Assembly: GCA_041675085.1 (NCBI GenBank)
Contig: JBAYUN010000003.1
Coordinates: 28,798 to 92,797 of the forward strand
Reading direction: 5' to 3'
DNA from: Minisyncoccota bacterium
Lineage (GTDB): Bacteria > Patescibacteriota > Minisyncoccia > Phycocordibacterales > UBA9973
Length of the DNA stretch: 64,000 nucleotides
Program-made: the position numbers and the translations under genes
Shown here: one piece after another, positions 1 to 64,000 of the stretch
How positions within the stretch are numbered: the first letter of the stretch is position 1
Layout: the number at the start of each line of letters is the position of its first letter
Notes under the pieces: model-generated
Databases searched by the model: none
Told to the model about the DNA's origin: nothing
Seen by the model: only the letters and a program-made list of their open reading frames with translations

Positions 1-344
1 ATAACGAATAGTGAATATTTACTGAGCCAAGAGTTGGCATATTTATTATTTCTTCTTTAAGTATTTTACCGTATGCAACTACGATAAATAGCGTAGCTTC
101 TATTTGGCGTAATTTTTGAATTACTTCTTCATCAAATTTCTCAGGCTGTATGTATTCTGTATTATTCTCTATTGCCCAGACTTTTGCGGGTGGAGGAGTT
201 AGTAGCATTTTTCGCCCCTGCGGTTTATCTGTAGCAGTGACTATCAGAGAAGGTAAAAATCCTGATTCTTTGAGAATTTCTAGAGTTTTACTAGCTACAT
301 CAGGTGTACCAAAAAATACAAATTTAAAATTTTTATCTTGCATG
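1..344 (-). CDS. fmt: methionyl-tRNA formyltransferase, N-terminal part (gene continues beyond window start)
   Basis: Reverse-complement of 1..344 translates from the ATG at 342-344 as MQDKNFKFVFFGTPDVASKTLEILKESGFLPSLIVTATDKPQGRKMLLTPPPAKV. This is the classic Fmt N-terminus (FxGTPxxA ... TxPDxPxGRGxxLxPSPVK). It lies directly downstream of def on the same strand (def-fmt operon). It is absent from the ORF track because it runs off the window. Confidence 0.8.
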
Positions 345-355
345 TTTATTCTTAA

Positions 356-889
356 TTAAGGCAAATCTTCTATACGCAATTCTTTTGCATGGTCTATAAA
401 AAGGATACCGTTTAGGTGATCTGTCTCATGTTGGAATATTTGCGCTAAAAGCCCACTCCCACCACGACTGAATTTATTGCCTTCTTCGTCATAGGCTTCG
501 ACTGTAGCTTTTTTGGCTCTGTATGTCTTGCCATATACTGGACGAACAGAGAGACATCCTTCGGGTACCCAATCTTTTTCTTTTGATAGTTTGGTTATAA
601 CTGGATTAATAAACACTAAATTCTTTACATGTTCTGTATTTTCCGTCTTCTTGCCTCTAATAAAACTCTTTTCAAAAATTTTACCTGACACTAAAAAAAT
701 ACGATAAGAATATCCTATCTGAGGTGCAGCAATAGCTACGCCATCGTATTGGCTGTCTAAAGCTTCCGACATATCTTTTAGCATTTTTACGACTTTAGGA
801 GTCTTAATGTTTTTAAGGTCGACTTCTTTGGCAATTTCTCTCAAGACAGGTTCTTCACTTTGTAAAATAGTTTTTACTTTACTTTTCAT
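356..889 (-). CDS. def: peptide deformylase
   Basis: The 177-aa ORF carries the three PDF motifs: GVAIAAPQIG (GxGxAAxQ), EGCLSV (EGCLS) and QHETDHLNG (HExxH). Confidence 0.9.
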   Translation of the reverse strand: MKSKVKTILQSEEPVLREIAKEVDLKNIKTPKVVKMLKDMSEALDSQYDGVAIAAPQIGYSYRIFLVSGKIFEKSFIRGKKTENTEHVKNLVFINPVITKLSKEKDWVPEGCLSVRPVYGKTYRAKKATVEAYDEEGNKFSRGGSGLLAQIFQHETDHLNGILFIDHAKELRIEDLP

Positions 890-900
890 GGCTTGTTATG

Positions 901-2196
901 TTATTTGATTTCTTTTAAGTATTCTAACAATTTACTGATTTTAACTGTATTTTGAGATCTATTAGACATGTCGCGTACAATCACAGAATCTTCTATTGCT
1001 TCTTTTACTCCAAAGATGATAGCGTAGGGGATATTGAGTCTCTCTGCTACAGCTAATTGAGATCCTAGAGAATCTTTAGACAAAGATTGCATTATCGGTA
1101 TATGAGCTTTTCTTAAGATTTCGATAATATTTAGACTTTTTAGTTTTGCTTCTCCACCTAGTTGGATAAAATATATTTTTGGTTTTTTGATAATACGAGG
1201 AGAAAGTTTTTTGTACCAAGTAGATCCGACTACGCGATCAACTCCAATAGAGAATCCTACAGCAGGTACATCTTTTTTGCTACCGATTTGTTTAGCTAAA
1301 TAATCATATCTGCCACCTGAAGCGATAGCCATAGTAGTGCCGTCTTCTTCATTCGTCTCTATAACTTCAAAAACTGTACGAGTATAATAAGACAAGCCTC
1401 TAACTAGATTTTTGTTGATATTATAATTAATACCCATTTCTTCCAAATATTCTAAAACTTCTTTGAAATGCTTTTTACAAGTAGGGCATAGGAAAGATAT
1501 TGCGTCTGGTGCGCCTTCATTTATCTCTTTGGTTTTTGCTTCTTTAGAGTCTAGTATACGAAGAGGGTTAGTCTTTAATCTCTCTTTGTCTATTGTTGGT
1601 AAACCTGATAAATTCTTTTTATAGTAATTTACCAATTCTTTTATATAACTATTACGACATTCTTTGTCTCCTATAGAATTGATATCTACCGATAGATTAT
1701 GAGCTCCGGCTTCTTCTAAAATGCTCATACCTACTTTGATAACCAAAGCGTCCATGATACTTTTTTCGCTACCTAGAGAGTCTATGTCGAATTGATAAAA
1801 TTGTCGGTAACGTCCTTTTTGAGGATTGTCATGTCTGAAAACCGGTCCGTATTGATAGAACATTACAGGCTGAGGCATAGTCTGCATTCCATGCTCGATA
1901 TAAGCACGCATTAAAGGTGCAGTATGTTCAGGGCGAAGAGCGAGTTGATCTCCACCTTTAGTTTTTAGAGAATACATTTCTTTGTCTATTATATCTGTAC
2001 CTTCTCCGATACCTGTAGTAAAAATACTTTCTTGTTCTAGTATTGGAGTTTCTATCGGTTTGAAACCATAGTATACAGCTACTTCTTGAGCTTTTTCAAA
2101 GAAGCCTTGGAAGCTGTAATATTCTTCGTTCATAATATCTCTCATTCCTTTTGGAGATGCTATTTCTTTTGGAGTTGTTTTCTTTGCGTTTTTCAT
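901..2196 (-). CDS. hisS: histidyl-tRNA synthetase (class II)
   Basis: The ORF contains GMRDIMNEE, RPEHTAPLMR and GPVFRHDNPQKGRYRQFYQFD (HisRS motif 2), with a C-terminal anticodon-binding domain. The track start at 2214 is a GTG. The first ATG (MKNAKK..) at 2194-2196 is preferred and also removes the overlap with lepB. Confidence 0.85.
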   Translation of the reverse strand: MKNAKKTTPKEIASPKGMRDIMNEEYYSFQGFFEKAQEVAVYYGFKPIETPILEQESIFTTGIGEGTDIIDKEMYSLKTKGGDQLALRPEHTAPLMRAYIEHGMQTMPQPVMFYQYGPVFRHDNPQKGRYRQFYQFDIDSLGSEKSIMDALVIKVGMSILEEAGAHNLSVDINSIGDKECRNSYIKELVNYYKKNLSGLPTIDKERLKTNPLRILDSKEAKTKEINEGAPDAISFLCPTCKKHFKEVLEYLEEMGINYNINKNLVRGLSYYTRTVFEVIETNEEDGTTMAIASGGRYDYLAKQIGSKKDVPAVGFSIGVDRVVGSTWYKKLSPRIIKKPKIYFIQLGGEAKLKSLNIIEILRKAHIPIMQSLSKDSLGSQLAVAERLNIPYAIIFGVKEAIEDSVIVRDMSNRSQNTVKISKLLEYLKEIK

Positions 2197-2200
2197 TTTT

Positions 2201-2752
2201 TTATTTAAAATCACCTGGTTTATAATTGATATGATTGATAGGGAATAGTCTCAGGAATGCTTGGCCTATTATTAAATCTTTCGGTACCGCGCCCCAATAT
2301 CTCGAATCCGAACTTGCATTACGATTGTCTCCCATAACAAAGTATTCGTCCGCTTTGAGTTCAAAAAAAGTTGCGCCGTCGGCTATCTGACTTTTAATGA
2401 AAGGTTCTGAGAGAGTTATCTCATTGCCGTCTTTTTGGATTATCTTTATGACATCTTTCTGAATACTGACTGTTTCATTTGGTAATCCTATAACTCTTTT
2501 GATAAAGAATTTAGATGGGTCTTCGGGGTATCTAAATATAACGACATCATTTCTCTCTACTTCACTCACTCTATATGATATTTCGTCGACTATTAGATAG
2601 TCGCCATTCTCAAATGTAGGGTACATAGATGAGCCCGATACAATGAAAGGCTGAGCTACGAAAACTCTAATCGGAATAACAATAATAATTGAGAGAATAA
2701 TAAATTTTATTGTCTCCCAAAACGCATTCTTTTTAATTTTTTCTTCTTCCAT
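2201..2752 (-). CDS. lepB: signal peptidase I
   Basis: An N-terminal TM segment is followed by SGSSMYPTF (catalytic Ser box), a KRVIGLPNE region and GDNRNASSDSRYWG (box E). The track start at 2806 is a TTG. The internal ATG (MEEEKIKK..) just before the TM is the more plausible start. Confidence 0.8.
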   Translation of the reverse strand: MEEEKIKKNAFWETIKFIILSIIIVIPIRVFVAQPFIVSGSSMYPTFENGDYLIVDEISYRVSEVERNDVVIFRYPEDPSKFFIKRVIGLPNETVSIQKDVIKIIQKDGNEITLSEPFIKSQIADGATFFELKADEYFVMGDNRNASSDSRYWGAVPKDLIIGQAFLRLFPINHINYKPGDFK

Positions 2753-2848
2753 GTAGCAATTGTAGCACAAAATAAACTTGACTGAATAGACAAACACATT
2801 GTGCAATATAATTTACTTTAATATTTTAAATGTTATTATTAAAAACAA

Positions 2849-3379
2849 ATGAGTATTATATTTGGATTGGGAAATATCGGTGAAGAATATAAAAACACAC
2901 GTCACAATGCGGGTGTGATAATTTCTAATTTAGTAGAGAAGAAACTAGGAGATGATAAGAAATACAAATTTGTAGAGATAGATAACTTTATGAATAATTC
3001 AGGCAAGACCATCTCGTACTATATTAAAAATCAAAAAGATTTGTCTAAGCTTGTAGTTATCTATGATGATATTGATTTACCATTAGGTAAAATTAAAATA
3101 TCTTTCAAACGCTCCAGTGGTGGGCACAATGGCGTTGGTAATATCATTAAAGTTTTAAAGAGTGAAGAATTCTTGCGTATTCGTATCGGGATCTGCCCAA
3201 CAACTCCGACAGGCAAAAACAAGAAACCAAAAGGGGAGGATAAAATCTTAAAATTCCTCCTTGGTGAATTCAAAAAAGAAGAATTAGATGTACTAAAAAA
3301 AGTAGCTAAAAAAGTAACTGAAGCAATAGAAGTAATAGAAAAAGAAACCTACCAAAAGGCTATGACTTTGTATAATTAA
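2849..3379 (+). CDS. pth: peptidyl-tRNA hydrolase
   Basis: GLGNIGEEYKNTRHNAGV (Pth N-terminal His motif), NNSGKT and GGHNGV are conserved. Length is 176 aa. Confidence 0.85.
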   Translation: MSIIFGLGNIGEEYKNTRHNAGVIISNLVEKKLGDDKKYKFVEIDNFMNNSGKTISYYIKNQKDLSKLVVIYDDIDLPLGKIKISFKRSSGGHNGVGNIIKVLKSEEFLRIRIGICPTTPTGKNKKPKGEDKILKFLLGEFKKEELDVLKKVAKKVTEAIEVIEKETYQKAMTLYN

Positions 3380-3382
3380 GCT

Positions 3383-3411
3383 TGACTTTTTAGTAAAAGT
3401 ATGCTATATTA
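3383..3411 (+). promoter_or_regulatory. sigma70-like promoter (TTGACT-17-TATATT)
   Basis: cTTGACTttttagtaaaagtatgcTATATTat lies upstream of the 3523 ORF. Confidence 0.35.
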
Positions 3412-3522
3412 TAGCTGTATTTTGATCTTTTAAAAAGAGAATTTTGAAGGTTGGTAATAGCTTGTAGCTAATTATTTTTTTGGCTTTAAACTATTACTTA
3501 ACCATTTAAAAATTTTTACATA

Positions 3523-3873
3523 ATGAAAGCAGGATATTTCTTTTTGAAAGATTCAAGAAATGGAAAAAATATTTCCATAGTACTTTTTCACAAATTAAAT
3601 AAAAAATTAAACGTGTTCCATGCTATAAATATAGCAAATAGTTTTTTGCCAATGAAACAATATTCCCTAAAATCATTGGGGAAAAAAGCTACAAAAAAAC
3701 AAGTTAAAGATTTTATGAGTGTAGAGTTGTATTATACATATCATCCAGAAGAATTCTATAATCTAGTGAATCATTGCAAATTCCATTGTAATAGAACAAC
3801 AAAAACACGCTATTTAGCGTTAATGGATTTTGTTGGTTTACCAAAAAAAAGATTTTCTCGTTTTGAAAATTAA
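3523..3873 (+). CDS. hypothetical protein
   Basis: 116-aa ORF, basic, with no recognisable motifs. It is followed by a stem-loop terminator. Confidence 0.25.
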   Translation: MKAGYFFLKDSRNGKNISIVLFHKLNKKLNVFHAINIANSFLPMKQYSLKSLGKKATKKQVKDFMSVELYYTYHPEEFYNLVNHCKFHCNRTTKTRYLALMDFVGLPKKRFSRFEN

Positions 3874-3916
3874 ATGATTTTCTGAGACGGGAATACTGTA
3901 TTAGATTAGTAATACA

Positions 3917-3953
3917 AAAGCTTGAAAGGGATTTAACCTTCAAGCTTTTTTTA
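3917..3953 (+). terminator. rho-independent terminator
   Basis: AAGCTTGAA-agggatttaacc-TTCAAGCTT is followed by a T7 run. Confidence 0.5.
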
Positions 3954-3990
3954 TTTCCTATTTTTATATTTCTTTAACTGCTTCGATTGG
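3946..3990. repeat. direct repeat copy 1 (duplicate of dnaE 3' end plus stop)
   Basis: tttttttatttccta[ttttt ata]tttctttaactgcttcgatt matches 4601..4638 apart from a small indel. Its reverse complement encodes ..PIEAVKEI*, the same as the dnaE C-terminus (LIEAVKEI*). Confidence 0.5.
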
Positions 3991-4099
3991 GAAGGTCAGA
4001 CTTTCCATGTTTGACAATATCTTTTTAATTTTACAAAGTAGACAACTTGTGTTAAGGTAAATTTGAGATTAAATTGTTCAATTTTTAAAATATAATAGT

Positions 4100-4558
4100 A
4101 TGTCACTAATAATATGTGGTACAAAAGATATAATTTCGATTCCTGTACCAAAAGAAATTTCTTGTCCTCTAACTGTATTACTAGAGTTGCAAAAAATATT
4201 TAATACTGAAGTACTGGGTATTACTTATGGAAAGAATAGTCCTTTTCTTCTCAAAGATCATAACTTATTTTGCATAACAACAAACAATAAAGGTTTATTT
4301 GATTTATGCGTAAAGAACGGAACCTTGTCTTTCTATGAACAAGAGCATAGCAGGCCTACGCATGTTGACCTTTCTGCTTTAGACGTATCTACAGTTCTTC
4401 TAAATTTCTTTAGTGCTTTAAAAAAAGTACTATATTCTGAAATAAGAATCGAATTACATAGCACAGACGCTACAAGAACTTTTTCTTATAGATTGTCGAT
4501 TAAAGAGGACGTATTGTTAAGAGAAAGTCTGGATTTTAAGAGATCTTCTGATTTCTGA
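4100..4558 (+). CDS. hypothetical protein (cargo between direct repeats)
   Basis: 152-aa ORF with no recognisable motifs. It is bracketed by ~40-nt direct repeats at 3946..3990 and 4601..4638. Confidence 0.3.
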   Translation: MSLIICGTKDIISIPVPKEISCPLTVLLELQKIFNTEVLGITYGKNSPFLLKDHNLFCITTNNKGLFDLCVKNGTLSFYEQEHSRPTHVDLSALDVSTVLLNFFSALKKVLYSEIRIELHSTDATRTFSYRLSIKEDVLLRESLDFKRSSDF

Positions 4559-4600
4559 AAGATTAATTTACAAAAGTACACTTTATAAAGTTAGAGTGTA

Positions 4601-4638
4601 TTTTTTTTATTTCCTAAATTTCTTTAACTGCTTCGATT
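4601..4638. repeat. direct repeat copy 2 (authentic dnaE 3' end)
   Basis: tttttttatttcctaaatttctttaactgcttcgatt overlaps the last codons and stop of dnaE (minus strand). Confidence 0.5.
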
Positions 4639-7600
4639 AGTATGGTCTTAGTGTCTTGTCTTATTGAGACTTTGCCAGTGAAGGCTATGCATTTTTCTGT
4701 TTGGAGTATGGCTTCTGAAGTTTTATAAATACTTGGGAACGCTACGACTTCTATACTTCCAGTAAAATCAGCCACTCTCAAGAACGCCATCTTTTCATTT
4801 TTCTTAGTTATGATTTCTTTTGTATTTTCTATAATTCCAGCTAGAGTGACAACGTTGCCCTCTTTACCTTTTTCTAAAATTTTAGCGATATTGATTTCTC
4901 TTTTTTCTAATTTATCTCTAACTCTATCGAGTGGATGACCTGAGATATAGAGTCCGAGTAATTCTTTTTCCCAAAGTAATTTCTCGTTCTTATTCGCTAG
5001 TGGAGCATCAGTGAGTTTGAATTCTGGAGCTTTTATCTCAGATAATCCTCCAAACAGGGAAATCTGATTTGCGTTTTGTTTGCTACCTTCTTTGTTGTAG
5101 AGGAGCATGTCTTCTAGGTTTGCTAGCAATACTCCACGATCAGCCCACTGGTCCATGCTTCCAGATTTGATTAGAGCTTCCATGGATTTTTTATTTAAAT
5201 TTTTATGTTTAATTCTATCTAGAAAGTCGCCAATAGATTTGAATTTGCCATTATTTTTTCTCTCAGATATTATAGCTTCTCCGATATCGGCTCCAAAGTT
5301 TTTAATAGTATAGAGTCCAAAACGTATCGTCTCTTGGTTAACACAAGTAAAACCTTTAAAGCTTTCATTAATATTTGGAGGCAAGACTTTGATTTTCATT
5401 TTCTCACACTCACTAACTATTTCAGAAATTTTTTCTACGTCTCCGGATTCAGCTGTGAGTACAGCGGACATGTATTCTACCGGGTAATTCGCCTTCATAT
5501 AAGCGGTCTGATATGCGACGCGTCCATATGATGCTGAGTGAGCTTTGTTGAAACCGTAGGCTGCGAAAGGTTCTATCTGACTCCAGAGTTCTTGTGCTTT
5601 TTTCAAAGGCCATTTAGAGTGCTCAACACAACCAGTGATAAAATGTTCTTTTTGTTTTTCCATTTCTTCTGGGATTTTCTTACCCACAGCTTTACGGAAT
5701 TTGTCAGCTTCTCCCCAAGAGTATCCTGCAATATCAATAGCTATCATCAAAAGGTCGTCTTGATATACAAGCACTCCATAAGTTTGCTTTAGTATTGGTT
5801 CAAGCATTGGATCCATGTATTTCACTAGACTTGGGTTGTGTTTGCGTTCGATATAAAGAGGGATGAATTGTATCGGACCGGGACGGTATAGAGCGACCAT
5901 AGCGTTGATATCGTGAATAGAAGTAGGTTTCAATTGTTTTAAATATTGAGTCATACCTCCACCGTTGAGTTGGAATAATCCCATAGTTTCTCCACGCGCG
6001 AGAAGCTCGAAAGTTTTTTTGTCTGCTACGTCAACGTTCTCGATATCTACTTCAATGTTGTGAATTTTCTTTACTATTTTCACAGCGTCAGCAAGGATAG
6101 AGAGGTTACGAATACCCAAGAAGTCGAATTTAGGAAGACCAACGTCTTCTATCTGATACATGTCGTATTGAGTTATGACATCGCCACCTTTCGGATCGTA
6201 TTGTACTGGAGTGAATTCGTACAAGGGCTTCGGAGCGATGACGATACCGGCCGCATGCACCGATACGTGACGGACACAACCTTCCATCTTTTTCGCCAGG
6301 TCGATAATCTCACGAGTAATTTCTTCTTTTTCATATGCTTCTTTGAGTTCGGGAACTAATTTAAAAGCATGCTTGATAGTCATCGGCATACCTTGAGAAC
6401 CCATAGGTATCATACTCGAAATGCGGTCACCAACAGAGTATTCATGACCCAAGGCGCGAGCTACGTCGCGCACCGAACCTTTAGCCATCATGGTTCCAAA
6501 AGTTCCTATTTGAGCTACACGATCTTTGCCGTATTTTTGTTTGGTATATTCTATCATCTCGGCGCGTCTGTTGTCGGCAAAGTCCATATCGATATCGGGC
6601 AGCGACGGACGTTCGGGATTTAGGAATCTTTCGAAAGGTAATTTGTAAGTTAACGGGTCGACGTTGGTAATACCGAGGAGGTATGTAGTCAGAGAGCCGG
6701 CGACTGATCCTCTGATGTTTGTTAGGATACTATTCTCACGAGCATAACGAAGCAAATCTCCCACAACTAGGAAATAAGTCGAATAACCTTTTTGTTTAAT
6801 GATACCGAGTTCGTATTCGAGTCTATCGACGTAGTCTTTAGTTTGTTCTAGCTTACGGAAAGGGAATCCAGCATAAGCGAGTTCTTTTAATACTATATTT
6901 GGGTCACGGTCACCTTCGATTTTGAATTCTGGGAAATACGGCACCCCGAGTTCTATCTCGTAGTCTTCACACATATCGGCTACTATTTTTGTATTACTGA
7001 CCGCCTCCGGAGCGTCTTTAAAGTATTGAAAAGCAGTCTTGGTATCGATAAAAGAAAAGTCATCATCTGAGAATTCAAATTTACCTTTTTCTTTTCCGTC
7101 GGAACCGGTATTAACTTGGAGCAAAGTGTGGTGAGCTTTATGATCGTCACGACAAGGATAATGAGAGTCTTGAGTTGCGACTACTCGCAATCCAAAACGA
7201 GTAGCGAGCGCCAATAGCTTTTCTCTGAGCTCTGCGTCACGTTCGATATGAGGGTGAGATTGAATCTCTAGAAAATAATTTTCCTTACCAAAAATATCAA
7301 TATGAGTATTTATTATCTCTTCTACTTTTTCATGATTCTCAGCCAAGATAGCGCGTGAGAGTTTGCCTCCCATACAACCCGAAAGACAGATAATACCTTC
7401 AGCGTGTTTTTTAACTAATTCTTCATCGACGCGAGGTTTATAATAATATCCGTCGAGGTTAGCCGTCGTCACTATCTGCATTAAATTTTTGTAACCTTTT
7501 AAGTTTTTGGCTAGCAGTATTAGGTGATATCTTTTGTTATCTATACCAGGAGATTTGTCGGTAAGTTTTCTCTCGGCGACGTAGACTTCACAACCGATGA

Positions 7601-7799
7601 TAGGCTTGATACCTTCTTTTTTACATTCTTTATAAAACTCAATAGCGCCGTACATATTGCCGTGATCGGTCAGAGCTACAGCAGGCATTTTGAATTTCTT
7701 GGCTAAAGCTACAATATCCTCCACCTTAGAAAGTCCGTCGAGTAGGGAATAATGAGAGTGAGTATGCAAATGTATGAATTCTTTTGTAACTTTTGTCAT
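4614..7799 (-). CDS. dnaE: DNA polymerase III alpha subunit
   Basis: 1061 aa. The N-terminal PHP domain reads [47 protein letters not shown] polymerase core follows and a C-terminal OB-fold. Confidence 0.9.
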
Positions 7800-7859
7800 T
7801 TTTTCTATAATAGCATATTTAGAGATTATTTTTATTGTGTTTAGTTTTTTGTGGAAATT

Positions 7860-7880
7860 GGCGGAGGTAACGCCTCCGCC
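7860..7880. repeat. GC-rich REP-like hairpin
   Basis: GGCGGAGG-taacg-CCTCCGCC in an AT-rich intergenic region just downstream of the RAYT-like gene. A near-identical hairpin sits at 8564..8589. Confidence 0.5.
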
Positions 7881-7902
7881 AATTTGGTTCTTATGTTCTT
7901 AG

Positions 7903-8541
7903 TTAATTTTCTAACCTAAAATTAAGCCAACCAAAAAGCTCTTTTTTGTGATCATTTATTTTTATAAAATAATCTGGAAAAACTTCTGGATTTATTGTCG
8001 TAAATGAATTTTCAGAGTATTCCTTTATGCTTGAATATTTATAACTAAAAACATAGTCTAATAATTTTATTGAATTTCTGGTCCTATTCTCTTTCCAATT
8101 CTTGTCTATTAGTTTAGCAGGGTTTAAATGAACGTATGAATAAATATATTTTAAATAATTATCTGTATTTAAATGAGTTGATTTGAATACACCTTCATAT
8201 AATTTACCAGTTCTTTTGTATTTTTTGTTAAAATACATAGTATAGGCAGTCATTAATTTAAGCATATATTTAGAAATGCCACCTTCTGTATTTTCAGTGA
8301 TTAAAATATGAAAATGATTTGGCATTAAAACATAAGCACCTATATTTACCAATAATTCTATTCTATCAAATTTCTCATTTATTTTTCTCAGTTCAAGGCT
8401 TTTTGTTGTGTTGCAAACATACATTAAATACAAAAAGTGGTTATAATCTTTTTCATCTAAAAATATTTCTCTTTTTTCTGTACCTCTATTATATAAATGA
8501 TAAAATTCACCATGTGCAAAATTTTGTTTTCTGTAACTCAT
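7903..8541 (-). mobile_element. IS200/IS605-family Y1 (HUH) transposase, RAYT-like (COG1943)
   Basis: Motifs: FAHGEFYHLYNRGTEKREIF (the conserved YHVxxRG N-terminus of COG1943 transposases), the HUH motif MPNHFHILI, and a C-terminal Tyr region YIYSYVHLNP. Flanked on both sides by GGCGGAGG/CCTCCGCC hairpins. Confidence 0.6.
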
Positions 8542-8563
8542 ATCTATATTTTACTAAAAGATT

Positions 8564-8589
8564 AGGGCGGAGGCAACGCCTCCGCCCTA
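8564..8589. repeat. GC-rich REP-like hairpin
   Basis: AGGGCGGAGG-caacg-CCTCCGCCCT, immediately upstream of the RAYT-like gene start. Confidence 0.5.
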
Positions 8590-8640
8590 ACAGTTTTGCT
8601 TTGTTTAGTTTTTCGTGTTATTATGATTCTTGAATAAGTT

Positions 8641-9435
8641 TTGTTTCTTCACAATTTAAATTACCATATTATGGATAATAATAAAAAAACCTTAATAAGT
8701 CTTTTTAGAATAACTTTATTTCTAACATTAATACATGGATTTTATTTGTTTTATACATATGGAACAGACATGTTCTATATGTATTATCCAAATAAATTTG
8801 TATTTTTCCAACAAGACCAATTACTTTTATTCTCGTCTATGATACCTAAAGAAATAACACTATCATTTACCTTACCTAAGGTGATTGATATTTTATTTGT
8901 ACCATTATTGTTTTTTGCTTATTTTCTTGTTGTCATAGACCATTCTGAGCCAGAATATAATCAAATGCATTATGATCCTAAAGAAATGGATGATGATAAT
9001 TTCATGTCTTTAATTGTCGTTATCGTGACATTAGGTATTTTCTTTGTTTGTTATGGAATTGCTATTAATTTATATGCTCACATGAGGCTAGAACACTATT
9101 TGGACATATATATATTTTCCATATATCTGGTGCCTGTTTTGTTTTGTGAATTTTATAAACTTGCTGTAGGTCAAGTAATTTTCACCTCAGAACAAGAAAA
9201 TACTGCTGGCCTTGTGGTTGTAACACCTATTATCTCTTTATTATTCATTAATTTTGTTAATAATAATGATGGTAATTCTATTACACTTTCATTATTAGCA
9301 TCATTAGTAATTGTTTTTCCTTTACTAGAATTTCTTACTTTTGTTGCATCTCAAAAAAGTACTATTGTTTTTTTAGCAAAAAAAATAATGCTACTTTTTA
9401 CCAATTTTGGTAAATGGCTGTTATTCGTTAAATAA
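8641..9435 (+). CDS. hypothetical polytopic membrane protein
   Basis: 264 aa with multiple hydrophobic helices. The likely start is MDNNKK at 8671. No catalytic motifs. Confidence 0.35.
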   Translation: MFLHNLNYHIMDNNKKTLISLFRITLFLTLIHGFYLFYTYGTDMFYMYYPNKFVFFQQDQLLLFSSMIPKEITLSFTLPKVIDILFVPLLFFAYFLVVIDHSEPEYNQMHYDPKEMDDDNFMSLIVVIVTLGIFFVCYGIAINLYAHMRLEHYLDIYIFSIYLVPVLFCEFYKLAVGQVIFTSEQENTAGLVVVTPIISLLFINFVNNNDGNSITLSLLASLVIVFPLLEFLTFVASQKSTIVFLAKKIMLLFTNFGKWLLFVK

Positions 9436-9446
9436 TAAACAAAATT

Positions 9447-9482
9447 ATTATAAGACAAGCTTCGCGAAGTTTGTCTTTTTTA
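9447..9482 (+). terminator. rho-independent terminator
   Basis: GACAAGCTTCG/CGAAGTTTGTC stem followed by TTTTTTATTTT. Confidence 0.5.
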
Positions 9483-9631
9483 TTTTGTCTAAAAGGCATA
9501 AAGAGGTTATAATATAACTATTAAAATTTAGTCGGTAAAAAGGAAAACACCCCCGCAAGAATTTTCAAAAGAAAACTTAAGGGTAACTGTGTTTTTTGTA
9601 AAAAAATTATAAGTTAAATAAATAAAATATT

Positions 9632-10675
9632 ATGAGTGAAAATTCAAACGGGGCAAGAAAAATCAGAGTAGCTATTAATGGATTTGGTCGTATTGGTAGA
9701 GCCTTTTTAAAAATTGCTTGGGAGCGTCCTGAGATAGAGATAGTCGCCGTGAATGACTTGGGTTCTATTGAGTCTTTAGCATATCTTTTGAAATACGATA
9801 CTGTTTATCGTAAATGGATTCATGACGTCGTTGTCGACGGTACAGACCTGCTCGCAGACGGCAAGAGGATTAAATTTATCTCAGAGCGCGATACTACTAA
9901 ACTTCCTTGGAAAGAATTAAATGTAGACGTGGTTGTAGAATCAACTGGACTTTTTACTGCTTATGAAAAAGCAAAGTTTCACCTAGATCAAGGTGCGAAG
10001 AAAGTCGTTATCTCTGCTCCTAGTAAAGGCGACGGATCTTTCCCAGGAGAGACTATCTTACTCGGAGTCAACGAAGATAAATTTGGAACTTGCGATATTA
10101 CTTCTAATGCTTCTTGTACTACCAACGCTGCTAGTCCACTTATCGGAATTTTAAACGAAGCTCTAGGTGTAGAGAAAGCAATACTAAATACTGTGCACGG
10201 ATATACTGCTAGTCAGTCTCTAGTCGACGGTCCAAGTAAAAAAGATTTGCGTGAAGGTCGCGCTGCAGCGCAAAATATCGTGCCTTCTTCTACAGGTGCG
10301 GCTATTGCTGTGACGAAAGCATATCCTGAACTCGAAGGATTATTCGATGGTATTTCTATCCGCGTACCTGTACCAGCGGGATCTATAGTCGACGTGACTT
10401 TTATTTCTAAGAAAAATACTACTATGGAAGAAGTAAATGAAATCTTAAAGAAAGCCTCAAATGACCCACGTTGGAGTAAAGTTTTTGCAGTAACAGAAGA
10501 GCCGTTAGTCTCTAGTGATATTTTAGCGAATTCTCATGCATCTATTGCTGACCTTGCTATGACTCGTGTAGTAGGAGGCAACTTGGTAAAAGTTATGGGC
10601 TGGTATGATAATGAATATGGATATACTTATACTTTAGTTGAACATGTTATTAAGACAGGAGGAACGATTAAGTAA
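9632..10675 (+). CDS. gap: glyceraldehyde-3-phosphate dehydrogenase
   Basis: NAD-binding N-terminus INGFGRIGR, the active-site SNASCTTN, and WYDNEYGY near the C-terminus. Confidence 0.9.
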   Translation: MSENSNGARKIRVAINGFGRIGRAFLKIAWERPEIEIVAVNDLGSIESLAYLLKYDTVYRKWIHDVVVDGTDLLADGKRIKFISERDTTKLPWKELNVDVVVESTGLFTAYEKAKFHLDQGAKKVVISAPSKGDGSFPGETILLGVNEDKFGTCDITSNASCTTNAASPLIGILNEALGVEKAILNTVHGYTASQSLVDGPSKKDLREGRAAAQNIVPSSTGAAIAVTKAYPELEGLFDGISIRVPVPAGSIVDVTFISKKNTTMEEVNEILKKASNDPRWSKVFAVTEEPLVSSDILANSHASIADLAMTRVVGGNLVKVMGWYDNEYGYTYTLVEHVIKTGGTIK

Positions 10676-10676
10676 T

Positions 10677-10892
10677 ATGGAAAATTACATCGAAGATGTT
10701 GTAAATCAATTAATAGAAGATGCTCTTGAAGTTAAATCAAAAGCCGTTGATGATAGTACTAAAGGTGTATTATTGGGCTATTATCTTTGTATATCAAGCA
10801 TATTAAATCAAGCAACAGCTTTTGGTGTTCATGATAAATTGTCTAAAAAATTACAAGAATTTGTTCCTGAAAGTTTGATAAATCCAAAATAA
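10677..10892 (+). CDS. hypothetical small protein
   Basis: The ATG sits 1 nt after the gap stop (MENYIEDVVNQ..). 71 aa, acidic and helical. Confidence 0.3.
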   Translation: MENYIEDVVNQLIEDALEVKSKAVDDSTKGVLLGYYLCISSILNQATAFGVHDKLSKKLQEFVPESLINPK

Positions 10893-10952
10893 GTTTTTAT
10901 TTTTTTTATTGAATGAAAGTTCCTAAATTTGCAAGCATATTTATTAAATATT

Positions 10953-10980
10953 TGACTTATTAATTATTATATGTATAATA
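10953..10980 (+). promoter_or_regulatory. sigma70-like promoter (TTGACT-16-TATAAT)
   Basis: aTTGACTtattaattattatatgTATAATat upstream of the 11002 ORF. Confidence 0.4.
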
Positions 10981-11001
10981 TATAGAATAAAAATTGTTCT
11001 T

Positions 11002-11379
11002 ATGAAATACGAATCAGGTTCAAGGTATTGGGTATATAGTTATGCTATATATACCCCTAAAAAAAATATTTTTTGTAGGTTGTTTCCTTATCTAAATGTT
11101 ATTTTTGGTTTTTGTCATTCAGTTGGTACTGCTAAAATTGGTTCAGACGGACCAGATTTTAAAGAATTTGAAAAAAGAATTTTTCCTGCCCCTTCTTTCC
11201 CAAAAGAATTAGCTAAAAAAATGGCAATTAAGTGGCATTGTGGGGGGAGTGATGATTTTTATGGTGATTATGTCTCTATTACAGATGTGGCAGAAGTCTC
11301 TAGTTCTTTTTATAATCTTTCTCCTGGAGAAAAAATTATCTCACGAACTAAACCAAAAGAATATTATTCTTTTTATTAA
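11002..11379 (+). CDS. hypothetical protein
   Basis: 125 aa, no recognised motifs. Confidence 0.3.
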   Translation: MKYESGSRYWVYSYAIYTPKKNIFCRLFPYLNVIFGFCHSVGTAKIGSDGPDFKEFEKRIFPAPSFPKELAKKMAIKWHCGGSDDFYGDYVSITDVAEVSSSFYNLSPGEKIISRTKPKEYYSFY

Positions 11380-11390
11380 GTAAATCTTGT

Positions 11391-11420
11391 AAAAGGCTCT
11401 ATTTTTTAGAGTCTTTTTAG
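11391..11420 (+). terminator. rho-independent terminator
   Basis: AAGGCTCTA-ttttt-TAGAGTCTT (one G-U pair) followed by TTTTAG. Confidence 0.4.
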
Positions 11421-11447
11421 TTGTTATATATATGTTATAATTTAACT

Positions 11448-11936
11448 ATGAAAATATACATAGGTGGAGATCATGTGGGTTATAAATACAAGGAAGAACT
11501 TAAGACTTATTTAAGTGAAGTTTTTTTGGATGCTGAGATCTTAGACAAGGGAGCTTCTAATTTGAATGAAGACGATGACTATCCTGATTTTATAACTCCT
11601 GTAGCTGAAAGTGTCGCTAGTGATGAGGAAAGCTTTGGAATAATTCTCGGAGGTTCGGGTCAGGGAGAAGCTATGTGTGCTAATAGAGTTCGTGGTGCGC
11701 GAGCTATAGTTTTCTATGGAGAAGAATTGCCAGAAGGTGAAGTAGATATATCGGGCAGAAAGAGTATTGATACTTTTGAAATAGTAAAACTCGGTAGAAT
11801 GCATAATGATGCAAATATTTTATCTATTGGGGTTAGATTCGTATCACTCGATGAAGCAAAATTCGCTATAGAACTTTTCTTGAAAACAGAATTCTCAAAA
11901 GAAGAAAGACACACTAGAAGAATAAATAAATTTTAA
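11448..11936 (+). CDS. rpiB: ribose-5-phosphate isomerase B
   Basis: MKIYIGGDHVGYKYKEELKTYL matches the RpiB/LacAB N-terminus (MKIAIGxDHxG..K). An ILGGSGQGEAMCANR region follows. Length is ~160 aa from this ATG. Confidence 0.75.
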   Translation: MKIYIGGDHVGYKYKEELKTYLSEVFLDAEILDKGASNLNEDDDYPDFITPVAESVASDEESFGIILGGSGQGEAMCANRVRGARAIVFYGEELPEGEVDISGRKSIDTFEIVKLGRMHNDANILSIGVRFVSLDEAKFAIELFLKTEFSKEERHTRRINKF

Positions 11937-11944
11937 TTATATAT

Positions 11945-12652
11945 ATGATAGAAATAATACCAGCAATATTGCCATCAAATTATGAAGACATGAAGAACAA
12001 GATAGCCTTGGTTCGTGGGCTAGTACCTATCGTGCAGATAGATATTTGTGATGGAGATTTTGTAAAAAATACGACTTGGCCTTTCTCGACTGGTGGAGCA
12101 TCGGACTATAATTTTCAAAATATTATGAACGAACAAGAGGGTATGCCTTTTTGGGAAGATATTGATTTTGAGCTTGATTTGATGGTGTCTGACGCTGTGG
12201 CGAACTTTGATATCTATACTAAGCTTAGTCCAAAGAGAATAGTCTTTCACTTAGAAGCAGAAGAGATTAAAAGAGATATAGTAGAATTCAAAAATTTCAT
12301 AGAAGGTATCGATCCTTATATTCGAGATAGTATCGAGATAGGTGTAGCGATAAATACTACGACTAACTTAGAAGAGATTTTTCCAGTTGTGAACTCTGTA
12401 GATTTTATTCAATGCATGGGTATAGAAAATATTGGTTTTCAAGGGCAAGAATTTGATAATAGAGTGATATCTCATATCAAAACTTTAAAAGAAAAATATT
12501 CTGATCTAGTTATCTCAGTAGATGGAGCAGTAGATTTAGAAAATGCATCCGCACTCATACAAGCAGGTGCGACTCGACTCGTAATAGGCTCGGCAATTTT
12601 TAAACAAAATGATATAATAGATAGTATAGAAAGTTTTACCCGTCTCCATTAA
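11945..12652 (+). CDS. rpe: ribulose-phosphate 3-epimerase
   Basis: IIPAILPSN .. VQIDICDGDFV matches the Rpe HxDxMDGxFV metal-binding block. FHLEA .. SVDGAV follows, in TIM-barrel order. It sits within a pentose-phosphate cluster. Confidence 0.65.
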   Translation: MIEIIPAILPSNYEDMKNKIALVRGLVPIVQIDICDGDFVKNTTWPFSTGGASDYNFQNIMNEQEGMPFWEDIDFELDLMVSDAVANFDIYTKLSPKRIVFHLEAEEIKRDIVEFKNFIEGIDPYIRDSIEIGVAINTTTNLEEIFPVVNSVDFIQCMGIENIGFQGQEFDNRVISHIKTLKEKYSDLVISVDGAVDLENASALIQAGATRLVIGSAIFKQNDIIDSIESFTRLH

Positions 12653-12689
12653 AATTACGAGCGGGCAAGAAAATTTTTATATTTGAAAT

Positions 12690-13550
12690 ATGCTCACTCA
12701 AGATAAAATTTTAATTTTAGAAGAAAAAGCAAATGATATTCGTGAATCTATTATCACGATGCTATTAGAAGCGGGGAGTGGTCATACTGCGGGACCTCTC
12801 GGCATGGCAGATATTTTTACATATTTTTATTTTCACGCTTTAAATCATAATCCTTTAAAACCTGACTGGGATGATAGAGACCGAGTGATATTATCAAACG
12901 GTCATATCTGCCCAGTTCTTTATGCTACGATGGCGCATGCTGGATATTTCGGAGTTGAAGAACTTAAAACTTTGAGAAAATTTGGCTCTCGTTTACAAGG
13001 GCATCCTCATCGCGAATTTCTCCCAATGCTCGAGAATTCTTCGGGTCCGCTCGGTTCTGGACTTTCTCAAGCGGTAGGTATGGCTCTCGCAGATAGGATA
13101 GACGGGAAGGATAAGTCTCGATTTATTTATACCTTTTTAGGTGACGGAGAATTAAATGAAGGAAATAATTGGGAAGCTATGATGCTAGCTGGTAAAAATA
13201 AATTGCATAATCTTATCGCTGTAGTTGATAGAAATAATATTCAAATAGACGGCTACACCGAAGACGTCATGCCTTTGGAATTATTAGCCGACAAGTGGAG
13301 AAGTTTTAATTGGCATGTGCTCGAGATTTCGGGACATGATTTTCATGCTATCGATCAAGCTGTTATAGAAGCTCATAGTGTGTACGATATGCCGACGGTG
13401 ATCATCGCTTATACTGTACCAGGTAAGGGAGTTCGGGAATTTGAGAGAGATTATAAATGGCACGGTAAGGCTCCAAATAAAGAAGAGGCAGATATGGCTT
13501 TGAAACAATTACGCACCTTGGGTGGGCAGATTCGTGCCGAGCATCAATAA
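12690..13550 (+). CDS. transketolase, N-terminal (TPP-binding) subunit
   Basis: GSGHTAGPLGMADIFTYFY and GDGELNEGNNWEAM...VDRNNIQIDG are the canonical Tkt N-terminal TPP motifs. The gene is split, as in many small genomes. Confidence 0.85.
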   Translation: MLTQDKILILEEKANDIRESIITMLLEAGSGHTAGPLGMADIFTYFYFHALNHNPLKPDWDDRDRVILSNGHICPVLYATMAHAGYFGVEELKTLRKFGSRLQGHPHREFLPMLENSSGPLGSGLSQAVGMALADRIDGKDKSRFIYTFLGDGELNEGNNWEAMMLAGKNKLHNLIAVVDRNNIQIDGYTEDVMPLELLADKWRSFNWHVLEISGHDFHAIDQAVIEAHSVYDMPTVIIAYTVPGKGVREFERDYKWHGKAPNKEEADMALKQLRTLGGQIRAEHQ

Positions 13551-13557
13551 AAATATT

Positions 13558-14559
13558 ATGTTAAATCCACATTTAAAATTAAATCCAAAACTTTTCAATA
13601 CTGACGTAGAACAACAACCAATACGTAAAGGTTTTGGTATTGGACTTTTGCAAGCAGGGGAATTCAATCGCCGTGTCGTGGCTCTCTGTGCTGACTTGAC
13701 TGAGTCTACTCAAATGCATTTATTCAAAGAAAGATTCCCTGAGAGATTTATCGAGATAGGAGTCGCCGAGCAAAATCTAGTGACTGTAGCGAGTGGTATG
13801 GCGGCCATGGGTAAAATCCCTTTTTGTTCTAGTTATGCAATGTTTTCTCCTGGTAGAAATTGGGAGCAAATACGGACTACTATCGCTTATAATGACCGCA
13901 AAGTTATCATTGTCGGTTCGCATGCAGGGATATCTGTAGGTCCTGACGGAGGTACGCACCAAGCTCTAGAAGATATGGCGCTGATGCGTATTATTCCGAA
14001 TATGGACGTAGTTTCTCCTTGTGATTCTATACAAGCAAAGAAAGTTACTTTTACTTTTTTGGAATCTCCACGTCCCGCGTATTTACGTCTCGCTCGTGAA
14101 AAAACTCCTATTATAACTACAGAAGAAACTCCTTTTGAAATAGGCAAAGCTGATATCTATTGGATCCCTGACGTCGGTCTCGCTGATGTCGGTATTATCG
14201 TTACAGGAGGACTGACTCATCGTACTCTCGTAGCTGCAAAAGAATTAGAATCCGTTGGTATTAAAACTAAAGTTATGAATTTGTCTTGTATCAAACCAAT
14301 AGACAGAGAGGCTATCTTAGCTCTGGCTAAAGAAACTAAATGCATCGTCACAGTGGAAGAGCATCAGATTTTAGGAGGTATGGGTTCGGCTGTGGCTGAA
14401 GTCTTGGGAGAGAATTATCCTGTACCGATAGAATTCATCGGAGTCAGAGATCAATTTGGTCAATCAGGAACTCCAGAAGAACTCATAGAACATTATGGTA
14501 TGGGTAAAGAAAATATTAAAGACGCTGTCAAAAAAGTCTTGAAACGAAAGGGGAAATAA
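13558..14559 (+). CDS. transketolase, C-terminal (pyrimidine-binding) subunit
   Basis: IGVAEQNLVTVASGMAAMGKIPFCSSYAMF, the pyrimidine-binding domain, and a C-terminal Tkt domain. The first ATG after the upstream stop is preferred. Confidence 0.85.
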   Translation: MLNPHLKLNPKLFNTDVEQQPIRKGFGIGLLQAGEFNRRVVALCADLTESTQMHLFKERFPERFIEIGVAEQNLVTVASGMAAMGKIPFCSSYAMFSPGRNWEQIRTTIAYNDRKVIIVGSHAGISVGPDGGTHQALEDMALMRIIPNMDVVSPCDSIQAKKVTFTFLESPRPAYLRLAREKTPIITTEETPFEIGKADIYWIPDVGLADVGIIVTGGLTHRTLVAAKELESVGIKTKVMNLSCIKPIDREAILALAKETKCIVTVEEHQILGGMGSAVAEVLGENYPVPIEFIGVRDQFGQSGTPEELIEHYGMGKENIKDAVKKVLKRKGK

Positions 14560-14680
14560 AAAAAATATAGAAACGAAACTTTTTCCGGTACAGATTTTTT
14601 GAAGCTTAAAAAATCCTGAAGTTGACTCGCCGTCGCTCGCCAAACCCCTCCAAAAGTTTGTTTCTATATTTTTTTTACTT
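14560..14680. repeat. conserved ~68-nt core element embedded in a long AT-rich palindrome (copy 1)
   Basis: Arms aaaaaaaatatagaaacgaaactttt and aaaagtttgtttctatatttttttt are inverted repeats of each other with 1 mismatch. They enclose the core tccggtacaGATTTTTTgaagcttAAAAAATCctgaagttgactcgccgtcgctcgccaaacccctcc (14584..14651). It sits between convergent tkt and the PfkB kinase. The same core recurs at 17408..17475 with 2 substitutions. Confidence 0.6.
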
Positions 14681-15694
14681 AACTTCAGTAATCTTATAAC
14701 TCTCTGGTGCGTTTTTTAGAAGTTCTTCTAATTTCGCGCGAGGTAGTAATCCTTTTTGTGCGCCGACATGTTGCACCACTGACATAGAATTAATCGGTCC
14801 AAAAGATAAAGCTTCAGGTATAGTTTTACCAAGTCCGAGGGCAGCAGTGAAAGTCGAAGCGAAAGCGTCTCCTGCTCCAGTCCTGTCTACTGCGGGAGCT
14901 GTATCAGGATAAATAGGAGTGAACCAGACATGCTCTCCGTCAGAAGCGTAGGCTCCGTTTGGCCCGTCAGAAATAGCGACTATCTTCGGTCCTAATGCGT
15001 GAATGCCGTCTGATAAAACTTTGATATCTTTTGTATCATTACTCAATATTTTTTGAGCTTCTTCGACGTTGCAGAAGAATACATGAGTATTAGCATAAAT
15101 ATCTTTTAATTTCTCTATACCTAATTTGATTTGAAAAGTTCCAGGTTGGAAAGCGAGTTTGGTCTCTTTATGTTTTTTCAAATATTCTGCAATTTCTAAA
15201 TGATAAGGTAGGGAATTATCAGCAAGGGACGATAGATACATCCAAGATATTTCTGTATTTTCAAAAGAAGGGAATTTGAAATCAAATTCTGTGTGTTTGA
15301 CTAAAATAGTTCTCTCAACTCCAAACCACAAAACATAATGATAATTAGTTTTTTTATTTTTTTGTATAGATATATAGTCAGTCGAGATACCTTCTTTTTT
15401 TAATTCTTCAATACAGTCACGACCGTTTTGATCATCTCCGATATTAGTCACGAGAGCAGAATTGAGTCCGAGCCTTTTTGCACTTACTGCAGCATTCGGA
15501 CTATTGCCGACGGCGTTTAATACGTCTACAGATTCATAAGGGATTTTATCTCCAAATCTCATACATAATTCACAAGTATTTGTGTCTACTTTGCAATTCA
15601 CATGAGCGTCTTGTAATTTGATAAAAGCGTCGATGACTATATCACCTATAGCTAGAAAGTCTATTTTCTTTGTTTTCTTTTTAAATATATTCAT
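14675..15694 (-). CDS. PfkB-family carbohydrate kinase (ribokinase-like)
   Basis: N-terminal AIGDIVIDAF and the C-terminal GAGDAFASTFTAALGLG (PfkB signature 2). Confidence 0.7.
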   Translation of the reverse strand: MNIFKKKTKKIDFLAIGDIVIDAFIKLQDAHVNCKVDTNTCELCMRFGDKIPYESVDVLNAVGNSPNAAVSAKRLGLNSALVTNIGDDQNGRDCIEELKKEGISTDYISIQKNKKTNYHYVLWFGVERTILVKHTEFDFKFPSFENTEISWMYLSSLADNSLPYHLEIAEYLKKHKETKLAFQPGTFQIKLGIEKLKDIYANTHVFFCNVEEAQKILSNDTKDIKVLSDGIHALGPKIVAISDGPNGAYASDGEHVWFTPIYPDTAPAVDRTGAGDAFASTFTAALGLGKTIPEALSFGPINSMSVVQHVGAQKGLLPRAKLEELLKNAPESYKITEVK

Positions 15695-15730
15695 AGTATG
15701 ATTATAGCATAATAGAATTAAGTAAATATA

Positions 15731-17146
15731 ATGCCAAGAAAATTAATTTTAATTTTAGCATTTGTTTTCTTTTTAAACTTTCCACAAGGTGTTTTTGCTA
15801 ATGTTTTGATAAATGAGGTGCAAATAGGAGTCGAAGGGAATGCCAATGATGAATTTATTGAGCTTTACAATAATGGATCAAGTGAAGTTGATCTGACAGG
15901 ATTTTCAATTTATAAGAAAACTTCATCTGGTGCAGAGAGCTCTGTCGTTTCTAAAAGTCGTTTTGATAGTAAGAAAATCCCTGCAAATGGGATTGTATTT
16001 TTGGCTAGAGAAGATGAATATACTGGTAGTAAAACTGTAGATATACTTTGGCCAAATTCATACAGCCTGGCATCCAATAATTCATTAACTTTATACAAAG
16101 ATTTCGAGAGCAAGACAGTAGAGGATACTGTATCTTGGGGAGATGTTAAAAATTTTAAACGTTCAAATACAAATACTGGAACTTCACCTGACTCAGAAAA
16201 TAATCCGGAAATAGAAATAGATGAAGTTGCTACAAATAATATTTTAAATTCTTCTAGTAATTTTGTTTCTAAAACTCAAAAACCTACACTTAAAATCATT
16301 AGTAAAAATTCTGGCTTCGTTGGTGTGCCTATGGAATTCGAAGCTCGGTTGGAATCTCTCGAATACAAGAATCTCTATGCAAAATATGTCTGGAATTTTG
16401 GTGACGGCTCGGCTGTAGAGTTCAAAGATTATGAAAATAAAAAGTTCTCTCACACTTTTTATTATGCTGGAGAATATCTAGTAAGCTTAGAGTACTATGC
16501 AAATCCTCAGCAATTAAGCGCAGATTATATAGCTAAAATCAATATTAAGATAATTCATCCAAATATTTTAATCTCAAGTATTGGAGATACTGGGAATTTT
16601 TATGTGGAGATTACGAATACTTCGGCGCTCGATGTGGACTTGGGTGAGTGGGTTTTATTGGGTAATAATAAATCTTTTACTTTCCCGAAAAATACAAATT
16701 TATTAAGCATGAAGAAGATAATACTTTCGCCTCGAATTACAAATTTTACAATTGAAGATAAAAATTTTCTAGAATTATTAGACAAAAATAGAACTGTAAT
16801 TTTCTCATATAAAAATATAATTAATCAAAAACAAAATACAGGAAACAATATCGTAAAGTATAAAAATACTAATACTATTTTACCTAAAAATAATTCTACG
16901 AATGACATAAGTCCAGAATATTTTATAGAAAATTACGAAGAAGAATTTGAGAATCATGATATCTCGGGAGCTGTCATATTGTCAGATGAAAATCCTCAAC
17001 AAGAAAATAATTTTATTTATATAATTTTGTTTATTTTGCTTATAGGTTTAGCTGTTTTTAGTATTTACTTTTTGCGTAAAAATAGGGGAAATAAAGAGGA
17101 AGAAAATCAAGAAGATTTAGAAGACTTTGAAATTTTAGATGAATAG
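15731..17146 (+). CDS. secreted protein with two lamin-tail domains (LTD) and C-terminal TM anchor
   Basis: Signal peptide. LTD1 is NVLINEVQIGVEGNANDEFIELYNNGSSEVDLTGFSIY (the canonical INEV...EFIELxN...DLxGW LTD start). LTD2 begins around ILISSIGDTGNFYVEITNTSALDVDLGEWVLL. C-terminal hydrophobic anchor FIYIILFILLIGLAVFSIYFL. Confidence 0.6.
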   Translation: MPRKLILILAFVFFLNFPQGVFANVLINEVQIGVEGNANDEFIELYNNGSSEVDLTGFSIYKKTSSGAESSVVSKSRFDSKKIPANGIVFLAREDEYTGSKTVDILWPNSYSLASNNSLTLYKDFESKTVEDTVSWGDVKNFKRSNTNTGTSPDSENNPEIEIDEVATNNILNSSSNFVSKTQKPTLKIISKNSGFVGVPMEFEARLESLEYKNLYAKYVWNFGDGSAVEFKDYENKKFSHTFYYAGEYLVSLEYYANPQQLSADYIAKINIKIIHPNILISSIGDTGNFYVEITNTSALDVDLGEWVLLGNNKSFTFPKNTNLLSMKKIILSPRITNFTIEDKNFLELLDKNRTVIFSYKNIINQKQNTGNNIVKYKNTNTILPKNNSTNDISPEYFIENYEEEFENHDISGAVILSDENPQQENNFIYIILFILLIGLAVFSIYFLRKNRGNKEEENQEDLEDFEILDE

Positions 17147-17154
17147 TATATTAT

Positions 17155-17376
17155 ATGAAAATGTTTAAAAATTTTTTATTGAAAAAGATGCTTCGCACTC
17201 AAGGTGTACCAGAAGCTCAGATAGATATGTTTATTAAAATGATGGAGAAAGACCCTCAACTTTTTGAAAATATTGCAAAAGAGATCAAAGCTAAGATGGA
17301 TGGAGGTATGGATCAACAGTCTGCGTCTATGGAAGTGATGAAAAAGTATGAAAATGATCTCAAAAAGTTGGTTTAA
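17155..17376 (+). CDS. hypothetical small helical protein
   Basis: 73 aa, charged, no motif recognised. Confidence 0.3.
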   Translation: MKMFKNFLLKKMLRTQGVPEAQIDMFIKMMEKDPQLFENIAKEIKAKMDGGMDQQSASMEVMKKYENDLKKLV

Positions 17377-17387
17377 ATTCTAGATAA

Positions 17388-17497
17388 TAAAAACAAAAAC
17401 AATTTTTTCCGGTACAGATTTTTTGAAGCTTAAAAAATCCTGAAATTGGCTCGCCGTCGCTCGCCAAACCCCTCCAAAAATTGTTTTTGTTTTTATT
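17388..17497. repeat. conserved ~68-nt core element embedded in a long AT-rich palindrome (copy 2)
   Basis: Arms aaaaacaaaaacaatttttt and aaaaattgtttttgttttt are inverted repeats of each other but unrelated to the copy-1 arms. The core at 17408..17475 matches 14584..14651 with 2 substitutions. Confidence 0.6.
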
Positions 17498-17519
17498 AAA
17501 AAAGTTATTAACAGTTTTA

Positions 17520-17552
17520 CTAAAAAAACACCCTAAAAAGGTGTTTTTTTAT
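17520..17552 (+). terminator. terminator-like hairpin
   Basis: AAAAAAACACC-ctaaaaa-GGTGTTTTTTT. Confidence 0.35.
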
Positions 17553-17585
17553 ATGTGAAAATGTATTATAATTTAAAGATATTTA

Positions 17586-20500
17586 ATGAAATTAAATAAA
17601 AAAAATAATTTGAGAAATATTTGGAAAAATAAATCCATGAGGGTTGTTTTTGGTGTTTCATTTTTTGTATTTATTTTTTTATTTTCAACTCTATTTTCTA
17701 GTTTAGTTTATGCTGCCGCAGGAGTGCCTAAGGTTATAAATTTTCAAGGGAGACTTTTGAATTCTTCTGGAGATCTTTTGGGTGGTACGGGTGGTACTGA
17801 TTACTGTTATAAATTTTCTATTTATGATGCTTCGACTGGTGGTAGTAAAATCTGGCCAGCGGGAAGTCCTAGCACTATGACCATCGTCACTCGCGAAGGA
17901 GTTTTTAATGCGAACGTGGGAGACACAGGTGCGGGAGGAGATACTTTAGATTTAACTTTCACCGATGATCAAGCATACATGAATATCGAAGTTGCAACGA
18001 AAGTAGGTTCAACTTGTGCACCAGGAGATGGGGCCGAAAGTTTTGAAACTCTTTCTCCTCGTCAGAGAATAGCTTCATCTGCTTTTGCTATAAATTCGGG
18101 AACAGTCGGAGGATATACTCCGGCGACTAGTGCGACAGGTTCTCAAATCCCAGTTCTCTCTTCGGGCTCATTAATCCTCGGAGATACAAATCCAGGATTA
18201 AGAGTAACAGGAAGCAATACTCTAACTTTTCAAAGTGGCGTAACTGGAGATATTCAATTTTTCTCTGGAACAAATAAAATTACTTCTGCAGGAGTTCTGA
18301 CTATCGGAGGTGCGTTAAATTCTGCGGGAATAAATTCTTCAGGAACAATAACTTTCTCTGGGCTCTCTGGAGGAGGTTCACAATGTTTGCAAGTAGATAA
18401 CTCTGGAGTAGTCACAGGTACGGGTAGTTCTTGTGGAGCAGGGTCAGTAACGTGGAATTCTTTCACTAACCCAACAGGTACTCAAACCCTCACTTTCGAT
18501 GATGGAGAATTAAACGCATGGACTGTAAATTCAGACACAGAAACTTTCCAAACAATCACAGCTAATTCTCTGACTACTGGTAAAGTTTTAGGAATATCTT
18601 CTTCATCTCTTACTTCAGGCTCACTTGTTGACCTAACTGTTACAGGAACAGGAGCTTTAACAGGGCAGAAAGGATTAAACATTTCTCTCTCTGGTGCAAA
18701 CGGTACCGGAGCTCAGACTACTTATGGAGCATATCTATCTAATACTCATACAGGAACTTCTACTAACGTTGGACTTTATGCTACAGCTTCAGGAGGGACT
18801 AATAATTATGCTGCTATATTTGATAATGGCAACGTAGGTATAGGAGACTCATCTCCCACTTCATTATTCACCGTAGGGTCTGGTGATCTTTTCCAGATAA
18901 ATTCATCGGGACAAATAGGTTCTCAACAAGCCCCGGTGTCAGATTATCTTTTTGCTTTAAATGGAACTACGGGGAACAATAATAGTAGGATTATTGATAT
19001 TGTGCAGTCAAATAACGCAGATGAAAGTTCTAGTGTTGTTAATATCGTTGCTACTCCAACTTTAGGAACTATAGGAAGTGGTAGGACAGTAACAGGGAAT
19101 TATCTCTCTTTGACTCCTTCTGCTACGGTGAGTGATGCATTTTTGAGTACTTATGGTAGTTCAAATAATTTATCTTTATCTAATTTAACCTTAGGAGATG
19201 GTGAGGTTGGTATCTATAGTTATGGGGATTATAGTTGGATAACAGGTTCTCCTGTTTATAATGGGGTTGGTGAGTCGACTGAGTTCGACACTTATGGTAC
19301 TTATACTAATGTTAATATTTCACCAACCTTAACAGCTGTACCTGACGCTTCTTTCTTTCGTACATATGGAGGTAGATTTAATGCTTTTGTAACTTCTGCA
19401 GGAAATTCAGAACTGTCAGCATACGTTTATGGTGTTTCTGGAACAGCGAGTGGCAATTTAACTACAACAGGAAATACCTTCCACTCTGGAGGATATTTTA
19501 GTGCAAGCGGTTCAGCAGATACTAACTACGGTATTTCTTCTTCAGTTGGAGGCGCAACTACAAATTATGGAGGATATTTCTCTGCTTTCGGTGCATCAGA
19601 TACTAACTATGGTATTTATGCGACGGTTGGCGGAGGGACTGCAAATTATTCAGGTATTTTTATGGGAGGTAATTTTGGTATAGGAGATGACACTCCAACC
19701 TCATTATTCACTGTAGGTAACGGCGACCTTTTCCAAGTAAATTCTTCCGGTGCTATAGCCGCAGCCACAGGTATAACCTCAAGTGGTACGATAAATTTCT
19801 CAGGACTTACAGCAAGCGAATTAACAGCAACAGATGCAAGCAAAAACTTAGTATCTCTTTCTACTTCTACTTACCCTTCACTGACAGAGATATCTTATGT
19901 AAAAGGAGTAACTAGTGCAATCCAAACTCAATTGAATGCAAAAGGTGATGTTTCAAAAGTAGGTACACCTGTCAACAAACAAATAGGTGTTTGGACTGGA
20001 GACGGAACTTTGCAAGGATTAGCAGACTTTACTTACGAAAATCTTGCAGGTGGTGGTCAGGGAGGACAATTAATTATTGGTGAAGAAAATTCTAACAACT
20101 TTATTAAAGCACCAGATGCAACTACTAGTAATACGTGGGGTGGAACTTTGTATATGTCTGGAGGTGTAGGTAATGGAACAGGACGTGGAGGAAGTTTTAA
20201 TCTTACTGGTGGAGCTTCTGGCACAGGAGATGGAGGAGAGGGAGGAAGTATTGGGATATATGCGGGTAATGCAATAGGTTCAGGAAATGGAAATGGAGGT
20301 AATGTTAATTTACAACCTGGTAGGGGTAAAGGTAGTGGCAATGAAGGTAAGGTTCGTATATTTTCTCAAAATGGAGACGTAGGAGTATTTTTTGACTTGT
20401 CTCTTATAGATGACTTTTACGATTATACTTTCCCAAATGGTGGTGGAACTTTCACTTTAAATGACGCTGCTCAAACTCTAACCAATAAAACAATAAATGG

Positions 20501-23500
20501 TGCAAACAATACTATAACTAACGTATCTCTTGCTACGGGGGTGACTGGCAATCTGCCTGTTACAAATCTTAATTCAGGTACTGGAGCTTCATCTTCTACA
20601 TATTGGAGAGGAGACGGTACTTGGGCTACTGTATCAAGTGGTAGTAGCGTTTGGTCAGACCTCACAGTTCCAACAGGCAACCTCTCTCTAGCTCACGGCG
20701 GATACACTACAGACTTTACATACAACTCCGTAACTACAGATAATGCATTCACATTATCTTCTTCATCTTTGTCTTCAGGTTCATTAGTAAACCTAGCAGT
20801 CACAGGTACAGCTGCAGCATCTAATACACAAAAAGCATTAAATATATCTAACTCTGGAGCTAACGCTACAAGTACTCAAACAACTTACGGAGCATTTTTA
20901 TCTAATACTCGTACAGGAACTTCTTCTACTAACGTTGGACTTTATGCTACAGCTTCTGGAGGTACGAACAATTACGCTGCGATTTTTGATGCGGGAGATA
21001 TTGGTGTAGGTACAACTGCTCCTACTGCTCGATTAGATGTGCGTGGTACAGCTACAGGATCTAAGTGGTTGGGTCTTTTTGTAGAGGATGGTGCTACCCC
21101 TGAAGCTTCCGCAATTATTTCTGCAAACCAAAATGCTGCCGTGTCTGTACAGGGTGATGGAAGCGCTTATTTCTTGGGCCGAGATGTTACTAATGATATA
21201 GAATTTATTATGGGTACTTCTACTGCAGGAGGTGCTTTTGCTGGAGCTATGACATCTCATCCTTTTTGGTTAAGAACTGATAATCAAACCAGATTAACTA
21301 TCTTAAACACATCAGGTAATGTTGGTGTCGGTGATACAAGCCCCGCTTCACTATTCACTGTAGGATCGGGTGATTTGTTTCAAGTAAACTCATCAGGTGC
21401 GATAGTTGCAGCTACAGGTATAACTTCAAGTGGTACTGTTACTTTATCAAGTATTTCAGGTTCTACTCAATGTCTCCAAGTAAATTCTTCTGGGGTAGTC
21501 TCGGGTACAGGTAGTACTTGTGGTGGTGGACTTACAGTAGGTACTACAGCTATATCAAGCGGAGGTACAAATAGAGTTTTGTTTGAAAATGGATCAAATA
21601 TTTTATCTGAAAGTGCAGACTTTACTTATGATGGGACTACTTTAGGTGTAGCGACTTCTTCTACTGTTGCTTCAAATAAAGCTTTAAATATTTCTCAAAC
21701 TGGAGCAACTTCTGGTACTGATTATGCAGGATATTTTTCTAATACTGGTGCTGCTACTACTAACGTAGGACTTTATGCTACTGCAACTGGTGCTACTACT
21801 AATCTTGGTTTGAATGTAGATTCTGGTCAAACTTTACTCGGAGGCACAACTTTAAGTTCTGGCACTTTAGCAAAACTAAATATCGTATCAACTATGGCTT
21901 CAAATGGAGTTACTACTGCGATAGCTGGTATTCATGGAGATTATACTTTCAATAACGGTGGAGCTAGTAGTTATGTACAAGTAGGAAACCGTTTTGTGTT
22001 CAATAATGCTCCGACTACGAATGCAAATACTATGGTAGGAGAGATACTTCGTGTTATTGATAATACTACTCTAGCAAATCTAGTCCGTGGTATAGAAATC
22101 ACAGCAAATGCTGGTAGTAATACTGCTGGTACAAATACAGGTATCAGAACTACTGGTGCGACTTTTGGTATTCAAGCTATAACCAACGGAGCTGCTGGAG
22201 GGGCATCATTGCCAGCTGCAATTTATGGAGAGAATACAGGAACCACTCAAGGAGATGTTTTAAGATTGTATTCTAATAGTATTACAACAGCTCCACAAAT
22301 GGCTCAATTTTATCACAATACTAGTACTTTTAGTGGTACAGGTTTGCTTATGGATTTTGCTGAGGGTTCTGGAACTTTCTCTGGTAATTTCTTGGATTTC
22401 CAAAAGAACAATACTACTTTATTTAAAGTTACTAACGGAGGAGTACTGAGTTTAGGTTTTAGTACTAACCAGACTGCAACTTCAGCTGTGTGTTCTACAT
22501 TAGCCAATTCAACTGCTCCTACAGCTGATACTTTATATGAACTCAGAGATTGTGGTAGTACTCCTGTAGCTGACTATGCTGAAATGTACCCAGTCGAAAA
22601 TGATATAGAATTTGGAGATATAGTTGCGGTGGGTACAGAACTTGTTAATACTTATGATGTTACCGAGGGATCTATTGACTGGACAAAAGTTAAGGGTACT
22701 ATAACTAAATTAGTAAAATCAGAGAAAGCTTATCAAGGTAATGTGATAGGTATTGTTTCTGACAACTTTGGAGATTTTTCTTCTACTGGTTACAATATTA
22801 AACCTGAAGATAATCCTATGCCTGTAGCACTTGTGGGACGTTTGCCTGTAAAGATAGCTACTAGCTCGAGCGATATTAAAGCTGGGGATTATATTACGAC
22901 TTCTAATGAAATAGGTAGAGGAATGAAAGCAAATCGTGCTGGTTTTGTTATAGGTAAAGCACTCGAGGATTGGAGTAATGTAGATGGTAAAGATACAGTT
23001 ATGGTTTTTGTAGAACAAGGATATTACAATGGAGTCAGTGCAACAAATTTTGCAGGAATAGATATAAATACAATTCCTCAAAACGAAATCAATAAACAGA
23101 TTTTAGCTAAATTAATATTAGAAGAAAATAATATTGATCCTCTTAATGCAAATGAATTATTTACAGATAGAGTTGTGGCTGGTCTTGAAGTTGTTACCCC
23201 AAATCTAGTAGCATCTACTGTAAATACAGATTCTTTGTTGGTAGAAGATGATTCTGTTTTTAAAGGATTATCTTTCTTTGAAAGTGATGCAGGATTTTTA
23301 GCTGGAGTTAAATTTAATGGTAATGCAGAATTCATTTTGCCTCCATTATTTAATAGTGATACTGCAGGTTTCGCCATTATAAAAGCAGGAAGTAAAAAGG
23401 TAGATATACTTTTTGAGAATCCATACATCACTCAACCAGTAGTAACTACTTCTATTTCATTTGAAGATAATATTGTTACTTCCCCAAATACTAATGAAGA

Positions 23501-23900
23501 TTCGCTGGATACTCTCACTAACGAAGAGGTTAATGAATTCTTTAATGAAAATATTAATCATGTTGTGACAAATAAAACTAAAGAAGGATTTAGTATTAGA
23601 ATAAACAAAGAAGCGAACAGAGATATTAAATTCTCTTGGGTAGCATTAGCTGTGCGAGACGCTAATATTTTCGAAAGTGCTATTCCAGGTTTATCAATTG
23701 ATCAAAATAGTATACCTGTGAATAATCCTCCTGCAACAGATAATACAGAGTCACAAGAAGAGAATATAGAAATTCCTGTAGAGGAAAATACAGATGAAGG
23801 AGCAGCGGTAGAAGAGGTGATACCAGAAGTTGTAGTAGAAGAATTTATACCTGATCCAGTGATTGAAGAAACTGTAGCAGAGAATCCTATAGTAGAATAA
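17586..23900 (+). CDS. giant extracellular repeat protein (2104 aa), putative adhesin/surface-layer component
   Basis: N-terminal signal/TM. Extremely G/S/T/N-rich. Internal repeats: SLFTVGSGDLFQ(I/V)NSSG x3 and GLYATASGGTNNYAAIFD x2. Acidic C-terminal tail. No enzymatic motif. Confidence 0.55.
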   Translation: MKLNKKNNLRNIWKNKSMRVVFGVSFFVFIFLFSTLFSSLVYAAAGVPKVINFQGRLLNSSGDLLGGTGGTDYCYKFSIYDASTGGSKIWPAGSPSTMTIVTREGVFNANVGDTGAGGDTLDLTFTDDQAYMNIEVATKVGSTCAPGDGAESFETLSPRQRIASSAFAINSGTVGGYTPATSATGSQIPVLSSGSLILGDTNPGLRVTGSNTLTFQSGVTGDIQFFSGTNKITSAGVLTIGGALNSAGINSSGTITFSGLSGGGSQCLQVDNSGVVTGTGSSCGAGSVTWNSFTNPTGTQTLTFDDGELNAWTVNSDTETFQTITANSLTTGKVLGISSSSLTSGSLVDLTVTGTGALTGQKGLNISLSGANGTGAQTTYGAYLSNTHTGTSTNVGLYATASGGTNNYAAIFDNGNVGIGDSSPTSLFTVGSGDLFQINSSGQIGSQQAPVSDYLFALNGTTGNNNSRIIDIVQSNNADESSSVVNIVATPTLGTIGSGRTVTGNYLSLTPSATVSDAFLSTYGSSNNLSLSNLTLGDGEVGIYSYGDYSWITGSPVYNGVGESTEFDTYGTYTNVNISPTLTAVPDASFFRTYGGRFNAFVTSAGNSELSAYVYGVSGTASGNLTTTGNTFHSGGYFSASGSADTNYGISSSVGGATTNYGGYFSAFGASDTNYGIYATVGGGTANYSGIFMGGNFGIGDDTPTSLFTVGNGDLFQVNSSGAIAAATGITSSGTINFSGLTASELTATDASKNLVSLSTSTYPSLTEISYVKGVTSAIQTQLNAKGDVSKVGTPVNKQIGVWTGDGTLQGLADFTYENLAGGGQGGQLIIGEENSNNFIKAPDATTSNTWGGTLYMSGGVGNGTGRGGSFNLTGGASGTGDGGEGGSIGIYAGNAIGSGNGNGGNVNLQPGRGKGSGNEGKVRIFSQNGDVGVFFDLSLIDDFYDYTFPNGGGTFTLNDAAQTLTNKTINGANNTITNVSLATGVTGNLPVTNLNSGTGASSSTYWRGDGTWATVSSGSSVWSDLTVPTGNLSLAHGGYTTDFTYNSVTTDNAFTLSSSSLSSGSLVNLAVTGTAAASNTQKALNISNSGANATSTQTTYGAFLSNTRTGTSSTNVGLYATASGGTNNYAAIFDAGDIGVGTTAPTARLDVRGTATGSKWLGLFVEDGATPEASAIISANQNAAVSVQGDGSAYFLGRDVTNDIEFIMGTSTAGGAFAGAMTSHPFWLRTDNQTRLTILNTSGNVGVGDTSPASLFTVGSGDLFQVNSSGAIVAATGITSSGTVTLSSISGSTQCLQVNSSGVVSGTGSTCGGGLTVGTTAISSGGTNRVLFENGSNILSESADFTYDGTTLGVATSSTVASNKALNISQTGATSGTDYAGYFSNTGAATTNVGLYATATGATTNLGLNVDSGQTLLGGTTLSSGTLAKLNIVSTMASNGVTTAIAGIHGDYTFNNGGASSYVQVGNRFVFNNAPTTNANTMVGEILRVIDNTTLANLVRGIEITANAGSNTAGTNTGIRTTGATFGIQAITNGAAGGASLPAAIYGENTGTTQGDVLRLYSNSITTAPQMAQFYHNTSTFSGTGLLMDFAEGSGTFSGNFLDFQKNNTTLFKVTNGGVLSLGFSTNQTATSAVCSTLANSTAPTADTLYELRDCGSTPVADYAEMYPVENDIEFGDIVAVGTELVNTYDVTEGSIDWTKVKGTITKLVKSEKAYQGNVIGIVSDNFGDFSSTGYNIKPEDNPMPVALVGRLPVKIATSSSDIKAGDYITTSNEIGRGMKANRAGFVIGKALEDWSNVDGKDTVMVFVEQGYYNGVSATNFAGIDINTIPQNEINKQILAKLILEENNIDPLNANELFTDRVVAGLEVVTPNLVASTVNTDSLLVEDDSVFKGLSFFESDAGFLAGVKFNGNAEFILPPLFNSDTAGFAIIKAGSKKVDILFENPYITQPVVTTSISFEDNIVTSPNTNEDSLDTLTNEEVNEFFNENINHVVTNKTKEGFSIRINKEANRDIKFSWVALAVRDANIFESAIPGLSIDQNSIPVNNPPATDNTESQEENIEIPVEENTDEGAAVEEVIPEVVVEEFIPDPVIEETVAENPIVE

Positions 23901-23902
23901 AA

Positions 23903-23950
23903 ATCAAAACTAGGATAAAATATTTTATTCTGGTTTTGATTTTTTGATTA
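23903..23950. terminator. bidirectional terminator hairpin
   Basis: AAATCAAAAC ... GTTTTGATTTTTT between convergent genes. Confidence 0.45.
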
Positions 23951-24380
23951 AATTTAATAAATTGTATTTTACTTGTGGATAACTTTTGTCTTTTTCCTTT
24001 ATGTATATCTCAGCATTCATTTGTTTTTTTAGGGCAGGGAATTTGTTTTCTTCTTTTGGTTTACTTAAGCTTAGAGCCCAGGCTTTGAAGGTTAAAGTAT
24101 TTTTTGGGTCAAGTAATTTTAATATTGAAGTTATTGTATCTACATTAGCAACATCCGTCAAGTAAAATTTGCCATCCGAGGCTATAAATTTAAGTTGGTT
24201 ACATTCTGTAACCAACTGATTTTGTCTTTTTTTTAAACGGTTTTTGTAAACTTTCCAGTAATTTCGTGGATTAGAACTTGAAGTTACTATAGCCACAATA
24301 TCTACAATAGAAAAATACCATTTTCCTTCATTTTTATTCCACTCTTTGCGTATAGTGTCAAATTTTATTTTCTTTTCCAT
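23925..24380 (-). CDS. DinD/Bro-N-like domain protein
   Basis: FDTIRKEWNKNEGKWYFSIVDIVAIVTSSSNPRNYWKVYKNRLKK resembles the Bro-N/DinD pattern F..IR....E.W.sA.dvA.lL.y.nprNf.kv. The internal ATG (MEKKIKF) is preferred over the track start. Confidence 0.35.
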   Translation of the reverse strand: MEKKIKFDTIRKEWNKNEGKWYFSIVDIVAIVTSSSNPRNYWKVYKNRLKKRQNQLVTECNQLKFIASDGKFYLTDVANVDTITSILKLLDPKNTLTFKAWALSLSKPKEENKFPALKKQMNAEIYIKEKDKSYPQVKYNLLNLIKKSKPE

Positions 24381-24482
24381 TTTATATGTATTGTTTATAA
24401 ATACATTATATACCAATCTTGGTACGAGGAGTAGTCTCGAGCATATATTTGAATCTGAAAATATTTAGTTATAAAAGCATGT

Positions 24483-24510
24483 TGATTTATGTATAAATAA
24501 GTTATAATTA
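24483..24510 (+). promoter_or_regulatory. sigma70-like promoter
   Basis: TTGATT tatgtataaataagt TATAAT upstream of 24524. Confidence 0.35.
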
Positions 24511-24523
24511 AAATATTAAATAA

Positions 24524-25576
24524 ATGAAAATAAAAAATAATTTAAATAAAAATATATTTTTTGGATTGATAGGCTTTATATTTGGAATTATTGTAATGAT
24601 AGTTATTTTTTATACTAATTTTTTTGGTTTTAATTCTGCTAATGTAAATAAAAGTCCCTTTTTTACTGAATCTAGTTTAGATAATGATAAATATAATTTC
24701 CTGAGACCATTTATTGCTTCTGGGTATAAAGATAATAATGAAAAGGAATCATTAAAGTGGTTTCCTTCAGAAAGAAATTTAAAAAATTTAGTACAAGATG
24801 CTGTTTTTGAAAACAATGAAGTAAAGACTAGCGTATTTTTTCTAAATTTAAATAACTCAGGTTGGTTTAGTGTAAACCCTACTGATACTTTTATTCCAGC
24901 AAGTTTGTTAAAGTTACCCATGCTGATTTCGTATTACAAATTACATGAATCTGAAAAAGATTTATTTGATAAAAAAATAAATTATCAAGGTGAGAATTTT
25001 AACCAGTTTAAAAATCTTGGCAACGGGACTATTGTACCAGGGCAGACTTATACAGTTAAAGAATTAATGAGAGAGATGGTTGTACATTCCGATAATAATG
25101 CTTTGCAGCTGCTCTATAAGTACAGAGAGGAATCTTTGAAGTCTATATTTGCTGATATGAATATACCACTACCATCTACTGATCAAGAAATAGCTTCAAA
25201 AGATTTCATGACTGCTAGGGATATTGGTCGTTTTCTTTTGGTCTTATATAATTCTTCGTATCTAAGTTTAGAAAATTCTGAAGAAGCTTTACAGATATTA
25301 TCTGAATCTGTGTTTAAAGATGGTATTGTAGCTGGTGTTCCTAGTAATATAGTGGTGAGTCATAAATTTGGTGAAAGGACATTGGATCAAAATGGGCAAA
25401 ATTTAAAAACTGAATTGCATGATTGTGGTATTGTATATCATCCCAATATACCATACATAGTTTGTGTCATGACCAAAGGAAGTGATATTGAGTCAGAAAA
25501 ATTGCAAATTCAAAAAATCTCAAAAATAATTTATGAGGGCGTTGATTCTTTTGCCAATAATTCTAAAGAAAATTAA
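24524..25576 (+). CDS. membrane-anchored class-A beta-lactamase-like serine hydrolase
   Basis: N-terminal TM. PASLLK (SxxK), VHSDNNA (SDN loop) and HKFG (a KTG-like triad variant) appear in the correct order and spacing. The stop overlaps the start of the downstream 3210-aa gene (TAATG). Confidence 0.5.
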   Translation: MKIKNNLNKNIFFGLIGFIFGIIVMIVIFYTNFFGFNSANVNKSPFFTESSLDNDKYNFLRPFIASGYKDNNEKESLKWFPSERNLKNLVQDAVFENNEVKTSVFFLNLNNSGWFSVNPTDTFIPASLLKLPMLISYYKLHESEKDLFDKKINYQGENFNQFKNLGNGTIVPGQTYTVKELMREMVVHSDNNALQLLYKYREESLKSIFADMNIPLPSTDQEIASKDFMTARDIGRFLLVLYNSSYLSLENSEEALQILSESVFKDGIVAGVPSNIVVSHKFGERTLDQNGQNLKTELHDCGIVYHPNIPYIVCVMTKGSDIESEKLQIQKISKIIYEGVDSFANNSKEN

Positions 25577-28500
25577 TGAAAAAAGATTTTTATATTAATC
25601 TAATAAAATTTTCTTCAACACTTTTTGTTTTTGTGTTTCTATTTTTGTTTACTACAAATGCAGCAGAAGCTGCTGTGAAGACATGGACTGGATCTACTAG
25701 TGATTTGTGGTCTGTGGGTGCGAACTGGGGAGGTGATGTTCCTGTCACGGGAGATGACTTGGTGTTTCCTGATGGAACATCAAATCTTTCTAGTACGAAC
25801 GATTTGACTGAAAATACAATTTTTAATTCAATTACTTTTTCTGGTAGTGGTTACACTCTTTCAGGAAACAGTATTATTTTAGGACCAGGGCTTGCAGGTA
25901 TTACTGACGTTACTTCTTCTGGAGGAAATACGATTGCATTTGATATTCGTTTAGATGTTACTCGTGATATTTATGTAACTAATATAAATGAGACTTTGAC
26001 TATCAGTGGTAGAATAGCTGGTGTCGGAGGTATTAATAAAGAAGGTGAGGGAAAATTAATTCTTTCTGGTGCGAATACTTATGGCGGTATTACAAAAGTA
26101 AATGTGGGAGTATTGAATGCACAGAACGATAAATCTCTCGGGACTATTTTGGCAGGAACAGAAGTTGTAGGTAATGCTGTTCTTGAGTTGCAAGGAGGAA
26201 TCAATATTAGTTATGAAGCTTTAGCTTTGCGTGGTTACGGGGTTTCAGAAAATGGAGCCTTAAGAAATATTAGTGGCAATAATACTTATGGTGGATTAAT
26301 TACACTGAGTTCGGCTGGAGGTACAGAAATATCATCGGATGCTGATACTCTCACAATCACAGGAGGTATGACTGGAGCGTTTCCATTATTCATTGATGGA
26401 CCAGGTAATATTACTTATTCTACTACTCCTATTGCTATTGCAGCCGGTACAGTTACAAAGAAAGGTTCTGGTACTTTGAGATATAATTTTCCTAATACTT
26501 ATACTGGTTTAACAATCATTGACGCAGGGACTCTTCTTTATGGGACAAATAATGCAATCCTTTCTGGAGGTGTTACTGTGACAGGAGGAACTTTAGATAT
26601 ATCTAATTATTCTGATATGTTAGGAACTGTAACTCTTGGAACTTTAGATTTAGCTAGTGGTACTATTACAGGTACTTCAGGAGTATTAAGTAGTCCTACT
26701 TGGACAGTTTATAATGGTAGCATTAATGCTATTATTTCTGGATATGGTGGAACTCTCACAAAGAGTACTCCAGGCACTGTAGTTTTAGGGAGAGCTAATA
26801 GGTATACTGGAGCTACTAGTATAAATGGAGGTATTTTAGAAATTCAAGATAGTTCATCTCTTGGAACAATTGATGGTATTACTACTGTTTCTGGTGGCTC
26901 AACATTGCAAATAAATGGAGATGGAATGTTAATACCAGAATATATTGCTTTTTCTGGTACTGGACATTTATATAAAGGTGCTATTCGCAACAAAAATGGA
27001 AACAATACTTTATCGGGTTTATTGACTACGGGTTCTGGGGCTATGATTGTGTCTGAGATAGATACAATTTTAACAATTGATGAGAGAGGCGTTTCAGTTA
27101 CAACAATAGGTTTGACTGTAGGGGGTGCGGGTGATGTTGTTTTTACCGACGATGCACCTATATATGGAACCACTGGTACTTTAACCAAAAATGATGAAGG
27201 TCTTTTAACTATAAATTCTTTTTCTAATATTACTGGTGTTATATCTATAAATAGAGGTGATGTTGTATTGAGTGGTTTAGGCGCTTTACCAATTGCTACG
27301 ACAATTTTTATAAATGCTGGAGCTACTTTGACGCTAGATAATACTTCAAATATAGTAAATGATCGTATCGCCGATACAGCTGTGGTTACGATGAATGGTG
27401 GTAATTTTAATTTTAAAGGCTCGAGTTCTGGTGATGTTCTTGAAACTACTGGAGTCTTAACATCAGGTATAGCTACTCAGTCAGGAGATAATAAAATAAC
27501 TATTACTCCAGGTTCTGGAGGGTCTACTGTTATGCGTTTTGCATCACTTATACGTACCGCTGGATCTTCATTACTTTTTAGAGGTACTTCTCTCGGCTCT
27601 ACTCCGGCGGCCAATGTATCGACTTTACTTTTCACAACTGCGCCTACTTTGTTGGGAGATGATGGAGAATCTAATTCACCAACACTCAGTATTATTCCTG
27701 GTGCTTTTGGCGACAATTCTCTAACTGGCACTGGTACAGATATGGTAACTTACAATAAAGGTAATATTAATGGATTACGTTTATTGAATGGGATAGGTTT
27801 TACTGGAGAATATACTAGTGATATTAATAGGACTAATGGAAATGTGAAACTCACTTCTTCTATCTCAGCTACTACTTCACTAATAAATTCTCTCATACTT
27901 AGCTCTGGATCAAGTATTACTAATCCAAGCACATCTCAAAATATTACTTTAACTTCTGGAAATATTTTAAATTTAGTGAATGGTGCTAACATTGCTGGAG
28001 CTAATACTACTTTGATTATGGATGGTAATGTTGAAGGATTCATTCGTGCAGTAGAGGATATTGATTTTTCTTCTTCTATTGCAACAACCGGAGGATTTAC
28101 AAAAACAGGTGAAGGAACACTAACTTTTTCTAGAGCTCAAACTTATACAGGTCTTACCTCGGTTAATGAAGGTACTTTTTTATATGGTATAGCTGATACT
28201 ATTTCTTCTGGTAACGTGACTGTTAATGGTGGAATTTTAGATATTGCAAACTTTAATGATACTGTAGGTGCAGTTATTTTACAAAAAGGAACTATTACTG
28301 GTAGCACTGGAGTATTGAGTGGAGCTTCATATAATCTCAGAGAAGGAACAGTGAGTGCTATTTTGGGAGGAGGGGTAACTCTCACACGTATTGCAACAAA
28401 TACCGCGGCTGATAGTATTGTGGCTTTGACTCGAGAGAATAGTTATACAGGAGTGACAACTATAACAAGCGGTATTTTGAAAATAGGTGCAGCTGGGAAC

Positions 28501-31500
28501 GGTACGAATTCTCCTCTTGGTACAATAGCTAGCGGTACGACTATCGCCAACATAGCCGCGCTTGACCTTAATGGTTATACTTTGTCGACTACAGAAGCTA
28601 TAACTTCTCTTAATGGATCAGGTTTTGGACCTAGTGCTACTGTTGCTAATGGTAATAGTGTTATGGGTGCTCTAATGAATAGCTCGGGAACTTCTGTTAG
28701 TTATAATGGAAATATTGCTCTTGGGTCTGCGTCGAGAATTAATGCGGATTTTGGAACAATTAATATTACTGGGAATATCTCCGGGGCTTTTGGTCTCACT
28801 ATCGGAGGGTATAGCAATACAACTTTAGCAGGGACTATTGGTGCTGGTGCTTTGTCTTTAACTAAAGATGGAATAGGTACACTTACACTATCAGGTTCAA
28901 ATTCTTATACTGGGGCAACAACTGTGAGTTCAGGTACAATTAAACTTGGTGCAACTGGTAGCGGTAGTAATACACCTCTTGGTACTACAGGAGGTACAAC
29001 AACTGTCGCTACTGGTTCACGTTTTGATCTTAATGGTTTTACTTTAGCTACAGCAGAAACTATTACTTTAAATGGTGTTGGTTATGGTATTGGTAATGGA
29101 GCTAGTGGGGCATTAATCAATAGTTCTGTTTCTTCTGTTACATATAGTGGGCAAATCTTGCTTGGTTCTACGGGTACAATGGTTAAAGCCGATTATGGTG
29201 ATATTAATCTAACTGCTGCAGGTACAATCACGGGTGCAAATTTTGGTTTAATTTTAGCGGGATCTGGTAATGGAACTTTGTCTAGTATTATTGGTACTAC
29301 CTCTGGAACAGTTACAAAAATTGGAAGTGGAATGTGGACCTTGTCGGGTTCTAGTACGTATACTGGAGCGACTAATATAAATATAGGTACTTTGAGGCTT
29401 GGGGCGACTGGGGGAGCGACAAATACACCACTTGGAACTATTGGGTCTGGGACTGTGGTCTCAAGTGGAGCGGTCTTGGATTTAAATGGTTATACTCTCG
29501 GCACAGTTGAAGGTCTAACTATTAACGGACGTGGTATTGGTAACGGAGGTGTGCTTATTAATAATTCTATTAGTAGCACAACTTATCCTGGCGGAATAAA
29601 TCAAGCTACAGATTCTCGTATTGCAAATTCAGGAGCTGGGCTTTTGACACTATCCGGTGCAGTCAGTGGGGCTTTTACTCTTCAGGTGGGTGGAGCGGGT
29701 AGTACTACATTTAGCACCGCTATTCCTACTACCTTTCTTATTTTAAGAAAACAAGGTGCGGGTACTCTAACTCTGACGGGTACGAATCTAAATATAGGAG
29801 GAGTAATAATAGATGAAGGAACATTAACTTATGGAGCGGCAACAACTTTAGCCGCCACTCCAATGACTGTTCTCGGTGGGACTTTTAATATGAATGGGAC
29901 TACAGATGCTATTGGTGCCGTTACTCTTATCGGAGGCAATATTTCTAATGGAACTCTAACATCTGCTACTAGCTATACTCTTGAAAGTGGTACAGTTAGT
30001 GCTATTTTAGCAGGAGCTGTGCCTGTCATAAAAAATACAAATAATACTGTTGTACTCTCTGGTGTAAATACTATAAGTAGTACCACTACTATCAACGCTG
30101 GTACTCTAACCATTAGCGGTAGTGGAAGCGCTACAGCGACTACTATCACAGTAAACTTGGGTGGGACTTTAACTTTGGATAATTCTTCTACAGCTGTAGC
30201 TAGTCGTTTAGGAGATGCAATAGCGCTCACTATGAACGGTGGTAATTATAATTTTATTGGTAATTCTGCAGGAGCATCCTCTGAAACAACAGGAGCCTTA
30301 ACTTTATTAACTGGGCATAATACCGTGACTGTTACTCCTGGTTCTGGTGGAAGTACTACAATGACTTTTGCAAGCTTGTCTCGCACTGCCGGAGCTACTG
30401 TTCTTTTCCGAGGAACTGGTCTAGGGACAGCTTCTGCTGCTAATATTTCTACTTTAGTTTTTACAGCAACACCTACTTTAACTGGTGGGGGTGGTGCATC
30501 TGGTTCTACGACTGTCAGTGTGATTAAAGGAGCATATGGAGACTCTTCTTTATCTGGTACAGGTAGTGATATGGTGACTTATCAAGGTGGAACTGGTTTA
30601 CGTTTATTAAACGGCGCAGGATTTTCTGGAGAATATGCGACTAATTTATCTACAGCAAATGCTAATGTAAAATTAACTGCTAGTGCAACAGCTACAACAA
30701 CAAATACGAACTCATTAATTTTAAATGGTTTTAGTGTTACTGATCCTGGAGTAGATACTACTTTACCAATTGCATCTGCTTCGCTTGCTGGAAATATTTT
30801 AATAAACTCGGCTAATGACATTGCTGGTTCAAATACAACTCTAGGTATTACAACTTTTGAATTACCTATTTTAGCAACATCTAATGGAGCGATCACTGCT
30901 AAGATAGGTACTGCTACCTCAGGGGTGCTTACTTTGAGTGGTTCTGGAAATGTCACCTTAAGTGCGGCTAATCTTTATAATGGGTTAACATACATTAATG
31001 GAGCTACTCTTACTTATGGTGTAAGTAATGCTATTTCTACTGGAGGTGTGGTTGTGCGTGGTGGTTTGTACGACTTGAATGGAAATTCAGATATTATAGG
31101 TTCTTTATCTCTTACTGCAGCTTCTGTTGCTACGGCATCTGGTACTCTTACTTTAGGTGGAGATCTTACAAGTATTGCTAATGGAAATTTTAGTTCAAAG
31201 ATAACTGGTAATCTGGATCTTGGGTTTAATAGAATTTTTAATATCGGTGACGGGCTTGTTGATAATGATCTTATTGTGTCGGCTATTGTTAGTGGTGCTT
31301 TTAATGTAACAAAAAGTACAGGTACTGGGGTTTTGGTATTCTCTGGAGATAATACTTACACTGGTTCCACTACTATCAGTGCTGGAACTTTAAGGCTTGG
31401 TGCAAATGGTGGTGTTACAAATACACCTCTTGGTACTACTTTAGGCAATACTATTGTTTCTGGTGCATCTTCAGCTCTTGATTTGAATGGTTTTACTTTA

Positions 31501-34500
31501 GGCACGGCTGAGCCTTTGACATTAACTGGAGCACTGGCTACTGGTGCTTTGCAAAATACCTCAAGTGATTCTGTGACTTACAGTGGTTTAATAACTCTTG
31601 GTGCAGCTAGTACTATAATATCTAATTATGGTGATATTAATATTAGTAATGGCGGTAACATAACAGGGAATACTTTTGGTCTTACTATTGGAGGTGCAGG
31701 TAATGGAACTCTGTTTAGCAATTTAAATACTGGAACTGGCACTTTAACTAAAAATGGTTTAGGCGTTTGGACTATATCAGGTGGGGCTAGTACATACACA
31801 GGACTTACTACAATTAGTGCGGGTACTTTGAAACTTGGTTCTGCTGGTAGCGGAGTGAACACTCCACTTGGCACTGTCGCTGGTGGAGTTACTGTTACCA
31901 GTGGAGCAATATTTGATTTAAATGGTTTTACTTTAGCTACAGCAGAACCCATTGGATCTTTAAACGGAACAGGTATTGCAAACATCGGTGCACTTATTAA
32001 TAGCTCCAGTAATACAATATCATTCACTGGGACAATTACTTTAGGTGCTGCTTCTCGTGTCGTTAATTATGGTAACGGAGTTTTGACTTTAGCTGGTAAT
32101 ATAGGTGGTAACTTTGCTTTAACTTTAGTGACTGTAGGTGGTATTACGCAATCTTCTAACAGTATACGTTCTGGTACTAGTACAATAATCAAAGAAGGTT
32201 CTGGTACATTAATCTTGACTGGTCAAAATACTTTTACTGGTGCTGTAACTGTAAGTACAGGTGTATTGCAACTTGGAGCCAGTGGTGGGGCTACGAATAC
32301 ACCCTTGGGTACTAGTGCTGGAGGTGTAGTGGTTTCTACTGGTGCAGTTTTGGATCTTAGTACTTATTCTTTAGGTGGAGCTTCTACTTATGAAACTTTA
32401 AACCTAAGTGGTACTGGTATTGGTAATGGTGGTGTATTAATTAGTACAGCTAGTGGAAATAATAATTTTGGTGCAGTGACAGTGGCGGCGAGCTCTCTCG
32501 TTGTTAATAATGGTAGTGGTACTATAACTTTTGGTGGAACTATTACAATTGCTAATAGTATAAACTTAAGTATTGGCGGTACAGGACCGACAACAATCTC
32601 TGGAGCTTATGGAGCAACAGCAACATCTGCAACTTTAACAAAATGGGATTCTGGAACATTGTCTATGGGTAGTGTAGCAAGTATTACTACTGGCTTAGTG
32701 CGTATTAATGGTGGAACTATAAAATATGGAATAAATGATTCATTCGCCACTCCTTTTTTAACAATAGCTGGTGGAACCTTAGACTTAAATGGATTTAATG
32801 AAACTAATATTGGAGCTGTTACTTTAATTGATGGATCTATTGTAAATACTGGTGGTGCATCAACTCTTACATCTACTACTACTTATACAGTAGAGAATGG
32901 AACAATTAGTGCTGTTTTAGCTGGTGCAGCCATAGCTTTTAATAAAAATACTGGCGGTACAGTTAGTCTATCTGCCGCTAATACTTTCGCAGGATTAACA
33001 AGTATTAACGCAGGAACTCTTGCTTGGGGAATTAATGATGCATTGTCTAGTGGAGCTCTTACTGTGACGGGAGGTATTGCTGATTTAGGAACTCATACTG
33101 ATACTGTTGGTACTGCTACTTTAACCTCTGGAAGTATAAAAAGTAGTACAGGTATTTTAACCGCAACTTCTTATGCTGTAGCGAGCGGTAGTATTGGTGC
33201 TATTCTTGCTGGCGCAGTGAATTTAACTAAAACTACAGTAGGCTTAGTTACTCTGTCTGGAAATAATACTTATACTGGTATTACTACTATTAGTGGTGGA
33301 ACCTTAAGTGTATCAAATATTGGTAATGGAGGAGTAGTAGGGAATTTAGGTCAAGCTACGAATGCTGCTGCTAATATTGTATTTAATACTGGTACAGGTA
33401 CATTACAATACACAGGTTCTACGGCTTCTACTGATAGATCTTATACTACAACTACTGCTATAACTACAAACTTTGATATCACTAATCCTGGTACTGTGTT
33501 AACTTGGTCTGGTGCTGGTACTGTTACCACAGCTATTGTCACAAAAATAGGCCAAGGTACTTTAAAATTTTCAGCTTCACAAGGTCATACTGGTGCAACA
33601 AATATACTTGCAGGAACTTTACAATATGGAGTAGCTAATATGCTTTCTACTGGTACTGTAAATATAAGTAATGGTATTCTTGATATCAATAATTTCTCTG
33701 ATAGTGTGGGTGTTATTACTTTGCAAAATGCTGGTTCTATTATTGATTCTGGTGGAACCACAGCAGTTTTAACCACCACAGGAACCGGAGCTTTCCAAAG
33801 TGGATTTATTAGTGCTAGACTCGGAGGGTCAATATCTACAGCAATCACTAAATCTACTAATGGTAGAGTTGTATTGTCAGGTGATAATACTTTTACTGGT
33901 ACTATAATTTCTTTGTTCACTGGTTATTTATCTCTTCTTCATAATAATGCATTAGGCGCTTCAGGCACTTCTCTCGGTCTAATTGTAACATCTGGCGCAG
34001 TCTTGGAATTAAATGGTGATATTATGATACCGAGTACTAAAGCTTTTACTATTAATGGTTCTGGTGTAAATAACTTGGGTGCAATTAGAAATGTCAGTGG
34101 TGCAAATACTATAATGGCTTTTGGTAATTTTGCTTTAGGTTCTAATAGTCGCATTAATTCGGATAGTGGTAGTTTAACTATCCCTACTATTTCTGGTAAT
34201 AGTAGGAGTCTAACATTCGGTGGGGCTGGAGATATAACTGTCACTGGTGCTATCAGTACAACCAGTGGTACTCTAACTAAAGAAGGTTCTGGTGTTTTGA
34301 CTCTTACTGGAACGAATACGTACTATGGAACAACTACTCTAACTTTGGGGACTATTATAGCCAACTCTACTTCATCTCTAGGAGATGGTAGTGCTACTAA
34401 TACTTTAATATTTAATGGTGGAACTTTAAAAGCTTCAGGGACTATAACTTCCCCTGTTGATCGAACTGTGACTCTTGCTGGTAACGCTACTATTGATACT

Positions 34501-35208
34501 AATGGTAATAATGTTAGTATCGCGGGAACTGTTGGTTCAGCTGGAGGTCTGACTAAAAATGGTGCCGGGACCCTAACTCTCACCGGAGTAACTACTATCG
34601 GTAATGGTCTCACTATAGATGACGGAACTTTTGTGGCTCCGACCAGTTTAACTATTACTGGAGATCTGACCAATAGTGGTACTTTCACTCATAGTAATGG
34701 TACAGTGGTTTTAAACCCTAATGCAATAAATAGTACTGCTAATGTATTTGGTAGTTCTAATACTATTTTTTATAATTTTACTTATGCTACAGCTAACTCG
34801 AATCTAAAATTTAAAGCCGGCAATACTTATACTTTCACAAATCTTTTAACCTTAACCGGAACTCTAGGTAGTCCTATTTCATTAAGTTCAGACACCAATG
34901 GAGTTCAGTGGCTCATGGTCCTTTCTGGTTCTAGTAGTGTTGCTTATATAAATGTACGAGACTCTGGATGTAGTAGTGGTAATACTGTCCCTGTTGATTA
35001 TCCTTCTATTTCTAACTCTGGAAATAATGGGTGGTGCTGGTCATTTATAAGTCTCAGTGGTGGTTCTGTGAGTAATGTAGAAGTTTCTGTAACCCCAGAT
35101 CCAGATCAAACAGGAGGAGATGAGGGTGGAGGTGTGGGAATTGAAGATGAGGGAACGGGAGATGTGGAAGGTGGAGGTGGTTCTGGTGGAGGTGGCGGTT
35201 TAGAATAG
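25576..35208 (+). CDS. giant surface protein (3210 aa) built from autotransporter-associated beta-strand (PATR-like) repeats
   Basis: Signal peptide. There are dozens of degenerate repeats of the form TKxGxGTLTLSGxNTYTGxTTIxxGTLxLG, for example TKIGSGMWTLSGSSTYTGATNINIGTLRLGATGG. The C-terminus is Gly-rich (GGGGSGGGGGLE). Confidence 0.65.
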   Translation: MKKDFYINLIKFSSTLFVFVFLFLFTTNAAEAAVKTWTGSTSDLWSVGANWGGDVPVTGDDLVFPDGTSNLSSTNDLTENTIFNSITFSGSGYTLSGNSIILGPGLAGITDVTSSGGNTIAFDIRLDVTRDIYVTNINETLTISGRIAGVGGINKEGEGKLILSGANTYGGITKVNVGVLNAQNDKSLGTILAGTEVVGNAVLELQGGINISYEALALRGYGVSENGALRNISGNNTYGGLITLSSAGGTEISSDADTLTITGGMTGAFPLFIDGPGNITYSTTPIAIAAGTVTKKGSGTLRYNFPNTYTGLTIIDAGTLLYGTNNAILSGGVTVTGGTLDISNYSDMLGTVTLGTLDLASGTITGTSGVLSSPTWTVYNGSINAIISGYGGTLTKSTPGTVVLGRANRYTGATSINGGILEIQDSSSLGTIDGITTVSGGSTLQINGDGMLIPEYIAFSGTGHLYKGAIRNKNGNNTLSGLLTTGSGAMIVSEIDTILTIDERGVSVTTIGLTVGGAGDVVFTDDAPIYGTTGTLTKNDEGLLTINSFSNITGVISINRGDVVLSGLGALPIATTIFINAGATLTLDNTSNIVNDRIADTAVVTMNGGNFNFKGSSSGDVLETTGVLTSGIATQSGDNKITITPGSGGSTVMRFASLIRTAGSSLLFRGTSLGSTPAANVSTLLFTTAPTLLGDDGESNSPTLSIIPGAFGDNSLTGTGTDMVTYNKGNINGLRLLNGIGFTGEYTSDINRTNGNVKLTSSISATTSLINSLILSSGSSITNPSTSQNITLTSGNILNLVNGANIAGANTTLIMDGNVEGFIRAVEDIDFSSSIATTGGFTKTGEGTLTFSRAQTYTGLTSVNEGTFLYGIADTISSGNVTVNGGILDIANFNDTVGAVILQKGTITGSTGVLSGASYNLREGTVSAILGGGVTLTRIATNTAADSIVALTRENSYTGVTTITSGILKIGAAGNGTNSPLGTIASGTTIANIAALDLNGYTLSTTEAITSLNGSGFGPSATVANGNSVMGALMNSSGTSVSYNGNIALGSASRINADFGTINITGNISGAFGLTIGGYSNTTLAGTIGAGALSLTKDGIGTLTLSGSNSYTGATTVSSGTIKLGATGSGSNTPLGTTGGTTTVATGSRFDLNGFTLATAETITLNGVGYGIGNGASGALINSSVSSVTYSGQILLGSTGTMVKADYGDINLTAAGTITGANFGLILAGSGNGTLSSIIGTTSGTVTKIGSGMWTLSGSSTYTGATNINIGTLRLGATGGATNTPLGTIGSGTVVSSGAVLDLNGYTLGTVEGLTINGRGIGNGGVLINNSISSTTYPGGINQATDSRIANSGAGLLTLSGAVSGAFTLQVGGAGSTTFSTAIPTTFLILRKQGAGTLTLTGTNLNIGGVIIDEGTLTYGAATTLAATPMTVLGGTFNMNGTTDAIGAVTLIGGNISNGTLTSATSYTLESGTVSAILAGAVPVIKNTNNTVVLSGVNTISSTTTINAGTLTISGSGSATATTITVNLGGTLTLDNSSTAVASRLGDAIALTMNGGNYNFIGNSAGASSETTGALTLLTGHNTVTVTPGSGGSTTMTFASLSRTAGATVLFRGTGLGTASAANISTLVFTATPTLTGGGGASGSTTVSVIKGAYGDSSLSGTGSDMVTYQGGTGLRLLNGAGFSGEYATNLSTANANVKLTASATATTTNTNSLILNGFSVTDPGVDTTLPIASASLAGNILINSANDIAGSNTTLGITTFELPILATSNGAITAKIGTATSGVLTLSGSGNVTLSAANLYNGLTYINGATLTYGVSNAISTGGVVVRGGLYDLNGNSDIIGSLSLTAASVATASGTLTLGGDLTSIANGNFSSKITGNLDLGFNRIFNIGDGLVDNDLIVSAIVSGAFNVTKSTGTGVLVFSGDNTYTGSTTISAGTLRLGANGGVTNTPLGTTLGNTIVSGASSALDLNGFTLGTAEPLTLTGALATGALQNTSSDSVTYSGLITLGAASTIISNYGDINISNGGNITGNTFGLTIGGAGNGTLFSNLNTGTGTLTKNGLGVWTISGGASTYTGLTTISAGTLKLGSAGSGVNTPLGTVAGGVTVTSGAIFDLNGFTLATAEPIGSLNGTGIANIGALINSSSNTISFTGTITLGAASRVVNYGNGVLTLAGNIGGNFALTLVTVGGITQSSNSIRSGTSTIIKEGSGTLILTGQNTFTGAVTVSTGVLQLGASGGATNTPLGTSAGGVVVSTGAVLDLSTYSLGGASTYETLNLSGTGIGNGGVLISTASGNNNFGAVTVAASSLVVNNGSGTITFGGTITIANSINLSIGGTGPTTISGAYGATATSATLTKWDSGTLSMGSVASITTGLVRINGGTIKYGINDSFATPFLTIAGGTLDLNGFNETNIGAVTLIDGSIVNTGGASTLTSTTTYTVENGTISAVLAGAAIAFNKNTGGTVSLSAANTFAGLTSINAGTLAWGINDALSSGALTVTGGIADLGTHTDTVGTATLTSGSIKSSTGILTATSYAVASGSIGAILAGAVNLTKTTVGLVTLSGNNTYTGITTISGGTLSVSNIGNGGVVGNLGQATNAAANIVFNTGTGTLQYTGSTASTDRSYTTTTAITTNFDITNPGTVLTWSGAGTVTTAIVTKIGQGTLKFSASQGHTGATNILAGTLQYGVANMLSTGTVNISNGILDINNFSDSVGVITLQNAGSIIDSGGTTAVLTTTGTGAFQSGFISARLGGSISTAITKSTNGRVVLSGDNTFTGTIISLFTGYLSLLHNNALGASGTSLGLIVTSGAVLELNGDIMIPSTKAFTINGSGVNNLGAIRNVSGANTIMAFGNFALGSNSRINSDSGSLTIPTISGNSRSLTFGGAGDITVTGAISTTSGTLTKEGSGVLTLTGTNTYYGTTTLTLGTIIANSTSSLGDGSATNTLIFNGGTLKASGTITSPVDRTVTLAGNATIDTNGNNVSIAGTVGSAGGLTKNGAGTLTLTGVTTIGNGLTIDDGTFVAPTSLTITGDLTNSGTFTHSNGTVVLNPNAINSTANVFGSSNTIFYNFTYATANSNLKFKAGNTYTFTNLLTLTGTLGSPISLSSDTNGVQWLMVLSGSSSVAYINVRDSGCSSGNTVPVDYPSISNSGNNGWCWSFISLSGGSVSNVEVSVTPDPDQTGGDEGGGVGIEDEGTGDVEGGGGSGGGGGLE

Positions 35209-35246
35209 TATTCTATCTCTCTTCTTATTGTGCTATGATATTATAG

Positions 35247-35636
35247 ATGAAAAATTTTTTACAGAAACATGCCTTATACTTTTTGGTTTTTACTGTTTCA
35301 GTTATTTTTGTATTAATTTTTATTTTAGTAAAATTTGTTTTTTTTCAAAAATCAGAAGTAAAAACTGAGAGTGATATATTGATAGATAAAGTAGGAGAGA
35401 TAGTGTATTTGCCAATAGGTGAGACGCCTTCTGTCGCTACCGTGACCGATCCTTCCAAATTAAAAAACCAAAACTTTTTTGAAAACGCAAAAACAGGAGA
35501 TAAGGTTTTGATTTATCCCAAATCAGGTAAAGCAGTGTTATATGATCCTGAAGTACATAAAATCGTAAATATTTCTTCAATTTTATTGAATGCATCTTTG
35601 GAAAACGAATCAAATATTAATCAACAAGAATTTTAA
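35247..35636 (+). CDS. hypothetical N-terminally anchored protein
   Basis: 129 aa with a single N-terminal TM. It is the first gene of the surface locus. Confidence 0.3.
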   Translation: MKNFLQKHALYFLVFTVSVIFVLIFILVKFVFFQKSEVKTESDILIDKVGEIVYLPIGETPSVATVTDPSKLKNQNFFENAKTGDKVLIYPKSGKAVLYDPEVHKIVNISSILLNASLENESNINQQEF

Positions 35637-35637
35637 A

Positions 35638-36633
35638 ATGATTAAAAAGAATTTTGTTACAAAAATCTTTATATTGTCTTTTCTCTTATTGTTGTCTTTT
35701 TTTAATGCTTTTGCTGAAGATCTGACTAGTACTAATTTCATAGTTCGTGATCCTATTATTGGTACAGGTGGTTCTTATGGAACCTCTACGAATTTTAAGC
35801 TTTATGGTTCTGGGAATGCCAATATTTCAGGCCAAGGATCTTCTACTAATTTTATTGGACGTAGTGGATTTTTATATTTTCCATTTGTTGATGTTGGTGT
35901 TTTGACCGCTCTACAGAACGGAGTTGATGTTGATTTATCGTGGACTGTTTCTACTGCTGGTTTAGGTTTTAACGTGTCTGGATACAAGGTTGGATTCTCT
36001 GGTGTGCCAGGTGGACCGTATAGTTATACTACACTCGGTTTAGTAACTACTTATACTTATGAAGATATAACTCCCGGAGAGTACTGTTATGTTGTTGAGA
36101 CTTTAGATAGTTTTGGGAATACTATCGGTAAAACCAATGAAGATTGTATTACTGTAGATCCAGTCATATCGTTTTCTATTTCTGATAATAGTTTAAATTT
36201 TGGTAATTTATCTATTTCTGGTCCGAGATATGCTAATACATCTACTGGTAGTGCTACAAGTACTGTCGCTCATACAATATCTGCAGGATCTAATGCTAAT
36301 TCGGGTTATGTTATTACATATAATGGGTCTACTCTAACAAGTGGGTCTAGTAATATAGATGTTGCTTCATCTGTGTCAGGGGACGGAACTCCTGGTGTTG
36401 AACAATTCGGCATCTCTCTTAGTACTAATGGTTCTGCTATTATCCCAATACCTTATAGGCAAACAGGTCCAACTCGGACATATGTCGCAAATACTACGAC
36501 TGAGATAGCTTCGACTAGTGGAGTTACTTCTTCTGAGACTTTTAGTTTGTATTATTTAGCTAATATTTCAAGTATTACAGAAGCAGGTGAGTATCAAGCT
36601 AATATTACTTACGTGGCGACCGGTGAATTCTAG
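35638..36633 (+). CDS. secreted surface protein, paralog A (Fn3-like domain plus WxL/TasA-like C-terminal beta domain)
   Basis: Start at MIKKNF with a Sec signal ending in a predicted AFA cleavage site. Three S(T)NF motifs. An Fn3-like segment reads DVDLSWTVS..GYKVGFSG..YSYTTL. The C-terminal domain runs ISFSISDNSLNFGNLSISG ... TEAGEYQANITYVATGEF and is paralogous to that of 36718..37770. Confidence 0.45.
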   Translation: MIKKNFVTKIFILSFLLLLSFFNAFAEDLTSTNFIVRDPIIGTGGSYGTSTNFKLYGSGNANISGQGSSTNFIGRSGFLYFPFVDVGVLTALQNGVDVDLSWTVSTAGLGFNVSGYKVGFSGVPGGPYSYTTLGLVTTYTYEDITPGEYCYVVETLDSFGNTIGKTNEDCITVDPVISFSISDNSLNFGNLSISGPRYANTSTGSATSTVAHTISAGSNANSGYVITYNGSTLTSGSSNIDVASSVSGDGTPGVEQFGISLSTNGSAIIPIPYRQTGPTRTYVANTTTEIASTSGVTSSETFSLYYLANISSITEAGEYQANITYVATGEF

Positions 36634-36717
36634 TTATCCACATACTATCAAACTTATTTTTTTTGTATTAAAATGTTATAATATATGTATTATTTATTAG
36701 TTAGTTAATTTAAAATT

Positions 36718-37770
36718 ATGTTTAGAAAAATCACGAGTTTTGTTTTGATGTTTATGTTAGTTTTAGTTTCTTCTTACTCATCTGTTTCGTCTTATGCATA
36801 TGCAGCTTCTTTGTCTGCTATGTCTGCTACTTTAAGTACAGAAAAAGCTTCGACTGCTTCCAATTACACCATACAGTTTACAACTCCTACTGGTGTAGCA
36901 TCAGGGCAAACTATTATTTTAACTTTTGATAACTCTACGAGTGTTCATGCTTCTTTGGACTTTACAGATATTGATCTAAAAGACGACGGAGTAGACGTAA
37001 CACTAGCTGCTGCTCCAGCAGCTGCAACTTGGGGAGTAGTACGTACTTCTGGTACAGTTATTACTTTCACTAACGGTACTACAGCAGTAGGTGCTGGTAG
37101 TGTTATAAATATAGAGATTGGTACTCATGCTACTACAGGTGCGACTGGTGACCAACAAATCACAAACGGTTCTGCGGGAACAACATTGCTTACCATGTCT
37201 GGTACATTTACTGATACTGGCGTTATAGGTATTCCAGTAATAGCTGATGATGTTGTGGTTGTGAATGCTCGTGTTCAACCTTCTATTTCATTTACTGTTT
37301 CTGATAATACTATCTTTTTTGGTAATCTACGTACAGCTGGAGCTTGTTTTGCACAAGGTACAGATCCTGGAGCAGTAACTTGTCCTACCACTACTGAAAC
37401 AGAAGCTTTCAATCTTACAGCTGGAACAAATGCTACCTCCGGTTATGTTATAACTGTACAAGGAGCAACTTTGACTTCGGGCGCAGATACTATTGATCCT
37501 TTGGCTGTGAATACTGCTTCAAGTCCTGCTTCAGAACAATTCGGTATGCGTATTACTGCATCAGGTGGTTCTGGTGCTGTGACTGCTCCGTATGCAGCTG
37601 CTGGTTATGCTTGGACAGCGTCAGCTTCTACTCCAGCTCAAATAGCTTCAGCTGGAGACCCTTCAGCTACTACTACATATTCTGTTCGCCAATTGGCTAA
37701 CATTTCAGCTGTAACAGAAGCTGGTACATATACTTCAACTCAAACTTACGTTGCTACTGCTACCTATTAA
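36718..37770 (+). CDS. secreted surface protein, paralog B
   Basis: Sec signal ending in a predicted AYA cleavage site. The C-terminal domain runs SFTVSDNTIFFGNLRTAG ... NATSGYVITVQGATLTSG ... TEAGTYTSTQTYVATATY and aligns with paralog A. Confidence 0.45.
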   Translation: MFRKITSFVLMFMLVLVSSYSSVSSYAYAASLSAMSATLSTEKASTASNYTIQFTTPTGVASGQTIILTFDNSTSVHASLDFTDIDLKDDGVDVTLAAAPAAATWGVVRTSGTVITFTNGTTAVGAGSVINIEIGTHATTGATGDQQITNGSAGTTLLTMSGTFTDTGVIGIPVIADDVVVVNARVQPSISFTVSDNTIFFGNLRTAGACFAQGTDPGAVTCPTTTETEAFNLTAGTNATSGYVITVQGATLTSGADTIDPLAVNTASSPASEQFGMRITASGGSGAVTAPYAAAGYAWTASASTPAQIASAGDPSATTTYSVRQLANISAVTEAGTYTSTQTYVATATY

Positions 37771-37801
37771 TTTAATTTAAAGTGTGTTAATCTGAATAAT
37801 T

Positions 37802-38812
37802 ATGAATAGCCTAAAAATAGTTAAAACTTGTATCTTATTAATTGCTTTTTTTGGGCTTTTTGTGACTTTTTCTCATACAGCACACGCATTGACTATATCT
37901 CCACCAAGGTTAGAACTTTCAGGTGATCCTGGAGATTTAATTAAAGAGAACTTAACTTTAACAAATGAGAAAAATGTAACTCAGAAATTTTTCTTATCTT
38001 TTGAGAATTTTGAAGCTCAAGGTGAGAGTGGTACACCTTCTTTTGTTGAACCCAAAAGTGGCTTAGGGACTTGGATGTCTGCGGAGCCTTCCGTGTCTTT
38101 GTTGCCAGGGGAGAGTAAGATTATTCCATTTACTATTAAAATACCAGAAAATGCTGAAGCGGGTGGTCATTTTGCTTCTGTCTTTTGGGGTACAAGTCCT
38201 TCTGGGTCTGGTGGTGGTCAGGTTTCAATTGGTGCAAAGGTTGGAACTTTGATTTTACTTTCTGTCTCAGGAGATATCAAAGAAGAAGCTGGTTTATTGT
38301 CATTTAATACTTTAAATAATAAATTTTTCTACAAAACCCTACCTGTTTCTTTTGAATATCGATTTAAAAATGATGGTAATGATCGCATCAAGCCAGTAGG
38401 TAATGCTTTAATTAGAAACACTTTATTTATTCCTACAGAAAAAATTGACGCCAATATATCTCTAGGTAACGTTCTCCCTGGTAGCACTAGAAAGTATGAT
38501 TTCAAATGGTTGGAATATGAACGAGATGCTAATGATGTAAATAGAGAAGGTTATTTTGGTAATTTTATTGATAATATTAGCTATCAGTGGAAGAATTTTG
38601 CAGTCGGTTTGTATTCTGCAAATCTAAAATTAGCTTATGGTATAAACAGTCAGGAGGTATCTAAGACAGTTTTATTTTTTGTATTTCCTTGGGAGCTTGT
38701 TTTGGTTATGCTTTTTTCTTTATTTATCATTTATTTCTTTGGCGGGAAAATTATTCGTAAGTACAATAGATATATTATAGAAAAAGCTAGAAATGGTATG
38801 AAAATATCATAG
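37802..38812 (+). CDS. DUF916/DUF3324-like cell-surface protein with C-terminal TM anchor
   Basis: Signal peptide. LTISPPRLELSGDPGDLIKENLTLTNEKNVTQKFFLSF resembles the DUF916 N-terminal Ig-like block. A C-terminal TM (LVLVMLFSLFIIYFF) is followed by a basic tail. Overall architecture matches enterococcal/lactobacillal WxL-interacting proteins. Confidence 0.35.
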   Translation: MNSLKIVKTCILLIAFFGLFVTFSHTAHALTISPPRLELSGDPGDLIKENLTLTNEKNVTQKFFLSFENFEAQGESGTPSFVEPKSGLGTWMSAEPSVSLLPGESKIIPFTIKIPENAEAGGHFASVFWGTSPSGSGGGQVSIGAKVGTLILLSVSGDIKEEAGLLSFNTLNNKFFYKTLPVSFEYRFKNDGNDRIKPVGNALIRNTLFIPTEKIDANISLGNVLPGSTRKYDFKWLEYERDANDVNREGYFGNFIDNISYQWKNFAVGLYSANLKLAYGINSQEVSKTVLFFVFPWELVLVMLFSLFIIYFFGGKIIRKYNRYIIEKARNGMKIS

Positions 38813-38820
38813 TATTAACT

Positions 38821-39732
38821 ATGGTTAATTATTTTTTTAAAAAAATCATATTAGCTTTACTAATAATTTTATCCTTATTTCCATTTTATGTTATTAGAGC
38901 AGTAGACATTATAGATTCAGATGATGTTGTTGTTAGTGCAAGAGTCATAGACACTAGTATAGTCATTCCTCCAACCCCTACATCTCTGGGTGGTGGCGGG
39001 GCGGTGAATCTTTTTATTCCAAAGATAGGTGTCGCCTTAAGAGGGGAAGCGTATCCAAATGCAAAGATAACATTACTGAAAGGTGGTATTTTTGTTCTTT
39101 CAGTGAATGCTGATAATCGTGGATTTTTTAATATGTCAATTGAAGAAAAGTATGAGAATACAGCTCTCTATACAATTTTTGCCGAAGACTCTGATGGAAA
39201 TAAATCTTTGCTGCTAAATTATCCAGTAGCAGTTTATTCTGGGTATATTACCGAGCTTAGTAATATACGCTTTGCTCCGACCATATCTTTAGATAAATCC
39301 GAAGTTTTAGAAGGTGACTATATTACTATATATGGTTATGCTATGCCTGATAGATCTTTATATGTATCTTTAGATGGCTTAAATCAGAAAAATTTTCTTA
39401 CCAATTCTTTATCAGATGGATCATATAAAATAACCATACCAATGACAGATTTATCAAAAGGTAGTTATAGTTTGAATATTAAATATTTAAATGATACTCG
39501 TATTAGTAAGTTAGTAAAATTTATAATTGGAGATTCTAATAAAAATGTCGAAAATTATCCTCTTGTAATACAAGGTGATTGTAATAAAGATAATTTGATA
39601 AATCTTATAGATTTTTCGGTGATGGCTTTTTGGTACAAGAAAGATAATCCACCTTCATGCGTAGATGTGAATAGTGACAATGTTGTAAACTTAATAGACT
39701 TTTCTATATTAGCTTATTTCTGGACCAATTAA
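38821..39732 (+). CDS. secreted dockerin-domain protein
   Basis: Signal peptide. The C-terminus carries duplicated Ca-binding dockerin loops: GDCNKDNLINLIDFSVMAFWY and VDVNSDNVVNLIDFSILAYFW. Both place D/N/D/N/D at loop positions 1,3,5,9,12. Confidence 0.6.
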   Translation: MVNYFFKKIILALLIILSLFPFYVIRAVDIIDSDDVVVSARVIDTSIVIPPTPTSLGGGGAVNLFIPKIGVALRGEAYPNAKITLLKGGIFVLSVNADNRGFFNMSIEEKYENTALYTIFAEDSDGNKSLLLNYPVAVYSGYITELSNIRFAPTISLDKSEVLEGDYITIYGYAMPDRSLYVSLDGLNQKNFLTNSLSDGSYKITIPMTDLSKGSYSLNIKYLNDTRISKLVKFIIGDSNKNVENYPLVIQGDCNKDNLINLIDFSVMAFWYKKDNPPSCVDVNSDNVVNLIDFSILAYFWTN

Positions 39733-39735
39733 TTT

Positions 39736-40614
39736 ATGAAAAAAAATATTTTTTTAATAATTTGTGCTTTATTTTTTATCCCTCGTGTTCTTTTTGCTTC
39801 TAGTATATATCTTACTGGAGAACAAAATACTAACATCGGAGAATCTTTTAAAGTACTTGTTTCTATTGATTCAGAAAATAATGCTATTAATTCTATTGAT
39901 GCTATTGTGGGTTTTGATTCTAATTTAATTGATTATATTGGTTTTCAAGATAATGAAACTTTATTTAAAAATTGGATCCAAGCCCCGTCTGTATTTGAAA
40001 GTAATAAAATTCAAATGACTGGTATTGTGCCTGGGGGGGTTAGTGGTATTTATAATCCAAATCAAAAAAAACTCGATGATATTCGTGTAGTCTATCTTGT
40101 TTTCAAGTCTAAAAAAACAGGTGTGGCGAATTTTGTTTTTCATAAAAAAGATGTCTTGCAAAATGATGGTTTAGGTAGTCCTCTTTCTGTAGATAGCAAA
40201 AATTTCTCTGTAAATATAAAAGACAATAATTCTCCTACATTTAATTATGACGCATTCGAAGCTCAAAAAAATACAGAAGATACATTGCCACCTTTACCTT
40301 TTATAATTACATTTATACCTGCCCTAAAAGCCTCAGAGACAAATACTATGATTTCTTTTATAGCCGAAGATATTGAGTCTGGTATTAAAGAATATCGCAT
40401 CAAAAAAGGTGGATCTTATGAAGTTGTGACTAGTCCATTAATCGTAAATAAAAGTTTGTTTTCTAAAAAGATAACCATCAGAGCTTATGATTTTAATGAT
40501 AATTTTACTGAATCTCATATTCAGATAGACGGTATTGTGACTTTTTGGCATATAATAATTCTTTTGATTGGATTGTTTTCTTCTAGTCTTTTCGTGCGTA
40601 AATTGCTAAAATAG
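39736..40614 (+). CDS. membrane-anchored cohesin-like domain protein 1
   Basis: Signal peptide. SFKVLVSIDSENNAINSIDAIVGFDSNLIDYIGFQDN ... VVYLVFKSKKTGVANFVF ... NDGLGSPL fits the cohesin beta-sandwich pattern. C-terminal TM FWHIIILLIGLFSSSLFV. Confidence 0.45.
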   Translation: MKKNIFLIICALFFIPRVLFASSIYLTGEQNTNIGESFKVLVSIDSENNAINSIDAIVGFDSNLIDYIGFQDNETLFKNWIQAPSVFESNKIQMTGIVPGGVSGIYNPNQKKLDDIRVVYLVFKSKKTGVANFVFHKKDVLQNDGLGSPLSVDSKNFSVNIKDNNSPTFNYDAFEAQKNTEDTLPPLPFIITFIPALKASETNTMISFIAEDIESGIKEYRIKKGGSYEVVTSPLIVNKSLFSKKITIRAYDFNDNFTESHIQIDGIVTFWHIIILLIGLFSSSLFVRKLLK

Positions 40615-40618
40615 AATT

Positions 40619-41731
40619 ATGTATTTTAGGAATTTTTTAATAATATTCATTTTATTTTTTGGGCTTTTCTTTTCTTTAAACATGGACGCCCTAGCTTCCT
40701 CTTCACTCTATTTTAGTAAACCCCCTATTGTGTCTGAAGGAGACAGACTGACTATCTTTTTAAGAGTAAATTCTACAGATCAATCCATAAATGCTGTCTC
40801 TGGTGTAGTTTCTTTTCCAGAGAATTTATTGCGAGCTGTGTCTGCCTCTAAAGAGTCTAGTATTATTAATCTCTGGACTGGTGAGCCTAAAATAACTAGG
40901 GGTCAAATATCTTTTGAGGGAGTTATTCTTAACCCTGGTTTTTCTGGTAATAATGGACTAGTTTTAAAAATTGTCTTTGAAGCAAAGACTAAAGGAGTCG
41001 CCAATTTAAATTTTACTGAAGGCTCGATTTTGGCTAATGACGGATTGGGTAGTAACGTTTTAGCAGATTTGTCAGGTACGAGTATTAGGATCAATAGTTT
41101 TGTAAAACCGACTGATACTCGTCCTATAAAAGTTGTAGCGGAAGAAAAGACAGAAATAAAGACAGAAAATAAACTTGCAAAATTACCAGTGATAGTAGAA
41201 GCCTCTTCGTCCATAGCCTCAAAAGAAAAGATATACATATCAGGTAAAGGTGAGCCCAACAGTCTTACCAAAATCGTATTCAAAGACGTATCATTGAGGT
41301 CTCTTGGTGAAGAACTTTTGACTCGACTTCAATTCAAGAAAACTAAATTAGATTCTATCTTAGTTAAAAATGATGAATTGGGTAATTTCCAGTACACTAG
41401 TACTTCAAATTTAATAGCAGGAGTTTATAATGCTACCCCTTTTCTTGTCGATGAAAATGAGAGTATCGAGAAACCAGGTCTAGGTACTCAGATTTTAGTT
41501 AGTGATAGTAAAATTGTAAAAAATCTAATTGTATTTATTAACGTACTAGGTCTGTTTATACCGATAGTTATACTCTGTGTTATAATTTACTTTATACCTT
41601 GGTATTCATGGCTTCGAATGAGAATCCTAAAAAAGAAATTAGGGTTAGAAGAAGAGAAGATAGAACTTACTGGTATCAATTTAGCACGTCAAGATAATTT
41701 ACTTAATCAAAATATTAATGAAAAAAAATAA
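40619..41731 (+). CDS. membrane-anchored cohesin-like domain protein 2
   Basis: Signal peptide. DRLTIFLRVNSTDQSINAVSGVVSFPENLL ... LVLKIVFEAKTKGVANLNF ... NDGLGSNV is a paralog of the preceding cohesin-like domain. C-terminal TM LIVFINVLGLFIPIVILCVIIYF. Confidence 0.45.
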   Translation: MYFRNFLIIFILFFGLFFSLNMDALASSSLYFSKPPIVSEGDRLTIFLRVNSTDQSINAVSGVVSFPENLLRAVSASKESSIINLWTGEPKITRGQISFEGVILNPGFSGNNGLVLKIVFEAKTKGVANLNFTEGSILANDGLGSNVLADLSGTSIRINSFVKPTDTRPIKVVAEEKTEIKTENKLAKLPVIVEASSSIASKEKIYISGKGEPNSLTKIVFKDVSLRSLGEELLTRLQFKKTKLDSILVKNDELGNFQYTSTSNLIAGVYNATPFLVDENESIEKPGLGTQILVSDSKIVKNLIVFINVLGLFIPIVILCVIIYFIPWYSWLRMRILKKKLGLEEEKIELTGINLARQDNLLNQNINEKK

Positions 41732-42821
41732 CCTCAATTTTATATTCCTGTTTTTGTCTGTTTTGGCTATAATGATAGTCCCGACATTTTTATTGTCCGC
41801 TCAAAATAGAGATTTATTAACCCCAGAAGAAACTCTTTGGCTTAGCTCTAGAAACAATACTATAGTAGTCTATCCTGAGAAATCTTTTGCTCCTTTTTCT
41901 TATCAGTCTAATTCAGGTACTCCTCTTGGTCTATCTGTCGATTATATAGAATTAATAGCCGAGAAAGTTGGCGCACAGGTAGAATACTTGCCAGCTAAGT
42001 CCCTTGCTCAGATCATAGAAGACGTAAAGCTCGGTAAAGGGGATGTAGTCACTTCACTCATTGATTCTCCTGAGAAACAAGGTCTTCTTTATTTTACTGA
42101 TAGTTATACTGATATATCTTCTGTTGTCGTAACTCGTAAAGATTCCGTTATTAAGAGTGGTATTACTTTAAATGACTTGAACGGCCAAAAAGTAGCAGTG
42201 ACTTCGGGCAGAGCTGTAGAGAATTTCATTGCTAAGAATTACCCTAGAGTTATTATTAGTCCGGTGACAGATGATGAGATAGGTCTACAACAAGTAGTCT
42301 TAGGGGAAGTAGATGCTGCTATTATGGATATTGCCTCTTTGTCTTTTTATTTATCAAAGCAAGTCCTAAGTAGCGTGAAGGTTGTAGGTAATGCAGGTTT
42401 TGAATACAAATTATCTTTTGGTGTACCTAAAGATAAACAAATATTGCAATCAATACTAGACAAAGGTTTGACTCAGATAAGCAAAAATGAAAGGAAGATT
42501 TTTAATGAAAAATGGATAGTGACTCCAGAAGATCAGAAAAATAATTTTTGGAGTATAGCAGGAGCTACTCTTACTAATGATATTTTTCAGTATAATTTTT
42601 TCTTATTGACAATATTTATTTTAGTTATTGTTTTTATAAAGCATAAAGACAATTATAAAAGTCGTTACTATAGATTTCTTAAAAAGAAAGAAGACGTGGA
42701 CGAAGTAGAAGAAGAAGTAGATAAATTAGAAAAAATGAGTGATATGCTAAAAGAAGAATTGGACCATATTAAAGAAACTGAAAATAAATTAAAAGAAAAA
42801 TTAGACTCTATTGAAAAATAA
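41718..42821 (+). CDS. SBP_bac_3 (polar amino-acid binding protein fold) domain protein with C-terminal TM and coiled coil
   Basis: Signal peptide. NTIVVYPEKSFAPFSYQSNSGTPLGLSVDYIELIAEKVGAQVEY matches the GlnH/HisJ-type SBP start. A TM follows (FFLLTIFILVIVFI) and then a charged coiled-coil tail (EELDHIKETENKLKEKLDSIEK). Confidence 0.55.
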   Translation: MKKNNLNFIFLFLSVLAIMIVPTFLLSAQNRDLLTPEETLWLSSRNNTIVVYPEKSFAPFSYQSNSGTPLGLSVDYIELIAEKVGAQVEYLPAKSLAQIIEDVKLGKGDVVTSLIDSPEKQGLLYFTDSYTDISSVVVTRKDSVIKSGITLNDLNGQKVAVTSGRAVENFIAKNYPRVIISPVTDDEIGLQQVVLGEVDAAIMDIASLSFYLSKQVLSSVKVVGNAGFEYKLSFGVPKDKQILQSILDKGLTQISKNERKIFNEKWIVTPEDQKNNFWSIAGATLTNDIFQYNFFLLTIFILVIVFIKHKDNYKSRYYRFLKKKEDVDEVEEEVDKLEKMSDMLKEELDHIKETENKLKEKLDSIEK

Positions 42822-42846
42822 TTTTCAAAATAAGTTATAATATAGT

Positions 42847-44577
42847 ATGACTCAAGAACAGGCGCTACTAATTTTAAAAACTGGAGCCAATGTATTTCTC
42901 ACAGGAGAGCCAGGAGCAGGTAAGACTTATACTATCAATAAATACATAGCTTATCTAAAAGAACATCATATTGATCATTCTATTACTGCGTCTACTGGTA
43001 TTGCTGCGACTCATGTCGGCGGTATGACTATTCATTCTTGGAGCGGGATAGGTATAAAAGAGTTTTTAAGTAAATATGATTTAGACAAGATTTCTACAAG
43101 TGAATATCTGACTCGTCGGATAGTAAAGACCAAAGTCTTGATAATCGATGAGATATCTATGTTACATTCCAATACTTTGTCTATGGTAGATATGGTCTGT
43201 CGTTTGATTAGGCAAAACGATGAACCTTTTGGAGGATTGCAAGTTATCTTTGTTGGTGACTTTTTCCAACTTCCACCTATTAACAAAAAAAGTAATAGAG
43301 AAGAATCTAAAAAAGAAAAAGAAATTCAATTATTTGAAGAAGAAGAAATAGGAGACTTTGCGTATCAGTCTCCAGCTTGGCTCCGGGCGAGTCCTGTTAT
43401 ATGTTATATTCACGAACAGCATCGTCAAGATGATGAAGACTTTTTGGATTTACTACTCTCTATTCGTAGAGGTACTCTCGAAGGTGAGCATTTAGATTAT
43501 CTCAAATCTCGCTTTGTAAAAAGGGAAGAATTCCCTTCAAATGTGACCAAGCTTTTTTCTCACAATCTAGACGTCGATAGAGTAAACACAGATATGCTTT
43601 CAAAAATAGAAGGAGTAGAGAAAAAATTCTTAATGAGCTCTACTGGTAAAGATAATATCGTAGCTACTTTGAAAAAAGGTTGTCTGTCGCCAGAGGTTTT
43701 AGTTTTGAAAAAAGGAGCTATTGTTATGTGTACTAAAAATAATCCCAAAGAACGATATGTCAACGGCACATTGGGCGAGGTGATTGATTTTGACTCTTTC
43801 TCTGGTAATCCTATCATTCGCACTATTTCAGGGGCTCATATTACTATTACGCCACTTGATTGGAGCATAGAAGACAACGGTAAGATTAAAGCCAAAATCA
43901 GTCAGATACCTTTACGGCTCGCTTGGGCTATCACGGTGCATAAAAGTCAGGGTATGAGCATGGATTCGGCTATTATGGATCTATCTTCTGTTTTTGAATA
44001 TGGGCAAGGGTACGTGGCTTTGTCGCGCGTACGTCGTATGTCAGGTTTGTATCTTTTAGGTTTTAACGATATGTCTTTGAAAGTTCATCCGGAAATCTTA
44101 GAGCAAGACAATGATTTTCGCGAGGCGTCAGAAAAAGCCGTTGAGCTTTTCTGTAACATTCCAAATGATGAGATGAAAAAAATGCACAAGAATTTTGTCG
44201 TGGCTATGGGCGGTAAATGGACTGATAAAAAAACTGCAAAAACAAATAAAAATAGTGATAGCAAAAATAATACAGAAGCCGATACAAGTGACTATATAGA
44301 AGATGGAGAGTATCAAGAGCATTCTATCTCTAAGCTTGATAAAATTCGAGAAAAACACACTAACGCTTATAAGAAATGGACCATAGAAGAAGAAGAGAAA
44401 GTAGTATCAGATTTTAAAAAAGGGAAAAGTATTAAAGAGATTGCGAGTATAAACGGACGCCAAGTTGGAGGAATACGTGCTCGGCTTGTTAAATTAGGAT
44501 TAATAGAAGACGATAAAAAATACAAAAAAGAAGACAAGAAAGTGTCTAATAAAAAAGATGAAGAAAACCCATTTTAA
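42847..44577 (+). CDS. Pif1/RecD-family SF1B helicase with C-terminal HTH extension
   Basis: Walker A ANVFLTGEPGAGKTYT. Walker B VLIIDEISML. ITVHKSQGMSMDSAIMDL is the Pif1/RecD motif V-VI region. A C-terminal HTH-like segment reads KSIKEIASINGRQVGGIRARLVKLGL. Confidence 0.65.
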   Translation: MTQEQALLILKTGANVFLTGEPGAGKTYTINKYIAYLKEHHIDHSITASTGIAATHVGGMTIHSWSGIGIKEFLSKYDLDKISTSEYLTRRIVKTKVLIIDEISMLHSNTLSMVDMVCRLIRQNDEPFGGLQVIFVGDFFQLPPINKKSNREESKKEKEIQLFEEEEIGDFAYQSPAWLRASPVICYIHEQHRQDDEDFLDLLLSIRRGTLEGEHLDYLKSRFVKREEFPSNVTKLFSHNLDVDRVNTDMLSKIEGVEKKFLMSSTGKDNIVATLKKGCLSPEVLVLKKGAIVMCTKNNPKERYVNGTLGEVIDFDSFSGNPIIRTISGAHITITPLDWSIEDNGKIKAKISQIPLRLAWAITVHKSQGMSMDSAIMDLSSVFEYGQGYVALSRVRRMSGLYLLGFNDMSLKVHPEILEQDNDFREASEKAVELFCNIPNDEMKKMHKNFVVAMGGKWTDKKTAKTNKNSDSKNNTEADTSDYIEDGEYQEHSISKLDKIREKHTNAYKKWTIEEEEKVVSDFKKGKSIKEIASINGRQVGGIRARLVKLGLIEDDKKYKKEDKKVSNKKDEENPF

Positions 44578-44842
44578 AATTGTAGTCAAAGTATGGCTTT
44601 GGCCGGGACAAGCTGGTTGGCATTTTGCAACCATTGGTGAAGAAATCTCAGAAGTGATATTGCAAAGAGGCATAAAAGGCATGATCCCGATAGAAGCTCA
44701 GATAGGCAAGACCAAATGGCTTACCTCTCTTTTCCCTCATAAAATGTCTAGAGGATATATAATTTGTTTAAAAAAAGACATTCGCAAAAAAGAAGATATC
44801 TTTGCGGGGGATAGTATTAAATTAAGTTTTAAAGTCCTTTAA
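44558..44842 (+). CDS. DUF1905-family small protein
   Basis: WHFATIGEEISEVI...IPIEAQIGKTKWLTSLFP...GDSIKLSFKV follows the DUF1905 (YdeI-like) pattern. Overlaps the helicase 3' end by 20 nt. Confidence 0.4.
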   Translation: MKKTHFKIVVKVWLWPGQAGWHFATIGEEISEVILQRGIKGMIPIEAQIGKTKWLTSLFPHKMSRGYIICLKKDIRKKEDIFAGDSIKLSFKVL

Positions 44843-44862
44843 TAGTTCTTTTAGTAATTCTA

Positions 44863-46413
44863 TTAGTAGTCACGGGGTCGGCCACTTTTTTTACCATCAA
44901 GTCCGTATCTTTTTAGGGCTTCTTCGCGAGCGTGTTCATGTGGCACGATAGGATATATTCTATCTTTATTATCTTCAAATAAATTATTATTTTTTATTTC
45001 ATCTATTTTTTTTAATTCTTTGGTCGTTAAATATTTTGCTAGTTTTTCTTTACCGAGCCATTTTCCTTGATAGATATTTTCGCTATCGTAATTCTCAGCT
45101 TGTAGATAAGGGTTAAATATACGAATAGGTTTCGGGTCGGCTCCTGTACTCGCGCCCCATTGCCAGCCTCCGTTGTTAGACGCCTCGTCGAGGTCTATCA
45201 ACATACAACGGAAATATTCTTGTCCTGCTCTCCAGTCCACTCCTAGATTTTTAGTCAATACCGAAGCGACTATCATGCGAGCGCGATTATGCATGTAGCC
45301 AGTCCGAGCGAGTTCTATCATAGCTGCGTCTACTACCGCATAGCCAGTCTCTCCCTTTATCCAAGCCAAAAATCTCTCATGACTTTTGTCTTTATCTGCC
45401 CATTTTATTCTACGTCGGAATTTCATTTGGAATTCTTCATTCATCAGGTTAGGGTAGTGATAGAATAAATATTTATAAAATTCTCTCCAGATCAGTTCAC
45501 TTATATAATGAGTAGCATCTTCGTGCTTTATAGAGTATGGATTTTCAAAATTAGTATCGTAATGTTTTAATATCATATTTTTGAGCGTCCTACTAGATAG
45601 TAGTCCCCAAGCTAAACCGAGCGACATCTTAGAAGTCTTCTCACGATCCAGATAATCTCTTTCTTTTTTATAGATATCAATATTTTCTTTTAAATACTTA
45701 CTGTATTTTTTAAGAGCAGTATTTTCATCAAAATACCAATTCTCTAAATCCGGCTTATATGGAATTAATTTATCAATATCAAAAGTCTCGCCTAGGGCGT
45801 ATATCTTTCTATTTTTAGAGAATTTTTCCCAGAGTATTTCTTCTTTATTTTCTATTTGATTTTTAAGTTTCTTTAGATTTTCTTTGTCCAAATACTTTAT
45901 ATTTTCTGGATTAACTTTGTCGTATTCTTTTGCTTCTATAAATTCTTGCCAGACTGCGTTCTTGAAAGGAGTAAATATAGAATAGACACTGCCAGTACCA
46001 GACCGAGTATCTTTATCTATTGTCATCATATCTCTACAGACTGTGATATCTATATTTTCTTTTTTGAGTTTTTCGATTTGAGTATAAAAGTCTGGATACA
46101 CGTCTTCGTTTACAAATATTTTGATATCGAAATGCGTAGCCAAGTATTTCAAATACTTAGACCCTTTACCGTGAACCAATAAAAATTCTTTAAAGTTTTC
46201 TCCCCATAGAGGTAGAGCTTTCATTAAGAAATATCGACTTGGATAGCCGAATTGGTATAAAGGATCATTCTTGTACATATAATCCTCAAGTATAAAGACA
46301 GGTAAAAAGGGGATAGTGTGCTCTTTTGAGTATTTTAGAGATTCAGATAAAGCAGGATTATCCCGCAAACGAAAATCTCTCCGTGACCAATAAATAACTA
46401 ATTTATCTTTCAT
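44863..46413 (-). CDS. phr: deoxyribodipyrimidine photolyase / cryptochrome family
   Basis: A photolyase N-terminal alpha/beta domain, then the FAD-binding block GYMHNRARMIVASVL...WRAGQEYF..LIDLDEASNNGGWQWGASTG. Confidence 0.85.
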   Translation of the reverse strand: MKDKLVIYWSRRDFRLRDNPALSESLKYSKEHTIPFLPVFILEDYMYKNDPLYQFGYPSRYFLMKALPLWGENFKEFLLVHGKGSKYLKYLATHFDIKIFVNEDVYPDFYTQIEKLKKENIDITVCRDMMTIDKDTRSGTGSVYSIFTPFKNAVWQEFIEAKEYDKVNPENIKYLDKENLKKLKNQIENKEEILWEKFSKNRKIYALGETFDIDKLIPYKPDLENWYFDENTALKKYSKYLKENIDIYKKERDYLDREKTSKMSLGLAWGLLSSRTLKNMILKHYDTNFENPYSIKHEDATHYISELIWREFYKYLFYHYPNLMNEEFQMKFRRRIKWADKDKSHERFLAWIKGETGYAVVDAAMIELARTGYMHNRARMIVASVLTKNLGVDWRAGQEYFRCMLIDLDEASNNGGWQWGASTGADPKPIRIFNPYLQAENYDSENIYQGKWLGKEKLAKYLTTKELKKIDEIKNNNLFEDNKDRIYPIVPHEHAREEALKRYGLDGKKSGRPRDY

Positions 46414-46470
46414 TTATCTATTTTAGCATATTTAATAAAAATTCTGTTTTATGTTAATCTTGATTTATAT

Positions 46471-46752
46471 ATGAGTTTTTATGCTGATAAGAATAATAAG
46501 TACAAGCAAGTCCCGGAGCTCGTTTTAGACCTGCATGGATACACTACGCTAGAATGCGAAGATGTACTTTTTGATCTTATCAATGAGCGTGAGTATAATC
46601 ATGTCCGTCTAATAGTCGGCAAAGGTAGAAATAGTCAAAACGGTCCAGTTCTGCCTAACTTTGTTAAGAATTATCTAACAGATCGGGATATCCGTTTCAA
46701 TCAATCCAAGCTCCAAGATGGAGGCGAAGGATCTCTCGAAGTATTTTTCTAA
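46471..46752 (+). CDS. Smr-domain protein
   Basis: LVLDLHGYTTLECEDVL...VRLIVGKGRNSQNGPVLPNFVKNYL matches the Smr domain (DLHG...IIHGKG...LK..V). Confidence 0.5.
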   Translation: MSFYADKNNKYKQVPELVLDLHGYTTLECEDVLFDLINEREYNHVRLIVGKGRNSQNGPVLPNFVKNYLTDRDIRFNQSKLQDGGEGSLEVFF

Positions 46753-46760
46753 TTGCGTAG

Positions 46761-46910
46761 ATTAGATTTTATTTGCTTTTTTTATATCATTGTACTATAC
46801 TATTGATAGTATTGATCTTTTAAAAAGTTAAAAAATCAATACATAAAAAATTCGAATATGTTCATGTAATTAAAACATCGCTTGGGGCTCGGAACCTCAA
46901 GCTTTTTTTT
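46761..46910 (+). ncRNA. tandem unit A: promoter-like box plus ~90-nt transcript plus intrinsic terminator (candidate sRNA)
   Basis: Begins atttgctttttttatatcattgtactatact (extended -10-like TGtACTATAcT). Contains the hairpin GTATTGATC...GATCAATAC. Ends GCTTGGGG-ctcggaa-CCTCAAGC plus a T8 run. Unit B at 46911..47050 is a near-identical copy. The call is speculative. Confidence 0.3.
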
Positions 46911-47050
46911 ATTTGCTTTTTTTATATTATTGTACTATGCTATTAGCAGTATGATCCTTAAAAAGTTAAAGATCCATACTGGAAATTTTAGAGTACTTTT
47001 TTTTTGGTTTGACAATTAATAGTTTGGGGTATCTTACCTCAAGCTATTTT
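46911..47050 (+). ncRNA. tandem unit B (paralog of unit A)
   Basis: atttgctttttttatattattgtactatgct ... ttggggtatcttacctcaagc plus a T-run. About 80% identical to unit A by eye. Confidence 0.3.
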
Positions 47051-47093
47051 ATATTTATATGTGGGTTTTAAAATTTTATGATATTATAAAATT

Positions 47094-47327
47094 ATGATTT
47101 ATATAGATGTGAGGACAAGAATGGAATATGACATGGGTCATAAAGACGGTGCTATGCATCATGATATCATGGATATTATGCAAGGAGTTTTGCCGGCAAT
47201 ACCGAAAGACTCTGAGGTGACTTTGTACTGTGAAAGTGGCAATAGATCTATGATGGCGAAAACTATGCTCGAAAATGCAGGGTTCACTAATGTGACTAAT
47301 GGTGGTAGTTTGGACGACGTTTCTTAA
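47094..47327 (+). CDS. single-domain rhodanese (sulfurtransferase)
   Basis: IYIDVRTRMEY...VTLYCESGNRS holds the active-site Cys loop CxxGxR. Confidence 0.7.
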   Translation: MIYIDVRTRMEYDMGHKDGAMHHDIMDIMQGVLPAIPKDSEVTLYCESGNRSMMAKTMLENAGFTNVTNGGSLDDVS

Positions 47328-47371
47328 TTTTTATTTTTGTGTTAAAGTAAAAGTACAATCAAATATTGTAT

Positions 47372-47535
47372 ATCAAGAGTGAGGTTTCTTTTGAATTTCA
47401 AAAGAAAAGAGAATTGGCTCAGACCTCCAGCAACCTGTCTTTTAAGGAAAGGTGCTAAATCCAACCTAAAGCCCTAAGGCTGAAGGAAAGATATGTCTCG
47501 CGTCTAGTCCATGCAAGAAAATTCTTTCCTTCATT
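47372..47535 (+). promoter_or_regulatory. SAM-I (S-box) riboswitch with terminator expression platform
   Basis: AUCAAGAGUGAGG...AGAGAAUUGGCUCAGACCUCCAGCAACC...AAGGUGCUAAAUCCAACC...GAAAGAUAUG matches S-box conserved blocks (AUCAAGAG.GG.GGAGGGA.uGGCCC..UGA..CCCGGCAACC / AAGGUGCUAAAUCC). The terminator AAGGAAAGA...TCTTTCCTT plus U-run follows. It lies directly upstream of metK. Confidence 0.8.
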
Positions 47536-47560
47536 ATTATAATGTAGGAATTTTTTATTT

Positions 47561-48496
47561 ATGATTAAAACAGCTGAGTTTGTGAGTCCACGTCATCCAG
47601 ACAAGATTTGTGATTTTATTGCAGATTCTATTCTGGACGCTTATTTAGAGGGCGACGTTGATAGTCGTGTGGCTATTGAAGTTATGGGTGGTCATAACCT
47701 TATCACTATCAACGGTGAAGTCACTTCTAAGACAGAAATTAATATAGAAAATATTGTTAAGAATATAGTTGGTGAGGGTTATAAGGTTCTATCCAATATC
47801 GCTTTGCAGAGTCGGGAAATAGCGAGCGGTGTAGATACGGGCGGGGCAGGAGATCAAGGTATTATGAAAGGATATGCGACTCACGAGACTGAGAGTCTAC
47901 TACCTTTAGAATACGAACTTGCGAGAGATTTGTGTCAAAAGATTTATAAAGTTTATCCTTATGACGGCAAGACTCAAGTTACTGTCGAAGATGGGCGGGT
48001 GAAAGTCGTCGTAGCGAGTTTTCAAAATTCTAAGAATAGTAAACTTCTAGAATTAGTAAAAAGTATAATCGACTCCGAAGAATATCTAATCAATCCAGCT
48101 GGAGAATGGGTCTCGGGTGGCTTTGATTCTGATACAGGTCTTTCTGGACGCAAACTCGTCGTGGATAATTACGGCCCCGAAGTCGCTATCGGAGGTGGGT
48201 CTTTCTCGGGCAAGGATTATACCAAAGTAGATAGAAGCGGAGCGTATATGGCCCGCAAGATAGCCGTAGATTTATTGCGTAAATATGAGGCGAAAGAAGT
48301 CGTCACCAAGCTTGCTTATGCTATAGGTAAAAGCGAACCTGTCATGGCTATAGCTATAGTCGACGGTAGAGAAGAAGAAATAGCTGATTATGATCTAAGT
48401 CCAAAAGGTATCAGAGAATATCTCAAACTAAAAGACGTAAAGTTCGCTGAGACTTGTACTTGGGGACATTTTGGGCGAGGTTTTAGTTGGAAATAA
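47561..48496 (+). CDS. metK: S-adenosylmethionine synthetase (compact 311-aa form)
   Basis: SPRHPDKICDFIADSILDA (GHPDKIxDQISD), GGAGDQGIMKGYATHET (GAGDQGxMFGYA), DTGLSGRKLVVDNYGPEVAIGGGSFSGKDYTKVDRSGAYMAR and the C-terminal WGHFGR. Confidence 0.85.
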   Translation: MIKTAEFVSPRHPDKICDFIADSILDAYLEGDVDSRVAIEVMGGHNLITINGEVTSKTEINIENIVKNIVGEGYKVLSNIALQSREIASGVDTGGAGDQGIMKGYATHETESLLPLEYELARDLCQKIYKVYPYDGKTQVTVEDGRVKVVVASFQNSKNSKLLELVKSIIDSEEYLINPAGEWVSGGFDSDTGLSGRKLVVDNYGPEVAIGGGSFSGKDYTKVDRSGAYMARKIAVDLLRKYEAKEVVTKLAYAIGKSEPVMAIAIVDGREEEIADYDLSPKGIREYLKLKDVKFAETCTWGHFGRGFSWK

Positions 48497-48739
48497 TTAT
48501 CCTTTCTTTAAGAATTCAGTTCTCAAGACCAAACCTTTCATTCCGTCGGCGTTGCATTCAACGAGTTCTTCATCGTCAGTAAGTCTAATATTTTTAATCT
48601 TAGTTCCTTGCTTGAGAGTACTAGAGGTGCCTTTGACCTTTAAGTCTTTAATAACTATAACGCTATCTCCGTTGGCTAAAATATTACCATGCGCATCACG
48701 GACTATTATCTCATCTTCATTTTCTATATTTTCATTCAT
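48497..48739 (-). CDS. PhnA-domain protein (YjdC/PhnA family)
   Basis: IVRDAHGNILANGDSVIVIKDLKVKGTSSTLKQGTKIKNIRL matches the PhnA C-terminal domain. Length is 80 aa. Confidence 0.6.
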   Translation of the reverse strand: MNENIENEDEIIVRDAHGNILANGDSVIVIKDLKVKGTSSTLKQGTKIKNIRLTDDEELVECNADGMKGLVLRTEFLKKG

Positions 48740-48768
48740 TTAGATAGTATACTAAAAATACCAAAATA

Positions 48769-49323
48769 ATGAAGCCAATTTTCTTAATTAAAAATACTGA
48801 GGTACGTTATACGATAAAAGTCCGCAAAGGTACAAGGGGTATTCGTATTAGTGTCTCGCCAGATTTATCTGTCGTCGTGATTAAACCGCGCAATATTTCA
48901 GACTCTTATGTTCAAAATCTCGTCGAGACGAAGACTGACTGGATTCTAGAACAGATAGAGAATTTAAAAAAAAGACCAAAGAAACTCCTCGCGCATTTCT
49001 CCATCAAAGATTATCAACTCTATAAACAAGACGCCTCCGATATAGCTCTCGAGAGATGTCTCTATTTCAATCAATTTTACAATTTCAAAATCAAAAGTAT
49101 CAAGATACGCAATCAGAAAACTAGATGGGGTAGTTGCTCAAGCTCGGGCGAACTTTCTTTCAATTATAAAATATTTTTCTTACCTCCCGACCTACGCGAC
49201 TATATCATCGTGCACGAATTAGCGCATTTAAAAGAAATGAATCACGGAGCAAAATTCTGGGCTTTGGTGAGTCTTCAAATTCCAGATTATAAAAGACGCA
49301 TGCAGGATATACGACTTTATTAG
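48769..49323 (+). CDS. DUF45/YgjP-like zinc metallohydrolase
   Basis: IIVHELAHLKEMNHGAKFW carries HExxH plus a downstream H, in the WLM/YgjP arrangement. Basic N-terminus. Confidence 0.5.
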   Translation: MKPIFLIKNTEVRYTIKVRKGTRGIRISVSPDLSVVVIKPRNISDSYVQNLVETKTDWILEQIENLKKRPKKLLAHFSIKDYQLYKQDASDIALERCLYFNQFYNFKIKSIKIRNQKTRWGSCSSSGELSFNYKIFFLPPDLRDYIIVHELAHLKEMNHGAKFWALVSLQIPDYKRRMQDIRLY

Positions 49324-49372
49324 TGTATAAATATTTTAATGAATTTGTGTTATTATTAGATTAATGAAAATA

Positions 49373-49430
49373 AGTTTTTCGGCGTTAAGGCAAAAGGAGA
49401 ATGCTCTAGAAAAACTATTTAATGAATTTT
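49373..49430 (+). promoter_or_regulatory. 58-nt leader element, copy A (stem AGTTTTTC...GAAAAACT enclosing AAGGAGAATGCTCT)
   Basis: agtttttcggcgttaaggcaaaaggagaatgctctagaaaaactatttaatgaatttt. A near-identical copy lies at 50103..50160. Each sits ~80-140 nt upstream of the next gene start. Confidence 0.4.
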
Positions 49431-49511
49431 TGGATTATTAGATTTATTAAAATTAATTAAAAATTGTGCCGCGTTTTAATGGACAGTTACGCGGCATGAT
49501 TTTACAAAAAA

Positions 49512-50081
49512 ATGTCAAAAATATCAATTTGGGTTTTGGTAGGAATTATATTCGTTGGGGGAGGATATTATGCTTTGAATGTTTCAAAGAATAATAATAC
49601 TAATACATTAGATAATGAGGTAGTAGTCGATACAAATCAAGAAGACGATACTATAAATACAGACGCGACTACTGAGGCGACGCCTTCTGGTAAGAAGATG
49701 GCCTTCTCGCAATTTATCGCGACAGATAAAGGCTCTTATGAATGCACCGTGAATCAATACGTGAACGATATCGAAAGCAAAGGTAAAGTCTATATCAACA
49801 ACGGCATGATCAAAGGGGAATTCAATACAAAGACCGCTGGACTCAGTATAGATACTTCACTCATAGTCAGAGACGGTTTTACTTATACTTGGAGCTCTAT
49901 GTTGCCAGGCGTAGGCTTTAAAGCAAAAGTCGTAGCCGATACGAATACAAATACCGATACAAAAACTACCGCTCAATATAGCTTTAATGCAGAACAAATA
50001 GGGGATTATGATTGCCAACCTTGGGCTACCGACGAGAGTAAATTCATTTTACCTACTAGTATCGTCTTCAAAGAAGTCTAG
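49512..50081 (+). CDS. hypothetical N-terminally anchored Thr/Asn-rich protein
   Basis: An N-terminal TM then a T/N/D-rich region with Cys pairs (C..C, C). No motif recognised. Confidence 0.3.
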   Translation: MSKISIWVLVGIIFVGGGYYALNVSKNNNTNTLDNEVVVDTNQEDDTINTDATTEATPSGKKMAFSQFIATDKGSYECTVNQYVNDIESKGKVYINNGMIKGEFNTKTAGLSIDTSLIVRDGFTYTWSSMLPGVGFKAKVVADTNTNTDTKTTAQYSFNAEQIGDYDCQPWATDESKFILPTSIVFKEV

Positions 50082-50102
50082 GAAATAAAAAAATAATACA
50101 AT

Positions 50103-50160
50103 AGTTTTTTGGCATTAAGTCATAAGGAGAATGCTCTTAAAAAACTATTTGCATTATTTT
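50103..50160 (+). promoter_or_regulatory. 58-nt leader element, copy B
   Basis: agttttttggcattaagtcataaggagaatgctcttaaaaaactatttgcattatttt. Confidence 0.4.
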
Positions 50161-50244
50161 CTCTATAAAGGATTGCTAAAATTCTATTTTTATTGTAGGA
50201 TTATTTTGATATAAAATAGTTCATCATATTAAAACAGAATAAAA

Positions 50245-50925
50245 ATGGAAGTTAATGGCAGTCCTACCCCAGAAGGATTTGAGTGGTTTGCTCTTGAAAT
50301 GCAAGCGTTAGGGTTCACTAAAATCGGAGGGAAAAAAATTCGTCAAGATTTTACAAGACTTGATCTTCAAACAAGGATTCGAAAAATCCAAGGTTATGAA
50401 ACCGGTTTTCAGTATTCAAATGGAACCTATGCAGTGAAAGTTTGGACAACTTTTCTTGAAAAAGAAAATAAGCTCCGAGACAAGGGGACTGATGCTGGAT
50501 GGGTTATTATCACAAAAGGTGATGTTTTGATTTATTGCGCTCAGTATTTTACGAGAAAAAATAAGAATTTTTTTGTAGACATGAAGGAATACGCCCGAAT
50601 CAATAAAAAGAAAATTGATGGCAATCCTCTTTGCCCTTGCAAAAAATGTGAACGTGAGATGGAAATTCACCGTAAAAAAGGAAGTCGTCAGTATTTCTGG
50701 ATTTGTATAAATCCAGAAAAACACTCAAAACCAGAATACTTGTCTTGGGATTATGGTTTATCGGAAGAAGATAAAAAATTCTTGGAAATAAGGAGACAAA
50801 ATACAGCTTCTTATAAAAAGAAAAATCAAAAAGCAAAAGAAGAGTCAGGAAAAGAAATTCCTACTCCTAAAGCTACCACAAGGAAAGTCCGTGAGGTCGG
50901 CAGACCAGACAACTTAAAAAAATGA
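50245..50925 (+). CDS. hypothetical protein with topoisomerase-type C4 zinc-ribbon
   Basis: LCPCKKCEREMEIHRKKGSRQYFWICINPEKH resembles the zf-C4_Topoisom pattern CPxCg..l..r.g..G.F.gCsnyP.C. Basic C-terminal tail. Confidence 0.3.
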   Translation: MEVNGSPTPEGFEWFALEMQALGFTKIGGKKIRQDFTRLDLQTRIRKIQGYETGFQYSNGTYAVKVWTTFLEKENKLRDKGTDAGWVIITKGDVLIYCAQYFTRKNKNFFVDMKEYARINKKKIDGNPLCPCKKCEREMEIHRKKGSRQYFWICINPEKHSKPEYLSWDYGLSEEDKKFLEIRRQNTASYKKKNQKAKEESGKEIPTPKATTRKVREVGRPDNLKK

Positions 50926-50961
50926 AAATAGTTTTCTCTCTGTAAAAAAGAGAATAAGTCC

Positions 50962-50990
50962 CATACCGTTGGGACTTTTTTATTTTTATT
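50962..50990 (+). terminator. rho-independent terminator
   Basis: AGTCCCA-taccgt-TGGGACT plus a T-run. Confidence 0.5.
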
Positions 50991-51057
50991 TTTATCTCAA
51001 ATTATTTCATTATTTTTTAATCAAGATTAATATTTCTATTTGCTGTATAATACAAGC

Positions 51058-51381
51058 ATGATAAATACTTTTACAACAGGTTGGGGACTCGTCGTCGCTA
51101 TGTATCTCCTTGCGGGGATTTTCGGACTTTTATATCGAGCAATTCTCAAAAAATTAGCAAAGAATGCCGTCGTCGGAAAAGTTGGACGCGGTAGTAAAAA
51201 TATAGGTAAAGGCGACCGCCTGTTGAGACTCTTGATAGGAGTAGGGTTATTAGCATGGGCAGTAATGACCTCATGGAGCCCAATCCTCTTATTCTTCTCC
51301 GGATTCGCAATATTTGAAGCATTATTCAGCTGGTGTGGCTTTTATGCAGCAATAGGGAAAACTACTTGCCCTGTGGAATAG
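51058..51381 (+). CDS. DUF2892 (YgaP-like) small membrane protein
   Basis: Two TM helices and the C-terminal CGFYAAIGKTTCP, typical of DUF2892. An extended -10 TGtTATAAT at 51044..51051 puts the TSS at or near the ATG (leaderless). The track start at 51040 is a TTG. Confidence 0.4.
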   Translation: MINTFTTGWGLVVAMYLLAGIFGLLYRAILKKLAKNAVVGKVGRGSKNIGKGDRLLRLLIGVGLLAWAVMTSWSPILLFFSGFAIFEALFSWCGFYAAIGKTTCPVE

Positions 51382-51419
51382 ATTGCTTTTATATTTTAAA
51401 AATATGCTAAAATATTAGT

Positions 51420-52376
51420 ATGACTAGAAGCGAAATTATAGAAAAACTCAAAACTGATTTTGACCTACATGATATCTATATTCAGCATGTTTTAAGACAT
51501 GCAAAAAATAATTTTAATTATGAAAATCTAAAAAATATTATCGACTCAAAACCGAAACCTTTTGTAAAGTGGGTCGGAGGCAAGAGGCAACTCCTAAAGC
51601 AATTTAAAAAAATGAACTTGTATCCTCCTTTTGGATTTGATGCAAATAAGAATACTTACTTTGAACCGTTTGTCGGAGGTGGAGCTGTATTCTTTGACCT
51701 GCTACCCAAAAAAGCTTTCTTGTCGGATTTGAATTCTGATTTAGTGATTACTTATAACGTAATTAAAAATAATATCGATGCTTTGATAAAATCTTTAAAA
51801 AAGCATGAATACGAAAAAGATTATTTCTTGAAAGTTAGAGCTAAAAATCCGAAAGAACTTTCTGATTTAGAAATAGCTTCAAGATTTATTTTCTTAAACC
51901 GTACTTGTTTCAACGGCATGTATAGAGTAAATAGTAGTGGGCAGTTCAACGTACCTTTCGGGAAATATACCAATCCTTTGATTTGTGACGAAGATAATTT
52001 GAGAAAAGTTTCTAAAGCGTTAGAGAACGTAGAAATCAAACACCAAGACTATAAAGCGGTCTTAAAGAAAGCAAAGAAAGGGGACTTTATATACTTTGAT
52101 CCACCATATTATCCAATAAGTAAAACTGCATCTTTCACTACATATACTACAGAAGCATTCTTAGATAAAGAGCAAATAGAACTAAGAGATACATTTTTAG
52201 AACTTCATAAAAGAGGTTGTTTTGTTATGCTTTCAAATTCAGATGCACCTTTTATTAATAAAATTTATACAGGATTTAAAGGAGTGAAAATAAACAAAGT
52301 AGAAGCTGGTCGCGCAATCAATTCAGATTCTTCCAAGAGAGGAAAAATCACGGAAGTATTAATAACTAATTATTAA
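51420..52376 (+). CDS. Dam-family N6-adenine DNA methyltransferase (MethyltransfD12)
   Basis: KPFVKWVGGKRQLL (Dam motif), FEPFVGGGAVFF (FxGxG) and YFDPPY (DPPY motif IV). Confidence 0.85.
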   Translation: MTRSEIIEKLKTDFDLHDIYIQHVLRHAKNNFNYENLKNIIDSKPKPFVKWVGGKRQLLKQFKKMNLYPPFGFDANKNTYFEPFVGGGAVFFDLLPKKAFLSDLNSDLVITYNVIKNNIDALIKSLKKHEYEKDYFLKVRAKNPKELSDLEIASRFIFLNRTCFNGMYRVNSSGQFNVPFGKYTNPLICDEDNLRKVSKALENVEIKHQDYKAVLKKAKKGDFIYFDPPYYPISKTASFTTYTTEAFLDKEQIELRDTFLELHKRGCFVMLSNSDAPFINKIYTGFKGVKINKVEAGRAINSDSSKRGKITEVLITNY

Positions 52377-52381
52377 GATTT

Positions 52382-53641
52382 ATGGCTAATAATGGAAAAA
52401 TAGAATTTTCTTGTTTATGTTTCGATAAAGATAATCAATGTGTTTTTGGGGATGATCCTTCTCGTTTGGCGATGTCTTTAAAAAGTAACATATTGTTGTT
52501 TCCTAAAAATACAACTATTACTGATCACGACAATACTAAAACTTTAATAAAAGATAATGATAATGGCTTAGTTTTGAGTGTAATAAAATTATCTGGTTCT
52601 AATTTTCTAGATTATACAGCGGTTTTTTATCTTAAATGTGAAATAATTGGAAATGAAAAAAATATCTCTTATTTAGATAAATTTCGATTGAACATTGTTA
52701 ATTATTTAGTTGAACAAAAACTAGGTAAAATTTATGTAACCACAGATGAACTTTCATCAATGCTTTTGAATGAGCTTTATATCAAAATGAATAAAGTTGA
52801 AAATTTATTAAGGTCTTATATAACAAAACATTTTTCCATGACAGAAGGTGTTAGTTATTGGTTTAACAACGTCCTTGACAATGAAGTTAAAAATAAAACA
52901 GGGAAAAGAAAAGGTAATGAAGATGTGTTTTCAACAATAGTCGAGGAAAATGATAAAAAGGGTTTTGTTGTAGATACTAGGATGTATTTAATTGATTTCG
53001 AAGACTTGGGGAATATTATTTATGCTAACTCTTTTGGCAATTTAAAAATTGAAGATTTGGTTACAAGAATTGAAAATTCTGAAGATCTGGATGATTTAAA
53101 ATTAGCAGTTAAAAATAATATAGAAAGATATTTTCAAAGCTTTAAAGATGTAAGATTTCAGGAGAAATGGGATTTTTTAAAAAATATAAGACATAAAATT
53201 GCTCATAATGGACTTATTTCAATTGAACAAAAAACAAAAGCTGATCTGTATTTAAATGAATTGATTAATTTTATGACTGAAAAAGATACAGAAACAATTG
53301 GCAAAATATCAGATGTTGATATTTTTATAGATATAGAAAAGCGTGAGTATTCTTATATTGACTTTCATCATAAAGAAATAACAAAAAATGAATTAATACT
53401 TGAGCTTTCAAATTATCAAAAATGGTCAAAAAGCATAGGGAGAGATTTTCTAGGATTAAAAAACTTTCTTTTTAATCGTTTAGGAGGTATGGATTTCCAT
53501 ATTGGAAAAGCATGGGATAAGCTTGAAGAATTAGAACAAGACGGATATATTCAAATTTATGAATGGAAAGATCCTAAAGGTATATATACAGACCAAAAAG
53601 CAATAAAAATCTTGAAAGATTTACCAATTTATTCTGTTTAA
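52382..53641 (+). CDS. hypothetical protein with HEPN-like Rx4HxxG motif (Abi/Swt1-like?)
   Basis: 419 aa. LKNIRHKIAHNG matches the Rx4-6H HEPN RNase motif seen in Abi_2/Swt1-like families. The rest of the protein is unrecognised. It sits between the two methyltransferases. Confidence 0.3.
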   Translation: MANNGKIEFSCLCFDKDNQCVFGDDPSRLAMSLKSNILLFPKNTTITDHDNTKTLIKDNDNGLVLSVIKLSGSNFLDYTAVFYLKCEIIGNEKNISYLDKFRLNIVNYLVEQKLGKIYVTTDELSSMLLNELYIKMNKVENLLRSYITKHFSMTEGVSYWFNNVLDNEVKNKTGKRKGNEDVFSTIVEENDKKGFVVDTRMYLIDFEDLGNIIYANSFGNLKIEDLVTRIENSEDLDDLKLAVKNNIERYFQSFKDVRFQEKWDFLKNIRHKIAHNGLISIEQKTKADLYLNELINFMTEKDTETIGKISDVDIFIDIEKREYSYIDFHHKEITKNELILELSNYQKWSKSIGRDFLGLKNFLFNRLGGMDFHIGKAWDKLEELEQDGYIQIYEWKDPKGIYTDQKAIKILKDLPIYSV

Positions 53642-53645
53642 AAAT

Positions 53646-54404
53646 ATGGCAAACAATAATTCTTGGAAAAAAATATTTGATGATTATAAAATTTTGAAAC
53701 ACGACTTTTCAAAAGCACCTTTTTATTTGTCTGCAAAAGATATAAAAAAATCCGTTCAAGATTTTAAAGGTACAACCGAAAAAGAAGTTCGTATATTGTG
53801 CAAAATGGATACAAGAGAAAGTGTTCCAGAAGTAATGAGGGAAAGGGGCTTGATTTTGTTACCAGTTAAAAACGGTTATTATGTAATTTTGAAGGGAGAA
53901 GGATATATTGATATACCTGACATAAAAAATGATGCTGAAATATACAATACTAAATTAGATTTTGATTTGGATACTGTAAAAATTGGTAACTCTGAAATGC
54001 AACATTTAGATTTTGCTTATGCTTCAAGTTTGATTAGAACATTTATGGAAGATCCGACACTTGTTTTAACTATTCGTGGTAGAAAATATACACCTGAATT
54101 TAGTTTTAAAATTGGTAAGCATCTTATCGAAACAGAAAGTGTGCAAACTGAAGTTGATGCGGGTTATGAAGGTAAAAATCAAATAGTTTTAATTGAAGCA
54201 AAGAATTCAAAAACAAAAAATACAATCATTAGGCAATTATATTATCCTTATAGACAATGGTCAGAATATACAAAGAAAAAAGTTGTTTTATTGTTTTTTG
54301 AGAAAAGAATTGATGAATATTTAATTTGGCAATATGAATTTTCCAACAAAGATAATTATGACTCAATAAAATTAGTTAAATCAAAAAAATATAAAATAGT
54401 TTAA
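53646..54404 (+). CDS. candidate PD-(D/E)xK restriction endonuclease
   Basis: VDAGYEGKNQIVLIEAKNS supplies D...(x12)...E-A-K in a hydrophobic beta-strand context. The stop overlaps the start of the downstream MTase (TAATG). Confidence 0.35.
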   Translation: MANNNSWKKIFDDYKILKHDFSKAPFYLSAKDIKKSVQDFKGTTEKEVRILCKMDTRESVPEVMRERGLILLPVKNGYYVILKGEGYIDIPDIKNDAEIYNTKLDFDLDTVKIGNSEMQHLDFAYASSLIRTFMEDPTLVLTIRGRKYTPEFSFKIGKHLIETESVQTEVDAGYEGKNQIVLIEAKNSKTKNTIIRQLYYPYRQWSEYTKKKVVLLFFEKRIDEYLIWQYEFSNKDNYDSIKLVKSKKYKIV

Positions 54405-55156
54405 TGTCACAAAAAGAATTAAAACTTCATCCCGAGAATTTTGAAATGGAGTGCACAAGCGTTTGGGCTTTTCCTAGGCGTGGGAATTGGGCTACTCATA
54501 CTTCGGATTGGAGAGGGAATTGGTCGCCTGAAGTTGTGCGTAATATAATTCTACGATATTCAAAAGAAGGGGAGCATTTGCTTGACTGCATGATAGGAGG
54601 CGGTACGACAGCGATAGAAGCCAAAATTCTAAATAGACATATAACTTGCCTAGATATCAACGAAGAAGCCCTAGAGAGAACTAAACGAGTTTTAAACTTT
54701 GAAAGTGATAACAAAGCCAAGCAGAGAGTCTTGAAATGTGATGCTCGGAACATGACTTGTATTAAAGATGGTGAGATAGATTTAGTCTTAACTCATCCAC
54801 CTTATGCAGATATTATTAAATATAGCGAAGGTCAGATTTTAGAAGACTTATCTAATATTCATGATATTGATAAATTTTGTGATGAAATAGAACAAGTAGC
54901 TAGAGAGCTTTTTAGAGTTTTAAAGAAAGGAAAATATTGTGCTATTTTGATAGGAGATACAAGGAGAAATAAAATGTATCAACCTTTGGCTTTTAAGGTT
55001 ATGGAAAAGTTTTTGAAAGCAGGTTTTGTTTTAAAAGAAGATATAATCAAAAGACAATTTAATTGCAAAGCGACAGGGTTCTGGGTAAACAAATCCAAAG
55101 AAGCAAATTTCTTATTAATAATGCATGAACATTTATTTATTTTTCAGAAAGTTTAG
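54404..55156 (+). CDS. N6_N4-type DNA methyltransferase (N6-adenine or N4-cytosine)
   Basis: LLDCMIGGGTTAIEA (SAM-binding) and DLVLTHPPYAD ((S/D)PPY/F catalytic motif). About 250 aa, DpnA/M.MboIC-like in size. Confidence 0.75.
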   Translation: MSQKELKLHPENFEMECTSVWAFPRRGNWATHTSDWRGNWSPEVVRNIILRYSKEGEHLLDCMIGGGTTAIEAKILNRHITCLDINEEALERTKRVLNFESDNKAKQRVLKCDARNMTCIKDGEIDLVLTHPPYADIIKYSEGQILEDLSNIHDIDKFCDEIEQVARELFRVLKKGKYCAILIGDTRRNKMYQPLAFKVMEKFLKAGFVLKEDIIKRQFNCKATGFWVNKSKEANFLLIMHEHLFIFQKV

Positions 55157-55214
55157 TATAATAAATTCTGATAAATATATGTTATAATAAAAAAGTGCTA
55201 CTATTAAATAGTTT

Positions 55215-55350
55215 AATCAAGAGTGGTGGTAGAGAATTGGCTCAGTAACCCCACAGCAACCTACAAATGTAAGGTGCTAAATCCAACCAGGTGCGAAAGC
55301 ATCAGGAAAGATATGTCTCGCGTCTAGTCCACGAGAGAAAAATCTTTCCT
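55215..55350 (+). promoter_or_regulatory. SAM-I (S-box) riboswitch, second copy
   Basis: AAUCAAGAGUGGUGGUAGAGAAUUGGCUCAGUAACCCCACAGCAACC...UAAGGUGCUAAAUCCAACCAGGUGCGAAAGCAUCAGGAAAGAUAUG. Terminator GAAAGA..TCTTTCC plus a T-run. Confidence 0.8.
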
Positions 55351-55376
55351 CTTATTAGAGGAATTTTTTATTTATT

Positions 55377-56312
55377 ATGAAGAAAACAGCAGAATTTGTT
55401 AGTCCAATGCATCCAGATAAAATCTGTGATCATATCGCAGATACTATACTCGATGCATATTTAGAAGGAGATAAAAATAGTCGTTGCGCTATAGAGGTTA
55501 TGGGTGGTCATAATCTGATTACTATCAATGGAGAAATCACCTCTAAAACAGAAGTTAACATTGAAGAGATTGTTAAAAATATCGTTGGTGAGAATTATAA
55601 AGTTTTATCAAATATTGCTTTGCAGAGTACGGAGATAGCGGCGGGTGTAGATACTGGCGGTGCGGGTGATCAAGGAATCATGAAAGGTTATGCGACTCGG
55701 GAGACCGATAATTTTATGCCATTAGAATATGAACTTGCGAGAAATCTTTGTCAGAAAATATTTGAGATATATCCTTATGACGGTAAGACTCAGGTCACGA
55801 CAGAAGATGGGCAGGTCAAAGTAGTTGTGGTGAGTTTTCAGAATTCTAAAAATATTGAACTTTTAGAATTAGTAAAAAGTATTATTCCTGCTGAAGAATA
55901 TCTGATCAATCCAGCTGGAGAATGGGTGCAGGGAGGATTTGATTCAGATACTGGTCTTTCAGGAAGAAAATTAATAGTAGATAACTATGGACCAGAAGTT
56001 GCTATTGGTGGTGGGTCTTTCTCAGGCAAGGATTATACTAAGGTAGATAGAAGTGGAGCATATATGGCTCGCAAGGTTGCCGTAGATCTGCTTAAAAAAT
56101 ATAAAGCTAAAGAGGTACATATAAAACTTGCATATGCTATAGGAAAAGCAGAACCAGTAATGGCTGTGGCTAATATTGATGGCATTGAAATAGAAATCAC
56201 AGGATATGATTTAACACCTAAAGGAATATTTGATTATTTAAAATTAAGTAAAATAAAATTTTCTAAAACTTCTAATTGGGGTCATTTTGGAAGAGGTTTT
56301 TCTTGGAATTAA
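55377..56312 (+). CDS. metK: S-adenosylmethionine synthetase, second paralog (311 aa)
   Basis: SPMHPDKICDHIADTILDA, GGAGDQGIMKGYATRET, DTGLSGRKLIVDNYGPEVAIGGGSFSGKDYTKVDRSGAYMAR. About 75-80% identical to the first copy by eye. Confidence 0.85.
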   Translation: MKKTAEFVSPMHPDKICDHIADTILDAYLEGDKNSRCAIEVMGGHNLITINGEITSKTEVNIEEIVKNIVGENYKVLSNIALQSTEIAAGVDTGGAGDQGIMKGYATRETDNFMPLEYELARNLCQKIFEIYPYDGKTQVTTEDGQVKVVVVSFQNSKNIELLELVKSIIPAEEYLINPAGEWVQGGFDSDTGLSGRKLIVDNYGPEVAIGGGSFSGKDYTKVDRSGAYMARKVAVDLLKKYKAKEVHIKLAYAIGKAEPVMAVANIDGIEIEITGYDLTPKGIFDYLKLSKIKFSKTSNWGHFGRGFSWN

Positions 56313-56356
56313 TATATGAAAACATTAAACTTTAAAATGATAGCTTAGATATCTGT

Positions 56357-56827
56357 TTGAGTTATACAAGCCTTAACATTAAATGTTATAATAATTCTAT
56401 GCAAATAAGATGCCGAGGGATAATTTTAGATAAGGAGGGGAAGATGCTTGCCGTTCGACATGGGGCGGATTTTGATTATTATGCTTTGCCTGGAGGGAAA
56501 TTGGATGACGGGGAGAATCCTTTGGTTTGTATCAAGCGGGAAATATTTGAAGAATTTGGAGTAGAAATACAAGTAGAGAATACTAAACTTCTTTATGTTC
56601 ATAATTGGAAGAACAAAGAAGACGGAGTTGAAAATTTGGAATTCATATTTTTGATAAAAGATAATGGAGAATTCATGAATCTAGAAGAAAAAAAGGGAAG
56701 TCATGCTTTTGAAATATTTGAAATCAAATGGATAGATCGGAATACAGAAATAAATCTCTTGCCAAAGCAGGTCCTAATAGATTATAAAAAAGGCTTCTCG
56801 GATGAGGTAGTATTCTTGTCAGTCTAG
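56357..56827 (+). CDS. NUDIX hydrolase
   Basis: Nudix box GGKLDDGENPLVCIKREIFEEFGVEI (Gx5Ex7REuxEExGu). The true start may be MQIRCRG at 56399. Confidence 0.65.
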   Translation: MSYTSLNIKCYNNSMQIRCRGIILDKEGKMLAVRHGADFDYYALPGGKLDDGENPLVCIKREIFEEFGVEIQVENTKLLYVHNWKNKEDGVENLEFIFLIKDNGEFMNLEEKKGSHAFEIFEIKWIDRNTEINLLPKQVLIDYKKGFSDEVVFLSV

Positions 56828-56841
56828 AATTATAAATACAT

Positions 56842-57303
56842 ATGAACTACTGGCTAATTAAAAGTGAAATGGAGTGTTATGGGATTGATGACTTGAAGAA
56901 GGATAAGAAGACTTTTTGGTCTGGGGTGCGGAATTACCAAGCGAGGAATTTTATGATGAAGGGGATGGAGATTGGGGACGGGGTACTCTTTTACCATTCC
57001 AACGGTACGAAAGAAAATCCGGCGGGGGTTTACGGACTAGCAAAAGTGGCGAGTAAGGCGCGTGCGGACGAGACGCAGTTTGATAAAAAGGATGAACATT
57101 ATGATAAGAAAGCTACTAAGGAAAGGCCGATATGGTACTCTGTTGATATGGCATTTGTAAAAAAGTTTGAAGAGCCGGTATCTCTTTCAGAAATTAAAAT
57201 TGATCCAGCATTCGCCGGCATGCCACTCCTCGCCCGAGGGCAACGCCTTTCTGTGATGCCCGTTTCCAAAAAGCATTTTGAGCATATCGTTACTCGAGCT
57301 TGA
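56842..57303 (+). CDS. EVE (PUA-like) domain protein
   Basis: MNYWLIKSEMECYGIDDL...WSGVRNYQARNFMMKGMEIGDGVLFYHSN...GVYGLAKVAS is a near-consensus EVE domain. Confidence 0.8.
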   Translation: MNYWLIKSEMECYGIDDLKKDKKTFWSGVRNYQARNFMMKGMEIGDGVLFYHSNGTKENPAGVYGLAKVASKARADETQFDKKDEHYDKKATKERPIWYSVDMAFVKKFEEPVSLSEIKIDPAFAGMPLLARGQRLSVMPVSKKHFEHIVTRA

Positions 57304-57331
57304 GCAAAAAAAGTAGAATAATATTACAAAA

Positions 57332-57365
57332 AATAAAGACCTTCATTTTTTTTTGAAGGTCTTTT
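57332..57365. terminator. bidirectional terminator
   Basis: AAAGACCTTCA-ttttttttt-TGAAGGTCTTT between convergent genes. Confidence 0.55.
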
Positions 57366-57379
57366 GATGTAAGAAGAAA

Positions 57380-57601
57380 TTATTTCTTCTTCTTGTTTGA
57401 TTTTTTGATTGAGGTGTATTTCACCTCCATGCCTTTTGGGCGTTTGGATTTTTTTACTCCGCAACTTGCGCTGCGGTTTTTAGCTATACCAGAGTTTGAG
57501 TACTTCTTACTCCACTCATAGCTCCCTGGTTGGGGAGTGCTACAGCTTGAGAAAAATAAACAACCAAAACCCAATACGATATAAAGAACAAACTTTTTCA
57601 T
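57380..57601 (-). CDS. small lipoprotein
   Basis: Signal peptide with a lipobox-like FFSSC. 73 aa, basic C-terminus. Confidence 0.35.
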   Translation of the reverse strand: MKKFVLYIVLGFGCLFFSSCSTPQPGSYEWSKKYSNSGIAKNRSASCGVKKSKRPKGMEVKYTSIKKSNKKKK

Positions 57602-57732
57602 GAATAAAGAATTTAGTGTGTGAAGAAATCTGTGTATATTATATCATAGATATATCTAAAAGTCAAGTATACGTGATGGTTCAATACCTTGGAATCACCT
57701 CAAATCATTAAATATATTAGGATTTAGGCCTA

Positions 57733-57806
57733 ATATCGTTAAAATCTGTTAAATATTATTGTTTTTAACGATATTGCTTGACTTTATCAGCAATATTTAA
57801 TATAAT
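57733..57806 (+). promoter_or_regulatory. consensus sigma70 promoter (TTGACT-17-TATAAT) overlapped by two palindromic operator-like sites
   Basis: TTGACT 57778..57783, 17-nt spacer, TATAAT 57801..57806. IR1 is ATATTGCT(57771..57778)/AGCAATAT(57789..57796), spanning the -35 and spacer. IR2 is ATATCGTTAAAA(57733..57744)/TTTTAACGATAT(57763..57774). The ATG lies 8 nt after the -10, so the mRNA is leaderless or nearly so. Confidence 0.55.
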
Positions 57807-57813
57807 CTTATAT

Positions 57814-58695
57814 ATGGCAAATACATTCAAGGCATATAAACAAATACAAGAACTACGGGAAAGGTATTATAAAGCCCTTGTTGGCAAAGAATCTCTTGTA
57901 AAAATGATTTCTGAAGCTGAAATTTCAGAGCAAGTTTATAACTCAAATGCTATTGAGAATAGTACTTTGTCTTTAGATGAAACAGATAAAATCCTACTTC
58001 AAATAGACCTTGATAGATATATATCCGAGAGAGAGATTTTTGAAGCTAAAAACCTAGCTCGAGTCGTAAGTTATATTGAAACTAAATCTAAAGCTAGTGA
58101 ATTAGATTTTGCAATTATTCTATCTTTGCATAAAATGTTAATCTCAAATATTAGAGATGAAATAGCAGGAAGATTTAGAAAAGAAGGTGAATGGGTTCGT
58201 GTGGGCGATCATATAGCTCCAGATCCTTTAGAAGTTGAAAACTTATTGCAAAAAGTTTTAACTGAATATAATGGAAATTCTAAAGAATCCATTGTAAAAA
58301 AAATTGCAAGATTTCACTTGGGTTTTGAATACGTGCATCCTTTTTGTGATGGCAATGGGCGTATCGGTAGAGTGTTAAATAATTACCTTTTGATTCGTGG
58401 AGGTTACGTACCTATAAATATTAAATTTATTGATAGAGCTATGTATTATGATGCTTTCCGTGAATTTCAAAAAAAAGGTACTACAAAAATAATGGAGATA
58501 ATAGTGCTTAAAGCTTTAACTAATAGTTATCATAAAAGATTAGCTTATTTAGAAAATAAATTAATTATTAATTTATCTGATTATGCTAAAAGAAATAAAA
58601 TTTCGCATGCAAATCTAATTAATAAAGCAAAAAGGCAAACTATCGAAGCTTTTATGGAGAGAGGTATTTGGAAAATTGGTGTAGATAAAAATTAA
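57814..58695 (+). CDS. Fic-domain protein (AMPylase family)
   Basis: HPFCDGNGRIGR is the canonical Fic motif HPFx(D/E)GNGRxxR. The start is reassigned to MANTFKAYK downstream of the promoter. Confidence 0.8.
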   Translation: MANTFKAYKQIQELRERYYKALVGKESLVKMISEAEISEQVYNSNAIENSTLSLDETDKILLQIDLDRYISEREIFEAKNLARVVSYIETKSKASELDFAIILSLHKMLISNIRDEIAGRFRKEGEWVRVGDHIAPDPLEVENLLQKVLTEYNGNSKESIVKKIARFHLGFEYVHPFCDGNGRIGRVLNNYLLIRGGYVPINIKFIDRAMYYDAFREFQKKGTTKIMEIIVLKALTNSYHKRLAYLENKLIINLSDYAKRNKISHANLINKAKRQTIEAFMERGIWKIGVDKN

Positions 58696-58950
58696 ATGCA
58701 AAGCTTTAGAGAAAAAGTTTTAGATATTGTGAAAAATATCCCTCGGGGGAAAGTTATGACTTATAAGGAAGTCGCGCTAAAGGCGGGGAGTGGGCGCGCT
58801 TCGCGGGCTGTAGGCTCGATACTAAAAATGAATTATGATAAAAATATACCTTGTCATAGAGTGATCAGAAGTGACGGGCAAACGGGCGAATACAATAGAG
58901 GCAGAGAAAATAAAATCAAATTACTTAAACAAGAAGGTGCTATTTTGTAG
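58696..58950 (+). CDS. MGMT/Ogt-family DNA-binding domain protein (methylated-DNA--protein-cysteine methyltransferase C-terminal domain only)
   Basis: TYKEVALKAGSGRASRAVGSILKMN...IPCHRVIRSDGQTGEY carries the PCHRV active-site motif. Only 84 aa, so no N-terminal domain. The ATG immediately follows the Fic stop. Confidence 0.7.
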   Translation: MQSFREKVLDIVKNIPRGKVMTYKEVALKAGSGRASRAVGSILKMNYDKNIPCHRVIRSDGQTGEYNRGRENKIKLLKQEGAIL

Positions 58951-59136
58951 CAGTTGACAATGAGTTGACAATAAAAACCATTTAGTTGTCGATGAGTTTA
59001 CAAGAGTGTTTTTTTTTGAAATATAAGTTATTTCTGGTATATTAAGAGAATGTCACTATCAATAGGCCCCAGTACTAAAGCATAGTTTAGTGCGGGGTAA
59101 AAATCGTAGGACAATTATTATTTTATATTTACTATT

Positions 59137-60246
59137 ATGAGTTTATCAATTGGAATCGTGGGACTACCTAACGTCGGGAAATCTACTTTATTTAATGCAT
59201 TGACTAAAAAGTCTGTACCGGCGGAGAATTATCCTTTCTGTACTATAGATCCTTCTGTAGGAATCGTACCTGTGCCTGATGCTCGTCTCTGGGCTCTTTC
59301 CGAATTCTCTAAAACTAAAAAGACTGTACCGGCTGTGGTGGAATTCGTAGATATTGCGGGACTCGTCGAAGGTGCGAGTAAGGGTGAAGGTTTGGGTAAT
59401 AAATTCTTAGCGAACATTCGCGAGACAGACGCTATACTGCACATGGTGCGTCTTTTTCCGCTCACTGGAGGCGATAAAGAGATAGCTCACGTTTACGGCA
59501 ATATTGATCCTATGAGGGACATCGGAGTTATTAATCTCGAGTTAGTTTTGGCAGATTTTGAGACAGTAATGAAGAGAATAAATAATTTACAAAAAGACGT
59601 AAAGCGTGGAGATAAAGAAGCTGTATTTGAAGAGACTCTACTGAAGAGAGTTGAGAAAATTCTTGAAGAAGGTAAACTCGCGAACGTCCTCGAATATACT
59701 CCCGAAGAAGCTAAGAAAATCAAACAATTAAACTTGCTAACTATCAAACCAATGATTTACGGTTTGAATAAAAAAGCTGGAGTCAAAAATCTCGACGAGC
59801 AGAATCCTGTATTCTTTCAAGAGATGACTGATGAGATATTGAAAAGTGGATCGAATTTTATTCTGATTGATGCAAAGATAGAAGACGAATTAAAAGATTT
59901 TGAAGGAGAAGAGAAGGATATTTTTAGAAAAGAACTCGGAGGTGAGCATGACGGTATCAACGACCTTATCGTCGGGTGCTACAAGCTCCTAGGTCTCGAG
60001 ACTTATTTCACGACTGGAGTCGAAGAGACTAGAGCTTGGACTATATTGAAAGGTTCGACTGCGCCGGTAGCGGGTATGGCTATTCATACGGATTTCAAAG
60101 ATAAATTCATTAGGGCGGAAGTAGTAGCCTATGACAAGCTTTTAGAAGCGGGGAGTTATGCGAATGCGAGAGAAAAAGGCTATGTACGTACAGAAGGCAA
60201 AGAATACATAGTCAAAGATGGGGATGTTATAGAATTTAAGGTTTAG
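59137..60246 (+). CDS. ychF: redox-regulated ATPase YchF (Obg-like)
   Basis: IVGLPNVGKSTLFNALT (G1), DIAGLV (G3), NKxD-like, plus a C-terminal TGS domain. Confidence 0.9.
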   Translation: MSLSIGIVGLPNVGKSTLFNALTKKSVPAENYPFCTIDPSVGIVPVPDARLWALSEFSKTKKTVPAVVEFVDIAGLVEGASKGEGLGNKFLANIRETDAILHMVRLFPLTGGDKEIAHVYGNIDPMRDIGVINLELVLADFETVMKRINNLQKDVKRGDKEAVFEETLLKRVEKILEEGKLANVLEYTPEEAKKIKQLNLLTIKPMIYGLNKKAGVKNLDEQNPVFFQEMTDEILKSGSNFILIDAKIEDELKDFEGEEKDIFRKELGGEHDGINDLIVGCYKLLGLETYFTTGVEETRAWTILKGSTAPVAGMAIHTDFKDKFIRAEVVAYDKLLEAGSYANAREKGYVRTEGKEYIVKDGDVIEFKV

Positions 60247-60324
60247 ATTTTAAATCTTGCTAAATATTTATATAGTTATAGAATATAAGAGGATATAATT
60301 CTTTAACTTTTTAATTTTATTAAC

Positions 60325-60636
60325 ATGGGACTCAAAGGTTTGAATATTAATTTGTCAGCAGGGCTTCCTGGTATAGACTATTTTGTAAAGATTTTTAATG
60401 AGGAATATCCTCAAACCAAAAATTTTGATAAAATAGTAAATGCTATTTGGTCGAAATTCTCTCCTTTCTCTGTTTTTAGAGATAAATACCCTAGAGTTAG
60501 TACTCTATCATGTGCTATTAGTACAGAGAAAGCCAGGTTATCAAAACTAAAAAAAGAGGAAGAGAGAAAAAAATTAGTTAAAACAGTTAAAAACAAAAAG
60601 TCGTGCGAAGTGGTACAGTTGAGTTTAAAATTTTAG
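60325..60636 (+). CDS. hypothetical protein
   Basis: 103 aa with a Lys-rich C-terminal tail. Confidence 0.25.
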   Translation: MGLKGLNINLSAGLPGIDYFVKIFNEEYPQTKNFDKIVNAIWSKFSPFSVFRDKYPRVSTLSCAISTEKARLSKLKKEEERKKLVKTVKNKKSCEVVQLSLKF

Positions 60637-60647
60637 AAAAAATTTAA

Positions 60648-60685
60648 AAAGTGATGATCAATATCTTATCATCACTTTTTTTATT
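60648..60685. terminator. bidirectional terminator
   Basis: AAGTGATGAT-caatatctt-ATCATCACTT flanked by A/T runs, between convergent genes. Confidence 0.5.
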
Positions 60686-60686
60686 T

Positions 60687-61241
60687 CTATTTTTTTTCTT
60701 TTTTGAGTTTGTTGATTTCTTCTAATAGGACTTCGAGAGTACGTTCTATTTTTTCAAATTTCTTTTTTTCTATTTCTTCTTCTTGATCGTCTTCTGTTGT
60801 ATCTTCTTCCTCTTCGTTTATCTCTTCGACGTCCTTTTGAATCTCGCCAACGTCTTCAGATATTTCGTCGACGTCCTCAGAAATCTCTTCGACGTCTTTC
60901 TGAATCTCGTCGACGTCCTCCGAAATCTCGTCGACGTCTTTTTGAATCTCTTCAACATCTTCAGAGATCTCTTCAACGTCTTTCTGGATTTCTTCAATGT
61001 CTTCAGATACGTCTTCGAGGTCCTGACTGTGTTGGTTGATAGTTATTTGAATAAATATAGCTAAATATATGGCTTCGAGTGAAACGATAGTAGTCAGTAT
61101 TAGTAAAATATCAGAAGATTCTACCCCAAAAAAACTAAGAGAAAACATAACCATAAAGAATATAGTATGTACGACGAGAGAGCTAGTAGAGCCAACCCAA
61201 GAAGTTATTTTAGTTGAAAAATCTTTTTTTTCTTTTCTCAT
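60687..61241 (-). CDS. membrane-anchored acidic coiled-coil protein with perfect heptad tandem repeats
   Basis: Two N-terminal TM helices, then about 10 consecutive heptads of the form (E/K)DV(E/D)EI(S/Q) encoded by a 21-nt tandem DNA repeat (60780..61022). Acidic tail. Confidence 0.4.
   Translation of the reverse strand: MRKEKKDFSTKITSWVGSTSSLVVHTIFFMVMFSLSFFGVESSDILLILTTIVSLEAIYLAIFIQITINQHSQDLEDVSEDIEEIQKDVEEISEDVEEIQKDVDEISEDVDEIQKDVEEISEDVDEISEDVGEIQKDVEEINEEEEDTTEDDQEEEIEKKKFEKIERTLEVLLEEINKLKKEKK
60780..61022. repeat. 21-nt tandem repeat array (about 10 units) inside a CDS
   Basis: tcttcgacgtctttctgaatc / tcgtcgacgtcctccgaaatc units. It generates spurious plus-strand ORFs at 60783..61064 and 60797..61039. 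Confidence 0.6.
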
Positions 61242-61253
61242 TTTGTAGTTGTT

Positions 61254-62336
61254 TTGATAAAAATCTTAAATATTAAATTAGTCTTATTATATGGTATAAT
61301 ACTTTGTATGGAAACACAAACAAATCATGGGTCAAAACTTAATATAGGATTCTTCTTTTTATCATTAGGTGTACTGATTTCTCTTATAACAAGTGTCGTA
61401 TCTTTTTTAAATCTGGCTTTTTCGACTCTCGACAAGCGTTTCCCAGACGTCCTGAACGCTACTTATGGATACGGGTACAATACGTATGATTATGAAAGTA
61501 TTCGTACATCACTCGCGACTCTGATTATCTTCTTCCCAGTATTTTTATTGATTTCATATTTTTGGAATAAATTTGCCAAACATAAAATGCATCATGTTGA
61601 TGAATTGGTAAAGAAATGGATGATATATATTATCCTATTCTTGTCTTCTCTGGTAGTGGTGATAGACTTGGTGACTTTGGTGCGATATTTTGTATCAGGT
61701 GAGATAACCAATCGTTTTATTTATAAAGTATTGATCACTTTAGTTATCGCTTTGTTTGTGGGTGTGTACTATGTATTTGAATTAACAAATAGAAAAAAAG
61801 TTTATGGCTTACCTGTAGGAATATCTTCAGCTGTAAAGTCTTCTGTACTTGTCTTACTACTAGTTATCTTTAGTTTTTATATTATGGGTAGTCCCGCATC
61901 TCAAAGACAATTGAGATTAGACGAAAGAAGAATATCTGATCTACAAAGTATTCAAAGTGCAGTGATTAATTATTGGCAACAAAAAGAGAAATTGCCAATA
62001 ACTCTCACTGAATTATCAAATCCTCTGTCTGGTTTTACTTTACCGCCTGATCCAGAATTCCAAAAAGGATTTGTGTATGAGTACAAGGTAAAAGAAGGTT
62101 TGACTTTTGAGTTATGTGCGACTTTTGCAAAACCGATACCAAAAGGTTGGAGAGAAAATACTAATTATTACGCAGAGCCCTATCTAGGGGAAAAATATAT
62201 AGCAGTATCATATCCTGGTTATCCTGTATCAGGGACTAATGAATCTTGGGATCACGAAGCTGGACGTACTTGTTTTGAGAGGACTATAGATAAAGATATC
62301 TATCCTCCTTATCCAAAAGCAGATATTGTTAGATAA
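61254..62336 (+). CDS. hypothetical polytopic membrane protein with C-terminal soluble domain
   Basis: Four or five TM helices then a ~120-aa C-terminal domain (..GYPVSGTNESWDHEAGRTCFER..). The likely start is METQTNHG at 61302. Confidence 0.35.
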   Translation: MIKILNIKLVLLYGIILCMETQTNHGSKLNIGFFFLSLGVLISLITSVVSFLNLAFSTLDKRFPDVLNATYGYGYNTYDYESIRTSLATLIIFFPVFLLISYFWNKFAKHKMHHVDELVKKWMIYIILFLSSLVVVIDLVTLVRYFVSGEITNRFIYKVLITLVIALFVGVYYVFELTNRKKVYGLPVGISSAVKSSVLVLLLVIFSFYIMGSPASQRQLRLDERRISDLQSIQSAVINYWQQKEKLPITLTELSNPLSGFTLPPDPEFQKGFVYEYKVKEGLTFELCATFAKPIPKGWRENTNYYAEPYLGEKYIAVSYPGYPVSGTNESWDHEAGRTCFERTIDKDIYPPYPKADIVR

Positions 62337-62365
62337 TTATTTAATATATTTTAAATTGTAAAATA

Positions 62366-64000
62366 ATGAAAGAATACAATCATTTAAAGATAGAAAAGCG
62401 TTGGCAAATAGAATGGGAGAAGAATAAGGTTTATAAGACCAATAATCCTGGAAAACAAAAAAAGATGTATGTTTTGGACATGTTCCCGTATCCGTCTGGA
62501 GCGGGGCTTCATGTTGGGCATCCGAGAGGATATATCGGTAGTGACGTGTATGCGCGTATGAAGAGAATGCAGAATTATAATGTCTTGCATCCTATGGGTT
62601 ATGACGCTTTCGGTTTACCTGCAGAGCAATACGCTATCGAGCACAAGATACATCCTCGTCGTGCAGTAGAAATAAACGTAAAAACTTTTGAGAAGCAATT
62701 GTCTTTTATGGGACTTTCTTATGATTGGGAAAGGAGAGTAAATACTACCGACCCTGAGTACTATAAATGGACACAATGGATTTTCCTACAACTTTATAAT
62801 TCTTGTTATGATACAAAGAAAAACAAAGCTGTACCTATCTCAAGTCTAGTAAAAATATTTGAAAAGTCTGGTAACAAAAACGTATCTATATATAATTCTT
62901 TTGATACTATTTTTACAGCTAAAGAATGGAGAGAATTTTCTGAAATAGAAAAACAAAAAATCTTGATGAATTATCGTCTGGCTTATGAAGCTGAAGCCGA
63001 GGTGAACTGGTGCCAAGTTTTGGGTACAGTGCTCGCTAATGATGAGATAGTCAATGATAAAGATGGACGCATGGTGTCTGAGCGTGGAGGTTATAAAGTA
63101 GAGAAGATAAAGATCAATCAATGGCTTATGCGTATTACGGCTTATGCGGATAGATTACTCTCGGGGCTCGATACTCTAGACTGGGCGAATTCTATTAAAG
63201 AAATTCAAAGAAATTGGATAGGGAAGAGCGTAGGTAGCGAGATTGATTTTCCTGTTAAATTAAACTCCCGGGGAGGACTGACCTCCCCAGATGGGGAGGT
63301 CAGTCCTCCCCAGATACGTGTTTTCACTACTCGCGCAGATACTATTTTTATGGCGACTTATGTAGTGCTAGCTCCGGAGCATGATCTAATATTTCAATTG
63401 AAAGACAAGATAGAGAATTGGGGAGAGGTTTTGAGTTATGTAGAGAAAGCAAAAAGTAAAGAAGATATAGATCGTACTCGTGAAGATAAAGAAAAAACAG
63501 GAGTAGAGCTCAAAGGTATAAGAGCTATTAATCCTGCAAACAATGAAGAGCTACCTGTTTGGATAGCGGACTATGTATTGGCTCATTATGGTACTGGAGC
63601 TATTATGGCTGTGCCTATGCACGACGAACGTGATCGAGATTTTGCTAATACTTATAAATTGAAAATTACAGATTTACCATTAGTGGATGCAAAAGAAATT
63701 ACACAAAAAGTAGGAGGACAATTAGTAAGTAAATATAAAATGCGTGATGCGATATTTGCACGTCAGAGATATTGGGGTGAACCTATTCCTCTGTATCGAG
63801 ATAAAAAAGGAATACTTCATGAAGTCAAAAAACTCCCTCTAGAATTACCAAAAGTAAAATCATACGAACCTACAGGGCTCGCTGAAGGGCCTTTGGCAGG
63901 AGTAAAGTCTTGGGTCTCGTCTGGATATGAGACGAATACTATGCCGGGTTGGGCGGGATCATCTTTCTATTTCTTGCGTTATATGGATCCTAAAAATAGT
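62366..64000 (+). CDS. leuS: leucyl-tRNA synthetase, N-terminal part (continues beyond window end)
   Basis: MKEYNHLKIEKRWQIEWEKNKVYKT..MFPYPSGAGLHVGHPRGY (HIGH motif), HPMGYDAFGLPAE, RVFTTRADTIFMATYVVLAPEH, DERDRDFA. Not in the ORF track because there is no stop in the window. Confidence 0.9.
   Translation, partial: MKEYNHLKIEKRWQIEWEKNKVYKTNNPGKQKKMYVLDMFPYPSGAGLHVGHPRGYIGSDVYARMKRMQNYNVLHPMGYDAFGLPAEQYAIEHKIHPRRAVEINVKTFEKQLSFMGLSYDWERRVNTTDPEYYKWTQWIFLQLYNSCYDTKKNKAVPISSLVKIFEKSGNKNVSIYNSFDTIFTAKEWREFSEIEKQKILMNYRLAYEAEAEVNWCQVLGTVLANDEIVNDKDGRMVSERGGYKVEKIKINQWLMRITAYADRLLSGLDTLDWANSIKEIQRNWIGKSVGSEIDFPVKLNSRGGLTSPDGEVSPPQIRVFTTRADTIFMATYVVLAPEHDLIFQLKDKIENWGEVLSYVEKAKSKEDIDRTREDKEKTGVELKGIRAINPANNEELPVWIADYVLAHYGTGAIMAVPMHDERDRDFANTYKLKITDLPLVDAKEITQKVGGQLVSKYKMRDAIFARQRYWGEPIPLYRDKKGILHEVKKLPLELPKVKSYEPTGLAEGPLAGVKSWVSSGYETNTMPGWAGSSFYFLRYMDPKNS
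63270..63311. repeat. perfect 19-bp GC-rich palindrome inside leuS
   Basis: GGGGAGGACTGACCTCCCC-agat-GGGGAGGTCAGTCCTCCCC. In frame, it encodes ..RGGLTSPDGEVSPPQ.. between the conserved FPV and RVFTTR blocks. Confidence 0.6.

What the first reader, a model, noticed from the sequence alone, without database searches (positions are those of the whole stretch)
14560..17497. Conserved 68-nt core element found twice, each time inside a different long AT-rich palindrome at a terminator position
The core tccggtacaGATTTTTTgaagcttAAAAAATCctgaa(g/a)ttg(a/g)ctcgccgtcgctcgccaaacccctcc occurs at 14584..14651 and 17408..17475 with only 2 substitutions. In each copy it is enclosed by ~20-25-nt arms that are perfect or near-perfect inverted repeats of each other. 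The arms themselves are unrelated between the two copies: aaaaaaaatatagaaacgaaactttt/aaaagtttgtttctatatttttttt versus aaaaacaaaaacaatttttt/aaaaattgtttttgttttt. Copy 1 lies between convergent tkt and pfkB. Copy 2 lies between a small ORF and the giant gene. Two readings are possible. (a) A structured RNA whose closing helix is maintained by covariation while the core is conserved, for example a terminator-embedded sRNA or a protein-binding element. (b) A tiny mobile or homing insertion that targets the loop of pre-existing bidirectional terminator hairpins, so that each copy inherits a different host stem. The core has its own 8-bp hairpin (GATTTTTT/AAAAAATC) and a GC-rich 3' half (CTCGCCGTCGCTCGCC) that is unusual for this genome.
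Basis: seen in the sequence. Interest (0 to 1): 0.6.

Follow-up and report, generated by a model that had tools for sequence, protein, structure and literature searches.

The report
Palindromic repeat element of Paceibacteria
The two look-alike 68-base cores are copies of an apparently undescribed, roughly 115-base hairpin-shaped repeat element. It is scattered through the tiny genomes of one group of candidate-phyla-radiation bacteria, usually just after genes and occasionally in frame inside them.

Summary
The 68-nt core occurs twice (14584-14651, 17408-17475) with 2 substitutions, each time between 23-29-nt inverted arms.

It is not a local curiosity. A 21-mer of the core hits 62 true sites in 33 species-level Patescibacteria assemblies (Nomurabacteria/Paceibacteria) and nowhere else. 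A covariance model adds 10 more copies.

The core folds into a three-way junction:
- P1 is the arms plus a GG/CC pair.
- P2 carries a tandem G.A and a GACG loop.
- P3 carries an AAGCTT loop.

P1 and P3 show compensatory changes. The window minus strand is the better folder in 60 of 67 copies.

The arms belong to the element:
- Identical arms recur at unrelated loci.
- Empty orthologous sites hold no palindrome.
- The whole unit sits in frame inside an M1 aminopeptidase gene and an fmt gene.

Copy 2 is a lineage-specific gain, absent from five relatives.

Best reading: a non-autonomous, RPE/MITE/REP-like palindromic element with an unusually conserved structured core. It is tolerated in 3' UTRs, and copy 1 probably doubles as a bidirectional terminator.

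The idea of insertion into pre-existing terminator loops mostly does not. How the element moves and what binds it are unknown. No Rfam family or paper describes it.

The parts
14554..14583 (.). Copy 1, left arm (A-rich). It overlaps the tkt stop codon at 14557-14559 and carries a bulged G at about 14577.
   Evidence: pairs with 14652-14680. The same arm with compensatory variants is seen in the orthologues L003, L010 and L066.
14584..14651 (-). Copy 1, conserved 68-nt core. The better-folding strand is the window minus strand.
   Evidence: (97.8 bits, E 3e-27).
14593..14615 (-). Copy 1, hairpin P3 (GATTTTTT/AAAAAATC stem, loop containing AAGCTT).
   Evidence: 6 of 9 pairs show changes on both sides across the family. 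The loop bases AGC are invariant.
14622..14643 (-). Copy 1, hairpin P2. On the minus strand it reads UUGGC-GA-GC-GACG-GC-GA-GUCAA, with a tandem G.A and a GACG loop. The G.U pair exists only on the minus strand.
14652..14680 (.). Copy 1, right arm (T-rich). It overlaps the pfkB stop codon at 14675-14677.
17385..17407 (.). Copy 2, left arm.
   Evidence: I4: 23 nt, 100% complementary. Absent from relatives L003, L010, L064, L068 and L075.
17408..17475 (-). Copy 2, conserved core.
   Evidence: 101.5 bits, E 2e-28.
17417..17439 (-). Copy 2, hairpin P3.
   Evidence: Same register as copy 1 (offset 2824).
17446..17467 (-). Copy 2, hairpin P2.
17476..17498 (.). Copy 2, right arm. Its outermost TTTTTATT matches the native T-run found at the empty site of relatives.
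17522..17550 (+). Context, not part of the element: canonical bidirectional terminator (A7-CACC-loop-GGTG-T7) just downstream of copy 2. It is conserved in relatives that lack the element.

Best explanation
Both sites are copies of a dispersed, non-coding, non-autonomous palindromic repeat element of about 115-125 nt. The family is confined, as far as searched, to Paceibacteria/Nomurabacteria-type Patescibacteria (CPR).

**Shown**
- The unit is A-rich arm, 68-nt core, T-rich arm.
- It folds as a three-way junction: P1 (arms plus a GG/CC pair), P2 (tandem G.A, GACG loop) and P3 (AAGCTT loop).
- Stems co-vary while the apical loops stay fixed.
- The strand that is the window minus strand folds better.
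- The inner arms travel with the core. Copies have been gained, replaced and partly deleted at particular sites.
- Most copies abut stop codons. A few lie in frame inside genes and must be translated.

**Inferred**
- The element spreads as a selfish unit through a mechanism that reads the conserved core of one strand, as single-stranded DNA or RNA, using an unidentified trans-acting factor.
- The arms need only pair. They are kept perfect, co-varied and extended into flanking sequence largely by replication template switching at inverted repeats.
- Copies persist where they are harmless: 3' UTRs, tiny intergenic spacers and surface loops of proteins.
- Once transcribed, they form a very stable A-tract/structure/U-tract hairpin. 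Copy 1 is the only structure between convergent tkt and pfkB, so it probably serves as their bidirectional terminator or 3'-end stabiliser.
- Copy 2 is a recent add-on upstream of an existing terminator.
For: **Distribution**
- 63 stretches carry the 21-mer, all but one chance hit (L037) in Patescibacteria MAGs, covering 33 assemblies.
- There are no hits in viral contigs, phages or plasmids.
- The covariance model finds 10 further copies with variant P2. Only 2 copies are in the window, even with filters off.

**Structure**
- 88% of cells are paired, and 14 pairs carry double changes. 0 of 500 shuffles reach this, and slid controls are much lower.
- P2 variants keep the tandem G.A and the GACG loop while the stem changes by compensation.
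- Diverged relatives keep the GACG/GTCG and AGC-containing loops even when P3 changes from an AU-rich to a GC-rich stem.
- G.U cells on the window minus strand number 49, against 18 A.C cells.
- The minus strand has the lower folding energy in 60 of 67 copies, by a mean of 4.6 kcal/mol.

**The arms are part of the unit**
- L044 and L025 share 25-nt arms at unrelated loci. The TAGGG subfamily shares its inner arms, including a conserved unpaired loop.
- Empty orthologous sites hold no palindrome.

**Gain and loss**
- Site 2 is empty in L003, L010, L068 and L075, and holds a truncated remnant in L064.
- The scpA-scpB junction is filled in L050 and L054 but the genes nearly abut (L024) or overlap (L071) there.
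- Different subfamilies and orientations occupy the same site.

**In-frame copies**
- The element lies inside an M1 aminopeptidase (49 of 120 homologues carry an insertion at this one site) and inside fmt.
- Only 1 of the 6 frames of the consensus is open. That count is from reading the sequence, and is consistent with the frames seen.
- The plus-sense in-gene copy has TGA changed to CGA with a compensating stem change.

**The core is constrained**
- Core identity is 94% between the window and L066 or L003, where the flanking genes are 72-84% identical at DNA level.

**Flanking genes**
- They are ordinary housekeeping genes.

**Literature**
- Template switching homogenises and expands inverted repeats and inverts their spacers (PMC8794818, read; PMC8604942 and PMC13100816, abstracts).
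- RPEs insert in frame in Rickettsia genes, and SPRITE is a terminator-like repeat (PMC10969869).
Against: - No mobilising enzyme, target-site duplication or clean insertion breakpoint was found. Filled and empty sites differ by replaced, unalignable spacers.
- Copy number is low: about 2-6 per genome for the 21-mer, and 2 in 64 kb here.
- Several sites are occupied in four or more divergent genomes (downstream of rpsI, recA, sod and tkt). The core there is more conserved than the neighbouring genes. That is what a host-selected RNA motif would show, and is not expected of dead copies of a selfish element.
- The better-folding strand is antisense to the co-directional flanking genes in 20 of 31 cases. 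An mRNA-level role therefore does not explain the strand asymmetry.
- The consensus terminator scan does not call either copy. Some copies sit inside operons within a few bases of the next start codon, which argues against strong termination.
- The template-switching origin of the arms is an inference from compensated changes, not a reconstruction.
Confidence: 0.65

Rival explanations
1. Host-functional structured RNA family. The three-way junction is a cis-acting 3'-UTR element, or a small RNA, that a conserved Paceibacteria protein recognises through the invariant GACG and AAGCUU loops and the G.A motif. It would control transcript 3'-end formation, stability or processing, for example RNase III cleavage of the 20-30-bp stem. 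Copies are kept by selection on the host, and dispersal is incidental.
For: - The core is 94% identical where flanking genes are 72-84% identical.
- Loops are invariant while stems co-vary across deep subfamilies.
- The element is retained downstream of the same housekeeping genes in several genomes.
- The strand-specific G.U and G.A features are typical of a functional single strand.
- Copy 1 is the only structure in a convergent spacer.
Against: - Orientation relative to the flanking genes is mixed: 20 against 11 for co-directional genes, with the majority carrying the weaker strand in the mRNA.
- Copy 2 and others sit next to canonical terminators and are absent from close relatives, so they are dispensable.
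- L064 keeps only a truncated remnant.
- Copies are translated inside genes.
- No conserved promoter was seen, and there is no Rfam match.
Confidence: 0.2
2. A short mobile core, with at most about 10-16 nt of inner arm, homes into the apex of existing hairpins such as bidirectional terminators. The outer stem is therefore host sequence and differs at each locus.
For: - Conservation drops sharply in some subfamilies. Beyond the shared inner arms each locus has its own complementary 5-13 bp, often of terminator type (A5-GGC...GCC-T5 in L038, AAAAAGC...GCTTTTT in L054b).
- The outer right arm of copy 2 (TTTTTATT) equals the native T-run of the empty site in L075.
- A core-less long AT-rich palindrome sits after the giant gene's stop codon at 23899-23944.
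Against: - The empty sites hold no inverted repeat at the insertion point. These are site 2 in four relatives, scpA-scpB, L026, L031 and the aminopeptidase genes L073 and L074.
- Arms of 25 nt are shared by copies at unrelated loci.
- In-gene copies have 12-15-bp outer stems that cannot have pre-existed in the coding sequence.
- Canonical terminators of these genomes have short GC stems and remain intact beside the element.
Confidence: 0.08
3. A DNA-level site. One strand of the element, folded as single-stranded DNA, would be a recognition site for a recombinase, an HUH nuclease, a DNA-uptake system or a replication-linked process, by analogy with REP/RAYT, integron attC sites or uptake sequences.
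For: - Strand asymmetry is independent of transcription direction.
- Orientation is biased with GC skew. 46 of 66 copies have the window-plus orientation on the G-rich strand (p = 0.002, orthologues not collapsed).
- There is a conserved extrahelical base on one arm.
- Uptake sequences and REPs also sit in terminator positions and sometimes in genes. This point is general knowledge, not a result obtained here.
Against: - No Y1 or HUH transposase, integrase or similar gene is among the 115 flanking ORFs.
- Copy density is far below that of uptake sequences.
- The better-folding strand is mostly the leading-strand template, which is not the strand exposed during replication.
- The orientation bias is moderate and confounded with gene orientation.
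Confidence: 0.07

Closest known systems
Rickettsia palindromic elements (RPE)
   Same: - Both are palindromic, non-coding dispersed repeats of about 100-150 bp in a reduced genome.
- Both are found in intergenic regions and also inserted in frame in housekeeping protein genes, where they add a peptide segment.
- In both cases the mobilisation mechanism is unknown (PMC10969869).
   Different: - The host lineage is unrelated (CPR).
- In-frame copies are the exception: two genes were found, and only 1 of 6 frames is open.
- The conserved part is a central three-way-junction core, with arms that vary between copies.
MITEs such as Correia/NEMIS, ERIC and Nezha
   Same: - Small, non-autonomous and multi-copy.
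- Terminal inverted repeats fold into long hairpins in transcripts.
- Located next to genes, and able to affect transcript ends and stability.
   Different: - MITE terminal repeats are the conserved, transposase-bound part, and the interior is free to vary. Here it is the reverse.
- No target-site duplication and no parent insertion sequence were seen.
REP/BIME elements and SPRITE (pneumococcal terminator-like repeat)
   Same: - Extragenic palindromes at gene 3' ends and inside operons.
- Candidates for 3'-end hairpins that stabilise or terminate transcripts.
- They show strand-specific structural features.
   Different: - REPs are about 35 nt with a conserved GTAG head and a cognate RAYT gene. 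Neither was seen here.
- This element is three times longer, with two internal hairpins.
- The consensus terminator scan does not call it.
Integron attC sites
   Same: - Recognition would be by the folded single strand rather than by the sequence of the stem.
- There is an extrahelical base on one arm.
- The structured strand is biased toward the leading-strand template.
   Different: - attC sites have conserved outer R/L boxes and a variable apex, and lie in cassette arrays next to an integrase.
- Here the apex is the conserved part and copies are solitary.

Membership tests
MITE | Small (<300 bp), non-coding and multi-copy in a genome. | tested here: met
   The unit is about 115-125 nt, with up to 5-6 copies per assembly in the fetched stretches. 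No open reading frame of its own is conserved.
MITE | Terminal inverted repeats that are conserved across copies and match those of a parent insertion sequence. | tested here: not met
   The arms are inverted repeats within each copy. Across the family they share only TTTTT/AAAAA and A-richness. No transposase gene was found among the 115 flanking ORFs.
MITE | Direct target-site duplication flanking each copy. | tested here: inconclusive
   Six filled/empty comparisons gave no clean breakpoints. The spacers are replaced rather than interrupted.
Rickettsia palindromic elements | Palindromic repeat inserted in frame in protein-coding genes without disrupting them. | tested here: met
   Found in an M1 aminopeptidase (860 aa, all three Pfam domains intact) and in fmt.
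Rickettsia palindromic elements | Sequence membership in the described RPE families of Rickettsia. | not tested
   No RPE library was available. The host is a Patescibacteria MAG.
REP/BIME | An imperfect palindrome of about 35 nt with a conserved 5' GTAG, and a RAYT (Y1 transposase) gene flanked by copies. | tested here: not met
   The size and architecture differ. No Y1_Tnp was among the families listed for the flanking ORFs (which lists only the top 25 of 142 families, so rare hits could be missed).
Canonical intrinsic terminator | A short GC-rich stem and a 3-8-nt loop, followed directly by a T-run. | tested here: not met
   The consensus scan calls neither copy. The stem is AT-rich with a 68-nt branched 'loop'. 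T-rich 3' arms are present.
Any Rfam 15 family | A score at or near a family's gathering threshold. | tested here: not met
   The only chance-level hit touching the core is the weak SmY match (20 bits against a 39-bit threshold). The window's one gathering-level hit is the SAM riboswitch at 55211-55317.
Integron attC | R''-L''/L'-R' boxes (RYYYAAC/GTTRRRY) at the stem base, a cassette array and a nearby integrase. | not tested
   Copies are solitary and lie beside housekeeping genes. The boxes were not searched for.

The most novel reading that the evidence does not exclude
The conserved three-way junction, with its invariant GACG and AAGCUU loops, G.A motif and one extrahelical base, would be the recognition module of a still unknown, lineage-wide Paceibacteria factor that acts on one folded strand. 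Two versions are possible. In one, this is a new kind of mobile element that moves as a hairpin, keeps a fixed apex, and regenerates its arms at each locus by template switching. In the other, it is a domesticated 3'-UTR regulatory RNA shared by a whole CPR class.
Probability: 0.3. Interest if true: 0.75.

Novelty: new variant of a known kind. Interest (0 to 1): 0.6.

Why it matters
- CPR bacteria have minimal genomes, few recognised mobile elements and almost no characterised non-coding RNAs.
- A structured repeat that is more conserved than the neighbouring housekeeping genes across a whole class implies an unidentified partner, either a mobilising enzyme or an RNA-binding protein.
- The element also gives a ready marker for strain-level gain and loss.
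- It shows that RPE-like in-frame colonisation of essential genes is not peculiar to Rickettsia.
- It offers natural material for studying how replication template switching builds and maintains long perfect hairpins.
- Practically, gene callers annotate it as 30-80-aa 'hypothetical proteins'. It also inflates protein lengths in alignments.

Tried and rejected
- **Segmental duplication.** Rejected: the flanks of the two copies are unrelated.
- **Known RNA family, tRNA-like element or ribozyme.** No Rfam hit even at E <= 10, and no ARAGORN hit.
- **Insertion in rRNA.** Suspected where no flanking ORF ends were found. Rejected: there is no rRNA, and the element lies in frame in a protein gene.
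- **Intron-like excision from mRNA.** Unlikely. Only the stop-free frame is found in genes, and the plus-sense in-gene copy has lost its TGA with a compensating stem change.
- **Small protein gene.** The SD-like GGAGG is not conserved (most copies read TAAGGGG), and the hairpins co-vary.
- **'One arm is native and the other is its inverted copy' at the aminopeptidase site.** The length differences and alignments fit insertion of both arms.
- **Associated transposase next to copies.** Not found.
- **Metagenome scans for site-2 orthologues.** The first pattern was one A too long and found nothing. The second found a single short contig, L075.
- **Protein searches with the element-encoded peptide.**
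  - These returned only short spurious ORFs.
  - They also returned two unrelated repetitive proteins, P0255 and P0258.
- **Orientation against GC skew.** A moderate bias only, confounded by orthologous copies and gene orientation.
Full report
**1. The observation**

The 68-nt core TCCGGTACAGATTTTTTGAAGCTTAAAAAATCCTGAA(G/A)TTG(A/G)CTCGCCGTCGCTCGCCAAACCCCTCC is at 14584-14651 and 17408-17475 on the + strand. None of 100 shuffles gave a match.

Each copy is bracketed by inverted arms:
- Copy 1: 14554-14582 with 14652-14680. This is near-perfect once a one-base bulge in the left arm is allowed.
- Copy 2: 17385-17407 with 17476-17498, 23 nt and perfect.

Both copies also share TTTT(T) before the core and AAAA after it.

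Copy 1 fills the whole spacer between the convergent transketolase C-terminal subunit gene and pfkB. The stem reaches into both stop codons. Copy 2 lies after a 73-aa ORF and before a 2104-aa ORF. A canonical terminator at 17522-17550 follows it.

The full units fold much better than shuffles, but the core alone does not. The window averages roughly 35% G+C, so the GC-rich half of the core stands out.

**2. It is a family**

A 21-mer from the GC-rich half occurs in 63 stretches of the species-representative genome collection.
- 62 of these carry the whole element (a few are cut by contig ends). L037 is a chance hit in a GC-rich genome.
- They come from 33 assemblies, all Patescibacteria, labelled Nomurabacteria, Paceibacterota, Adlerbacteria or 'Saccharibacteria'.
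- The 'Saccharibacteria' label is doubtful. L003 and L010 are syntenic with this window, whose pfkB is in an NCBI Paceibacterota MAG.
- Viral contigs, phage records and plasmids have none.

A covariance model built from 61 copies (A1, R1) finds about 10 more copies in the same stretches that lack the 21-mer. In the window it finds only the two, even with filters off. Rfam 15 has nothing like it. Seven literature searches found no description in CPR bacteria.

**3. Structure**

I read the element on the window minus strand: 5'-arm-UUUUU-AAGGGG-U-[UUGGC GA GC GACG GC GA GCCAA]-UUUC-[AGGAUUUUUU AAGCUUC AAAAAAUCC]-GUACC-GGC-AAAAA-arm-3'.

*Covariation on A1*
- 88% of cells are paired.
- 14 pairs carry changes on both sides.
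- No shuffle out of 500 reaches the observed covariation, and the slid controls score far lower.

*P3*
- It takes the forms GGAUUUUUU, GGAAUUUUU, GGAAAUUUU, GAAUUUUUU and GGAUUUUUC, each with its matching partner.
- In L029 it is GCGAUUCCG/CGGAAUCGC.

*P2*
- It was fixed by my search pattern. The model-only copies show it changing by compensation, for example UUC-GA-GCGC-GACG-GCGC-GA-GAA and UUC-GA-GGCU-GACG-AGCC-GA-GAA.
- Throughout these changes the tandem G.A and the GACG loop are kept.

*More distant relatives*
- These were recovered from an insertion hot spot in an aminopeptidase gene.
- They keep the GACG/GUCG loop and an AGC-containing P3 loop.
- This holds even when the P3 stem becomes CCCCGC/GCGGGG.
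- So the loops and the G.A motif are what is conserved, and the stems only need to pair.

*The junction*
- RNAalifold prefers to extend P2 with G.U pairs instead of my GG/CC junction pair.
- The diverged members pair the two junction strands with each other, for example GCCGUC/GACGGC in L069.
- That supports a three-way junction closed by P1.

**4. One strand is favoured**

- One-sided changes are G.U on the window minus strand in 49 cells, against 18 that would be G.U on the plus strand.
- The tandem mismatch is G.A/A.G on the minus strand and U.C/C.U on the plus strand.
- A single extrahelical base recurs on the same arm, 8-9 nt from the junction.
- The minus-strand fold is the more stable in 60 of 67 copies.

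Orientation relative to genes is not fixed. With the element in window-plus orientation, the flanking gene pairs are +/+ in 20 cases, convergent in 14, -/- in 11 and divergent in 5. The plus orientation sits on the G-rich strand in 46 of 66 copies (p = 0.002, orthologues not collapsed). The strand asymmetry is therefore not explained by a role in the sense mRNA.

**5. Where the arms come from**

Three lines of evidence show that the arms belong to the element.

(i) *Shared arms at unrelated loci.*
- L044 and L025 have unrelated flanks and come from different genomes, yet share 25-nt arms that differ by one compensated pair.
- The TAGGG...CCCTA subfamily (L034, L047, L049, L054, L061) shares inner arms GGCAUAUCUUUUU/AAAAAGAUAUGCC, plus a conserved unpaired loop.

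(ii) *Empty orthologous sites have no palindrome.*
- Site 2 reads TAA-TTTTTT-AAAAAA... in L003, L010 and L075. L068 has an ordinary terminator there.
- scpA and scpB nearly abut in L024 and overlap in L071, but are separated by a full element in L050 and L054.
- L026, L031 and the aminopeptidase genes L073 and L074 are likewise plain.

(iii) *In-gene copies carry both arms*.

It is not fully dead, though.
- Beyond the shared inner arms, each locus in some subfamilies has its own complementary 5-13 bp.
- The outer right arm of copy 2 equals the native T-run of the empty site.
- A core-less AT-rich palindrome follows the giant gene at 23899-23944.

My preferred account of these outer pairs, of the perfect arms and of the compensated changes at orthologous sites is replication template switching. 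Examples of those compensated changes:
- TATAGAAAC/GTTTCTATA becomes TATAAAAAC/GTTTTTATA in L010.
- A base pair is added on both sides in L066.

Template switching is documented to create, homogenise and extend inverted repeats and to invert their spacers (PMC8794818, read; PMC8604942 and PMC13100816, abstracts). This account is an inference.

**6. Gain, loss and replacement**

- Site 1 (tkt-pfkB) is occupied in the window, L003, L010 and L066. In L064 and L068 an extra gene sits there instead.
- Site 2 is occupied only in the window.
- L064 has 92% pfkB identity to the window. It shares the 9-nt stretch after the stop codon and a right-arm-like T-rich tract.
- L064 lacks the left arm and most of the core, so it looks like a deletion remnant.
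- The insertion therefore postdates the split from L003, L010 and L075, and copy 2 is dispensable.
- L058 and L027 have flanks about 88% identical but hold different subfamilies in opposite orientation at one site. Each also has an element where the other has only a plain terminator.
- At one position of the M1 aminopeptidase, at the boundary before the ERAP1_C domain, 49 of 120 homologues carry an insertion.
  - 14 carry this subfamily in one sense and 2 in the other.
  - The rest carry diverged relatives or other inserts.

Recurrent use of the same few sites fits either a target preference or the scarcity of permissive sites in genomes with very little non-coding DNA.

**7. Coding copies**

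- Of the six frames of the consensus, only one is free of stop codons, on the minus sense: NFLRGLASDGEPISGFFKLQKIRTGKKF.
- That frame is the one found in the aminopeptidase (L006, L007, L053) and in fmt (L020).
- The plus-sense in-gene copy (L024) has TGA changed to CGA, with the partner base changed to keep P3.
- The element is therefore translated there, not spliced out.
- Searches with the peptide return only 30-118-aa ORFs called over intergenic copies.
- In-frame colonisation is therefore occasional.

**8. What it most likely is and does**

The anatomy and distribution place it with the small palindromic dispersed repeats of bacteria: RPE, MITE, REP and SPRITE. It has an inverted logic, though, with a conserved apex and free arms.

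No transposase is nearby. The flanking genes are recA, rpsI, grpE, sod, ftsZ, mur ligases and the like.

I commit to a selfish, non-autonomous element at about 0.65.
- Its core would be read on one strand by an unknown factor.
- It would be tolerated in 3' UTRs.
- Copy 1 would be co-opted as the tkt/pfkB bidirectional terminator or 3' stabiliser.

The main rival, at about 0.2, is a host-selected RNA motif.
- For it: the core is more conserved than the neighbouring genes (94% against 72-84%), and some sites are retained across genera.
- Against it: the mixed orientation, the adjacency to intact canonical terminators, dispensability, deletion remnants and translated copies.

**9. Verdict**

The finding is real and much bigger than the two copies. 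It is a new variant of a known kind of element, apparently undescribed, with an open and testable question about its partner and its mode of spread.

Noticed in passing
window 23899-23944: A long AT-rich palindrome (AAAAATCAAAACTAGGATAAAAT|ATTTTATTCTGGTTTTGATTTTT) lies directly after the stop codon of the 2104-aa gene. It looks like a pair of element arms with no core. It could be an ordinary AT-rich terminator, or the footprint or precursor of an element.
   Followed up: partly
window 63270-63311: A perfect 20-nt GC-rich inverted repeat (GGGGAGGACTGACCTCCCCA / TGGGGAGGTCAGTCCTCCCC) with a 2-nt spacer, in a stretch with no complete ORF of 60 aa or more (ORFs running off the window end are not listed). 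There is no other copy in the window. It may belong to another small repeat family.
   Followed up: partly
window 55211-55317; also 47481-47533 and 55304-55350: A SAM riboswitch scores above the Rfam gathering threshold. Its 3' part shares the motif GGAAAGATATGTCTCGC with a second inverted repeat at 47481, where no riboswitch was called.
   Followed up: no
L059 5528-5643: One copy of the element carries an insertion of about 22 nt, a GC-rich palindrome (GCCCTGCCTACCGGCAGGCAGG), exactly in the AAGCTT loop of P3. This is a nested insertion by another tiny repeat.
   Followed up: no
M1 aminopeptidase homologues P0008, P0013, P0021, P0026, P0030, P0036, P0041, P0067, P0074, P0078, P0087, P0115, P0118 (alignment): The same protein family carries other short GC-rich in-frame insertions at several positions (PARNASSTADAGG, PTPSSFGHSPSGRG, DPRHGGAS, PLPPRRGSAKG). 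This suggests that further small repeat families colonise genes in these genomes.
   Followed up: no
L027 about 4560-4700: At the site where L058 has the element, L027 has a different member of the superfamily in the opposite orientation. Its arms are AAAATAGCGGGATTCTT/AAGAATCCCGCTATTTT and its hairpins are GGGCTTACTAGCCC and GCGCCGTCGCGC.
   Followed up: partly
L003, L010 and other 'MAG TPA_asm: uncultured Candidatus Saccharibacteria' records: These records are syntenic with the window, whose pfkB is in an NCBI Paceibacterota MAG, and have 72-78% DNA identity to it. The Saccharibacteria label is probably wrong.
   Followed up: partly
P0241-P0254, P0256-P0262; window ORF 14464-14643 (-): Gene callers annotate intergenic copies of the element as 30-118-aa 'hypothetical proteins', because one frame is open.
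   Followed up: yes
L064 5033-5509; L068 5005-5235: In two relatives the tkt-pfkB spacer holds a small extra gene (158 aa and 76 aa) instead of the element. This spacer turns over quickly.
   Followed up: no

Follow-up and report, generated by a model that had tools for sequence, protein, structure and literature searches.

A Candidatus Paceibacterota gene triad as the probable core of a Pam-type fibre operon, with a chaperone-like protein homologous to WxL-interacting proteins

A 2026 preprint used cryo-EM to characterise the Pam pilus, a pilus specific to the ultra-small CPR bacteria and assembled by donor-strand exchange (bioRxiv 10.64898/2026.03.03.709456). In Candidatus Mycosynbacter amalyticus (Saccharimonadia), the system consists of the pilins PamA, PamB, PamE and PamT, the chaperones PamC and PamD, and PamR. 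PamA and PamB each comprise an N-terminal domain (NTD), a linker and a C-terminal domain (CTD), and are joined by donor-strand exchange in which the inter-domain linker is the donated strand (bioRxiv 10.64898/2026.03.03.709456). The chaperones are PapD/FimC-like with a C-terminal transmembrane (TM) helix, which is also present in PamR, a terminator/anchor with an RbmA-like fold, while PamT is a tip pilin containing only the CTD (bioRxiv 10.64898/2026.03.03.709456; NF058579). Its emphasis is on Saccharimonadia and Microgenomatia, Paceibacteria and Parcubacteria going unmentioned, and pam operons are reported to be linked to ATP synthase (bioRxiv 10.64898/2026.03.03.709456).

The WxL/Csc clusters of Bacillota encode a short and a long WxL protein, a WxL-interacting protein (WxLIP; DUF916-DUF3324-TM) and a small LPXTG protein; by definition, a cluster has one or more WxLIPs and two or more proteins with a WxL domain (Hassan et al. 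2023, PMC10599100). A hairpin loop of WxLIP is predicted to become ordered into a strand that fills a gap in the WxL sandwich (Hassan et al. 2023, PMC10599100). WxL proteins are regarded as monomers bound to peptidoglycan and not as fibre subunits.

In the 64-kb stretch of a Candidatus Paceibacterota genome analysed here (the window), the ORFs A, B and C are all present on the plus strand at the coordinates given in the initial annotation (Table 1), in a string of packed genes with intergenic gaps of −14 to 84 nt, all on one strand. The triad is probably a Paceibacteria variant of the known, very recently described Pam system, with a core set of two fibre subunits (A and B) and a membrane-anchored helper (C), and would represent the core of a surface-fibre operon in which assembly would proceed by donor-strand exchange.

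Table 1. Features of the three-gene locus and its neighbours (window positions)
Feature	Position	Strand	Description
Giant adhesin	25576..35208	+	3210 aa, secreted beta-helix protein with 15-16 PATR/autotransporter-type repeats; heads same-strand gene string
U129	35247..35636	+	Small protein, N-terminal TM segment; 1-nt gap to A
A	35638..36633	+	331 aa; signal peptide, three STNF repeats, Ig/Fn3-like NTD, linker, Pam pilin CTD
(S/T)STNF repeats of A	35716..35886	+	aa 27-83; three repeats of ~19 aa directly after signal peptide
Pam pilin CTD of A	36154..36630	+	aa 173-331; last residue Phe
B	36718..37770	+	350 aa; signal peptide, beta-sandwich NTD, linker strand, Pam pilin CTD
Linker strand of B	37249..37278	+	aa 178-187, DVVVVNARVQ; candidate donor strand
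Pam pilin CTD of B	37279..37767	+	aa 188-350; last residue Tyr
C	37802..38812	+	336 aa; signal peptide, two Ig-like domains, C-terminal TM helix
C domain 1	37889..38272	+	aa 30-157; homologous to DUF916 / WxLIP PGBD
C flexible loop and next strand	38192..38251	+	aa 131-150, TSPSGSGGGQVSIGAKVGTL; candidate complementing strand
C domain 2	38273..38689	+	aa 158-296; second Ig-like domain, at the position corresponding to DUF3324
C TM helix	38669..38746	+	aa ~290-315, then basic cytoplasmic tail
D1	38821..39732	+	Secreted Big_6 + dockerin protein; conserved gene after C
D2	39736..40614	+	Cohesin-domain protein, C-terminal TM anchor
D3	40619..41731	+	D2 paralogue; cohesin-domain protein, C-terminal TM anchor

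As proposed in the initial annotation, A and B are paralogous through a C-terminal domain of about 170 aa, with 43% identity over 166 aa (BLASTP, E=9e-31; aa 173–331 of A and 186–350 of B); the alignment is confined to the C-terminal parts, the N-terminal domains showing no mutual alignment. The motifs quoted there are present, ISFSISDNSLNFGNL and ISFTVSDNTIFFGNL opening the shared domain and TEAGEYQANITYVATGEF and TEAGTYTSTQTYVATATY closing it. Both proteins exceed the curated cutoff (55 bits) of NF058581, the NCBIfam model "Pam pilus system pilin subunit", with scores of 76.2 bits for A (aa 185–331) and 84.8 bits for B, and the model also matched 8 of 27 A-type homologues (best E 2.4e-31). 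An HMM of the CTD recovered only A and B in the window. The C-terminal residue is F or Y, located exactly at the domain boundary, in all of the CTD proteins collected (163/163). With the PamT equivalog model NF058579 (cutoff 240 bits), A and B scored only 59.8 and 44 bits, respectively, and separate genes for PamE and PamR were not recognised in the cassette; the operon therefore differs from that of M. amalyticus.

The shared domain had been interpreted as a WxL domain in the initial annotation. At the consensus level, the spacing of the motifs is indeed alike, with 40 residues (WxL) versus 41 (CPR) between FG and G[WY] and 90 versus 96 between G[WY] and Y..tLT[WY], and Tyr stands in place of Trp at both WxL motif positions. 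However, the Pfam WxL model (PF13731) matched neither A and B nor any of 41 B-type and 27 A-type members, iterative HMMs built from WxL and from the CPR domain did not recruit each other's members, and HMM-versus-sequence scores were equal to those of reversed controls. HHalign aligned the last strand only (P=0.079, probability 0.7%) or, in a second run, an irrelevant segment (7.6%), and no WxL chain was among the top 50 Foldseek matches of the B model, although the library includes 9i25. A WxL identity could thus not be demonstrated by these methods. On sequence evidence, the A/B domain is a Pam pilin C-terminal domain and not a detectable WxL domain; a match to a pilin family that accounts for the locus, as obtained with NF058581, is an outcome that the initial annotation named as refuting its reading. 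The accompanying view that such a complex had not been described in CPR is also superseded, since Pam pili were published in 2026 and automatic annotation already labels some C-family proteins from CPR bacteria as DUF916 proteins.

The N-termini of A and B look, by eye, like Sec signal peptides. The AF2 model of B (pLDDT 85.2) contains two beta domains, with strands in aa 33–175 (NTD), 181–186 (linker) and 189–349 (CTD). Its NTD is a confident beta-sandwich that matched no Fn3 model, whereas the NTD of A resembled a designed Fn3 non-significantly (E=0.32) and its homologues matched Y_Y_Y in 9 of 27 cases and fn3 in one of 27; the Fn3 label given earlier to both proteins is thus confirmed only in part. 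In the linker of B, V180, A184 and V186 are invariant, and the alternating-hydrophobic pattern is kept across the 163 CTD proteins, so that aa 178–187 are a candidate donor strand. A has a single Cys pair (C150/C170) and B a conserved one (C210/C222). The STNF motifs of A start at aa 31, 50 and 69; the repeat segment is the most conserved part in the alignment of A-type proteins and had no family match when the A-type homologues were searched. For B, 890 homologues were found. Across loci, the protein at the chaperone-proximal (B) position is always 229–420 aa long, and other genomes have variable or giant proteins at the A position. B is probably the major shaft subunit, and A probably a variable, distal or adhesin-type subunit.

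The N-terminal part of C reads ...AHA/LTISPPRLELSGD...NLTLTNEKNVTQKF and appears by eye to start with a Sec-type signal peptide, followed directly by a highly conserved N-terminal strand (A29-LTxSP34). The AF2 model of C (pLDDT 83.7) shows two beta-sandwiches and a TM helix (helix 297–330), in agreement with the signal peptide and C-terminal anchor assigned initially; P296 and W297 are nearly invariant. Foldseek gave 473 matches at E<=1e-3, with the Enterococcus faecium WxLIP 9i1y_A ranked first (E 4e-11; 9i1y/9i25), followed by RbmA (E 1.3e-10, TM-score 0.24–0.32) and then by the chaperone-usher chaperones CfaA and CsuC (E 1e-9 to 1e-8, TM-score about 0.5). The alignments with WxLIP span 264–303 columns and include domain 2; TM-scores were 0.35–0.56 with WxLIP, CfaA and CsuC but only 0.23–0.37 with RbmA, at an rmsd of about 16 Å.

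The resemblance of C to DUF916 proteins noted in the initial annotation was borne out at the family level: the window protein alone scored 12.7 bits with PF06030 (gathering score 27.3), but 92 of 133 C-family members matched this model (best E 2.9e-7). When the family profile was run against all PDB sequences, two EfmWxLIP1 chains were best (E 0.006–0.008; profile positions 32–143). HHalign of the family with 11 Firmicute WxLIPs gave probabilities of 97.3–97.7% (E 2e-11 to 2e-12) over 210 columns covering both domains. Domain 1 alone gave 97.3% with WxLIP domain 1 (E 1.6e-11), whereas domain 2 alone was not significant (0.4%) but collinear within the full-length alignment; all domain-level cross-controls were <=0.5%. 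The second expected domain, DUF3324 (PF11797), was matched neither by C nor by the 133 family members. Likewise, no NCBIfam Pam chaperone model was matched by the C family, and the Pfam models for usher and PapD (PF00345/PF02753) were matched neither by the cassette proteins nor by the 133 members. The homologues of C amount to 9221 cluster representatives at E<=1e-3. As judged from profile comparison, C is a remote WxLIP (DUF916) homologue and not a Pfam-level member. The segment aa 131–150, in which residues 136–144 have a pLDDT below 50, aligns with the WxLIP region holding the hairpin loop predicted to insert into WxL, and is a candidate complementing strand. With CfaA and CsuC among its top structural matches, C fits a putative membrane-anchored chaperone/anchor of the PamC/D type. 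The homology of a Pam-type chaperone-like protein with Firmicute WxLIP is the new element here, and it joins two surface systems previously handled apart.

The locus shares with Pam systems 1) two different CTD subunits encoded side by side, both passing the pilin cutoff, 2) Sec-exported two-domain subunits with a linker strand, each with paired cysteines, 3) a helper in which two Ig-like domains precede a TM helix at the C-terminus, 4) the absence of an usher or trans-envelope machine, and 5) a CPR host. The two-domain layout of the B model and the two sandwiches and TM helix of the C model match the Pam architecture, which supports a Pam-type reading. The locus differs in that the host belongs to the Paceibacteria, a single helper gene stands in place of PamC, PamD and PamR of M. 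amalyticus, and the first subunit position is often occupied by a giant adhesin fusion. The conserved neighbours also differ: in place of ATP synthase, CorB and MFS genes, they encode a PATR adhesin, a small TM protein, a dockerin protein and a pair of cohesin proteins with TM anchors. The scan of window genes gave no sign of ATP-synthase linkage.

PapD-type chaperones anchor the C-terminal carboxylate of their subunits, and the strictly free aromatic C-terminus of the CTD proteins recalls this. As in chaperone-usher systems, the helper has a boomerang-type fold of two Ig-like domains (CfaA and CsuC; structural similarity only), and an incomplete Ig-like subunit domain would be completed by a donated strand. 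In contrast to those systems, usher and outer membrane are both absent, the helper is not soluble but anchored in the membrane and has no PapD_N/PapD_C Pfam match, the subunits have an extra N-terminal domain, and the donor strand would be an internal linker and not an N-terminal extension.

In the mechanism that we propose, A and B would be exported by Sec as two-domain proteins, each with a variable N-terminal beta-sandwich, a conserved linker strand and the Pam pilin CTD, and C would be kept in the membrane by its C-terminal helix with both Ig-like domains exposed. It is suggested that i) a strand of C domain 1 (the flexible aa 131–150) temporarily fills the incomplete beta-sandwich of a new subunit, ii) the linker strand of the next subunit displaces the C strand, so that a linear fibre grows outward from the membrane, iii) B forms the conserved shaft and the A position supplies the distal adhesive module, which varies and is often giant, and iv) the base of the fibre is held by C, possibly together with the co-conserved cohesin/dockerin proteins. 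Polymerisation is predicted from domain-family membership, the one indirect support for it being the conserved alternating-hydrophobic linker; filaments of this kind are not known from any Paceibacteria.

Alternatively, A and B may be monomeric surface proteins that present adhesive N-terminal modules without building a fibre, with C inserting a strand into each to keep it on the cell, as WxLIP is proposed to do for WxL proteins (WxL/Csc-type display). C is a WxLIP homologue that has the same succession of signal peptide, two Ig-like domains and TM helix and resembles WxLIPs in length (336 aa versus 337–365 aa). The C-terminal strand motif (G.Y..tLT[W/Y]) and the distances between motifs are similar too, and for both systems it is predicted that a strand of the helper fills an incomplete sandwich. 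Cluster composition also corresponds, with one helper and typically two proteins bearing a strictly C-terminal beta domain of about 160 aa, one short and one often huge and bearing adhesive modules at its N-terminus, as does gene order, which runs from a big adhesin through a small anchor protein and the domain proteins to the WxLIP-like gene. Nevertheless, we consider non-polymerising display unlikely, since the shared domain fits the Pam pilin model, lacks both Trp-x-Leu motifs and has no significant profile or HMM similarity to WxL, no WxL chain is among the top 50 structural matches of B, strand donation best accounts for the conserved linker, the cassette has no LPXTG partner or sortase, and the host is a CPR bacterium and not one of the Bacillota. 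The csc/WxL complex of the initial annotation is thus retained in the kinship of C and in a parallel layout (one C and two CTD proteins), but the locus lies outside the WxL cluster definition because its domain is not WxL. The Pam-fibre and display models are not fully exclusive, as WxL clusters might use strand exchange too.

The rank of RbmA, which has the PamR fold, as second-best Foldseek match of C raises another explanation, namely that C is a PamR-like membrane anchor or terminator of the fibre, with subunits that self-assemble or use some other factor. PamR likewise has a C-terminal TM helix, the strand following the signal peptide of C is highly conserved, and a single gene of this kind is present here compared with three in M. 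amalyticus. The low TM-scores and large rmsd with RbmA, the absence of RbmA-like_FnIII from the 25 Pfam families most often matched by the C family, and the alignment of the flexible loop with the inserting WxLIP hairpin, which favours a complementing function, make this explanation rather improbable, although C could act as an anchor/terminator instead of, or besides, a chaperone. Far less credible still is that the similarities are generic to beta-sandwiches and that the proteins are unrelated secreted proteins or belong to a TasA/camelysin-, SCPU- or sortase-type pilus. Ig-like folds do give many low-specificity Foldseek matches, as seen with the number obtained for C and with the integrins and MSCRAMMs among the matches of B. 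This explanation is already largely refuted by the curated cutoff passed by A and B, the domain-specific HHalign signal with its low controls, the frequency of PF06030 in the C family and the tight synteny in 80 genomes. TasA/camelysin and SCPU folds, suggested earlier as an alternative for the shared domain, found no support in Pfam searches of the A- and B-type families or in Foldseek of B, and LPXTG motifs and sortases were absent from the cassette (ORFs, Pfam and NCBIfam).

Co-conservation of the genes, which the initial annotation proposed to check, was observed: 80 Patescibacteria genomes show strong conservation of a cassette that encodes a small TM protein, two CTD proteins, C, a dockerin protein and a pair of cohesin proteins with TM anchors. 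The gene immediately 5' of the C homologue encodes a CTD protein in 70 of 75 loci, and at least two CTD genes are present in 57 of 62 (exactly two in 50). The small TM protein, without LPXTG or a significant family in Pfam and NCBIfam searches, stands where WxL clusters have their small LPXTG protein, and has an upstream homologue in at least 33 of the 61 loci with room for it (phmmer, lower bound). Downstream, a D1 homologue immediately follows the C homologue in 63 of 76 loci; D1 itself scored 28.8 bits with PF17936 (cutoff 27.6) and matched Dockerin_1 (E 0.0014). At least two D2/D3-type copies are found downstream in 65 of 70 loci; 13 of 40 members of this family matched Cohesin (PF00963, best E 1e-10), and the best PDB sequence matches are cellulosomal scaffoldins. 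The giant adhesin matches PATR (PF12951, E 6e-49) and TIGR02601 (E 4e-88), and in several CPR loci relatives precede the cassette on its upstream side. The first CTD protein is sometimes itself an adhesin of 1–2.6 kaa, CTD-bearing proteins of 0.5–2.6 kaa occupying this position in 17 of the 57 loci with at least two CTD genes. One contig-truncated ORF (L051) combines the PATR adhesin with the CTD.

The three ORFs of the initial annotation (here A, B and C), which lie in a Candidatus Paceibacterota MAG, were confirmed exactly in their positions and on the + strand, and all the motifs quoted for A and B are present in them. They belong to a same-strand string encoding, in order, a beta-lactamase-like protein, a PATR adhesin, a 129-aa protein with a transmembrane (TM) helix, A, B, C and three secreted or anchored proteins. 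The genes of the string are tightly packed, with intergenic gaps of -14 to 84 nt, and the beta-lactamase-family gene shares 1 nt with the beginning of the giant adhesin gene. Promoter and terminator scans gave only background levels. At least three further loci (L029, L033 and L035) also have a homologue of the beta-lactamase-family gene upstream of the cassette.

Features of the surface-protein cassette and its surroundings, with the large first-position genes of related loci (CTD, the C-terminal domain shared by A and B)
Feature	Position	Strand	Remarks
LTD + PKD secreted protein, 471 aa	15731..17146		just upstream of a 2104-aa ORF
Class-A beta-lactamase-family gene	24524..25576		opens the string; PF13354, E 6e-33
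PATR-repeat adhesin, 3210 aa	25576..35208	+	head of same-strand string
A, 331 aa	35638..36633	+	ORF
Three ~19-aa repeats, each opening (S/T)STNF	35716..35886 (A aa 27-83)		directly after signal peptide
B, 350 aa	36718..37770	+	ORF
C, 336 aa, locus tag WC011_02570	37802..38812	+	ORF
Large first CTD genes of related loci	L089:937-8685; L047:2218-8829; L062:2306-8854; L051 first CTD ORF; others

A aligned with B only toward the C-terminus (43% identity over 166 aa, E=9e-31), and neither protein had a Pfam match. Against NF058581 (CPR_Pam_pilin_C, Pam pilus system pilin subunit; curated cutoff 55 bits) the CTD scored 76.2 bits in A and 84.8 bits in B, and on this profile evidence it is a Pam pilin C-terminal domain. 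The PamT equivalog model was matched only in part (59.8 bits by A and 44 bits by B, versus a cutoff of 240). The Pam system was described in Ca. Mycosynbacter amalyticus, a parasitic member of the Saccharimonadia, whose thin filaments were imaged by cryo-EM (10.64898/2026.03.03.709456). In both Pam pilins, PamA and PamB, a linker strand connects a nine-strand beta-sandwich N-terminal domain (NTD) to a truncated Ig-like CTD, and this linker fills the CTD of the neighbouring subunit (donor-strand exchange); the pam operon also encodes PamE, the tip pilin PamT, the RbmA-like anchor PamR, and the PapD/FimC-like chaperones PamC and PamD, which are unusual in having a C-terminal TM helix (10.64898/2026.03.03.709456). 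The earlier statement that such a complex had not been described in CPR bacteria is thus superseded by this 2026 preprint, which makes no mention of WxL, DUF916, Paceibacteria/Parcubacteria or cohesin/dockerin (10.64898/2026.03.03.709456). Linkage to ATP synthase, as reported for pam operons, did not appear among the genes of the window that were scanned.

In the AF2 model of B (pLDDT 85.2), the NTD strands (residues 33-175), which form a confident beta-sandwich, are followed by a strand at 181-186 and then by the CTD, a layout matching the NTD, linker strand and CTD of the Pam pilins. The alternating-hydrophobic pattern of the linker is conserved among 163 CTD proteins from 80 related genomes, and in all 163 the C-terminus coincides with the CTD boundary, the last residue being Phe (142) or Tyr (21). 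A and B contain one pair of cysteines each, as the Pam pilins also have paired cysteines (10.64898/2026.03.03.709456). The label Fn3, previously applied to both proteins, is weak: Y_Y_Y and fn3 were matched by 9 and 1 of 27 A-type proteins, respectively, whereas the NTD of B has no Fn3 match. For B as a whole, 890 homologues were detected. The best conserved part of A-type proteins is the STNF repeat segment, with the invariant residues I35, D38, P39, T43, G45, S50, G77, F78 and L79; it had no family match and may serve as a cap or as an N-terminal extension resembling a donor strand. Single-sequence PDB searches with A, B and C gave nothing useful.

In the AF2 model of C (pLDDT 83.7), a signal-peptide helix precedes two beta-sandwich domains, which span about residues 30-157 and 158-296; residues 136-144 form a disordered loop, and a TM helix (297-330) follows the second domain. 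In a Foldseek search of the PDB, the first-ranking match was the WxL-interacting protein (WxLIP) of E. faecium (9i1y_A, E 4e-11, TM 0.40/0.48), with 9i25_C, a WxLIP bound to a long WxL protein, ranking fourth; RbmA and the chaperone-usher chaperones CfaA and CsuC also matched (E 1e-10 to 1e-8). Among PDB sequence searches with C, a narrow profile (A1) found nothing, and only the diverse profile A3 (133 C-family members, 50%-identity representatives) reached WxLIP, the two chains of EfmWxLIP1 being its top matches over the entire first domain (E 0.006-0.008). PF06030 (DUF916/WxLIP_PGBD) was matched individually by 92 of these 133 members (best E 2.9e-7), C of the window alone scoring only 12.7 bits. 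HHalign of the C family against 11 WxLIPs from plasmid records of Bacillus, Niallia, Listeria, Lactococcus, Enterococcus and Companilactobacillus gave 97.3% (E 1.9e-11), and a second run gave 97.7% (E 2.2e-12, 210 columns across both domains). At the domain level, C domain 1 matched DUF916 at 97.3%, and the cross-pairs (domain 1 with DUF3324, and either C domain with WxL or the pilin CTD) did not exceed 0.5%. Some CPR members of the C family are already auto-annotated as 'DUF916 domain-containing protein'. Since these profile matches, counts, controls and annotations agree with the top structural match, the initial assignment of C to DUF916 was correct at the level of remote homology, and its likeness to WxLIP is, as judged by sequence comparison, more than a generic Ig resemblance.

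The architecture and size of C are also those given for WxLIP by Hassan et al. 2023, who predicted that a hairpin loop of WxLIP orders into a strand filling a gap in WxL (PMC10599100). The region containing this inserting hairpin aligns with aa 131-150 of C (...GGGQVSIGAKVGTL), which consist of a low-confidence loop and a conserved strand, suggesting that C may complement, at the membrane, the open CTDs of both subunits. We take strand insertion by WxLIP to have the donor-strand complementation geometry of PapD-type chaperones. The complementing role proposed for C is that given to PamC and PamD in the preprint (10.64898/2026.03.03.709456).

The shared domain of A and B had been proposed to be a WxL domain, but every test of this was negative or non-significant. 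PF13731 did not match A, B or A- and B-type homologues. The WxL family was rebuilt from 33 non-redundant domains (one E. faecium locus and 12 plasmid loci); iterative HMMs started from the CTD side and from the WxL side did not recruit each other, and unfiltered HMM scores between the two equalled those of reversed-sequence controls. Alternative alignments were non-significant as well. HHalign, run both locally and globally against shuffled and reversed nulls, aligned the final strand only (TYTSTQTYVAT vs TFTADLTWNLV; P=0.079, probability 0.7%), although its local score of 16.0 exceeded all 30 column-shuffled nulls (9.6+-1.6, max 14.9); a second run gave 7.6% on an irrelevant N-terminal segment. 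No WxL chain was among the top 50 Foldseek matches of B, with 9i25 among the structures searched. Three motifs nevertheless occur in the CTD and in WxL in one common order, at nearly identical distances, and both domains are strictly C-terminal and of ~160 aa. Since the tests were non-significant, yet motif order and spacing, C-terminal position and cluster logic are shared, homology at the level of the subunits is unproven and only hinted at. The TasA/camelysin and SCPU folds offered as alternatives for the domain, as well as a sortase-pilus reading, were rejected with no match at all.

The co-conservation proposed as a check was found: the cassette is tightly kept in a sample of 80 species-level genomes, nearly all Patescibacteria (Paceibacteria, Nomurabacteria, Parcubacteria, Minisyncoccia and one Gracilibacteria). 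The C family has 9221 representatives (50%-identity clusters) at E<=1e-3, including 986 at E<=1e-30. A CTD gene lies directly 5' of the C homologue in 70 of 75 loci, and at least two CTD genes are present in 57 of 62 (exactly two in 50). The adjacent cohesin/dockerin module (38821..41731) is co-conserved with the triad in most of these genomes; it encodes a secreted protein with Big_6 and dockerin domains and two cohesin-domain paralogues, each anchored by a C-terminal TM segment. A Big_6 + dockerin protein follows C in 63 of 76 loci and at least two TM-anchored proteins lie downstream in 65 of 70; in the family of cassette genes D2 and D3, 13 of 40 members matched Pfam Cohesin (best E 1e-10). 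These dockerin and cohesin proteins likely belong to the same apparatus as the triad. Three records titled as Bacteroidia or Gammaproteobacteria MAGs (L018, L049 and L093) carry the CPR cassette with 43-72% identity to gene C and are probably binning errors, and many 'uncultured Candidatus Saccharibacteria' titles resemble generic CPR labels.

In Firmicute loci the order is a large adhesin ending in WxL, a small LPXTG protein, two to three short WxL proteins and WxLIP; in the CPR cassette it is a giant adhesin, a small TM protein, two CTD proteins and C, and the cluster logic is the same. In 17 of the 57 loci with at least two CTD genes the first CTD protein exceeds 500 aa (largest 2582 aa); these large proteins (0.5-2.6 kaa) end in the same pilin CTD, mirroring the 'long WxL' proteins, and in one locus the first CTD protein is a PATR-adhesin fusion. 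Five Firmicute proteins ending in WxL (L006:1734-4007, L014:2735-5413, L017:2761-5409, L012:3352-5727 and L007:20-2392; HMM 85-97 bits) are unannotated 'long WxL' proteins, their annotations being legume lectin domain, pectate lyase-like adhesive domain, immunoglobulin-like domain or hypothetical. A plasmid record labelled Klebsiella pneumoniae (H1, CP069367.1) contains at 102720-103195 a WxL gene, split into two pieces, with 91% identity to an E. faecium short WxL; this record is probably mislabelled or contaminated.

Of the WxL-type complex first proposed, C as a WxLIP homologue and the WxL-like cluster logic stood, whereas the WxL domain and the novelty in CPR did not. The main rival, a WxL-like display complex that does not polymerise, seems unlikely. 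The triad probably represents a streamlined form, in Paceibacteria, of the fibre that Pam builds by donor-strand exchange; in it, C, as a single membrane-anchored WxLIP homologue, would serve as chaperone/anchor, B would be the shaft subunit and the position of A would be a variable adhesin slot. The new element is the homology, drawn from profile comparisons, between a Pam-type helper and WxLIP. It is also possible, and we propose it tentatively, that one ancient monoderm strand-complementation machinery has two branches, the CPR Pam pili and the Bacillota WxL/Csc clusters, with both the helper and the subunit CTD/WxL homologous. The helper half of this proposal, the homology of C and WxLIP, is shown by the comparisons here; if homology also reaches the subunits, the two would form one family of strand-complementation systems, and WxL proteins would be assembled, possibly polymerised, via donor-strand complementation/exchange rather than merely sticking to peptidoglycan.

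With the streamlined Pam variant, the known range of Pam-type fibres would take in the largest CPR class, Paceibacteria/Parcubacteria, where the cassette is highly conserved. Hardly any members of this class have been cultured, to our knowledge, and we know of no host-attachment apparatus in it besides type IV pili. The swappable adhesin slot (proteins to 2.6 kaa) suggests a route by which epibionts may vary host specificity. The helper-WxLIP homology also ties a cryo-EM-resolved pilus to the WxL/Csc clusters that enterococci, listeriae and lactobacilli carry. As far as we know, how these clusters work has been unclear since their definition in 2006, and the homology offers the testable idea that WxLIP is a donor-strand-complementing chaperone or anchor.

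Close to the cassette, the 2104-aa ORF (17586..23900), with zero Pfam or NCBIfam matches, and the LTD + PKD protein gene are further surface-protein candidates. Between two metK (SAM-synthetase) copies (47561..48496 and 55377..56312) lies an island whose genes include those for a D12-class adenine methyltransferase, for a DUF6996/DUF6997 protein and for an N6_N4 methyltransferase, besides unannotated ORFs; it resembles an insertion, either a restriction-modification or a defence island, carrying a second metK.

Follow-up and report, generated by a model that had tools for sequence, protein, structure and literature searches.

Cohesin-dockerin pairs are a hallmark of cellulosomes. Pairs are also found beyond cellulose degradation, as with the Archaeoglobus fulgidus cohesin (2xdh) and Clostridium perfringens GH84C (2w1n/2jh2/2ozn); these assemble toxins or enzymes or have unknown roles, and none has been reported as the membrane tether of a pilus subunit or as a dockerin-cohesin-cohesin gene triad. 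In chaperone-usher pili, a PapH-type subunit, which is a strand donor and a non-acceptor, ends polymerisation and marks the base. CPR bacteria (Patescibacteria) account for a large share of bacterial diversity and rely on attachment to host cells, yet most of the machinery on their surface still lacks annotation. A pilus specific to CPR, the Pam system, was first described in 2026 (bioRxiv 10.64898/2026.03.03.709456). In Ca. Mycosynbacter amalyticus it comprises the pilins PamA/B/E/T, the membrane-anchored chaperones PamC/D and the tether PamR, and the model involves donor-strand exchange, with an extra N-terminal strand on the tether; cohesins and dockerins are not among the components reported, and the system is assigned mainly to Saccharimonadia and Microgenomatia (bioRxiv 10.64898/2026.03.03.709456).

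Here we analysed a 64,000-nucleotide stretch of DNA (the window), part of a Candidatus Paceibacterota MAG, in which three adjacent genes encode a dockerin protein (P5) and two cohesin-like proteins (P6 and P7). The first-pass annotation had supposed an episymbiont, and the organism is indeed a CPR bacterium. We propose a non-cellulosomal cohesin-dockerin tether within a Pam-type donor-strand-exchange pilus locus of this Paceibacterota (CPR) bacterium, a reading to which we give an even chance of being correct.

Organization and conservation of the locus

The three open reading frames were found on the forward strand exactly where the first-pass annotation had placed them, 3-8 nt apart: the P5 stop at 39732 is followed by the P6 start at 39736, and the P6 stop at 40614 by the P7 start at 40619 (Table 1). 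The window contains exactly one dockerin and two cohesins, which are adjacent, with gaps of 3-4 nt. The set that defines a cellulosome, a multi-cohesin scaffoldin plus several dockerin-tagged carbohydrate-active enzymes, was not found within the 64 kb.

A search of species-representative genomes returned 389 matching stretches. The dockerin/cohesin/cohesin order was present in all ~70 related loci with enough upstream DNA, and loci with this order included records labelled Nomura-, Vogel-, Komeili- and Microgenomatus. Both cohesin genes were kept in every species and locus examined. The 35.2-41.7 kb stretch, which had been described as a single operon-like locus, proved to be one conserved unit: its gene order was identical in ~50 species, and its core was found in more than 70 loci.

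Table 1. Features of the locus (window coordinates) and the evidence for each.
Feature	Position	Strand	Evidence or remark
Giant 3210-aa secreted repeat protein (PATR / autotransporter-type beta-strand repeats)	25576..35208	+	Opens co-directional cluster; context only
129-aa small protein, N-terminal TM segment, ahead of pilin genes	35247..35636	+	ORF, sequence
Pam-type pilin 1, 347 aa: variable head ~aa 42-189, C-terminal Pam pilin domain aa 201-347	35590..36633	+	NF058581
Pam-type pilin 2, 350 aa: linker strand, C-terminal acceptor domain	36718..37770	+	NF058581
Pilin 2 inter-domain linker (putative donor) strand ADDVVVVNARVQ, aa 176-187	37243-37278	+	
336-aa WxLIP-like protein: signal peptide, beta domains, C-terminal TM helix	37802..38812	+	WxLIP_PGBD, fn3_5
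P5, 303 aa: signal peptide (aa 1-27), N-terminal strand, Gly/Pro linker, two Ig domains, dockerin	38821..39732	+	
P5 N-terminal strand SDDVVVSARVID, aa 33-44, proposed donor strand	38917-38952	+	Conservation, AF2, BLOSUM
P5 tandem Ig-like (Big_6) stalk domains, aa 68-150 and 155-238	39022..39534	+	PF17936 E=1.5e-6
P5 type-I dockerin, aa 250-303, two Ca-loop-plus-helix repeats	39568..39729	+	Pfam, PDB, alignment, AF2
P6, 292 aa: signal peptide, cohesin-fold domain, second beta domain, C-terminal TM helix	39736..40614	+	
P6 cohesin-fold domain, aa 21-163	39796-40224	+	hhalign to P7, orthologue Pfam matches
P6 second beta domain, aa 184-265; TM helix, ~aa 268-287; tail RKLLK			
P7, 370 aa: signal peptide, cohesin domain, disordered linker, FnIII/Ig-like domain (aa 187-296), TM/cytoplasmic helix	40619..41731	+	
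P7 cohesin domain, aa 27-160	40697-41098	+	AF2, Foldseek, orthologue Pfam matches
P7 TM and cytoplasmic helix, aa 297-370	41507-41728	+	AF2 helix; TM conservation 0.83
367-aa SBP_bac_3 solute-binding-like protein; C-terminal TM segment, cytoplasmic coiled coil	41718..42821	+	PF00497 E=4e-21

P5 ends in a predicted type-I dockerin

Type-I dockerins (PF00404) are built from a ~22-residue repeat that occurs twice in tandem; each copy has an EF-hand-like Ca loop of 12 residues, with Asp/Asn at positions 1, 3, 5, 9 and 12, and then a helix. The P5 tail, GDCNKDNLINLIDFSVMAFWYKKDNPPSCVDVNSDNVVNLIDFSILAYFWTN, shows this repeat, loop and helix arrangement. The two D-x-N-x-D-x-x-x-N-x-x-D loops pointed out in the first-pass annotation span D253..D264 and D282..D293 (loop residues D253-N255-D257-N261-D264 and D282-N284-D286-N290-D293), and the hydrophobic motif DFS(V/I)(M/L)A(F/Y)(W/F) follows each of them as described. 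In an alignment of 52 orthologous sequences, the loop Asp/Asn residues and the DFS..A..W motif showed little or no variation in either repeat, and the dockerin was the best-conserved region of P5 (conservation 0.78). In the AF2 model, helices 262-270 and 291-301 (pLDDT 80-90) begin at loop position 10 of each repeat.

The Pfam Dockerin_1 profile matched the window P5 (E=0.0014), but at 19.2 bits, below the gathering score of 22.9; the two orthologues tested, L063 (23.6) and L065 (27.1), scored above it, and a precomputed PF00404 match was present in many others. The single P5 sequence matched the solved dockerins 2y3n_B, 2vn5_B and 4dh2_B, and the family profile matched 2y3n_B (E=4.4e-6) and 5nrm_B (0.005) in the PDB. 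On this sequence and model evidence, the P5 tail is assigned as a type-I dockerin, a call beyond chance.

The Ig domains ahead of the dockerin were modelled with a pLDDT of ~85-97. The family profile also matched the Bap repeats in 7dm0 (E=3.9e-7), and Foldseek indicated that the P5 model resembles tandem-Ig adhesin stalks.

P6 and P7 are predicted membrane-anchored cohesin proteins

Hydrophobic segments mark both ends of P6 and P7: a signal at the N-terminus and a helix at the C-terminus, which in the P7 model spans residues 298 to 369. An hhalign comparison showed the ~140-aa domains in their N-terminal parts to be paralogues (probability 99.2%, E=3e-19). Both had been called cohesin-like in the first-pass annotation, which looked to the Pfam Cohesin profile (PF00963) to recognize them. 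This profile left both window proteins unmatched even at E<=1, the outcome that the first-pass annotation had named as a refutation; it did match orthologues of each. In the P7 family it recognized 4 of 51 proteins, with a best E-value of 4e-7, and in the P6 family 3 of 11, with a best of 3.4e-5. Weak PDB sequence matches of P6 and P7 were almost all cohesins (5m2s and 2jh2 for P6), and the P6 family profile also matched the NagJ cohesin. The AF2 model of P7 had a pLDDT of 82, with the cohesin domain (aa 28-160) mostly at 85-96, and Foldseek put cohesins at the top, with TM values of 0.7-0.78 against solved structures. The top match was 2w1n (E=1.9e-10), which has the same cohesin-plus-FnIII arrangement as P7; 2xdh was among the closest (TMt 0.78, rmsd 2.8 A), and further cohesins were 2vo8 (0.76), 6kge (0.75), 5nrm (0.72), 6kgf, 2vn6 and 2jh2. 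The P7 domain is thus predicted to form the ~140-aa flattened beta-sandwich (jelly-roll), superposable on solved cohesins, that characterizes the fold, and P6 is assigned the same fold by its sequence paralogy to P7. The cohesin identity of the window proteins comes from the orthologue matches, the profile comparison and the predicted fold. At the level of domains and folds, these results confirmed the arrangement of a dockerin-bearing secreted protein followed by two membrane-anchored cohesin-fold proteins outside a cellulosome context.

Binding of the P5 dockerin to a cohesin of P6 or P7 is suggested by circumstantial evidence, namely that in more than 70 loci the cohesin genes strictly adjoin the one dockerin gene; we infer the Ca dependence of docking and its stoichiometry with two cohesins. 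P6 and P7 might instead be a pilus assembly platform or sensor, perhaps with the SBP-like protein, or bind host ligands, in which case the dockerin would bind another partner or only give Ca-dependent stability. The failure of the Pfam Cohesin profile on the window proteins would fit such roles, as would the conservation of P7, which peaks outside the cohesin in the second ectodomain, the TM helix and the cytoplasmic helix, and the presence of a membrane-anchored SBP gene with an overlapping start as a conserved neighbour. Cohesin-like folds also exist in proteins that do not bind dockerins, such as TMEM132 (PMC6030884). We nevertheless consider non-receptor roles decidedly unlikely: a single dockerin gene strictly adjoins the two cohesin genes in more than 70 species, no region of P5 is better conserved than the dockerin, and the fold matches are mostly cohesins, many of them taken from dockerin complexes. 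In addition, a second dockerin gene precedes a cohesin ORF at L012, and L014 has an equivalent dockerin gene. The stronger conservation of the P7 TM/cytoplasmic helix than of the cohesin, together with the SBP neighbour, suggests that the anchors may do more than anchor. The first-pass annotation had seen P6 and P7 as two alternative docking sites for one cargo; retention of both cohesin genes alongside two invariant dockerin halves argues against simple redundancy.

Compared with cellulosomal type-I pairs (Acetivibrio/Clostridium scaffoldins; 5nrm, 2vn6, 6kgf, 2y3n), the proteins share a ~55-aa dockerin of two near-symmetric Ca-loop/helix repeats and a ~140-aa cohesin beta-sandwich, with the best fold and sequence matches in this group, and a non-covalent plug and socket would be expected to join the secreted protein to the anchored one. 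Unlike in those pairs, there are no enzymes, CBM or multi-cohesin scaffoldin here, each lone cohesin has its own TM helix instead of an SLH- or sortase-anchored scaffoldin, and the sequences are divergent and lie in a CPR pilus locus. A miniature cellulosome-like enzyme scaffold for degrading polysaccharide would fit the cellulosomal hallmark of such pairs, but it is extremely improbable: profile searches of P5, P6 and P7 turned up neither catalytic nor carbohydrate-binding domains, the window has a single dockerin and one cohesin per protein, the genes nearby encode pilins, a protein resembling a chaperone and the giant repeat protein, and the genome is a reduced CPR genome.

The upstream genes encode Pam-type pilins and a putative chaperone

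The genes preceding P5 had been described as a WxL-like triad, a label that holds only for the third of them. The first two encode Pam-type pilins: NCBIfam NF058581 (CPR_Pam_pilin_C; cutoff 55) scored 76.2 bits for pilin 1 and 84.8 bits for pilin 2, and both the 347- and the 350-aa protein have the C-terminal truncated-Ig domain of Pam pilins. The true start of pilin 1 is probably Met17 (nt 35638). The pilin linker motif, D-D-x-V-(T/S)-(V/I)-(T/S)-A-x-V, was kept across loci.

In the family of the 336-aa protein, WxLIP_PGBD matched 22 of 25 orthologues (best 4e-5) and fn3_5 matched 19; the best PDB match was EfmWxLIP1 (9i25, E=0.11). The protein thus resembles members of the WxL / WxLIP (DUF916-DUF3324) clusters of Firmicutes (PMC10599100; 9i25) in its WxLIP_PGBD family and its signal peptide/beta/TM layout, whereas its partners here are Pam-type pilins, not WxL proteins; profile searches detected no WxL domain in any locus protein. 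As in the Pam system, a signal-peptide/beta-domain/TM protein occupies a PamC/D-like chaperone position, and we regard it as a putative counterpart of the membrane-anchored PamC/PamD chaperones.

No single protein of the locus is laid out like PamR, in which an N-terminal strand and two FnIII domains are combined with a TM helix. Set against PamR as it has been described, P5 shares the strand and has a pair of Ig domains, but ends in a dockerin where PamR has the TM helix, and P6 and P7 have a TM helix without a free N-terminal strand.

The P5 N-terminal strand resembles the pilin linker

The P5 strand lies at the mature N-terminus, followed by the Gly/Pro linker, and its conservation was 0.62 versus 0.35 in the flanks. 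The AF2 model showed an isolated (unsatisfied) strand at 37-42 and then a disordered segment (47-66). Against the pilin linker, the P5 strand gave a mean BLOSUM score of 19.5, ~3.5 SD above the background of -4.1 +/- 6.8, and the linker was the best pilin 10-mer for the strand in 23 of 33 genomes. Co-variation of strand and linker within the same genome was marginal (19.5 vs 18.5, p about 0.05). V/T/S/A-rich strands are common among Ig-like proteins.

Of 72 dockerin proteins, 7 (from 7 genomes) are natural fusions in which a pilin head precedes the strand and the rest of P5; the head is the pilin 1 head domain, and the fusion loci have no separate pilin and chaperone genes. Where P5 is strand-only, 39 of 41 loci have the chaperone-like gene immediately 5' of P5; where P5 is fused, none of five does (Fisher p=1.5e-5, without correction for phylogeny). 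The donor-like strand, the fusions and the chaperone co-occurrence suggest that P5 would donate its strand and is probably not the free cargo proposed in the first-pass annotation, but looks like a base subunit.

It is somewhat unlikely that P5 acts on its own, as a surface protein or adhesin with an Ig stalk that is displayed on the cohesins and shares the pilus operon without being joined to the filament, with the strand as a linker or pro-segment. The same cohesin-dockerin evidence would serve this explanation; some distant loci (e.g. L055, L057 and L065) keep the triad with no pilin detected beside a strand-only P5, and the genome-specific co-variation is weak. The fused variants, which show a head domain without any filament, can also be read as a head on a display stalk without strand donation. 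However, conservation of the strand and its copying of the pilin linker motif argue against simple display, as does the chaperone-like gene, which is almost always next to a strand-only P5 and never next to a fused one, and a headless two-Ig stalk has no obvious function by itself.

Proposed mechanism and significance

Most likely, the cohesin-dockerin module serves to attach the pilus to the cell membrane, or in its place a pilin head. P6 and P7 would be exported by Sec and held in the cytoplasmic membrane by their C-terminal TM helices, each presenting its cohesin outside the cell by way of a flexible linker and another beta domain. The Ca-binding dockerin of secreted P5 would dock non-covalently on the cohesin of P6 and/or P7, the two Ig domains would form a short stalk, and the free N-terminal strand, as a copy of the pilin linker strand, could enter the last pilin at its open C-terminal domain. 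With a strand to donate and no acceptor domain, P5 would end polymerisation and tie the filament to the cell as the pilus base cap. By analogy, the donor-only logic would be the same as that of PapH-type terminators, although there is no usher and no outer membrane here, and anchoring would be by cohesin-dockerin versus usher retention. The job is the one proposed for TM-anchored PamR in Ca. Mycosynbacter, also a proposed terminal subunit with an extra N-terminal strand; PamR has its own TM helix, whereas the P5 stalk and the P6/P7 anchors are separate and presumably joined by a separable cohesin-dockerin plug. In reduced relatives, where pilin and chaperone genes are absent, the pilin head is joined directly to P5. 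A role in host attachment is plausible because the organism is a CPR bacterium.

We also considered, as a doubtful extension, that the two dockerin halves clamp the P6 and P7 cohesins simultaneously in a heterotrimeric membrane socket, a load-bearing and detachable anchor from which the P7 helix, possibly with the SBP-like protein, might report engagement or tension inward. If true, CPR bacteria would broadly possess an attachment device for which no counterpart has been described, and which replaced the TM-tethered PamR in evolution.

The locus suggests a different solution for the pilus base in a large Paceibacterota/Nomurabacteria-type group, a dockerin-tailed terminal subunit in two membrane cohesins. 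If this is correct, cohesin-dockerin pairs gain a structural role apart from enzyme assembly, three widespread families of hypothetical proteins gain functions, and the easy shedding of Pam pili could be explained; Ca2+/EDTA-sensitive docking and recombinant domains would offer a biochemical handle on episymbiont attachment without cultivation. The combination had been thought undescribed, and our literature search found no paper describing dockerin/cohesin/cohesin genes with a pilus, but some P7 orthologues are already named 'cohesin domain-containing protein' by NCBI.

Flanking genes

The 3210-aa repeat protein matched PF12951 (E=6e-49, 15 stretches) and TIGR02601 (16 repeats), and a profile search found no Pam pilin domain in it; it lies upstream in the same order in related loci. 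The 129-aa protein keeps its position in ~25 or more loci; in L030 and L063, where the dockerin gene is a fused one, it likewise lies directly 5' of that gene. On the other side, the SBP_bac_3 gene overlaps the P7 stop by 14 nt; it is directly 3' of P7 in ~45 loci and is often duplicated.

Organization of the locus

The first-pass annotation had placed three genes side by side: one for a secreted protein with a dockerin tail (P5), and two for membrane-anchored proteins with a cohesin fold (P6 and P7). All three ORFs were reproduced where it had put them. They were separated by gaps of 3-4 nt and belonged to a co-directional run that began with the gene for a 3210-aa repeat protein and continued beyond P7, the next gene overlapping the P7 stop codon. 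A promoter and terminator scan was uninformative, since sites were no commoner than in shuffled sequence; an operon is therefore suggested by gaps of 3-8 nt.

Features of the locus and its surroundings (window positions)
Feature	Position	Strand	Length
Transketolase, first gene	12690-13550		
Transketolase, second gene	13522-14559		
Lamin-tail + PKD domain protein	15731-17146	+	
Surface-type ORF	17586-23900	+	2104 aa
Beta-lactamase-family (Beta-lactamase2) protein	24524-25576	+	
Giant repeat protein	25576-35208	+	3210 aa
Pilin 1	35590-36633		347 aa
Pilin 2	36718-37770		350 aa
WxLIP-like protein	37802-38812		336 aa
P5	38821-39732	+	303 aa
P6	39736-40614	+	292 aa
P7	40619-41731	+	370 aa
P7 residues 297-370	41507-41728		
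Solute-binding-like protein	41718-42821	+	367 aa

P5 and P7 were 100% identical to WC011_02575 and WC011_02585, both annotated as 'hypothetical proteins' in a Candidatus Paceibacterota MAG, which places the window on the chromosome of a CPR/Patescibacteria bacterium. Its other genes included DnaE, GAPDH, Rpe, MetK, a PIF1 helicase and a transketolase split between two adjacent genes. ARAGORN found no tRNA or tmRNA genes in the 64 kb (1-64000).

The dockerin tail of P5

The C-terminus of P5 contained the two D-x-N-x-D-x-x-x-N-x-x-D loops previously claimed, each followed by DFS(V/I)(M/L)A(F/Y)(W/F). The Dockerin_1 profile (PF00404), by which this claim was to be checked, stayed below threshold on the window protein (19.2 vs 22.9 bits, E=0.0014) but passed it on two orthologues; more than 200 orthologues of ~300 aa were found, many with a precomputed PF00404 match. 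The single P5 sequence matched several solved dockerins weakly (phmmer), and a 52-sequence P5 profile matched dockerin 2y3n_B with E=4.4e-6. Across the family, the Ca-ligand positions and the helix motif were invariant in both repeats, and no region of the protein was more conserved than the dockerin (0.78). The family-wide invariance and the profile E-values led us to reject a chance occurrence of the loops, and the dockerin identity of the tail is solid at the family level.

In the AF2 model of P5 (pLDDT 82.7), the signal helix was followed by an isolated strand (37-42), a Gly/Pro stretch without order (47-66), two Ig domains and two dockerin helices, which began at loop position 10 of each repeat. 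The Ig domains were of the Big_6 type by Pfam and Bap-like by the family profile. Tandem-Ig matches dominated the Foldseek search of the model, a result that does not address the small dockerin.

The cohesin fold of P6 and P7

The first-pass annotation had staked its cohesin assignment on cohesin HMMs. Neither Pfam nor NCBIfam gave a cohesin match in window P6 and P7, but Pfam Cohesin matched 4/51 P7 orthologues (best 4e-7) and 3/11 P6 orthologues (best 3.4e-5). P6 and P7 were paralogous over their N-terminal ~140 aa (hhalign 99.2%, E=3e-19), some P7 orthologues had already been named 'cohesin domain-containing protein' by NCBI, and the few weak PDB sequence matches of the two proteins were almost all cohesins. 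Cohesins were also the best structural matches of the P7 AF2 model (pLDDT 82), with the C. perfringens cohesin+FnIII double module 2w1n at the top (E=1.9e-10); a cohesin from A. fulgidus that is non-cellulosomal, 2xdh, gave a TMt of 0.78 at 2.8 Å. On these grounds, the cohesin assignment holds despite the failed HMMs in the window.

In both proteins the cohesin was followed by a disordered linker and another beta domain, and a TM helix lay at the C-terminus; P7 also carried a cytoplasmic helix (about 45 aa). Of the two, P6 is the faster-evolving, with a mean identity of 33% vs 52% for P7. Within the locus as a whole, conservation was highest in P7 aa 297-370, which comprises the TM helix and a juxtamembrane motif, YFIPWYSWxRMR....

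We consider it probable that the P5 dockerin binds P6 and/or P7. One dockerin and two cohesin proteins have been kept, and both dockerin halves are symmetric and invariant, a pattern that would fit dual-mode binding as well as the binding of two cohesins at once. Alternatively, P6 and P7 might serve as an assembly or sensing platform and not as dockerin receptors. The P7 TM helix (0.83) and second domain (0.75) were more conserved than its cohesin (0.66), and a membrane-anchored solute-binding-like gene was always adjacent to P7; both observations favour a platform, and TM conservation of this degree, which is uncommon in a passive anchor, could point to oligomerisation or signalling. A platform role in place of dockerin binding nevertheless appears improbable. 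A mini-cellulosome is hardly credible, with no enzymes or CBMs present, and the lack of enzymes led us to reject a cellulosome. In the 64 kb, module HMMs found exactly one dockerin and two cohesins.

Cohesin-dockerin pairs outside cellulosomes are known, for example from A. fulgidus, from C. perfringens toxins and enzymes, and from ANME and Omnitrophota genomes, so such a pair is not new in itself. The searchable literature yielded neither a cohesin-dockerin pair tied to a pilus locus nor a conserved dockerin-cohesin-cohesin triad in CPR bacteria.

Pilus genes and the N-terminal strand of P5

The three genes upstream of P5 had been described as a WxL-like triad. Two of them encode Pam pilins instead, the 347- and 350-aa proteins scoring above the NCBIfam cutoff for CPR_Pam_pilin_C; the 336-aa protein did prove WxLIP-like. 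CPR_Pam_pilin_C marks the Pam pilus, which was found by cryo-EM in Ca. Mycosynbacter amalyticus (2026 preprint, bioRxiv 10.64898/2026.03.03.709456), and Pam pili are thus already described. These filaments polymerise by donation of an inter-domain linker strand into the truncated Ig domain of the next subunit, aided by membrane-anchored PapD-like chaperones, and PamR, proposed as their tether, combines an N-terminal strand with a pair of FnIII domains and a TM helix; cohesin and dockerin are both unmentioned in that preprint (bioRxiv 10.64898/2026.03.03.709456).

The 336-aa protein shares the layout of the Pam chaperones (signal peptide, beta domains, C-terminal TM). Its family showed a match to the WxL-interacting protein WxLIP (WxLIP_PGBD) in 22/25 orthologues, with EfmWxLIP1 (9i25) as the best PDB match, so the 'WxL' impression had a real basis in this one gene. 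This suggests an evolutionary link between CPR Pam loci and the WxL clusters of Gram-positive bacteria (Firmicutes). The pilin-1 ORF as listed (35590-35640 region) starts 47 nt inside the preceding 129-aa gene; translation more likely begins at the internal Met17 (MIKKNF..., nt 35638), which immediately precedes the signal peptide.

P5 proteins carried a conserved motif, (S/T)(E/D)xV(S/T)(V/I)(S/T)AxV, directly after the predicted signal-peptide cleavage site (SDDVVVSARVID in the window), followed by a variable Gly/Pro linker. The same motif formed the inter-domain linker of the pilin adjoining the chaperone-like gene (ADDVVVVNARVQ in the window, DDQVTVTATVN in most loci). The mean BLOSUM62 score between P5 strand and pilin linker was 19.5, whereas the remaining 10-mers of these pilins scored -4.1 +/- 6.8, and the linker was the single best match within the pilin in 23/33 genomes. 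Same-genome and cross-genome similarities differed only marginally (p about 0.05), and co-evolution of strand and linker was therefore not counted as shown.

Natural fusions to a pilin head were found in 7/72 dockerin proteins (loci L025, L030, L054, L060, L063, L064 and L076). In each, a head domain of first-pilin type (34-53% identity over 83-176 aa) preceded the strand and linker, to which the P5 body was joined; they are in effect pilins with the acceptor domain swapped for Ig-Ig-dockerin. Loci with a fused P5 had no separate pilin and chaperone-like genes. The chaperone-like gene lay immediately upstream of 39/41 strand-only P5 genes and 0/5 fused ones (Fisher p=1.5e-5, kinship ignored), and pilins were also present in 36 of those 39 loci.

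We infer that P5 is joined to the pilus by its N-terminal strand. A subunit with a donor strand and no acceptor groove can occupy only the proximal end of a donor-strand-exchange filament, the same logic as in PapH and PamR. P5 could instead be a stand-alone displayed protein with no pilus link, a reading that we regard as possible, if rather unlikely.

In the proposed mechanism, P6 and P7 would hold their cohesins at the outer face of the cytoplasmic membrane, and the P5 dockerin would insert into them. The N-terminal strand of P5 would fill the C-terminal domain of the last pilin, ending growth and securing the filament on the cell; in reduced lineages, the P5 stalk would carry the head domain directly. 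For this arrangement as a whole, with P5 docked on P6/P7 and completing the last pilin, our confidence is evenly balanced.

Conservation in related loci

A scan of GTDB species representatives gave 389 stretches encoding P7 relatives, and 79 loci were examined. The nine-gene order of the window (giant protein, 129-aa membrane protein, pilin, pilin, 336-aa protein, P5, P6, P7, solute-binding-like protein) occurred in about 50 of them. Module HMMs found the order dockerin, cohesin, cohesin in every locus with upstream DNA; among these were records labelled Vogelbacteria, Komeilibacteria and Microgenomatus, with a P7 homologue of 500-680 aa.

The giant protein that heads the cluster, syntenic in relatives, is secreted and has 15-16 PATR/autotransporter-type beta-strand repeats and a Gly/acid-rich C-terminus. 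We rejected it as a tip adhesin with a Pam acceptor domain, since NCBIfam shows no such domain; without a Pam pilin domain, it is not an obvious tip subunit. Further surface-type genes lie upstream, namely the 2104-aa ORF, which had no Pfam match at E<=1e-4, and those for the lamin-tail + PKD and beta-lactamase-family proteins.

At the other end, the solute-binding-like protein combines an SBP_bac_3 domain with a TM segment at the C-terminus and a coiled coil in the cytoplasm, and the start of its gene shares 14 nt with the end of P7. In about 45 related loci, P7 was followed by an SBP_bac_3 gene, frequently as tandem copies (e.g. L019, L031, L032, L035, L037, L041, L044).

Some 7 kb downstream of the triad, two loci (L012, 17654-21045; L014, 18003-20933) had a gene whose ~977-aa product combined an MG2-like region with a dockerin at the C-terminus. 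Immediately after it in L012 came another ORF with a cohesin domain, truncated where the locus ends, so that L012 at least has a second dockerin/cohesin gene pair. A third cohesin-domain protein was present in some relatives (L003, 8781-10073; L060, 12628-14127; L068, 9974-11716; L079, 5382-6863; L050, 9068-11104). In L050, a single stop-to-stop ORF of 679 aa contained both the P6- and the P7-like part; it may reflect a fusion or a frameshift introduced by sequencing.
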